DNA of 27,568 nucleotides from an uncultured Deferribacteres bacterium (GTDB lineage Bacteria; Zhuqueibacterota; Zhuqueibacteria; Zhuqueibacterales; Geothermadaptataceae): the NCBI GenBank assembly GCA_964014485.1, contig CAXHAT010000099.1, positions 1-27,568 on the forward strand, given 5' to 3'. The notes under the pieces were generated by a model. The model did no database searches, was not told the DNA's origin, and worked only from the letters and a program-made list of their open reading frames with translations. A program made the translations under genes and the position numbers. Shown piece after piece: positions 1 to 27,568 of this stretch (the first letter of the stretch is position 1; each line of letters opens with the position of its first letter).

Positions 1-44
1 CACCAAGAAGCTCGTCGGCAGCGTCAGATGTGTATAAGAGACAG
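1..44 (+). other. Illumina Nextera adapter artefact (P5 tail CAC + 8-nt index + read-1 transposase adapter)
   Basis: 12-44 = TCGTCGGCAGCGTCAGATGTGTATAAGAGACAG, the exact Nextera read-1 adapter including the 19-bp Tn5 mosaic end. It is preceded by CAC + CAAGAAGC, consistent with the end of P5 plus an i5 index. Confidence 0.98.
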
Positions 45-151
45 TTGCGGCTCTGCGTTTTGAAAAGTCTTGCCCAAAAACCCGTGCTCGAATGCATTTG
101 TCGAACTATGGCGGAAAATAATTTTGCAGACTAAGCGGTCAACCAAGTTTT

Positions 152-1573
152 CTAAAACGCGAAGCCCGCGTTTTGGTCAACTTCACGATCCAATTGTTGC
201 AGCGCTGCGTGAACATTCAGAACGCCGCTTCCTCCGCCGGCTCCTTCTCCCGGTCGCCATGGCCGGGCCGTTTTTTGTAAAATTTCTCCAATTTTCTCCG
301 CCGACGTCGGGTGCGAACGTTTCCTGGAGCGACTAACCAGAAGTGCAGCAGCGGCGGCCACGAACGGCGCCGCGAAACTGGTTCCCGTCGCCAATTGATA
401 ACCCTTCAAATTCGCGCTCACCACCTTTTCGCCGGGCGCGCTCAATTTTACATGCCCCCCCCTCGTGCTGAATCCCGACAACTTGCCGTCCGCATTGACC
501 GATCCCACCGCAATCACGCCGTCCAGCGCCGCCGGCAGAAAACGCTCTTCCTTGCCCGAATTTCCGCTTGCCGCCACCATAACGCAGCCGCGCGCCAAAC
601 CGTAGCGCACCACATCGGCGTGCGGTCGCGGATCGTCGGAGTCAAGGGCGCGCTCCGGCGTGCCAAAACTCATGTTGATCACGGTCGCGCCAAGATCAAT
701 CGCCGTTTTGACGCCGAAATCAATATCGGAGATTCTGCCGACGCCGACCGGCTCCGCCTTACCGGAAACGCGCGCCGCGCCGAGAACGCGGATCGGCAGC
801 AGGCCGCATTCCCCCGCCAATCCCGGCGGCAAACCGCTGCCGAGGGCGCCAACAATTGCTGCGCAGGCCGTACCATGTCCGACTTCATCTTCGGGATCTG
901 CGTCAATGCCGCTCAAGTCGCCAAGCAATTGTACGCCGTTGGCCAAATCTCGATGACCAAGCTGCACAGCGTCTAATCCTGGACGCAGGCGCTGACGCAA
1001 GTCCGGGTGTTCCGCCGCCACGCCGGTGTCCACAATTGCAGTGATGACGGCCGGATCTCCGGGTTCATAAGCCATGGCTTCAGGCGCGCCAATCATTTCT
1101 CGCGATTGCCAGGCCGCTTCAAAGGAAGCCGTATCAGCGTTTGCCGAAGAAAACGGCGTGGCGCACAAATAAAGCGGTGACGCTTCTTCAACACAGTCGA
1201 GTTGGCGCAGCGCGTCGACCAGATCGGCGATTGAGCAGTCGTCCGCCGTCTCCACTCGAAAAGTGCGGGCGAGACCGGTCGCATGTTCCAGATCATCAAA
1301 GCCTTGATGATGAGCGCCTGTCTTACCTAATGAATTCGCCGCTGTATGCACACGCGCCACTCTGGCGGCGCCGCCAAGCTTTCTGAGAATACGGTCGACC
1401 GGTCCGCCGTCCACTCTTTCTACCGGACGAGCCGCCCCTCGTCGGACGTCCAGGGCCGTTGGAATCGCTTCGGGGGCTTCGCCGAGGGCAAGTTTCATGA
1501 CCAAACGCCCAGGCGCGCTGTATAATTCGCTACTCTGCGCCCACGGCATAATCAGTTGTTGCGTTGCGTGCAT
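152..1573 (-). CDS. S8 family (subtilisin-like) serine peptidase with N-terminal pro-region, no signal peptide
   Basis: Complete catalytic set: IVDTG (Asp), GHGTACA (His), ASGN (oxyanion Asn), GTSFAAP (Ser). ATG at 1573 (MHATQQ) is preferred because the longer TTG-1735 extension runs through an inverted repeat. Confidence 0.93.
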   Translation of the reverse strand: MHATQQLIMPWAQSSELYSAPGRLVMKLALGEAPEAIPTALDVRRGAARPVERVDGGPVDRILRKLGGAARVARVHTAANSLGKTGAHHQGFDDLEHATGLARTFRVETADDCSIADLVDALRQLDCVEEASPLYLCATPFSSANADTASFEAAWQSREMIGAPEAMAYEPGDPAVITAIVDTGVAAEHPDLRQRLRPGLDAVQLGHRDLANGVQLLGDLSGIDADPEDEVGHGTACAAIVGALGSGLPPGLAGECGLLPIRVLGAARVSGKAEPVGVGRISDIDFGVKTAIDLGATVINMSFGTPERALDSDDPRPHADVVRYGLARGCVMVAASGNSGKEERFLPAALDGVIAVGSVNADGKLSGFSTRGGHVKLSAPGEKVVSANLKGYQLATGTSFAAPFVAAAAALLVSRSRKRSHPTSAEKIGEILQKTARPWRPGEGAGGGSGVLNVHAALQQLDREVDQNAGFAF

Positions 1574-1633
1574 GGTTGTTCGCTTTATAATTAAATTTAG
1601 ATCAACCCGGCCTGTACTTTTATACCAAGAAAT

Positions 1634-1752
1634 GGAGTGCAAGGCTTGCCTTGCCATTCTGTCGAAGGCTTTCTTCGATCTTCTCAATTCTAATCGATAT
1701 TTTCCGCGCTTTCCTGTTGTCCGGGTGAGAAGCAAAGCAAGCTTCGTACTCC
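1634..1752. repeat. Intergenic imperfect inverted repeat, GGAG-type REP/REPIN-like
   Basis: Arm 1634-1654 GGAGTGCAAGGCTTGCCTTGC versus reverse complement of 1732-1752 GGAGTACGAAGCTTGCTTTGC: 17/21 identical. Confidence 0.7.
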
Positions 1753-1758
1753 GCAGCC

Positions 1759-2655
1759 TTATTCCAAAGCGCCCAGGCTAAAGGCGTCCGGTGAGATTTC
1801 ACCGTTCTCATTAAGTTCGTTAGAAACATCGAATTCAGTTTCAACTGTTTTGCCCGGCTCCACTTCTAAGGCCAAAGCCCCGCTCAACTGGTGCGCTTGC
1901 GGCGCAACAACAACTTCATGCTCGGTCGCACGGACAACAGGAACGAGCTGGCCGCGAATCCGCACTTGCGGCTTCATTTTTGTCATCAGGTTATTGCCGC
2001 GAATTTTCAAAAGAGGCGGCGCCTTGCTCAACCCGGCTTTACCGATTGCCGCACTTCCTTTTAAAGGCGGTGAGGTTACAGCCGGATTGAAGGCGACTTT
2101 CGCATTTCGATTAATCGACGGCGTTGTCGTCACCTTGGTCACCATCGGACGGGTAGCGCGTTGAAGCGCCGCGCGAAGGCGCTGCACCGGCAGTTGGGTG
2201 AATTTCTGGATCGTCTCTTCATTGCTCGATCTCTGCAATTCCTTGAGCTGCGAAACCGAATGAACGCCAGCCCATTCCAGCCTCCGCTGCTCGTCTTCGC
2301 TGATATCGTCGCCCAACACTTCCCTCAGCGACGGCTCGTCCGACGCTAAAGTCGTTTGCAAAGTATTTTCTTCGATCATGGGCCGGGTAATGGTTGTGAA
2401 CGACAAATGAATCGTGCTCGCACCCGATTCGTTGGCGCCGGCCGGGTGAATCCGTACCGCGCTGCCGGTCATATCGATGTGCGCCTTCAAATCGATGTTA
2501 AGATCTTTCACCGCAAACGTCATCGGCATGCCGGCGCGCGCCTTCAAGGCCAGCGCGGCCTGGGCGCGATCCAATTGGCTCGTGAGCGCTTGAATAAATT
2601 GTTCAATGGGAACGCCGCCGCCGTCATGATTCACGTTTCTTTCCTTTCTTGCCAT
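1759..2655 (-). CDS. Hypothetical protein: Trypco2-like N-terminal domain, helical middle, IPT/TIG-like C-terminal domain
   Basis: 298-aa ORF; alternative GTG start at 2634 overlaps the upstream stop (GTGA). N-terminus is helix then strands (PIEQFIQALTSQLDRAQ...FAVKDLNIDLKA...STIHLSF). Middle has RRLEWAGVHSVSQL. C-terminus LKIRGNNL...VRIRGQLVPVVRATEHEVVV resembles IPT/TIG. Domain names are pattern-based. Confidence 0.75.
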   Translation of the reverse strand: MARKERNVNHDGGGVPIEQFIQALTSQLDRAQAALALKARAGMPMTFAVKDLNIDLKAHIDMTGSAVRIHPAGANESGASTIHLSFTTITRPMIEENTLQTTLASDEPSLREVLGDDISEDEQRRLEWAGVHSVSQLKELQRSSNEETIQKFTQLPVQRLRAALQRATRPMVTKVTTTPSINRNAKVAFNPAVTSPPLKGSAAIGKAGLSKAPPLLKIRGNNLMTKMKPQVRIRGQLVPVVRATEHEVVVAPQAHQLSGALALEVEPGKTVETEFDVSNELNENGEISPDAFSLGALE

Positions 2656-2876
2656 TGCACCACAAGGCGTCCCGGCGGCGCTTCAAATCCGGTTTTCCAA
2701 CGCCAAAGCGGCAGGTCCGCGAAAACATCAAGCGCGTCCGCATGATTTTCAAAACGAACTTCAATCGGCACGTCAATGTGGAGTCCGGTGACACGGACGC
2801 CCTGTTCTGCTCCATTCTCCGAGACCATCGCTCCGGCAAGATCGACCAATGTGTCTGACAGCAATCGACGGTTCAT
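2631..2876 (-). CDS. Small hypothetical protein (helix plus beta strands, Trypco-like pattern)
   Basis: 81-aa ATG ORF co-oriented with the operon and overlapping the next gene. LSDTLVDLAGAM helix, VRVTGLHIDVPIEV strand, RLVVQW terminal strand. Confidence 0.75.
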   Translation of the reverse strand: MNRRLLSDTLVDLAGAMVSENGAEQGVRVTGLHIDVPIEVRFENHADALDVFADLPLWRWKTGFEAPPGRLVVQWQERKET

Positions 2877-2910
2877 TTTAGCACCGTTTTTTGTAGTTCC
2901 GGGTCAATCA

Positions 2911-2934
2911 GTAGGGCATATTACAATACCCTAC
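2911..2934. repeat. GTAG-type REP-like hairpin
   Basis: GTAGGG-CA-TATT-AC-AATA-CCCTAC palindrome in the intergenic gap. Confidence 0.6.
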
Positions 2935-2995
2935 CCGCCTGTCATTTCATAGAACCCGCGACGTTCAGCAACGATTGGACAGAGTTGCTTACTCA

Positions 2996-4270
2996 CTATT
3001 CTTTTTCATTTGCACCTTCTCGCGGTGCGGCGTCGTCAGAGACTGGCTGCACCGACGTCTCGGGTTCAGGGGCCGTGGCGGCGGGCGGTTCCGGCGGCTG
3101 AGACGCGGGCTCCTGAATAGTTTCACTTTGTCTTCGACGATCTGTCGCCGGGCGGGCGTTACGTTGCAGCATCGTCATGAGCGCTTCATCGGCGAAGCGT
3201 TCCAGCGGCAAGGTTTCGCTTTCAAAATTGATTTTGACCTGACCGAATAACTCAGCTTGCAGTGTGGTTTCCGCCTGGGCGTTGGCGCCAACGGTTGAAA
3301 TCATGGTTGCATGCCGCATTGCTGAAGCGCCGCCTCGCCGTCCCCATGAAGGCTGGCCGGGGTCTTGAGAAACGGCATAGTCCACGTTGGCAAGATCACG
3401 CGCCGCAGCTCGAAAACGCACGCGCGCGGAAATCGAGCCGTCCTTGACGTTGATGCGATTCATGCCGAGCAGTACCATCGTCGCTAGCATTTGCAAGCGG
3501 TTTTCGCCGATTCGTCGCCTCGCATACGGCAACAGTTGATTTTCCAAAAGCTCTTCGGTCAGTTCTTCGCCCTCGAGACCAAAATCAGCAAGCCATTCCG
3601 GCGCGGCGGCAAAACCGTTTTCGTCATCCTGCATTTTAGAATAAAGGCGGGGCTGCGCGCCGTCAAGATCAAGCCCGACGTCAGCGGGGTACTGTTCCGC
3701 GAGCCAATCCCTTGCCTGGTTCGCGGTCACATTGTCGCGAGTAAAATCATCAACGTTTTTCGCGACTGCGCTGACGAGATCGGCGAAAGCCTCCATCTGC
3801 CGAATCGCTGAATCGACGATAGCGTCGAACGTGCCGTGAATGAGCCCGGCGACGAATGCAGGAAAATCAATCTCATCGCTCAAAGCTCCTGCGCGTGCGG
3901 CAAGCGTTTCCGTCGCCGCCGGTTTTGCCTTACGCTGCCCTGCATCACCGACCTGTGGCTGCGTTTGGGCGTTTTCGGCGCCAAAGCTTCGCCGCGTTCG
4001 CGCGCGCCGATGCATAAAATCGCCGGGCGTTTCCAAGGTAAAGGCGTAAGGATCGGCCGCCTTCGACGCTTGCGCAGACGCTTCCGGTGAAAGTGCGCCG
4101 CGAATTTTACCCAGATCGCCGAGCAAAGATGCACGGGCTTCCGGGGCCAAGCGCTGGAACGCCGGAGATTGTCGGAGTTTTTCTTCCGCCCGCGCCGCCA
4201 AGCCGCGCGCCGCGAGCACTTCCTGCGTTTCGTTTTTCACGTTTATTTCATTTCCGGTTTTCGTCATCAC
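2996..4270 (-). CDS. Hypothetical protein with DUF2589-like helix/strand pattern
   Basis: 424-aa ORF whose start overlaps the upstream stop (GTGATG). Amphipathic helix IDFPAFVAGLIHGTFDAIVDSAIRQMEAFADLV, later long strands RINVKDGSISARVRF and AELFGQVKINFES, low-complexity termini. Confidence 0.8.
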   Translation of the reverse strand: MMTKTGNEINVKNETQEVLAARGLAARAEEKLRQSPAFQRLAPEARASLLGDLGKIRGALSPEASAQASKAADPYAFTLETPGDFMHRRARTRRSFGAENAQTQPQVGDAGQRKAKPAATETLAARAGALSDEIDFPAFVAGLIHGTFDAIVDSAIRQMEAFADLVSAVAKNVDDFTRDNVTANQARDWLAEQYPADVGLDLDGAQPRLYSKMQDDENGFAAAPEWLADFGLEGEELTEELLENQLLPYARRRIGENRLQMLATMVLLGMNRINVKDGSISARVRFRAAARDLANVDYAVSQDPGQPSWGRRGGASAMRHATMISTVGANAQAETTLQAELFGQVKINFESETLPLERFADEALMTMLQRNARPATDRRRQSETIQEPASQPPEPPAATAPEPETSVQPVSDDAAPREGANEKE

Positions 4271-5469
4271 AAAGCGTAAAAAACATCTTTCAAATTCGTC
4301 GAATCACGCAGACGAAGCAGCCGCGTTCGCGCAGCGCCTTTTGCCCCCGCGAGCAGGCGGCAAACATGGTCCGTCCCGATAGGCAGCGCCGCCGCGCCCT
4401 GCTCTCGCAAAGCGGCGACCAACGACGCGTGGGTTTGCGGGGCGAAAACACCTGATTGCGTCACACCCGCCGCCGCCTGAAAATCGGTTAATTTTTCATA
4501 TCCAAGCATTTGAAGCGCGTGCTGCCGCTGCATTGCCGTACGCAACGGGCCGACCGCTTGCACAACTCGGCGTAAGCCGCCGCCCAGACCGCGCGCAATC
4601 ACGCAATCGAAGGCCATCGCCAGTCCGCGATCGCTCGCAACGCCAAGCTTGCCGACAACGTCGAGCATGGGGCGAAACAATTTTTCAATCGCCGCTTCAT
4701 TTTGGGCGTTTTGGAAAGCTTCAATCTCTCCCGCCCGGCGGAATCTGCCCAGCCATTCACTGCTCCATAACGTTTTGCCGTTGACCGGCTGCAAACGTTC
4801 TTCCGGCGTCGCCGCATTCGTCACTTCGAGCAGCGTTTGCGCGTGTTCGCCGAAAATCTCTGAAAACGCAGCGGCGTCGCGTTGCTGCATGAGACGCAGC
4901 ACTTCGCCGAGGCGTCCGGATTCCTGCGTAAAAAGCAGTAATCCGAATCCCAGACCGAATTGCCTTTTTTGGTGCGCCGGATGTTTTGCCGTGGTGAATT
5001 CACGATTTGCTGAAACCGCCGAATAGAGCGCGTCGCCTGAATGCGCCGTCGCGACTTCTCGGACGATGCGGTATATTTCCGGGTTGGTCAGCGCCATTCT
5101 TTCTGCCTGCGGCTCAACCGGCTGCTCAGGATCGGCTTCTTCGCCAAGAATGTCGGTATAATCCGCTTCTTTTAAATTGACCGACGCTCCGGCGGGCGTT
5201 TCTTCTTCCGAGAAGGCCTGCGTTTGTTGTTCAGGCGTTTCACCTTTCTCGCCGACAACCTGGACGGACTGAATCGTATCTTCCGGCGGCTCAGAAAGCA
5301 CGAACTCGGGCTGAGATGCAGCTTGTCCGTTTCCCCCGGAAGCCGCCGCGGCAACCGAAGGGTCGTCGACGACCTGGACGTTTTGCACTTCGTCTTCCGG
5401 GGGCGGCGAAAGGACAAATTTGCGTTTGGATTCAGCGCTGTGGTCGTTTGTATTTTGGTTGGCTTGCAT
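4267..5469 (-). CDS. Lysozyme/chitosanase-like fold protein with C-terminal peptidoglycan-binding-like motif and acidic repeated N-terminus
   Basis: RBS AGGAGA precedes the ATG. GLGFGLLLFTQESGRL resembles the lysozyme-superfamily GxxQ hairpin; LTDFQAAAGVTQSGVFAPQT resembles PG_binding_1 (FQxxxGLxxDGxxGxxT). Confidence 0.7.
   Translation of the reverse strand: MQANQNTNDHSAESKRKFVLSPPPEDEVQNVQVVDDPSVAAAASGGNGQAASQPEFVLSEPPEDTIQSVQVVGEKGETPEQQTQAFSEEETPAGASVNLKEADYTDILGEEADPEQPVEPQAERMALTNPEIYRIVREVATAHSGDALYSAVSANREFTTAKHPAHQKRQFGLGFGLLLFTQESGRLGEVLRLMQQRDAAAFSEIFGEHAQTLLEVTNAATPEERLQPVNGKTLWSSEWLGRFRRAGEIEAFQNAQNEAAIEKLFRPMLDVVGKLGVASDRGLAMAFDCVIARGLGGGLRRVVQAVGPLRTAMQRQHALQMLGYEKLTDFQAAAGVTQSGVFAPQTHASLVAALREQGAAALPIGTDHVCRLLAGAKGAARTRLLRLRDSTNLKDVFYAL
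5254..5418 (-). repeat. Intragenic 17-aa duplication FVLSxPPEDxxQxVQVV
   Basis: FVLSPPPEDEVQNVQVV (5368-5418) and FVLSEPPEDTIQSVQVV (5254-5304). Confidence 0.85.
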
Positions 5470-5482
5470 AAATTATCTCCTG

Positions 5483-8400
5483 TCACTTTTGCGTCCAGCG
5501 CCGGCGAATATCATAGCTTCCGTTGCCGTATAAAGTCAGGTCGGTTATGGCGATCCAGTCATCATGCGGCCACGTCCAGCCAAAGCGGTAGTGGAAACGC
5601 AGTTTGACAGCGGCAAACCGTGCGCTAGTCGCCGGAACGGTAGTATAAGTGTTGGCGTCATTCATGATGTTTTCCTTCACGGTCAAGCTGCCGCCCATGG
5701 CGTCGCTGTTATTGACGACCGAAACCTGAATGTTGCCAAGAGAGCGACCGTTATATTGAAACACGACTTCGCAGTCCACATAAATCTTGTCGAACCCCAG
5801 GGCTGTGCTTGCCACCGGCCCGGCTATCTTGAGCGTTTTGTTTTGATAGCCTGCCGTACCGGCGTTCGAAGGGTAGTCGCCAATGTGCTTGAGTCCTTGC
5901 AATTGATCGAGTTCCCAGTGCACGTCGCCTTCGTTGTCGAGAATGCGAGACATGGTGGCGCCAACAATCGCCGACGCAATTTCAACCGCCTGCATCGATT
6001 TGGCGACGCCTTGTCCGGCCGCCAAATCCGGCGTGTTCGGACGGCAGGTTTCATTCGCGTTTGCGGCTTGAGACAGACTCGCGCCGTATTGAATCGTGCG
6101 TCCGTCCGTACCGCCGGCGTGAAGGATTTGGGCGGTTATCCCGCCGGAGGGAATTCGCATGGTCAAGTCTTCATATTCTTGCATGAAGTCGGCGTATCTC
6201 TTTTCCGCTCGCCATTGCCCGGTCCCAACGGGCCAAGGATCATTGTAAATGACGGTTGTGCCGCCAGGCGTGCCGTCGCCGTAAAGCCCAGTCACCGTTA
6301 CCGCATGACCCGAGTTTGGTCGGGCAACGCCGATCCAGACCGGACCGTTGTTTTCCAACATTTGACGAAAGCCTTCAACCGTATAGCTTGCCAGAGGCTC
6401 TTTAACAAGTCCCCAGGCGTCCGCCAACGTTTCAATACTGCTTGGAGAAAGACCTCGTCTATAAGCCGCCCAGAGTCCGGAGCCGCGAGCGATTTCTTCA
6501 GGAATGAGACAAACGCGCTCCCGCCAGCCGACCACCATTGCCGCGGCCGCCGCCCAGCAAGACATGCCCGTCAACTGCGGCGCAAGATCGACACTGTTCC
6601 AGTTCATGTAGAAACTTTGGTCGCTCGACATCGCTTCCGACGAACACGTTCCGGCGCTGCACGATCTGCTTTGAGCGGCCATGCTATAGCTCCCGGACTC
6701 GCTGCAATTGAGTTTCGTCATGCTGCGTCCGCCAGCACTTGCTGCGTGCATCAATTGCACGTCCATATGCGTCGCGGTTGCAGGGTCTCCGCCGGGGCGC
6801 GGATCAAACTTCGACGCAAGCTGACGAAATGTTCTTGAATACTGGCTGCCGGAACTCGGCGTCGGATTTTGTTGAGGGCCGCCTGGGCTGTCCGCGTTCT
6901 CGCCCCAAGGGTCGTTAAAATAGACGTAAGTTCCGTCTTCCGTGCCGTCGCCGCAAACGCCGGTAATGACAGCGGCGTGCGGGTGATTTCCATCTTTCGG
7001 CGCCACCCAGAGCGGGCCGTATCTCTCCAGCATTTGGCACAATTCCTTCAGCGTATACGCCGCGTGATTTTCCAGCGTAAGATTACCGGCTTGCGCTACG
7101 GAAGTGCGATCAAATCCATTACCGAGCTGCGCCGGATTCACCGACATGCTGTCGCGCCAGCCAACAACCATGGCGGCGGCCTCCGACCAACTGTTCGCGC
7201 GCCCGGCGTCTTGAACCAAATGCACATTGCCCCAAGCCTTGTTAACCGGAATCGCGCCGCTTCCGGGAGCCGTAAGGTTATTTTGGGAAAACGCTTGCGC
7301 GCTTGTGCCGCTTGAGCTACCTACAGACCAGATCCAATTGATTTTATCTTCCGTCAGTCGACAACCTTGATTGAGCGTATCGCTGAACTGATTCGTGCCT
7401 TCAACCTTGGCTCTCGATACGTGAACGCCGATGGCGGAAACGGCCAGCACGGATTGCTGGCGCTCTTCATCGTTGTAGGCATAAACATAATAAACCGGCG
7501 AGCCGCTGTTGCCGCCAAGCGTTTGCAGGTTATATTGAAAACGCTCCATATTGTCGGACAGGCCTTGAATCGTATCGGCGTCGAGGCGTTGTTTCCTCCA
7601 ATCGAGAATAATGTTTTTATATCTGCGGCTTCGGTATGGGTAACCGCAAACAATAATTGGCTCCAGAATCGACATATTAAGCGCTTCGAGTTCGAAATAC
7701 CAGCCGTTCGGCGGCGGTGATTCAACGCTAATAACCCCCAAGTCGAAATCGTTCGAATCGCCAGTATGAGTGAGATAGCTTGGATGGGGAGTAAGAGCTG
7801 AAGAGTAAACTTCAAAGGAGCTGAATGGTTTTACGTCTCCATTCATTCCCGGGGTAATAATGATTTTTTCCGCTTTCGCTCCTGTTTGCGGGTGAAAAAA
7901 ATTATGTGCGCAGGTTAGAATCCTATCCTGAGAAATGTAGAAGCCGGTGCCAAAAAATCTGCCGGACTCTCCTGGAAAATATATCTGGAATTGGCAAATC
8001 GCCGAATGTGGAGAAAACGTTGTATCATCGACTCCCGCATGCCAGCGACTGTATTTTTTGCCCCATTCATACCATGATTCGAGTGCATCCAAAAAACCGG
8101 TTGGTTGATAAAGCGGGTCAACGATCTCCAAGGCGTGCGCGGTCGTACTATTCACGTTAAATGATTGAGCGGCGGCGACCGAAACACCTTGAATCAAGTT
8201 ATCGAGAAATCTGTCCCATTCCCCTTCCTGGGAAAAATCATAGCCGACCGAAATTGAGTCGGCTTGGCTTTTTGGGCCCCAATCGCCGTCAACCGTCAGG
8301 TTTTTGCCAAACACTTCGTTGAGAACGCGCTGGGCGAATTTGGCCTGTGATTCCGCTGCCCTCCAATGCGTGGGGCGGCCCAAATCGCAGTGCCAATGAT

Positions 8401-9511
8401 CGTGATGCGCGGCGTTGTAGTCGTAGTTGAGAACCGTGCCGAAAACTTTTCTTAGCGTAGCTTCAAGCCTCAAATATCGAATCCAGTCGGTTGGAGCGTC
8501 ATTCGCGAGGAATTTATCGGAGGCCGACCACCAGAGACCGTCAACGTCAATCGCCAGTCCGGCGCCATGTTGTCCGCCTTTGTCAACGTAGAGTCCGCCT
8601 GTTAAAATGTAGGCCGGGGCGTTTTCTACCTGGGTAATGTAGGGCGCCCAAGCGTCCAGTGCGGCTTGCAATCGAGGTTCGCCCCTGAAATTTCTGTTTG
8701 AGCGACCAGGCTCAGGCTCAATGACTCCATAGCCGTGCGCTTTTAAACGATCATAAGCCAATCTGTAACTTCCGGCGTGTGTGATATTCGTAAGGCCCAT
8801 CGCCGTGCTTTGTACGCCCTGCTGATCGGAAACGTCGTCGCTTGTCAAGGGCATAGGGCCGAAGCCGTCGTCATAGTCAAATGCTGCGCTGGTCGCGGCG
8901 TCTGGCGTTGCAGGTTGGACGCCGCCGTTTGCGGGGGCCGGCGTAGCGGGAGAAGATATAGGTGCTGCGCCATTGCCGTTGGTCGGTGCGGAAACGGCGC
9001 CGTTTATCGGCTGAGTGCCCGGCGTCGCCATATCTCCGGCCCATTCAAGAACGCCGTTGACGGCAGGACTGTAACCGTTGCCGTTTTCGCCGTATGAATT
9101 GCGTCCGCCTCCCATAATTTGCCTGCGGCGCGAGCTGCGTCCCGTCAAGGCAGATATATTGACCCACGGGCTGTCTTCGTTGGGGAGGCGCAATGTTGCA
9201 ACAGCGTCGCCGCCGGCATCGTTGAAGGTGGCCAGGCCGTAGTAAATTTTGGGCTGTCCGGCAAAACGCTGCAACGCTTGCTGCGGCACGAGATAAACAG
9301 CTTCTCCGCGCTCTATTGGCAAACGTCCTTCGGCGCGGCTGGAGTAAAAGTTGTTTTTCGTGCGCCGATCTTTTCCCTCCGAGCGCAGCAACGCCGGCTC
9401 CGATGCAATGGCTATCTCAAACCAGGGCGCCGCGTCGGTTTTAACGGTAAAACCAAGCACAGGAAACCGGTCACTCACTTCCATTCGATTAGGACGGATC
9501 ATCGTTGCCAT
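5483..9511 (-). CDS. Large multi-peptidase protein: unknown N-domain / M15-like Zn peptidase + PG-binding / trypsin-like Ser protease / two papain-like (AvrRpt2, C70-type) domains / unknown beta-rich C-domain
   Basis: AAGGAGG RBS 5 nt before ATG 9511; alternative ATG 9538 overlaps the upstream stop. Motifs: QHGAGLAID...HHDHWH (H-x6-D...HxH), VDGDWGPKS, TCAHN / DFDLGVI / GNSGSPV triad, NSWSEAAAM...HAAVITG...NDPW, and QLTGMSCWAAAAAM...GHAVTVTG...NDPW. Confidence 0.9.
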   Translation of the reverse strand: MATMIRPNRMEVSDRFPVLGFTVKTDAAPWFEIAIASEPALLRSEGKDRRTKNNFYSSRAEGRLPIERGEAVYLVPQQALQRFAGQPKIYYGLATFNDAGGDAVATLRLPNEDSPWVNISALTGRSSRRRQIMGGGRNSYGENGNGYSPAVNGVLEWAGDMATPGTQPINGAVSAPTNGNGAAPISSPATPAPANGGVQPATPDAATSAAFDYDDGFGPMPLTSDDVSDQQGVQSTAMGLTNITHAGSYRLAYDRLKAHGYGVIEPEPGRSNRNFRGEPRLQAALDAWAPYITQVENAPAYILTGGLYVDKGGQHGAGLAIDVDGLWWSASDKFLANDAPTDWIRYLRLEATLRKVFGTVLNYDYNAAHHDHWHCDLGRPTHWRAAESQAKFAQRVLNEVFGKNLTVDGDWGPKSQADSISVGYDFSQEGEWDRFLDNLIQGVSVAAAQSFNVNSTTAHALEIVDPLYQPTGFLDALESWYEWGKKYSRWHAGVDDTTFSPHSAICQFQIYFPGESGRFFGTGFYISQDRILTCAHNFFHPQTGAKAEKIIITPGMNGDVKPFSSFEVYSSALTPHPSYLTHTGDSNDFDLGVISVESPPPNGWYFELEALNMSILEPIIVCGYPYRSRRYKNIILDWRKQRLDADTIQGLSDNMERFQYNLQTLGGNSGSPVYYVYAYNDEERQQSVLAVSAIGVHVSRAKVEGTNQFSDTLNQGCRLTEDKINWIWSVGSSSGTSAQAFSQNNLTAPGSGAIPVNKAWGNVHLVQDAGRANSWSEAAAMVVGWRDSMSVNPAQLGNGFDRTSVAQAGNLTLENHAAYTLKELCQMLERYGPLWVAPKDGNHPHAAVITGVCGDGTEDGTYVYFNDPWGENADSPGGPQQNPTPSSGSQYSRTFRQLASKFDPRPGGDPATATHMDVQLMHAASAGGRSMTKLNCSESGSYSMAAQSRSCSAGTCSSEAMSSDQSFYMNWNSVDLAPQLTGMSCWAAAAAMVVGWRERVCLIPEEIARGSGLWAAYRRGLSPSSIETLADAWGLVKEPLASYTVEGFRQMLENNGPVWIGVARPNSGHAVTVTGLYGDGTPGGTTVIYNDPWPVGTGQWRAEKRYADFMQEYEDLTMRIPSGGITAQILHAGGTDGRTIQYGASLSQAANANETCRPNTPDLAAGQGVAKSMQAVEIASAIVGATMSRILDNEGDVHWELDQLQGLKHIGDYPSNAGTAGYQNKTLKIAGPVASTALGFDKIYVDCEVVFQYNGRSLGNIQVSVVNNSDAMGGSLTVKENIMNDANTYTTVPATSARFAAVKLRFHYRFGWTWPHDDWIAITDLTLYGNGSYDIRRRWTQK

Positions 9512-9537
9512 CCGAGCCTCCTTAAAAAAAGATCGCA

Positions 9538-9813
9538 TTATTCAAAAACTGATTTTCGCTTCAAGCGATAGCACGGGTTTTGCTTATCGCCGAACTTCTC
9601 CAGGACGCCTTTTTCAGTCAGGGAAGTTAAAACTTTTTCAAGCCGTTGAACTTCAACACGGATGCATTGTCGCAAAATCCACCATTCGGCTATGCCTTCA
9701 AGGGCGTCTGCGGCGGAGGGACATTCTTGAAGATAAGCCTGAATTGCATCAGCCAATTGCTTTTCGTCTTTCGTTGAACGGTGATGAACGTTCTTGCCGC
9801 AGGTCTTGCCCAA
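9538..9813 (-). CDS. Small hypothetical protein, winged-helix-like (YLxxxPxAADxLEGIxxWW)
   Basis: TTG start 6 nt after a perfect AGGAGG (9820-9825). Helices followed by LTEKGVLEK...CYRL wing-like end. Confidence 0.85.
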   Translation of the reverse strand: MGKTCGKNVHHRSTKDEKQLADAIQAYLQECPSAADALEGIAEWWILRQCIRVEVQRLEKVLTSLTEKGVLEKFGDKQNPCYRLKRKSVFE

Positions 9814-9844
9814 AACTGGCCTCCTGAAGTTGTCACTGCAAATG

Positions 9845-9859
9845 ACAAGCTTCGTACCA
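9845..9859 (-). promoter_or_regulatory. Putative sigma-54 (-24/-12) promoter of the peptidase operon
   Basis: Minus strand TGGTACG-AAGC-TTGT versus consensus TGGCACG-N4-TTGC, with correct spacing. It lies about 20 nt upstream of the RBS, and the adjacent gene is a GAFTGA activator. Confidence 0.75.
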
Positions 9860-9938
9860 CGTCGCTTTTCGAAATCATAACCTTCAGTAGATATTGATAT
9901 TTATGGATGGTTGTTATTTGCGAAATATTTGAAAAGGC

Positions 9939-10041
9939 GGGGGGTTTCGCCCCCATCATTGACAGTTCGCCAAAAACCTAAAAAACAGACACTTAGAAAG
10001 GCGGGTGATTTTTCACCCGGCGAGTGGGGGATTTTTTACCC
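9939..10041. promoter_or_regulatory. Three 16-bp GGG-N10-CCC palindromes, candidate upstream activator sequences
   Basis: 9939-9954 GGGGGGTTTCGCCCCC; 10003-10018 GGGTGATTTTTCACCC; 10026-10041 GGGGGATTTTTTACCC. They lie roughly 100-210 bp upstream of the predicted transcription start, separated from the promoter by an AT-rich tract. Confidence 0.65.
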
Positions 10042-10220
10042 TTAAGAAAATTTAGGAAAACTTTTAACAGGAGACCCAGAGGCCGAAGAAGCAGAATCTT
10101 TGTTGGCGTCCCGGCATAGATTGCGCTCAAAATTCAAGGGTTCGATCAAAAAGGCGCTTATAGTATGATGTAAAGCCATAAGATGACGAGATTTGATAAG
10201 TTGGAAATAACGACTGTTTT

Positions 10221-11270
10221 TTAGCTGCGATATTGCTGAGGATTAAGACCATGTTTTTTCAGAAGCCTGCCGAGATCACGACGCTCCTTCCCTGCAGCTT
10301 TCGCCGCCACCGTTACGTTTCCAGCATGCTTTTGCATGAGTCGCGTCAAATAATCCATTTCGAACGCTTCGATAACTTTCCGTTTCATTGTTTTGAATGA
10401 ACCAATCTTTGAATCACTTATGACTGAGTCGCGGTTTGTTGGTCGCATCAGCGGCGAAATTTCCAGATTGGATGCATGGATTTTGGAAGACTTGCTGAGA
10501 TGAACCCCTCTGATAACAGCGTTCTCGAGCTCACGGACGTTTCCCGGCCATTCGTATGTCATTAACGCTTGAGCGGCCTCCACAGCAAAGCTTTTCTCAG
10601 TCGTTTCGGGGTGTGAATGTTTTTGGATAAAGTGGTTTGCCAAAAGAAGAATATCTTCTTTCCTCTCTCGAAGCGGCGGCAAGAAAACTGAAAAAACGCA
10701 AAGCCGATAGAACAAATCTTGGCGGAACTTACCGCTTGCCACCAAATCTTCGATAGATTGGTTGGTTGCTGCAATAATTCGCACGTCAACAGTACTTTCT
10801 CTGACTCCTCCAATTGTACGAAAACGCTGGTCCTGCAAAACACGGAGCAGCGCGACTTGCGCTTTCGATGAGAGCGAATCGATTTCATCCAGAAAAAGAG
10901 TCCCTTTATCTGCTTGCACGATCAACCCTGCTCGCCTTGAGTGAGCTCCAGTAAAGGCGCCTTTTTCGTGCCCAAAAAGCTCACTCTCAAAAAGTGAATC
11001 CGGCAGCGCTCCACAATTGACCGGCACAAATGGAAACGACGCCCGTCTGCTCATGTAATGAATGGCGCGGGAAGCCAGTTCTTTGCCAGTTCCGGTTTCA
11101 CCGACGACGAGCACAGCAGCATCGCTTGCGGCTATGGATGGGAACTGTTGGGTCGCTTTTCTAAAGGCGGGCGAATCCCCCACAATTTTTGCTTGTGAAA
11201 GACCGTATCGAAGGCGTTCTACGATCTTTTCCAAACCACGCTCTCCCAACTTTTGGTTTTGCAAATCCAA
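10221..11270 (-). CDS. Sigma-54-dependent transcriptional activator (AAA+ plus Fis-type HTH) without N-terminal sensor domain
   Basis: Walker A GETGTGKE, GAFTGA loop, Walker B FLDEID, FRQDLFYRL, WPGNVREL, C-terminal GNVTVAAKAAG HTH. Start codon uncertain (TTG). Confidence 0.95.
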   Translation of the reverse strand: MDLQNQKLGERGLEKIVERLRYGLSQAKIVGDSPAFRKATQQFPSIAASDAAVLVVGETGTGKELASRAIHYMSRRASFPFVPVNCGALPDSLFESELFGHEKGAFTGAHSRRAGLIVQADKGTLFLDEIDSLSSKAQVALLRVLQDQRFRTIGGVRESTVDVRIIAATNQSIEDLVASGKFRQDLFYRLCVFSVFLPPLRERKEDILLLANHFIQKHSHPETTEKSFAVEAAQALMTYEWPGNVRELENAVIRGVHLSKSSKIHASNLEISPLMRPTNRDSVISDSKIGSFKTMKRKVIEAFEMDYLTRLMQKHAGNVTVAAKAAGKERRDLGRLLKKHGLNPQQYRS

Positions 11271-11501
11271 CTTTCGACTGCCGGTTCAAGAGACAGGTGA
11301 CGGTCGTCGAGGGCGCCAAGTACATAGCTTTTGAACAGGCAGGTCTTTTTGAAGTCGACAAGGCGACGTTCGCCATTTCCCACTCCTCAATGCGTCTCGT
11401 TTTGTTGGGGACTTTGAGCTTTGCGTAGTCACGCATATTTATATTTTGTAATTTTCATCGTACGCTTTTTAATCCGTTTCAAACCCGCCTGTTTCTTGAC
11501 C

Positions 11502-12248
11502 ATGGATTACGTCACCCTATCTAACCAGGCCCTGATCGAAGAATGCCAAAAGGAACCGCTTTCGGAGTTGGCGTGGAAACACTTTGTCGAGAGGTTTCAC
11601 AAGCATGTTTCCAAGTGTCTATATCGGCACGGCAAAAAGCTGCGCGTGGCGAAAAGCCATTCCGACCTCATGGACAAAGTCCAGGACTCTGCTCAAAACG
11701 TCCTCTTGAAGCTCGTCGCAAACGATCGTAATTTGATTAAAAACTTCAGGAACGAAACGGAGAATGCGATTTGGGCTTACTTGGCTATGATTTCTAAATC
11801 CGAGATGATGAACTACAAGTCCAGCCAGGAGACGCAAAAAAGAAAAGGCAAACATGTATCTTTCGATCAACCGATTGAGACGCCTGCCGGGCACCGCAAT
11901 ATAACTTGGGAAGAATCCATCTCAGAGACGATCTACGATCCGGAACTCAAAGAAAGGTTTGACAACAAAGTCGAAAAGTTGCTGGAAAAACTGAACGCTT
12001 TAAATTTTCATCGACACAAAGCCCGAAACGTCCTTATCTTCAAACTGCATGTTTTAAAAGATCTTACGCCGAAAGAAATTTTTTCGGTTCAAGGGTTCAA
12101 TCGGTCGGCAAATCTCAGTGAAGACACAGATAACTTCGGCGTTTCAGAAGACCATTTGCTTTTGCTCAACAAGGGCGGAAAAATGTCTCTAAAGCGTATT
12201 CAAAACCTCATCAGCGATATTAGAAAACAATTGAAAGATGATTGGTAA
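11502..12248 (+). CDS. ECF-type RNA polymerase sigma-70 factor
   Basis: LIEEC...AWKHFVERF, QDSAQNVLLKL, YLAMIS (region 2) and IFKLHVLKDLTPKEI...IQNLISDIRKQL (region 4); upstream of a ZAS anti-sigma gene. Confidence 0.8.
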   Translation: MDYVTLSNQALIEECQKEPLSELAWKHFVERFHKHVSKCLYRHGKKLRVAKSHSDLMDKVQDSAQNVLLKLVANDRNLIKNFRNETENAIWAYLAMISKSEMMNYKSSQETQKRKGKHVSFDQPIETPAGHRNITWEESISETIYDPELKERFDNKVEKLLEKLNALNFHRHKARNVLIFKLHVLKDLTPKEIFSVQGFNRSANLSEDTDNFGVSEDHLLLLNKGGKMSLKRIQNLISDIRKQLKDDW

Positions 12249-12265
12249 TTTTATGTCGGCGTCTG

Positions 12266-12290
12266 GGAATCATCTCCCGCGCTCTTGTCC
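12266..12290 (+). promoter_or_regulatory. Possible ECF-type promoter GGAAT-N16-GTCC
   Basis: Loose match to the generic ECF GGAAC-N16/17-GTC pattern in the sigma/anti-sigma intergenic region; short motif that could be chance. Confidence 0.2.
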
Positions 12291-12505
12291 CAACGAAAAT
12301 ATAGGACGCTCTTTCGCCCAAAGGTTCTTGTTTTTATTTATATGACATATAGTCGCCAAAACTGACAGGGCAAAGGACTCAAAATAAGAGTTTTCTCTGC
12401 TTGAATTGAGCATCGCAGAATGATGCATAAAAAGTTTTGTTGCATTGTACGTGCTGTGCGCACGGACTTTTAATAACGCGTGATTTTAAGACGGATATTT
12501 TTTTA

Positions 12506-13465
12506 ATGCTGCATCAACCTACGCCAGACTGCTTTGATGAAAATCAAATCATTCGCTATGTCGAAGGCGAACTTTCCGACGACGACAAGGAGCGGATGGA
12601 AAAACATTTTAACGATTGTCCCGCCTGTTTTGAGGAATTGGCGGATTTAACCGAAATTTTGTTCTCTGAAGAAAGCCTCGATGATTTTGAACAATCCTAT
12701 ACGCCGCCGACAAAATCTGAGGTGAGAAAATTTCTTAAACATGCGAGGCGAGAGAGTAACGCCTCATCTCGTTGGTCGTTTTTAAAAAAACTCTATTCGT
12801 TTTGGGAACGTTTTGAAGAAAGCTGGTCGAGAAAAATACCGGCGCCTGTTTTAAGAGTCGCCGTCCTTGTGATTTTTATGGTTCCGTCAGGTTTTTGGGC
12901 TTTTCGCTATTATCAAACCGATTACCAAATTTCTCAAGCGCGGAGTATTTTGACTGAAAACGCCGGAATCTATTACGGCGGCGCCCCGCGACTGACAGGC
13001 GGCTACAAAGCGGATCTGGTCGACAAAACCCAGATTATGAGCAACGATTCCAGCGATGCTTATCTTGGCGAAGTTACTAAAAAACTCGACAAAGCGCTCA
13101 GAAACGGCGCTGATGAAGTTGAGGCCCTGCGACTTCTTGCGCATGCGGCAATGTTGAAAAGCCAGTTGGCAAGAGCCGATTCATTGCTAGGTTCAGTTCT
13201 TAACCAAGGGAACCCAACAGCCGAGATTTACAATGATCTTGGCGCGGTAAAATACAAGCTGGAAAAATATGTAGAAGCCGACTCTTTTTTCTCAAAAGCG
13301 ACAGACCTCGATAGCACGCGCAGCGAATTCTTGTACAATCTTGCCTGGACAAAAAAAAGAACGGGGCGGGCTGAAACGGCGAAGACGCTTTTTACCAAGT
13401 GCCTGGCGTTAGAACTAACGGAAGAATGGCGACGAGCGATAGAAAGCGCATTAGCAGACCTTTAG
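12506..13465 (+). CDS. Anti-sigma factor: zf-HC2 (ZAS) domain, transmembrane helix, C-terminal TPRs
   Basis: YVEGELS...HFNDCPAC (HxxxCxxC); hydrophobic VAVLVIFMVPSGFWAF; TPR motifs IYNDLGAVKY and FLYNLAW. Confidence 0.88.
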   Translation: MLHQPTPDCFDENQIIRYVEGELSDDDKERMEKHFNDCPACFEELADLTEILFSEESLDDFEQSYTPPTKSEVRKFLKHARRESNASSRWSFLKKLYSFWERFEESWSRKIPAPVLRVAVLVIFMVPSGFWAFRYYQTDYQISQARSILTENAGIYYGGAPRLTGGYKADLVDKTQIMSNDSSDAYLGEVTKKLDKALRNGADEVEALRLLAHAAMLKSQLARADSLLGSVLNQGNPTAEIYNDLGAVKYKLEKYVEADSFFSKATDLDSTRSEFLYNLAWTKKRTGRAETAKTLFTKCLALELTEEWRRAIESALADL

Positions 13466-13518
13466 CCTCCCAGTAGTATTCACTTCGTCCGGGCCTCATC
13501 GAACAAAGGGGAACGTTT

Positions 13519-15696
13519 ATGTCTAGTTCTAGTTCGGACCACTTACATTCAGGGCGGAACCGAAACAAAAACATCACGCTGGTTCGCAGATTCCCTCTCG
13601 TCAAAACCTTTCGTACGCACAGCTTAGGGCTGACGCTGGCTTTTGTCAGCGTCGTAACCGCGGCGACATTTCACTATATTTACCATCATTCGATAATTTC
13701 ATGGGCGACCCCGGTTTCATCTATATTCTTCTTCGCGCTGCTCACTTATAATTTTGATTATCTGGTTCGGCAAATCGTATCCGCTTTTATGTCATTAGCC
13801 AAGCTAGCAATCTTTGTCGCGGTTGTGATTATTGCGTTAGTAATTTGGGGGTTGTCTTTGATTCAATCAGTGAATCTGGCCGGCAATCAATCAAGCTTGC
13901 TTATGCTTTGGTCACAGTTTGGTTTTTTGTTCATTGCCGCTTATTTGTCCGGCATGTTGTTCGCTTACCTTTACAATGCTCTGGTTTACTTCTTCGTCAC
14001 GACTTTCCAACACTCGAAGCTTAGAATTGCATTCGCGTATGATAAAACCAAAAGCCTGAACATCATCAAGTCCCCGGCGGAACGGGAAGAAATTGCGTTC
14101 TTGAAAGCCGTTCGGCCATTCAAATATTATGTTGAAACAATCCGCCATGCTGCGAACATAAATTCGCCGCGCGACGTCCTTCTGGAAATTATTCATGAGG
14201 CTTGGCACAGGGTTCATAAACGAGACCAGGAGCATTTTCTCATTTTTGTAGGGCTCGGAATAAATGACTCGTGGGAGGCTCTCCGAAGCCGCATTACTTC
14301 AGAGCTTGCAAATAACAAAAGCGATATGCTCCGAACACTTGAAAGAGATTTTGAGCCGATTGTAGAGCGCGCCCTCCATTTAAAAGAACACAAGCTTTAT
14401 AATTATGAAATCAAGAATGAGCCTCCTCAGCCGTTCACCATTGCCTTTGTCGCCAATCCAACACTCTTAAGAAAAAACGACGATATGGCACAAACGGTAT
14501 CCCCTGAAACCGATCCGATCATGAAAGATCGCAAGTTGTTTTTTCGGACGGTTGACAGAGCGCTCCGAGCCATGGAAGGAAATGACGTGTTCGGACGACC
14601 GGAGATATGGAGTCGTGTTCGTATTTTAACCTGGTTTCCGGCTGAAACTTCCAACGCCGCCGGCACAACGCCGACGATTAATCTGGTACAAGATTTGGGG
14701 CCGCAAATTTTGGAAGATGAACGCATTTCGGATAACATGCTGACTCCTTCCACTGACATGACTTCTCATTTTATCAACGAAATGTTTATTCCCGGTCTAG
14801 ATGAGCATAATGACCTTAAACAAGCTGTTAAAGTCGGATTTAGCGGATTATCAACAGATCCCAATGCGCCCGATTTGCCGCATATCGACGTCATCACTGC
14901 GGTCAGCGCTTCGGAAACAAACACTCGCGCCTCAGCGCGATACGCAAACTACCTCGAGTCGCAAAACGGCGCATCGACGAATTCGCATACGGAAAAAGAA
15001 TATGATGATCCGCCTTGCGCTAAAGATTGCGAGTGTCGTCCGAGCAAAGAGAACGAGTTTTATTTTAATCCAGACCCGCATGGAACGAAAATGCGCAAGA
15101 AGCCAAACAATAAATTCGAACCGGAATTTAAACCCTATTTGATTTTGAAAGACGACGGCGCCGGAGGGGTAAACGAAGAATTGTACGACGGCACAAAACC
15201 GGAACACAAGAGCTTTGAACACGAGGATTTTACAGAACACCCCGGGCGAATCGCCGTTAACGCGCTGACAGCAACCGGCCACACGTTTGTCCACGAACTG
15301 GCGCACGCCATCTCGTCGGCGCAAAACGGTATTATTGCCGACGAATACATCAATCGCGCTTATGTTATTGATCACGATGCGCAAGCCGCTGCAAACAATA
15401 CCTCCGGCAGCCAGAATAATCATCCGCTTTTTTATATCAATCGTATCGAGCAGAAGCGGCCTAACGACCACAGAGTCGCAGCGGTGCACCAAGTATTTGG
15501 AAACTATAATTGCGTTGATTACAGAAGCGACTTGTACCCGCCGTCCGCTGAAGAAAATTGGAATATTTACTTTCCTGAGCGCGAGGATCCAAATGTTGCC
15601 TGCACCATGGATCGGGCTTACGGCGCCCATCGTTTCGACAAGTTATTGAGTCGCTTTATTTATGACCGCATGATCGCAAAAGTTAATCGACGTTAA
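13519..15696 (+). CDS. Membrane-anchored zinc metallopeptidase, M64-like
   Basis: About four hydrophobic segments in the first ~165 aa. TFVHELAHAISSAQNGIIADEY (HExxH at 15292-15306 followed by ADEY, as in M64) and a downstream CTM. Confidence 0.75.
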   Translation: MSSSSSDHLHSGRNRNKNITLVRRFPLVKTFRTHSLGLTLAFVSVVTAATFHYIYHHSIISWATPVSSIFFFALLTYNFDYLVRQIVSAFMSLAKLAIFVAVVIIALVIWGLSLIQSVNLAGNQSSLLMLWSQFGFLFIAAYLSGMLFAYLYNALVYFFVTTFQHSKLRIAFAYDKTKSLNIIKSPAEREEIAFLKAVRPFKYYVETIRHAANINSPRDVLLEIIHEAWHRVHKRDQEHFLIFVGLGINDSWEALRSRITSELANNKSDMLRTLERDFEPIVERALHLKEHKLYNYEIKNEPPQPFTIAFVANPTLLRKNDDMAQTVSPETDPIMKDRKLFFRTVDRALRAMEGNDVFGRPEIWSRVRILTWFPAETSNAAGTTPTINLVQDLGPQILEDERISDNMLTPSTDMTSHFINEMFIPGLDEHNDLKQAVKVGFSGLSTDPNAPDLPHIDVITAVSASETNTRASARYANYLESQNGASTNSHTEKEYDDPPCAKDCECRPSKENEFYFNPDPHGTKMRKKPNNKFEPEFKPYLILKDDGAGGVNEELYDGTKPEHKSFEHEDFTEHPGRIAVNALTATGHTFVHELAHAISSAQNGIIADEYINRAYVIDHDAQAAANNTSGSQNNHPLFYINRIEQKRPNDHRVAAVHQVFGNYNCVDYRSDLYPPSAEENWNIYFPEREDPNVACTMDRAYGAHRFDKLLSRFIYDRMIAKVNRR

Positions 15697-15733
15697 GACC
15701 TAAACGCTATACGACGTTTCAAAGGAGAAAGAA

Positions 15734-16327
15734 ATGCTGCCCCTCGATCCTCGTTTTCGAAAAATGGTGCACAAATATATTCCGCAGCTAAACCCGCATG
15801 ATCTGAATCGCTATGAGTGCCTGCTCGCTTATTATTGGCAGCTTGCTCAAGAGCGAGACATCATACAAAACAATGTTCCTGACGATAGAAACCCGCACCT
15901 GCCAAAATTCAAGAAGAAACAAGCTGCGGCTGACGATCCCAAAACCGTAGATGAACTCTCCGGGCGCATGAAACAAGTCATCGAAGAAGCGAACACGATA
16001 TTGAAACCATATGCAAATTCGTACAATAGCGTCGTGGACTTCTGGAATGCGCATGGAAGACTTGCTGTTCAACAGAGAAATTTTTTCCAGCTTCCCAACC
16101 CGCACCTGCGCAACAAAGCCGAAAGATTCAAAGAATACAACGCCTATTTTCAGGCGATGAAAAACTACGGCAAAGTCCAAAGGCAGACTTTTCGCTCCAG
16201 GCTAACACACCGAATCGAGCATCTCGTTCACAGTTTGTCGCGACCGCGCGTTATTTTAGTTGCGGCCGCTTTTGCATTGTTTTCCGTAGCGTTTTATTTC
16301 TTTTACAGGCTTGAGCTTTTTCCCTAA
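15734..16327 (+). CDS. Hypothetical protein with C-terminal transmembrane anchor
   Basis: AAAGGAG RBS, 197 aa, helical, terminal VILVAAAFALFSVAFYFFY. Confidence 0.8.
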   Translation: MLPLDPRFRKMVHKYIPQLNPHDLNRYECLLAYYWQLAQERDIIQNNVPDDRNPHLPKFKKKQAAADDPKTVDELSGRMKQVIEEANTILKPYANSYNSVVDFWNAHGRLAVQQRNFFQLPNPHLRNKAERFKEYNAYFQAMKNYGKVQRQTFRSRLTHRIEHLVHSLSRPRVILVAAAFALFSVAFYFFYRLELFP

Positions 16328-16333
16328 TTTTCA

Positions 16334-16526
16334 CTACCTGACACTTTTTATAGGCTTCTGAAGCTGGCGAAAAAAGCCGGAATTGTCATGCTGGAAGCAT
16401 CTTTTTTGATCTGACCCTTGAACTTTTGGGCATGATCTGTACTGGGCGATAACAAAGATTCCTCCTGAATGACAAAACGGGGCCTTTCGACGACTCGAAA
16501 ATGCAGTTTACTAAAAAGTGTCAGGT
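16334..16526. mobile_element. MITE-like non-coding element with nested inverted repeats
   Basis: Perfect 15-bp IR ACCTGACACTTTTTA (16336-16350) / TAAAAAGTGTCAGGT (16512-16526). Inner IR 16383-16404 / 16454-16475 (18/22). The left end recurs exactly at 27518-27534. Confidence 0.75.
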
Positions 16527-16582
16527 CGAGAGCCCTAATCTAAAGATTTAGAAAACACGAGTGCCCCGGACGGAAAGAACCC

Positions 16583-19573
16583 ATGAAAAGAGTTGTCGCG
16601 ACTTTCTTTGTATTATCGCTGTTTACGATTGCTTGCCAAAATCCAGAGGCGGAAAACGCGCTTGTAAACTTACAGAAGCGCGCCGCTCTTGCACAATCGG
16701 ATACGGAAGACGCAGCCATTCTTGGCGATTTGCTGGATTATTACGCGAACAAGACGACTCCGGATTCTGTGGTTGCACGCGTGGCAGATGAACTGAAAAA
16801 AAATCAAGAAACGTTCTTAGAGTCAAAAGAACAGGAAGCTCATCATTCCCAACAAACAAACGGTCGCGATCAAACTGAACCAAGCAATCCTTACACGCTT
16901 GAAAGATCGGTTGAGACTAATTTTCGCAAAGCGCTCATCGCAAAATCATTGGGGCGGGAAGAAGACTACGAACGTCTGCTTGCAACCTGTACTCAAGACG
17001 CAAGTTTAATCACAGAATTAGGGGGATCGGGATATTGGCGGGCGTTTTTAAATGACAGCCTAAACCGTCACTCTTTTGACGAGCTTAATTGGTTGAAAGC
17101 GGAAATCGCGAAAACGCTCTGTCAGGGTTTTTCAAAATCTGATCCTCGATTTGCACAGGAATTGGGCGCTTACGGTCTTCGTCTTCTCAATCAAATTGGA
17201 GATGTTCGATTACGATCTAATTTGTTGTCCAAACTACAGGTTTCGCTTCATTTTGGCGACTTCCATGATCTCTCGATCTTGCTCTATGGTGAAGCTATAA
17301 AACCGGCTAAAGAATCGGATTTCTATATTATCCAAAACGGCAGCATTCTTTTTCGCGGATACGCACTTTCGAAAATTGGCAAAAAAAATGACGCGCGCCA
17401 GGCGTTTCATGAGAGCATCGATCTTGCCCAAAAATATTCATCCGTTCCAAGTATGGATTACTTCGCAAGGGTTGCCAGGACCGGGCTGCTCGACTTGCTG
17501 ATTGAAGTTGGCGAATATCAGGATGCGCTAAGGCTGTCGTATGAGCTTAAAGAGAAAAATTTTCATTTTTATGCAGAAGAGAAAATATTGCTAAATCTCG
17601 CCTTAGGTCGCCTTTACAAATCCTTGGGCAACTATGCGCTTGCAGACTCGCATTACACAAAATCTCTTGAATTAGCCGAACAAGAGAAAGACTGGGATAA
17701 CAAAGCGGTCGCTTTGCACAATCTTGGCACATTATACAGTGCTCTAAAAGATTATGATGAGGCGTTGATTTACGCGCATAAGGCGGACTCCTTATTGAAC
17801 GCGACTCTGGCAAACCATTATGCACGACGGGTGTTGGTATCGACCGGTCTCGCGGAAATTTACGCCGCCAAAGGAGACGTCAAACCATTCCAGGCGGAAA
17901 TTGACCGAACAATGCGATTTATTCAGAATATAGCGCAACCCATTGAGAAAGCTTATGCGCTCGACGCGATCGGGCAAGCCAGTCTTATGCAAGGCGATCA
18001 TGAACGCGCCGCCAAGAACTTCGACCAGGCTATCGCGATTTATAATGAGTTTGGCGCTGATCGCCGCGCTTTGTCGGCAGCAATCAAAAGAGGAGAGAGT
18101 CTTCTAAACGGAGAGGCGTTAAGCACAGCGGAATCGGCAATTGAACGCAGCTTGCAAATCGCAAAAAAGATGAAAGACCAGGAACGAGTCATCGACGCGC
18201 TGGCGCTGAAAGCAAATCTTCGAAACAAGCAAAACCAACCGGCTGCCGCCGTCAACGTTTCAAATGAATTTATCGCAGAAATTGAGGGCTTGGGCGCTGA
18301 AACTTCAAGGTTCAAACTTCAATTGCTCTATCGCCAAAAATTCTATCATTATCTAAAGTCGGCTGCAGTTTACGCTTTGCGTAATAATGATGAAACTCAA
18401 GCGCTTGGCAAATTGAACAACGCCAAATCTAGCATGATGCGCGCCAGATTGAGTTCTTCCAATGAGCATTCGTTTCAAGAACTCTCCCTGGATACAATAT
18501 TTCAAAATCTTGGTCAAAAGGCGCTCGCGGTTGATTTTCTCATTTCTTCCGACTCATTGTTTGCTTTCACGCTTTTCCAAAACCGATTGAAAGTTTTTCA
18601 AAAACATATTGACCTCAATACTTTTGCAAGCAAGGTTGACAGCTTCAAATCCGAGATTCAAAGCTCGCCCGAATCCAATTTGATTGCGGTTCGTTATAAA
18701 ACCGTTTCACGGCTTGGGGCTGAACTTGGCGATACGCTTTTTGGATGGCCGGAATTGCAGGCCGCACTTGAAACTGCAGAAACAACTTATATTATCCCAG
18801 ATCAGTTTTTGTATGATTTGCCTTTCGCAGCGTTGCAACACGACAAAAACAATGACGACACTTTTCTTGTGAACATGACGGCGCTGGCGGTCGCTCCAAA
18901 TATTTCGAGCTTACAAAACAGCAAGCACGCTTCGGCCCCCCTTACAGAAAAAGACATTCTTTTGAGCGTCGATCAAAGTTTTCGTGCGGCAGGCGCTTTC
19001 CTAAAACGCACACAGGACCAGTTTCCGAAAGCAGAAGAGCTACGAAGCAACAGCCTCCGCGCTCAAAAGCATCTTTTGCTCGAACAATTGAACCAAAAAC
19101 GTGCAGCGCACATCTATGTTGGGCACGGCATGATCGACGAAGCTTTTCCCGAAAACTCGATGATTGGCGTGTCTTACGCAAATGAGCGTACCTCCCGACG
19201 CGACACCATGAATTTGAGCTTGAAAGATTTAGAAGCGGTTAATTGGCAAGGCGTGGATCTGGTTTTTCTTGTTGGTTGTGAGACCGCGCGCGGTAAGTTT
19301 TACCTGGCCTTTGGCGCTTTAGGCGCGCAGCAGAAATTGCTAAGTGAAGGGGCGAGCGCTGTTGTGGGCAACCTATGGAAAATCGACGCGAACTATGCTA
19401 TTCCTCAAACTGGCGACGTTTTGAGTCATCTGAAAAGTACTCAAAACATCGCTGTTGCATTAAGAAAAGTTCAGCTCGAAGCGATCCATTCAATCCGAAG
19501 CGATCCATTTATAAAATATCCTTTACCCTATTTTTGGGCTAACCATGTCATTTCAACAACGAGTATATTCTAA
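16583..19573 (+). CDS. TPR-CHAT (caspase-like) protease with putative lipoprotein signal peptide
   Basis: MKRVVATFFVLSLFTIAC N-terminus; many TPRs (ALHNLGTLY, LALGRLY); CHAT motifs IIPDQFLYDLPFAAL, YVGHG (His 19124), LVGCET (Cys 19277), VVGNLWKID, PYFWA. Confidence 0.92.
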   Translation: MKRVVATFFVLSLFTIACQNPEAENALVNLQKRAALAQSDTEDAAILGDLLDYYANKTTPDSVVARVADELKKNQETFLESKEQEAHHSQQTNGRDQTEPSNPYTLERSVETNFRKALIAKSLGREEDYERLLATCTQDASLITELGGSGYWRAFLNDSLNRHSFDELNWLKAEIAKTLCQGFSKSDPRFAQELGAYGLRLLNQIGDVRLRSNLLSKLQVSLHFGDFHDLSILLYGEAIKPAKESDFYIIQNGSILFRGYALSKIGKKNDARQAFHESIDLAQKYSSVPSMDYFARVARTGLLDLLIEVGEYQDALRLSYELKEKNFHFYAEEKILLNLALGRLYKSLGNYALADSHYTKSLELAEQEKDWDNKAVALHNLGTLYSALKDYDEALIYAHKADSLLNATLANHYARRVLVSTGLAEIYAAKGDVKPFQAEIDRTMRFIQNIAQPIEKAYALDAIGQASLMQGDHERAAKNFDQAIAIYNEFGADRRALSAAIKRGESLLNGEALSTAESAIERSLQIAKKMKDQERVIDALALKANLRNKQNQPAAAVNVSNEFIAEIEGLGAETSRFKLQLLYRQKFYHYLKSAAVYALRNNDETQALGKLNNAKSSMMRARLSSSNEHSFQELSLDTIFQNLGQKALAVDFLISSDSLFAFTLFQNRLKVFQKHIDLNTFASKVDSFKSEIQSSPESNLIAVRYKTVSRLGAELGDTLFGWPELQAALETAETTYIIPDQFLYDLPFAALQHDKNNDDTFLVNMTALAVAPNISSLQNSKHASAPLTEKDILLSVDQSFRAAGAFLKRTQDQFPKAEELRSNSLRAQKHLLLEQLNQKRAAHIYVGHGMIDEAFPENSMIGVSYANERTSRRDTMNLSLKDLEAVNWQGVDLVFLVGCETARGKFYLAFGALGAQQKLLSEGASAVVGNLWKIDANYAIPQTGDVLSHLKSTQNIAVALRKVQLEAIHSIRSDPFIKYPLPYFWANHVISTTSIF

Positions 19574-19588
19574 AAACGAGGTGGTCAA

Positions 19589-19933
19589 ATGAGCTATTAT
19601 CTGAACATCCTTCCCGAACATGATTCTGGCGGCAGTCCTCCGCCGCCGCCCGGCTCTCCGCCTCCTGGAGGCTCAGGAGTTGCTATTCGGGCGCAAGGTT
19701 TACAATCCCTTGTTCTTGGCTTTTCTTTTGGGATTACATTGATGATCTTGCTTGTCATACTAAGGTTGTGGCCAAACGCCTTCCCAACCATTTTTTCTAA
19801 CATGGGCTTCTTCGAAAGCGCTATGGCAGCGTTTTTTACCGGTTTTATTGGCGGAAGTTTGACGGGTATCATCTACAACCTATTCGTTGCAAGAAGGCTG
19901 AATCTTTTTGGTTTGGAAGACTCCGCCGATTAA
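19589..19933 (+). CDS. Small membrane protein with Pro/Gly-rich N-terminus and two TM helices
   Basis: GAGG RBS; GGSPPPPPGSPPPGGSG; hydrophobic LVLGFSFGITLMILLVIL and AMAAFFTGFIGGSLTGIIYNLF. Confidence 0.8.
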   Translation: MSYYLNILPEHDSGGSPPPPPGSPPPGGSGVAIRAQGLQSLVLGFSFGITLMILLVILRLWPNAFPTIFSNMGFFESAMAAFFTGFIGGSLTGIIYNLFVARRLNLFGLEDSAD

Positions 19934-21054
19934 TCAGCCGCCAGAACCTTTTCATAAAATTGCATCCACTGCGGCATGATGACTTCGATGCCAAAATTCT
20001 TGGCGGCGGAGGTGCGGGCGTTTTCGCGAAAAGCGGCGTGTTTTTTAGAATCGCTCAGAATACCGATACAAGCGTCGGCCATTTGGGCGATTTCTCCAAC
20101 AGGGTACAGATAGCCGTTTTTTCCATGTACTACGACTTCTGGAATTCCGCCCGTCACCGTCCCCACGACAGGAACCCAGCAATTCATCGCTTCCAAAGCT
20201 GCCAGCCCAAAACTTTCTTGCTCGGAAGGAAGTAGAAAAATATCGGCGCATTTGAGTAAATCATCGATAAAATCTACCTGCCCCAGGAAGATCACGTCTT
20301 CTTTCAGACCCAATTCTTTAACAACCTGCTGCACCATGATCCGCTCCGGGCCTTCGCCGATCAGCAGTAGTTTTGCCGGAAGTTCTTTACGCACACGGTT
20401 AAAAATGCGGACAACGTCGGTCACGCGTTTAACCGGACGAAAGTTTGAAGCATGCATTAAGATAAACTCACCGTTTGGGGCGTATTGTTTTTTGCTGCAA
20501 GCATTTTTCTGGCGCGTGCCGCGTTTGGTATCGATAAAATTGTAAATCACATCGATTTCACGCGTCACGCCAAATTCTTCCAGCGTTCTCTCTTTTAAGT
20601 AATCCGAAACAGCGGTAACGCCGTCGGATTGCTCAATGCTGAATTGCACCACGCGTTGAAACGAGCTGTCGGCGCCGACCAGCGTGATATCCGTACCGTG
20701 CAATGTCGTAATCAACTTTACAGGTTTTGGCGCTAGTAGCTGTTTGGCGAGGTAGGCGCTGGTCGCATGCGGCACGGCGTAATGTGCATGCAAAATATCA
20801 AGGTCATAATCTTTTGTCACTTCTTCTAACTTTGTCGCCAAACCAAGTGCGTACGGGGGATATTTGAAAAGCGGGTAGGCCGCTACTTCGACTTCATGCA
20901 GCGTTATATTGGGATGGAATTCACGCAGCCGAAAAGGAACTGCATAGCTAATGATATGCACCTCATTGCCAGCGTTAGCCAATTGAATGCCAAGCTCTGA
21001 TGCGACGACGCCGGAGCCGCCGTGGGTCGGATAGCAAATAATGCCAATTTTCAT
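19930..21054 (-). CDS. bshA: N-acetyl-alpha-D-glucosaminyl L-malate synthase
   Basis: MKIGIICYPTHGGSGVVASELG, HAHYAVPHA, TTLHGTDITLVG, SNFRPVKR, ESFGLAALEAM; clustered with bshB1 and bshC. Confidence 0.96.
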   Translation of the reverse strand: MKIGIICYPTHGGSGVVASELGIQLANAGNEVHIISYAVPFRLREFHPNITLHEVEVAAYPLFKYPPYALGLATKLEEVTKDYDLDILHAHYAVPHATSAYLAKQLLAPKPVKLITTLHGTDITLVGADSSFQRVVQFSIEQSDGVTAVSDYLKERTLEEFGVTREIDVIYNFIDTKRGTRQKNACSKKQYAPNGEFILMHASNFRPVKRVTDVVRIFNRVRKELPAKLLLIGEGPERIMVQQVVKELGLKEDVIFLGQVDFIDDLLKCADIFLLPSEQESFGLAALEAMNCWVPVVGTVTGGIPEVVVHGKNGYLYPVGEIAQMADACIGILSDSKKHAAFRENARTSAAKNFGIEVIMPQWMQFYEKVLAAD

Positions 21055-21061
21055 TTAACTT

Positions 21062-22690
21062 TTATCCTTCAAATTGCAAGTTCTCGGTTGCTTTCAAGAC
21101 GCGTTTTCGAATCGCATGTTCGAGAGAATAAATAATCAGCAAGAAGCCTGGAAACGTTGCGACAAGATTGAGCGGCGACTGGTAAAACAGCTTAATGATC
21201 AGGCCCAAGAATATCACGCCTCCAAGCGGGAGCATCAAAAAGAGCACGCCAAACCAGCGGGCGCGTGAACCGCGAACACGAGGTTCCGCGAAAGGCAATT
21301 GCGGACGAAAAATATAGATGATTTGCAGGAAAATGAAGCTTAAAAACGCGATCGTCAATGTGTGCAATATTGCGTGCAGCGCGTTTTCAAAATAATAGAA
21401 AAAGACGCCGGAAATAAAAACCAGACATGGCGCCGAGAAACAGAGAAAAAGCACATCCCGCGTGGCAACGATCAATCGCGGCAAATCGACCGGACATGCA
21501 AAAAAAAGCCACGAGGCTTCATAAGCGTCGGAAGTTTCCATGTTTTGTTTGATCAACATCGGAATCATCAGCAATGCGAAAAAGAAAACAAAAAAATTAA
21601 ACACGCCTTCGCTTCCGTAGACGAACGGATCGAGCAATGCACCTTTTCGCAGACCGATGAAAAAATACATAATCAACAGCGGAATGACGCCCAGTATCGA
21701 CAATCTGAATTTATTGTCAAATCGAAATTGCGCCCATGCCAAACGAGAGACAATCAGGCGCTCTCTGCTTTTAAAAACTCTTAATCGCCGCCGGGTTTTC
21801 GTCGCTTTCTTGCGCGTATTACTGCTCGACGGCGCTAACTCAAGCATGGCGGAAATACGTCCCGCATAATCAAGCGAGATTCGGGAAAAAGCTCCGCCGA
21901 AAAGCGCAAGCGTTCCCGCCAAACCAAGCAGCGCTCCAATCGAGTTGAACAGATCATGAAAACCGCCGCCAAATTCTACGATGGAGGCGAACCAGCTCGG
22001 CGGAAATAAGTGCAGCCACATCGCCTTTTCAATTTGCACGCCTTGTGTAAAATCTCCCGAGAAGCTCGGAAAAATGATGTAAGCGCCATAAAAAACGAAG
22101 GAGAGTATGAATTGGAACCAGGACAGCACTTTTTTCATGCGCACCGGAGAGATCACTTTCAGCAGCAATCCATAAGCAACCGCCGTTCCCAAACCAACAA
22201 AAAGACCCGCGCCGTAAATTCCGCCGCCTGCAAAAAAAAACCGCACGAGAGAAAAGCTTCCGTCAAAGGAGAACACGATGACAGACGGCAATCCGAGCAT
22301 CGTTACGAAAACCACAATGTAAAAAATAATGTAGGCGATACGGGCGAAAAAGTATGTACGGGAAGAGACTGGAAGCGAACCAAGAATGTGAAAATCGTCA
22401 GGGGAAATGATGAGCGTGTTGTATTCAACGAGCATCAATCCGCCGAGCAAAAACATGATTCCCCCGACGGTCACCAATGCTCCAAAAAACGGATCGCTCA
22501 CATTGTAATTGAAATTCGCTAAAACAAGCCCCAGAAATAGGTAAAAAAACAAGGTTAGAAAAAATGCAAGGAAAGGCCTTTTCGATTTTTTTCGCAAGCC
22601 AAACCCGGTTTTTCGCCGGCGCATGTCAATTCGCCACGACAGCCTGAGCAAAGCTCGAAATTGTCGCCAATCAGTCATAACGCTCGCCAC
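21062..22690 (-). CDS. ABC transporter permease (exporter-type, many TM helices)
   Basis: 542 aa, highly hydrophobic in two halves, LGSLPVSSRTYFFAR motif; 3 nt downstream of the ABC ATPase. Confidence 0.85.
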   Translation of the reverse strand: MASVMTDWRQFRALLRLSWRIDMRRRKTGFGLRKKSKRPFLAFFLTLFFYLFLGLVLANFNYNVSDPFFGALVTVGGIMFLLGGLMLVEYNTLIISPDDFHILGSLPVSSRTYFFARIAYIIFYIVVFVTMLGLPSVIVFSFDGSFSLVRFFFAGGGIYGAGLFVGLGTAVAYGLLLKVISPVRMKKVLSWFQFILSFVFYGAYIIFPSFSGDFTQGVQIEKAMWLHLFPPSWFASIVEFGGGFHDLFNSIGALLGLAGTLALFGGAFSRISLDYAGRISAMLELAPSSSNTRKKATKTRRRLRVFKSRERLIVSRLAWAQFRFDNKFRLSILGVIPLLIMYFFIGLRKGALLDPFVYGSEGVFNFFVFFFALLMIPMLIKQNMETSDAYEASWLFFACPVDLPRLIVATRDVLFLCFSAPCLVFISGVFFYYFENALHAILHTLTIAFLSFIFLQIIYIFRPQLPFAEPRVRGSRARWFGVLFLMLPLGGVIFLGLIIKLFYQSPLNLVATFPGFLLIIYSLEHAIRKRVLKATENLQFEG

Positions 22691-22693
22691 AGA

Positions 22694-23464
22694 TTACGCC
22701 AACCCTCTCAAGGCTTGCATAAATTCTTCCGCGCGTGCATCAGCGTCAACGCCGCCGGTGATTGCATTGAATGAGGCTTCGAGACTGTTATGCCCGGTTT
22801 GTTGCGCGATTTCGGCAGGCGTTCCTTCGGCAATCAGTTCTCCATTGTTAATAATAATGAGCCGAGTACAAAGCCGTTCGACAACCTCCAAAATGTGTGA
22901 ACAAAAAAGAATTGTTTTTCCCTTCGCGCTTAGCCGCTTCAAGAGCTGCTTAAAAATCAGCGCCGTATTGGCGTCAACGCCGTTCAGCGGTTCATCGAAC
23001 AACAAAACCTCAGGATTGTGCAACAAAGCCGCCGCAATCAGCAGCTTTTGCTTCATTCCCTTGGAAAATCCGGCAATTTGTGCATCGCGTTCATCTTGAA
23101 GACCGAACAGCTCCAAAAATTCGCCGGCGCGATTTTGAAAAATCCGGCGATCCATGTGCCGCAACTCAGCGATAAATTCAAGATATTCCCAAGCTGTCAG
23201 AGACTCGTACAGCGCCCCCGATTCCGGTACATAACCAAAACGTTTCTTGACCTCCATCGGCGCGTCCAAAACGGAAAACCCGCAAAGGCGAGCGTCACCG
23301 TTTGATGGCTTGATGAGTCCCGTCAAAATTTTCACCGTCGTTGATTTCCCGGCGCCGTTCGGCCCCAAAAAACCGACGATTTCGCCCGGTTCAATCCGGA
23401 AAGACACGCCCTTCAGCGCTTGTTTTTTGTCGTATTCTTTTTCGAGGTTTTCGACTTCAATCAT
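22694..23464 (-). CDS. ABC transporter ATP-binding protein
   Basis: GPNGAGKS, FSKGMKQK signature, LLFDEP, SH switch. Confidence 0.97.
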   Translation of the reverse strand: MIEVENLEKEYDKKQALKGVSFRIEPGEIVGFLGPNGAGKSTTVKILTGLIKPSNGDARLCGFSVLDAPMEVKKRFGYVPESGALYESLTAWEYLEFIAELRHMDRRIFQNRAGEFLELFGLQDERDAQIAGFSKGMKQKLLIAAALLHNPEVLLFDEPLNGVDANTALIFKQLLKRLSAKGKTILFCSHILEVVERLCTRLIIINNGELIAEGTPAEIAQQTGHNSLEASFNAITGGVDADARAEEFMQALRGLA

Positions 23465-23476
23465 ATCGTTGTCTGA

Positions 23477-24226
23477 TCAAGGCACCGCAAACCAGGATTT
23501 TTCATCAAAAATCGAGACGGGATCGGCGATGGCCAGGTTTTCTCTGACAAGGAAGGGTTCGGCGTATTTCACGCCAAGATAAACGCCGTATTGTTCATTT
23601 CTTATGCGAATATGCTCCAGAAACCCAGGTTGGCTGATCGGCGTCTGGACATCGCTGAATTTTTCCATGTCTTCACGATGAAACTGCGATTTATAGGCCA
23701 GGATCGCGTTCATTTTTTGCTCAAAAAAATCTGAAATATCGACGACAAAGGAAGGAGCGAATTCATAGCGATTCGCAAAAAAGACTGTTTTGTAAGGTCG
23801 CCACGGCTTTTGCCCGGACTCGATTTTCGTCAACCCCGCCAAAAACACAGCCTCTTGCACCAGCTCCGACGTGTGCTGATGATCCGGGTGCCGCGCAACC
23901 CAATGATGCGTAAAAATCACGCGCGGGCGGTATTCGCGAATAATCCTGACGATTTTCATTTTATTCTCAGGGTTGACGGCGACGTGGCCATCCGGAATAT
24001 TGAGCATTTTGTGATCGGCGGCGTTCAAAACTCTCGCAGCGTTTGCGAATTCCTTCGCTCGCTGAACAGTATCACCGCGCGAGCCCAACTCCGCCGAAGT
24101 CGTTGTCGCCAATGCGAGTTTGTAGCCCTTCGTCGTCATTTTTGCCATCGTGCCGCCGCAGCAGATTTCAATGTCATCCGGGTGCGCACCGATGGCCAGA
24201 ATATCATAATCCGGTTGGCCGAGCAT
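23477..24226 (-). CDS. bshB1: Bacillithiol biosynthesis deacetylase (PIG-L family)
   Basis: AIGAHPDDIE, RHPDH, AYKSQF, YAEPF; bsh cluster context. Confidence 0.92.
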   Translation of the reverse strand: MLGQPDYDILAIGAHPDDIEICCGGTMAKMTTKGYKLALATTTSAELGSRGDTVQRAKEFANAARVLNAADHKMLNIPDGHVAVNPENKMKIVRIIREYRPRVIFTHHWVARHPDHQHTSELVQEAVFLAGLTKIESGQKPWRPYKTVFFANRYEFAPSFVVDISDFFEQKMNAILAYKSQFHREDMEKFSDVQTPISQPGFLEHIRIRNEQYGVYLGVKYAEPFLVRENLAIADPVSIFDEKSWFAVP

Positions 24227-24228
24227 TT

Positions 24229-25845
24229 TTATATCCTGATAATTTGATGATCGAAATGTGCCAAATCAAGTTGATCGTAAACGTCTCGGATAAAATCAAA
24301 GCCATGCTTCACGAGAAAAGGAGAAAAATTCAAAACGCGCTCCTGCAGATTGCCGCCGGGAAAAACTGCGGTCGCTGCATTCGTCAATTGTTGGCGCATC
24401 ACATCACTATGGCGTTTTTCAGCCTGCACTGCTTTTTTCTCCAGCGTTTCAATATTATTGACGATGCGTCCCGCAGTTATCTCCAGCAATTTTTCAAGCG
24501 TCGGGTCGAGTGCGTGAACTTTGTCGGTCAGCCTAGCTAATTCTTGCGGCCAATCGTTTTTCATTTTTTCAAAAGCGTCCATCAAGCCGCCGGACAGATT
24601 TTCCCGCGCTTTTGCAGAGATCAACGCTTCCAAGTCGCCCCATAAATCCTGCACTTTCATATGGCGTTTTTCGAGAATTCGCGCAATGTTGTTCTCGATG
24701 ATGGTCGCCGATTTCCTCGGGTATAAAATCGGCATGGGAACGTCAAACGCTTCGTAGGCGCTTTTCAACTGTCCGAAGTACGCGATTTCCGCTGGGCCTC
24801 CAACATACGCAATCGTAGGGAAAACAACATCTTGCGTCAGGCCGCGCAGAATAACGTTCGGGCTCAACCTTTCCGGCTGCTCTTGCGCAATTTGCGCCAA
24901 TTCTTCGGTTGAAAAGATATATTTTCCGTCAGTCGTCTGAACTTTGTCGCCGGACAATTCCAAAGGCAAACGCTCTTCGTCGTTTAAAAACAGATTCAGT
25001 CTGCCGTCGCGCAAAGGCGCCTGCGGCGAATAGCCCTTTTCAGAAAGTCTGCGGGACGTTTGCAAAACCGCATGCGTCGAAGGGCTTCCTTCTAGAATTT
25101 CCTGCACAAAAACCTTCGCCTGCAAAGCGCGGATTTCCGGGTCGGACGGATCAATCATTACCACGCCTAAATCGCCCAAACATTGCATCAACCAGCGCCC
25201 GAAAGCGTCGCTCAAAGAAACGTCCGGTGCATAGGCCGACGAAACCGCCTCAAAAATGTCATCCTTGAATTCTGAGTTATGCATCGATTCTTCAAACGTC
25301 TCAATCGTTTTAAGAATCTGCTCTCCTGGAATCATCCGCGACATCGACACATTGCCGTCAACTGTGCGCTCAACTTCCAGCCGCGTTTGTCGCTTTTGCT
25401 TATCCAGAATATTGGCGTGATTCACCTCAGCAAAATCAGAATCGTCGGAAGCGACCCAAAAAACAGGGACAACAGCGCCCAGCCCGGAATCATCGAGCGA
25501 ACGCGCCAGCTTGATCGCCGTCAGCGCTTTGTACAAAACATACATCGGCCCGCCAAACAACCCGACCTGTTGACCAGTGATCACAATATTCGCTTTTTCA
25601 GCATTCAGACGCTCGATAGCCCGAAACGTCTCCGATGGTGCGCCGAACTTTTCATTTTGCTTCTTGAGAATTTGGGAGAGTCTTTCGCGAGGGTAATCTC
25701 GCTGCGTCAAGATTTCAACTTGCCTTCCAAACGCTTCTTTTGTGGCGTAATTCAAACTATAAAATTCGCTGACCCTTTCGAAATCGGTGAGATAATCGAG
25801 ATAAAAGCGCCCCACATTTTTAATATCCTTGACAGGTATTCTCAT
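24229..25845 (-). CDS. bshC: Bacillithiol biosynthesis cysteine-adding enzyme
   Basis: ITGQQVGLFGGPMY, FWVASDDSDFAEV, SPNVILR, YVGGPAEIAYF, LQERVLN. Confidence 0.95.
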   Translation of the reverse strand: MRIPVKDIKNVGRFYLDYLTDFERVSEFYSLNYATKEAFGRQVEILTQRDYPRERLSQILKKQNEKFGAPSETFRAIERLNAEKANIVITGQQVGLFGGPMYVLYKALTAIKLARSLDDSGLGAVVPVFWVASDDSDFAEVNHANILDKQKRQTRLEVERTVDGNVSMSRMIPGEQILKTIETFEESMHNSEFKDDIFEAVSSAYAPDVSLSDAFGRWLMQCLGDLGVVMIDPSDPEIRALQAKVFVQEILEGSPSTHAVLQTSRRLSEKGYSPQAPLRDGRLNLFLNDEERLPLELSGDKVQTTDGKYIFSTEELAQIAQEQPERLSPNVILRGLTQDVVFPTIAYVGGPAEIAYFGQLKSAYEAFDVPMPILYPRKSATIIENNIARILEKRHMKVQDLWGDLEALISAKARENLSGGLMDAFEKMKNDWPQELARLTDKVHALDPTLEKLLEITAGRIVNNIETLEKKAVQAEKRHSDVMRQQLTNAATAVFPGGNLQERVLNFSPFLVKHGFDFIRDVYDQLDLAHFDHQIIRI

Positions 25846-26000
25846 GTATCAAAAAATCCTTCTAACCTATATTGAAGTGCAACGACTCATCGTTGTCTGG
25901 CGTCAAAACAGACGCTGAAGCGTTTGCTTCCCCAAAACTCCTCAAGACGAGCCGCCTTAAGTCCGACCCGCGCGAAAAGACCCGCCGTCACGAAAAATGT

Positions 26001-26411
26001 TCAGACCTCGACAAAAACTTTCGCGATAGACGGCCCGGCAACGTGCAATTTAAACTCGTTAAAATAACCAAAAGGCGTCAACTGCACGGTCAAACCGGCG
26101 TTCGCCAATCGCTCGGCCATTCTGTCCAGAATATATCTCGCCGTCGCTGCGTCCGCTTTGCTTGGGGAAAGGTGCGCAAAAGAATGCAAAACAACCGTTT
26201 GCGCCGCTACCTTCCGGGCGTGCCATTTGATATTCTTGATCGCTTTTCTGATAACGTTTTCCGGTGTTAATTCATCGATGGACTCGACATGAACGAGCGC
26301 GACAACCGCGTTTCGGCAAGAAATGGAGGCGGGGTTTTCTTCAGCGTCCCGAATGCTTCTCTCAAAAGGCTTCAACCAATAGTCGTGCGCTTGCAACATG
26401 AGAAGCTTCAT
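26001..26411 (-). CDS. Stand-alone threonyl-tRNA synthetase editing-domain protein (archaeal-type)
   Basis: MKLLMLQA start, VHVESID, LHSFAHLS and TPFGYFNEFKLHVAG parallel the archaeal ThrRS editing motifs YPYAHLS / PFGWYK. Confidence 0.8.
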   Translation of the reverse strand: MKLLMLQAHDYWLKPFERSIRDAEENPASISCRNAVVALVHVESIDELTPENVIRKAIKNIKWHARKVAAQTVVLHSFAHLSPSKADAATARYILDRMAERLANAGLTVQLTPFGYFNEFKLHVAGPSIAKVFVEV

Positions 26412-26544
26412 CGTTTTCTCTCCTGAAAATCATAACGTACCGTCGTCCGATTTTTAAAAATTTTGAATCGCCCCATCGCGGCAGGATAATAAGAAGGATT
26501 TAAACGGCGGGCAACTTTTTCGTCACTGGCGTGATGAGACTCAA

Positions 26545-26805
26545 TTAGTCCAATTTATCCCAATTTGGAACGCGCCGTTTCTTGACTTTTGACATGATTT
26601 CATCAAAACCCGATAGAATGTCTTTCCCGGAGCGTCCCTTCAAAAAATTGGACATGTGTTGTCCAGCTTCAATATTTCCTATTTTTTTGGCGAACATGTA
26701 CATGGCAAGCTGATTAATTGAAACGCCTTGCTCTTCCGCCGCTCGTGCAATTCTATTTTTAAGATCTGCAGGAACTCTAATCGTCAAAATATTGGCTTTC
26801 GGCAT
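26545..26805 (-). CDS. Ribbon-helix-helix (HicB-like/CopG) antitoxin-type protein
   Basis: GGAG RBS 8 nt before ATG 26805; LTIRVPADLKNRIARAAEEQGVSINQL. Confidence 0.85.
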   Translation of the reverse strand: MPKANILTIRVPADLKNRIARAAEEQGVSINQLAMYMFAKKIGNIEAGQHMSNFLKGRSGKDILSGFDEIMSKVKKRRVPNWDKLD

Positions 26806-26854
26806 CTTCGCTTCTCCATATTTTGGCAAACTCGCCTGGGGTTATAATTTTAGC
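26777..26854 (-). pseudogene. Probable C-terminal remnant of a PIN-family toxin gene
   Basis: Start-less frame *AKIITPGEFAKIWRSEDAESQYFDD* overlapping the antitoxin start. KIITPxEF is a typical PIN-toxin C-terminus. Confidence 0.5.
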
Positions 26855-26863
26855 TCAACATTG

Positions 26864-27445
26864 TCAATCAATAAAGTTCTTTCTTTCGTGCTCAAGCAGC
26901 CAGCGTTTCCGTTCGAGTCCGCCGCCGTAGCCGGTCAAATCGCCGTTCGAACCGACAACGCGATGGCAGGGGACGATGATGGAGATGCGATTTGCCCCGT
27001 TGGCCGCGCCCACGGCTCGAAAAGCGTTTGGCCTGCCTATTTTCACCGCTTGCTGTTGATAGCTCGCCGTCTCGCCATACGGAACTTCTCTTAAACGATC
27101 CCATACTTTGTTCTGGAAATCCGTGCCAGGCGTGTGCAGCGCTACGTTAAACTTTTTTCGTTCGCCGTTGAAGTATTCGGCGAGTTCTTTTTGCGCTTGT
27201 CGGATATGCTCGTTTTCGCCTGCCATGATCTTGGCGTTCAGCAGTCTTTGCAGGTCTTTCAACTCCTTTTCCAGAATTTTTCGATCAATAAATTCCAGTA
27301 AACAAACGCCTTTTCCGGTGGCGCAGACGAACATTGCCCCCAACGGCGTTGTCAAGCGATGAATCAAGATGGTTCTATTATTCTCATCGGGCGAGTCATT
27401 TTCCTTTTTGACGAGATTTACCAGATCGACCGGATTATTTGGCAT
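26864..27445 (-). CDS. ogt: Methylated-DNA--protein-cysteine methyltransferase (Ogt, or C-terminal half of Ada)
   Basis: TTPLG, GTDFQNKVW, VPYGETASY, RAVGAANGAN, PCHRV active site, KRWLLEHE. Start uncertain. Confidence 0.88.
   Translation of the reverse strand: MPNNPVDLVNLVKKENDSPDENNRTILIHRLTTPLGAMFVCATGKGVCLLEFIDRKILEKELKDLQRLLNAKIMAGENEHIRQAQKELAEYFNGERKKFNVALHTPGTDFQNKVWDRLREVPYGETASYQQQAVKIGRPNAFRAVGAANGANRISIIVPCHRVVGSNGDLTGYGGGLERKRWLLEHERKNFID
27410..27436. repeat. Degenerate 3 x 9-bp tandem repeat
   Basis: GACGAGATT-TACCAGATC-GACCGGATT; reads as NPVDLVNLV in the ogt N-terminal extension. Confidence 0.4.
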
Positions 27446-27517
27446 TGCAATTTTGGTGTGACACGTTTCTGGATAATTATTCTCAGGCGCCGCCAATATC
27501 TCTGACTTTTCCCCTCT

Positions 27518-27568
27518 CTACCTGACACTTTTTACGAATTTCCTGAACAGATTTAACTGCATCGGAAT
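27518..27568. mobile_element. Left end of a second element of the same IR family, cut by the window end
   Basis: CTACCTGACACTTTTTA is identical (17/17) to 16334-16350; the sequence diverges afterwards. Confidence 0.65.

Follow-up and report, generated by a model that had tools for sequence, protein, structure and literature searches.

Does a short word that recurs between the domains of a multidomain bacterial protein mark the places where a neighboring subtilase cuts it into separate enzymes? Protease-punctuated polyproteins are routine in viruses; in bacteria, they are established mainly for self-cutting toxins. In the window (the whole 27,568-nucleotide stretch analyzed here), the initial annotation had pointed to [AS]x[AS][FLM] words at the domain junctions of a 1351-aa open reading frame (ORF; 5483-9538, minus strand) and proposed processing by the S8 subtilase of the same operon. 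All nine words were located at the claimed residues, and the partner-protein words TQAF|S, AFTL|E, and ATPF|S were present as well; of these, AFTL and ATPF do not fit the pattern. Translation likely starts at Met10 (9511), which is preceded by AGGAGG and corresponds to the 1342-aa database protein.

The gene cluster comprises 12-13 genes and shows a patchy occurrence in bacteria of several phyla, with Ruegeria sp. R13_0, Paraburkholderia xenovorans, and Sphingomonas alpina as cultured carriers. The conserved gene order is sigma54 activator, small winged helix-turn-helix (wHTH) protein, polyprotein, optional free cassette, D1, 81-aa protein, 298-aa protein, and S8, followed by a 647-aa protein, a prenyltransferase-fold protein, D2, D3, a 339-aa protein, and D4. 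No conserved gene was found beyond D4 in five genomes, and no variable small genes were seen within the operon. Among 85 non-redundant homologues of the polyprotein, which are soluble and 0.8-1.9 thousand residues long, there are 71 architectures built from swappable modules of amidase, M15 peptidase, glycoside-hydrolase-like, trypsin-fold, papain-fold, and unknown-family types. The cassette cores are folded enzymes of 130-270 aa. In the window protein, the extensin-like module is probably, judging from its His motifs, a Zn peptidase of the M15 type, and the first Peptidase_C70 module is probably inactive because Ser783 replaces the Cys found in 70 of 75 such modules.

Table 1. Positions of the operon features and motif sites in the window (residue numbers of polyprotein sites refer to the 1351-aa ORF; scores are bits on the refined motif profile)
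Feature	Position	Strand	Basis or remark
S8 subtilase with pro-domain, no signal peptide	152..1735	-	PF00082 1e-33; 527-aa ORF
ATPF|S, predicted pro-domain junction of S8 (res 192)	1151..1162	-	2.5 bits on polyprotein profile
298-aa protein, weakly Trypco2/Pepco-like N-terminus, weak IPT/TIG C-terminus	1759..2655	-	Pfam
81-aa conserved protein, no family	2631..2876	-	conservation; Pfam scan
D1, 424-aa beta-hairpin protein, one of four paralogues	2996..4270	-	predicted model
AFTL|E, D1 linker (res 76)	4034..4045	-	4.9 bits, rank 5 of 419
400-aa free-standing cassette	4267..5469	-	same module fused to polyprotein end in 6/85 homologues
TQAF|S, 400-aa protein (res 83)	5212..5223	-	9.8 bits, rank 1 of 395
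Cassette polyprotein, 1342 aa from Met10	5483..9511	-	ORF of 1351 aa opens at 9538
C-terminal module, no known family	5495..5953	-	69 copies among the 85 homologues; final module in 62
AKSM|Q (1179-1182)	5993..6004	-	5.9 bits
GASL|S (1152-1155)	6074..6085	-	6.4 bits
Peptidase_C70 module 2, Cys994/His1078 present	6116..6613	-	Pfam; residue check
SEAM|S (967-970)	6629..6640	-	6.2 bits
SYSM|A (950-953)	6680..6691	-	6.1 bits
Papain-fold Peptidase_C70 module 1	6743..7237	-	Pfam; Ser783 at usual Cys position
AQAF|S (747-750)	7289..7300	-	10.7 bits, top score, rank 1 of 1346
Trypsin-fold (V8-like) protease module, His545/Asp599/Ser678	7331..8122	-	PF13365 2e-9
AHAL|E (467-470)	8129..8140	-	10.2 bits; before trypsin-fold module; register shared by 30/45 homologous sites
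AQSF|N (457-460)	8159..8170	-	8.2 bits; after-module site
Extensin-like-C module	8192..8770	-	PF06904 4e-6
STAM|G (244-247)	8798..8809	-	7.8 bits; ahead of extensin-like module
SAAF|D (217-220)	8879..8890	-	5.5 bits; directly ahead of conserved YDDGFG word
Constant N-terminal domain, no named family	9032..9499	-	first in 85/85 homologues; search query
91-aa protein, probably winged helix	9538..9813	-	conserved; weak wHTH Pfam matches, E 0.003-0.09, one homologue
Near-consensus sigma54 -24/-12 promoter	9845..9859	-	read from sequence
Sigma54-dependent activator (AAA+ and Fis HTH)	10221..11270	-	Pfam Sigma54_activat 2e-65; upstream in many loci

Taken by itself, the window protein contains 13 matches to the original pattern rather than the eight listed, the five omitted ones lying in folded modules (SSAL 579, AAAM 787, AAAM 998, STAL 1244, and SDAM 1278). 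The total exceeds expectation (13 vs 5.45, p 0.002), and the excess is not linker-specific (linkers, 6 vs 1.9 expected; domains, 7 vs 3.2), so that a single protein is no proof of a motif. The words could then be a by-product of Ala/Ser/Gly-rich linkers, a reading to which linkers defined by BLAST coverage also lend some support (1.62- vs 1.66-fold enrichment), or of a DNA recombination site used in module shuffling. The homologues make this explanation highly improbable. The refined motif is [AST][QRHKM][ASG][LMFY] (shares in the profile of 84 homologues, P4: A 56%, S 15%, G 12%, T 8%; P3, which is informative: Q 32%, R 28%; P2: A 46%, S 22%, G 20%, P 6%; P1: L 61%, M 13%, F 11%, Q 6%; P1': A/G/S/D/E). 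Across the 85 proteins, it is enriched 7.38-fold in 358 inter-domain gaps (347 vs 47), a value reached by none of 300 shuffles, and 1.14-fold in domains; the original pattern gives 2.66- and 1.35-fold. Enrichment in linkers over a composition-matched background, on which the proposal had been staked, was thus found. The refined motif is borne by 251 of the 358 gaps (44 in shuffled sequences), and 51 gaps lack any 7-bit site. When whole clades were held out, 324 of 352 gaps had a site, compared with about 82 after shuffling, and the control linkers of 984 other long ORFs of the same genome were enriched 0.80-fold vs 6.28-fold. The linkers of the unrelated beta-hairpin proteins D1-D4, which lie outside the training set, carry sites of at least 7 bits in 67 of 97 cases (17.6 shuffled), and expectation maximization from random seeds ranked an acidic word first among its motif classes and words of the AQAL/AQAQALG type second. 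A DNA recombination site is further disfavored by the codons at the sites, which spread like the background, with every synonymous codon in use, both Ser codon sets included.

With the profile trained on 84 homologues and the window protein left out, the nine sites of the initial annotation all fall within the top 15 of 1346 windows; of the other six, one overlaps such a site and five are in domains. In other operon proteins, words in folded cores score as high as the sites, for example ARAF|G (10.2 bits) in the 647-aa protein. The motif is low in information and strong words occur in folded cores; therefore, accessibility must share in site selection.

The arrangement of the sites is consistent with cleavage. 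By the in-sample profile, 70 of 74 junction types have a site in at least half of the cases, and the described pairing is borne out, with at least two sites in 168 of 358 gaps; the spacers between paired sites have a median length of 19 aa and are richer in Lys/Arg. Sites keep a register before the modules (trypsin, 30/45 at +2; C70, 38/70 at +4/+5; amidase, 26/47 at +4/+5; VVG, 6/12 at 0). After a module, they are present when it is internal and mostly missing when it is last (trypsin, 37/44 vs 0/7; C-terminal module, 7/7 vs 6/62; Tail module, 4/5 vs 0/5), the stop codon lying at, or shortly before, the expected position, although tails after the last module are shorter than 10 aa in 63 of 85 proteins, so that missing end sites partly reflect lack of room. 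The alternation of small and variable residues in the motif would also suit a docking strand that is bound and not cut, the reader being a chaperone, the 647- or 339-aa protein, the prenyltransferase, or D1-D4, which would thread or load the intact protein. These candidate genes are conserved as well as S8, and free-standing cassettes keep and multiply the sites (four in locus L003 and six in L006). We give docking a small probability, given that cleavage better explains the fixed register, the stop replacing the last site, and P1 and P2 residues of a kind typical of subtilase substrates, in which a small P2 is combined with a large hydrophobic P1. Free-standing 400-aa cassettes have sites in the N-terminal extension in 13 of 13 cases (a count without a shuffle control); nothing lies upstream to be removed there, which fits a docking role too.

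Which protease would read the motif? The S8 protein, probably starting at Met55 (1573), has catalytic residues Asp236, His287, and Ser453 and oxyanion Asn392, all invariant in 27 of 27 sequences. There is one S8 per operon, and all 34 of the 34 loci that are long enough (not de-replicated) hold an intact copy along with the polyprotein; this co-occurrence is uninformative on which gene reads the motif because other core genes are equally constant. The pro-domain junction had also been cited in support. The word is there, but it is a weak argument: most relatives have xxPF at this place (P2 Pro in 21/27, P1 Phe in 18/27), Pro makes up only ~6% at the polyprotein P2, and with its low profile score the junction is not independent support.

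That mismatch, together with Gln as the commonest P3 residue, could point to a different enzyme, either a chromosomal protease or one of the modules of the polyprotein itself, the trypsin-fold one (3C-like, cutting after Gln) or a papain-fold one cutting one residue later. Residues of the Thr190/His213 type in trypsin-fold proteases favor Glu/Gln, and they are kept in 27 of 51 trypsin modules scored. However, motif rate and make-up are independent of in-cis trypsin, C70, or C92 modules, which vary between loci and are dispensable: gaps carry the motif in 124/183 cases with trypsin vs 127/175 without, in 188/261 with C70 vs 63/97 without, and in 18/27 with neither. Neither the Gln share (102/265 vs 99/249, p 0.79) nor Gly after P1 (67/378 vs 24/136, p 1.0) depends on the trypsin or papain-fold module, respectively, and a host protease is disfavored by one motif common to several phyla. 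We therefore consider cutting by another protease unlikely.

Alternatively, S8 could read the motif and pass the acyl-enzyme to an amine, resulting in carrier ligation or PatG-like head-to-tail cyclization instead of hydrolysis. An N-side and a C-side site per module resembles cyanobactin cores as outlined in the cited part of PMC4663559, the nearest solved relatives of S8 include cyanobactin proteases (E 6e-35), and the operon encodes a prenyltransferase fold. This outcome nevertheless appears improbable: S8 is closer to Ak.1 and thermitase and scores 90.7 bits on the PatA/PatG model TIGR03895 (cut-off 421), there is a single S8 and not two, and last modules lack a C-side site.

Among the explanations compared, processing by the operon's subtilase agrees best with all the sequence tests performed, and we infer it from linker enrichment, fixed register, pairing, the stop in place of a site, synonymous codon freedom, and the constant S8. 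Specifically, S8 probably matures in the cytoplasm and cuts after and before each module, freeing the cassettes. Sigma54 would turn the operon on; once matured, S8 would cut after Leu/Met/Phe on both sides of each module, discarding the short spacers and so giving each enzyme defined ends. It would also cut the linkers of D1-D4, probably removing an N-terminal helix pair, and the cut proteins could, as far as the models suggest, come together through the long hairpins to form a pore or conduit. The D1 model consists of the helix pair, a motif-bearing linker, a long helix, and a long two-strand hairpin (pTM 0.46); fold searches with D1-D4 returned no significant match, only non-significant ones to barrel stems, with a DUF2589 lead at 0.78 only. 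Finally, the prenyltransferase-fold enzyme might attach a lipid to an aromatic residue of a product.

As for the comparison with a viral polyprotein, the system as a whole is cassette-like rather than simply virus-like because the downstream half of the operon, which was not visible to the initial annotation, adds the prenyltransferase fold and three more beta-hairpin proteins. The prenyltransferase-fold gene is present in 31 of 31 loci of sufficient length. The 346-aa protein (on C266) adopts the ABBA PT-barrel fold (model pLDDT 89.9), with CymD matching at Z 27.9 (rmsd 3.5, 324 aligned) and 19 prenyltransferases leading the next match at Z 7.0. Conserved in its family are Glu60 (28/29), Arg72 (28/29), Lys146 (26/29), and Tyr148 (27/29), which may correspond to the acceptor Glu and the basic/Tyr diphosphate site of DMATS. 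For the system as a whole, programmed lysis releasing a wall- and protein-degrading cocktail is tentatively the most likely role. A more elaborate and rather doubtful reading is whole-protein maturation in the style of ribosomal peptides, where the cytoplasmic subtilase would excise the shuffled cassettes and set free four subunits of a pore, and the DMATS-like enzyme would prenylate proteins for anchoring, as a new sigma54-controlled, signal-peptide-free way to deliver a custom mixture of hydrolases.

Several known systems share parts of this design, as far as described in the parts of the papers cited. MARTX toxins have terminal repeats and are cut by their own cysteine protease domain, which InsP6 activates and which tolerates Leu only, at small-Leu-small sites in unstructured inter-effector segments (PMC2900308). 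The polyprotein likewise has a row of variable modules separated by segments with sequences of the small-Leu-small type (P2 A/S/G 88%, P1 Leu 61%, P1' A/G/S 64%). In contrast to MARTX, the candidate protease is a separate gene, P1 is Leu/Met/Phe and P3 Gln/Arg, sites are often paired, and the cargo consists of wall hydrolases and proteases. Neither the window protein nor 19 homologues scanned with Pfam showed a MARTX-type cysteine protease domain, and terminal RTX/MARTX repeats were absent from the Pfam scans and the domain maps of the 85 homologues; MARTX identity was rejected on both grounds. The cyanobactin PatA/PatG/PatE/PatF pathway combines variable cores flanked on both sides by recognition sequences of 4-5 residues with a subtilisin-like protease and an ABBA-fold prenyltransferase (PMC4663559). 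Its cores are short peptides, whereas the cassettes are folded enzymes with one motif shared by both sides; the single S8 lacks the PatA/PatG C-terminal domain, there is no heterocyclase, and the modeled prenyltransferase resembles DMATS-type CymD more closely than PagF/PatF (Z 17). With no PatE-like Pfam match among the operon ORFs scanned, one S8 instead of two, and the sub-threshold PatA/PatG score, this pathway was rejected as well.

In S8-PTS, a neighboring S8 gene is likewise predicted to free variable toxin domains; signal peptides, the BetaH domain, one-toxin-domain proteins, immunity genes, and the proposed basic sites that the cited part of PMC9424270 gives for it are absent here. 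S8-PTS was rejected given the lack of toxin-immunity gene pairs and of signal peptides, none being recognized in 85 polyproteins or on S8 by a hydropathy proxy. Protease-activated Pepco (Trypco1/2) and EACC1 defense effectors also have site-specific proteolysis that licenses a latent beta-barrel or pore (cited parts of PMC12642450 and PMC7159879). The link here is the 298-aa protein, for which Trypco2 (PF19631) was matched in three of three homologues scanned, under the Pfam cut-off (E 0.005-0.036, 14.8-17.5 bits, cut-off 24.2), with no match of the window's own copy in the Pfam scan. Unlike those effectors, the protease has no fused STAND or other sensor, control is transcriptional (sigma54), and the operon encodes a multi-enzyme polyprotein as well as a prenyltransferase in addition. 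Giant Omnitrophota proteins are multidomain wall degraders proposed to be cut by S8 or C39 domains into several products (10.1101/2023.11.21.568195); in the part cited, they are membrane-bound and tens of thousands of residues long, carry their proteases in cis, and have no cleavage points assigned, in contrast to the far shorter, soluble polyproteins with a defined motif. The operon matches neither MARTX nor the cyanobactin pathway nor S8-PTS, the cutting principle itself having precedents in MARTX and cyanobactins. No published description was found in the literature searched, mostly papers outside subscription, and the operon seems to encode a lysis or weapon system, triggered by a protease, that has so far gone undescribed.

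The system combines many architectures with a motif that is well defined and open to testing and with a candidate protease of its own, encoded in trans. If the processing scheme is correct, the operon would constitute a new kind of modular system for lysis or conflict, and about eight proteins and modules that belong to no family would gain functions; an ABBA prenyltransferase might then have a protein as its substrate, and protease and linkers together would serve as a natural kit yielding several proteins from one gene. Should the doubtful whole-protein maturation scheme apply, bacterial protein prenylation would form part of the system.

The proposed sigma54 control is consistent with the region upstream of the polyprotein: the strict promoter pattern has no match in the window itself, and consensus sigma54 sites occur at the equivalent place in 12 of 21 loci, compared with 0.4 in shuffled sequences.

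All nine four-residue words (P4-P1) that the initial annotation had listed in the linkers of the polyprotein are present in the sequence, as are three partner words, TQAF|S in the 400-aa free cassette, AFTL|E in D1 (424 aa, the first of four paralogous beta-hairpin proteins, D1-D4) and ATPF|S in the separate subtilase S8. Within this single protein, the excess of the underlying pattern, [AS]x[AS][FLM], is real (13 matches versus 5.45, p 0.002), but its proposed confinement to linkers is not borne out (6 versus 1.9 in linkers, 7 versus 3.2 in domains); five matches absent from the original list fall in folded modules. The claim was therefore tested on relatives. Residues 10-235 of the polyprotein, used as a query, retrieved 136 proteins of 743-2365 aa; the matches listed (at least 120 of them), together with locus ORFs, made up 159 sequences, reduced at <70% identity to 85. 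Fourteen "domains" were found automatically, of which about eleven corresponded to linker words and two were retained. With the profiles constructed in this analysis, 15 module types were mapped in 71 architectures.

Across these 85 homologues, linker enrichment was confirmed: the pattern was enriched 2.66-fold in 358 gaps between modules (5 skipped for length) and 1.35-fold in 448 domains. A refined pattern, [AST][QRHKM][ASG][LMFY], composed after inspection of the homologues, reached 7.38-fold in gaps versus 1.14-fold in domains, and the top de novo 4-mers in gaps include AQGL, QSLG, AQSL, ARAM, AQAL, and ARAL. Two other linker definitions were discarded: hydropathy separated poorly (1.94- versus 1.59-fold for the original pattern, 4.23 versus 1.65 for the refined one), and BLAST coverage failed (1.62 versus 1.66 and 3.46 versus 2.50), as it assigned the majority of linkers to domains. 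A motif profile, trained with the YDDGFG word masked and the protein under study left out, converged on one solution from three seeds and ranked all nine sites among the 15 best of 1346 scored segments, a set that also includes five in-domain words. With whole clades left out, a site was recovered in 324 of 352 gaps versus about 82 after shuffling; two clades (6 gaps) were too small for this test. In 984 other long ORFs of the same genome, the low-complexity segments gave 0.80-fold. An artefactual origin of the motif is thus very improbable. Codon use at the sites resembles the remainder of the genes, indicating that selection acts on the protein.

The sites show a consistent geometry. Those on the side of the upstream module mostly read AQ(A/S/G)L and lie a median of 16 residues past the module end, and those on the downstream side mostly read AR(A/G)(L/M), a median of 9 residues ahead of the module start, in a fixed register. 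The spacer between paired sites (median 19 aa, 79 gaps) contains 14% Lys+Arg versus 7-9% in the flanks. A site follows a module if another module comes next; if none does, the stop codon is found at about the same place, a difference that is partly trivial, the tails being short. In D1-D4, this profile also picks out the linker that joins the N-terminal helix pair to the core (67 of 97 versus 17.6 shuffled), an independent, non-homologous setting for the motif. All 13 free cassettes carry one to six sites in an N-terminal extension, a count made without a control. That the motif is a docking element that is never cut is considered improbable.

Several acidic words were found beside the sites. 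YDDGFGP directly follows the first site and is present in 74 gaps; GIEGPIPDD and KEADY likewise lie behind sites. Possibly, these words are modification or metal-binding tags. YDDG resembles the AYDG word of cyanobactins, a similarity taken to be coincidental. Free cassettes contain N-terminal tandem acidic repeats; in those of loci L003 and L006, the motif precedes each repeat in a peptide-precursor-like arrangement, and two similar repeats occur in the cassette of the window.

As to the protease, S8 is present in all 34 loci that reach far enough (a count not de-replicated), carries a pro-domain, lacks a signal peptide, and retains an invariant catalytic triad in 27 aligned copies. Subtilases favor a small P2, a bulky P1, and an exposed P3. 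Trypsin modules are missing from 40 of the 85 proteins and Peptidase_C70 (C70, papain-fold) modules from 27, and the motif is neither lost nor changed, which removes these in-cis candidates. Counting against S8, its own predicted junction, xxPF, scores only 2.5 bits on the motif profile; in three S8 copies, the predicted junction ends in QSM, QTM, or LGM. Furthermore, constancy cannot single out S8 because the other core genes are equally constant. Cleavage of the motif by another protease is unlikely. The nearest relatives of S8 are Ak.1 and thermitase, followed by cyanobactin proteases; that S8 ligates at the motif rather than hydrolyzes it seems rather improbable. The polyprotein-processing reading, which we infer from sequence, is supported by the sequence tests; the S8 junction fits the motif poorly. 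S8 would cut after P1 at each accessible site, releasing enzymes with defined ends, and would also remove the N-terminal helix pair from D1-D4; we consider it probable that S8 both frees the modules and strips the helix pair.

After a constant N-domain, the polyproteins combine Amidase_2, Peptidase_M15, Rv2525c-like glycoside hydrolase, trypsin-fold, C70, Peptidase_C92, DUF3238, and several unnamed modules. The amidase modules match phage endolysin families. Catalytic residues are mostly retained: the Cys is found in 70 of 75 C70 modules and the Ser in 45 of 51 of the trypsin type; the first C70 of the window polyprotein has Ser at the catalytic Cys position. The C-terminal module, whose alignment had no match in a profile search of PDB, is repeated four or five times in tandem in some homologues, and many copies have a hydrophobic stretch at their start, behind the site. 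In the VVG modules (of no known family), the predicted cut would expose an Ile/Val-Ile/Val-Gly N-terminus, resembling the activation N-terminus of trypsin-family zymogens.

The conserved gene order is sigma54 activator, 91-aa, polyprotein, optional free cassette, D1, 81-aa, 298-aa, S8, 647-aa, 346-aa, D2, D3, 339-aa, and D4. The first eight members lie in the window (contig C99) and the last six on C266, another contig of the same genome. The two share no overlap; their adjacency is deduced from how the genes are ordered in relatives and from their equal GC (0.56 versus 0.50 for the genome). The Gly/Ser/Thr-rich tandem repeats of D4 probably caused the assembly break at the C266 end. The order is kept in 10 GTDB loci, assigned by record titles to Chloroflexia, Acidobacteriaceae, Longimicrobium, Holophagales, Chthonomonadales, Gemmatimonadetes, Pyrinomonadaceae, Phenylobacterium, Ruegeria, and Erythrobacter; the best 80 of 551 confirmed metagenome matches share it. 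D4 forms the boundary in five genomes in which further flanking sequence was examined. The distribution is patchy, with the operon in 3 of 61 genomes of the class, this one included. Upstream of the 91-aa gene, 12 of 21 loci have a sigma54 promoter consensus, versus 0.4 expected, and the window has a near match.

Coordinates of operon genes, motif-associated features, and neighboring genes (L-numbers, loci of relatives, except L011, contig C266; P0062, a homologue; G000, the genome assembly)
Feature	Sequence	Position	Strand	Remark
Polyprotein ORF, 1351 aa	window	5483-9538	minus	likely start Met10 (9511)
YDDGFGP word	window	about 8855-8878		residues 221-228
Free cassette	window	4267-5469		
D1	window	2996-4270		four beta-hairpin paralogues per operon
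647-aa protein	L011	418-2361		
346-aa protein	L011	2339-3379		
D2	L011	3406-4716		
D3	L011	4742-5944		
339-aa protein	L011	6089-7108		
D4	L011	7116-8733		
D4 3' tandem repeats	L011	about 8500-8733		at contig end
C-terminal module array	L061	842-3517		
C-terminal module array	L075	7845-9917		
C-terminal module array	L029	796-3054		
VVG module	P0062	454-688		12 others
Free cassette, acidic repeats	L003	8488-9984		
Free cassette, acidic repeats	L006	8281-9978		
Divergent cluster	window	11421-19933	plus	ECF-like sigma factor, zf-HC2/TPR anti-sigma, 725-aa no-family, 197-aa, 996-aa TPR-CHAT protease
Glycosyltransferase, ABC transporter pair, deacetylase, 538-aa protein	window	19930-25845	minus	
Second 91-aa protein	G000, C314	6026-6232		distant copy, 30% identity

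The 346-aa protein, found in all 31 long loci, adopts the ABBA prenyltransferase fold (model pLDDT 89.9; CymD, Z 27.9), and a whole-library search with its profile gave 248 matches. This ABBA/DMATS-type fold is a fixed operon member with no obvious small-molecule pathway alongside; the enzyme possibly acts on a protein substrate, and gene content suggests that a product would be prenylated. In the D1 model (pTM 0.46), a disordered linker bearing the motif connects a helix pair to a 35-residue helix, which is followed by a two-strand hairpin with ~28 residues in each strand. Foldseek returned no match with E below 0.001 for this fold, the best VIA hit (Z 6.5) covered the N-terminal helices only, and the single family lead was DUF2589. 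The hairpin loop carries an aromatic residue (Trp in 14, Tyr in 4, and Phe in 2 of 22), which is a candidate point for membrane contact or prenylation. Matches of the 298-aa protein to Trypco2 are sub-threshold; Trypco/Pepco proteins form proteolysis-activated barrels (PMC12642450). Using hhalign, no homology was detected among D1, 298-aa, and 81-aa proteins. The 647-aa (47-70% identity) and 339-aa proteins are highly conserved helical paralogues without a family; the 647-aa core had weak HEPN-like leads in Atlas (0.80-0.85, under the 0.9 bar), and neither the prenyltransferase nor the 647-aa alignment had a match in PDB profile searches.

A hydropathy proxy identified a hydrophobic N-terminus in none of the 85 polyproteins. 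Made in the cytoplasm, without signal peptides or immunity genes, the wall hydrolases could reach a wall only through a breach, which favors a tightly controlled lysis machine; we propose this role for the whole system tentatively, at somewhat less than even odds, with contact delivery to prey as the main alternative. In such lysis, D1-D4 and the 298-aa protein would open the membrane, and the enzyme cocktail would attack the cell's own wall and neighbors. PHROGs gave no structural phage genes among the operon proteins, and the operon is accordingly not taken for a tailocin or contractile-injection system.

The operon can be likened to MARTX in processing, at small-Leu-small sites (PMC2900308), and to the cyanobactin precursor in layout (PMC4663559), but it lacks defining features of both, as well as of S8-PTS (PMC9424270). 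Further systems were compared from PMC7159879 and 10.1101/2023.11.21.568195; in the 300,000 characters of PMC3482391 searched, no mention of AvrRpt2 or a polyprotein was found. The literature searched, mostly outside subscription papers, yielded no description of the operon, and supplements (e.g., the comparative genomics of Aravind and Zhang) could list these families; the names D1-D4 and the module nicknames were coined in this analysis.

The divergent cluster next to the operon was not found adjoining it in relatives. The genes beyond this cluster look, by eye, like the bacillithiol genes bshA, bshB, and bshC.
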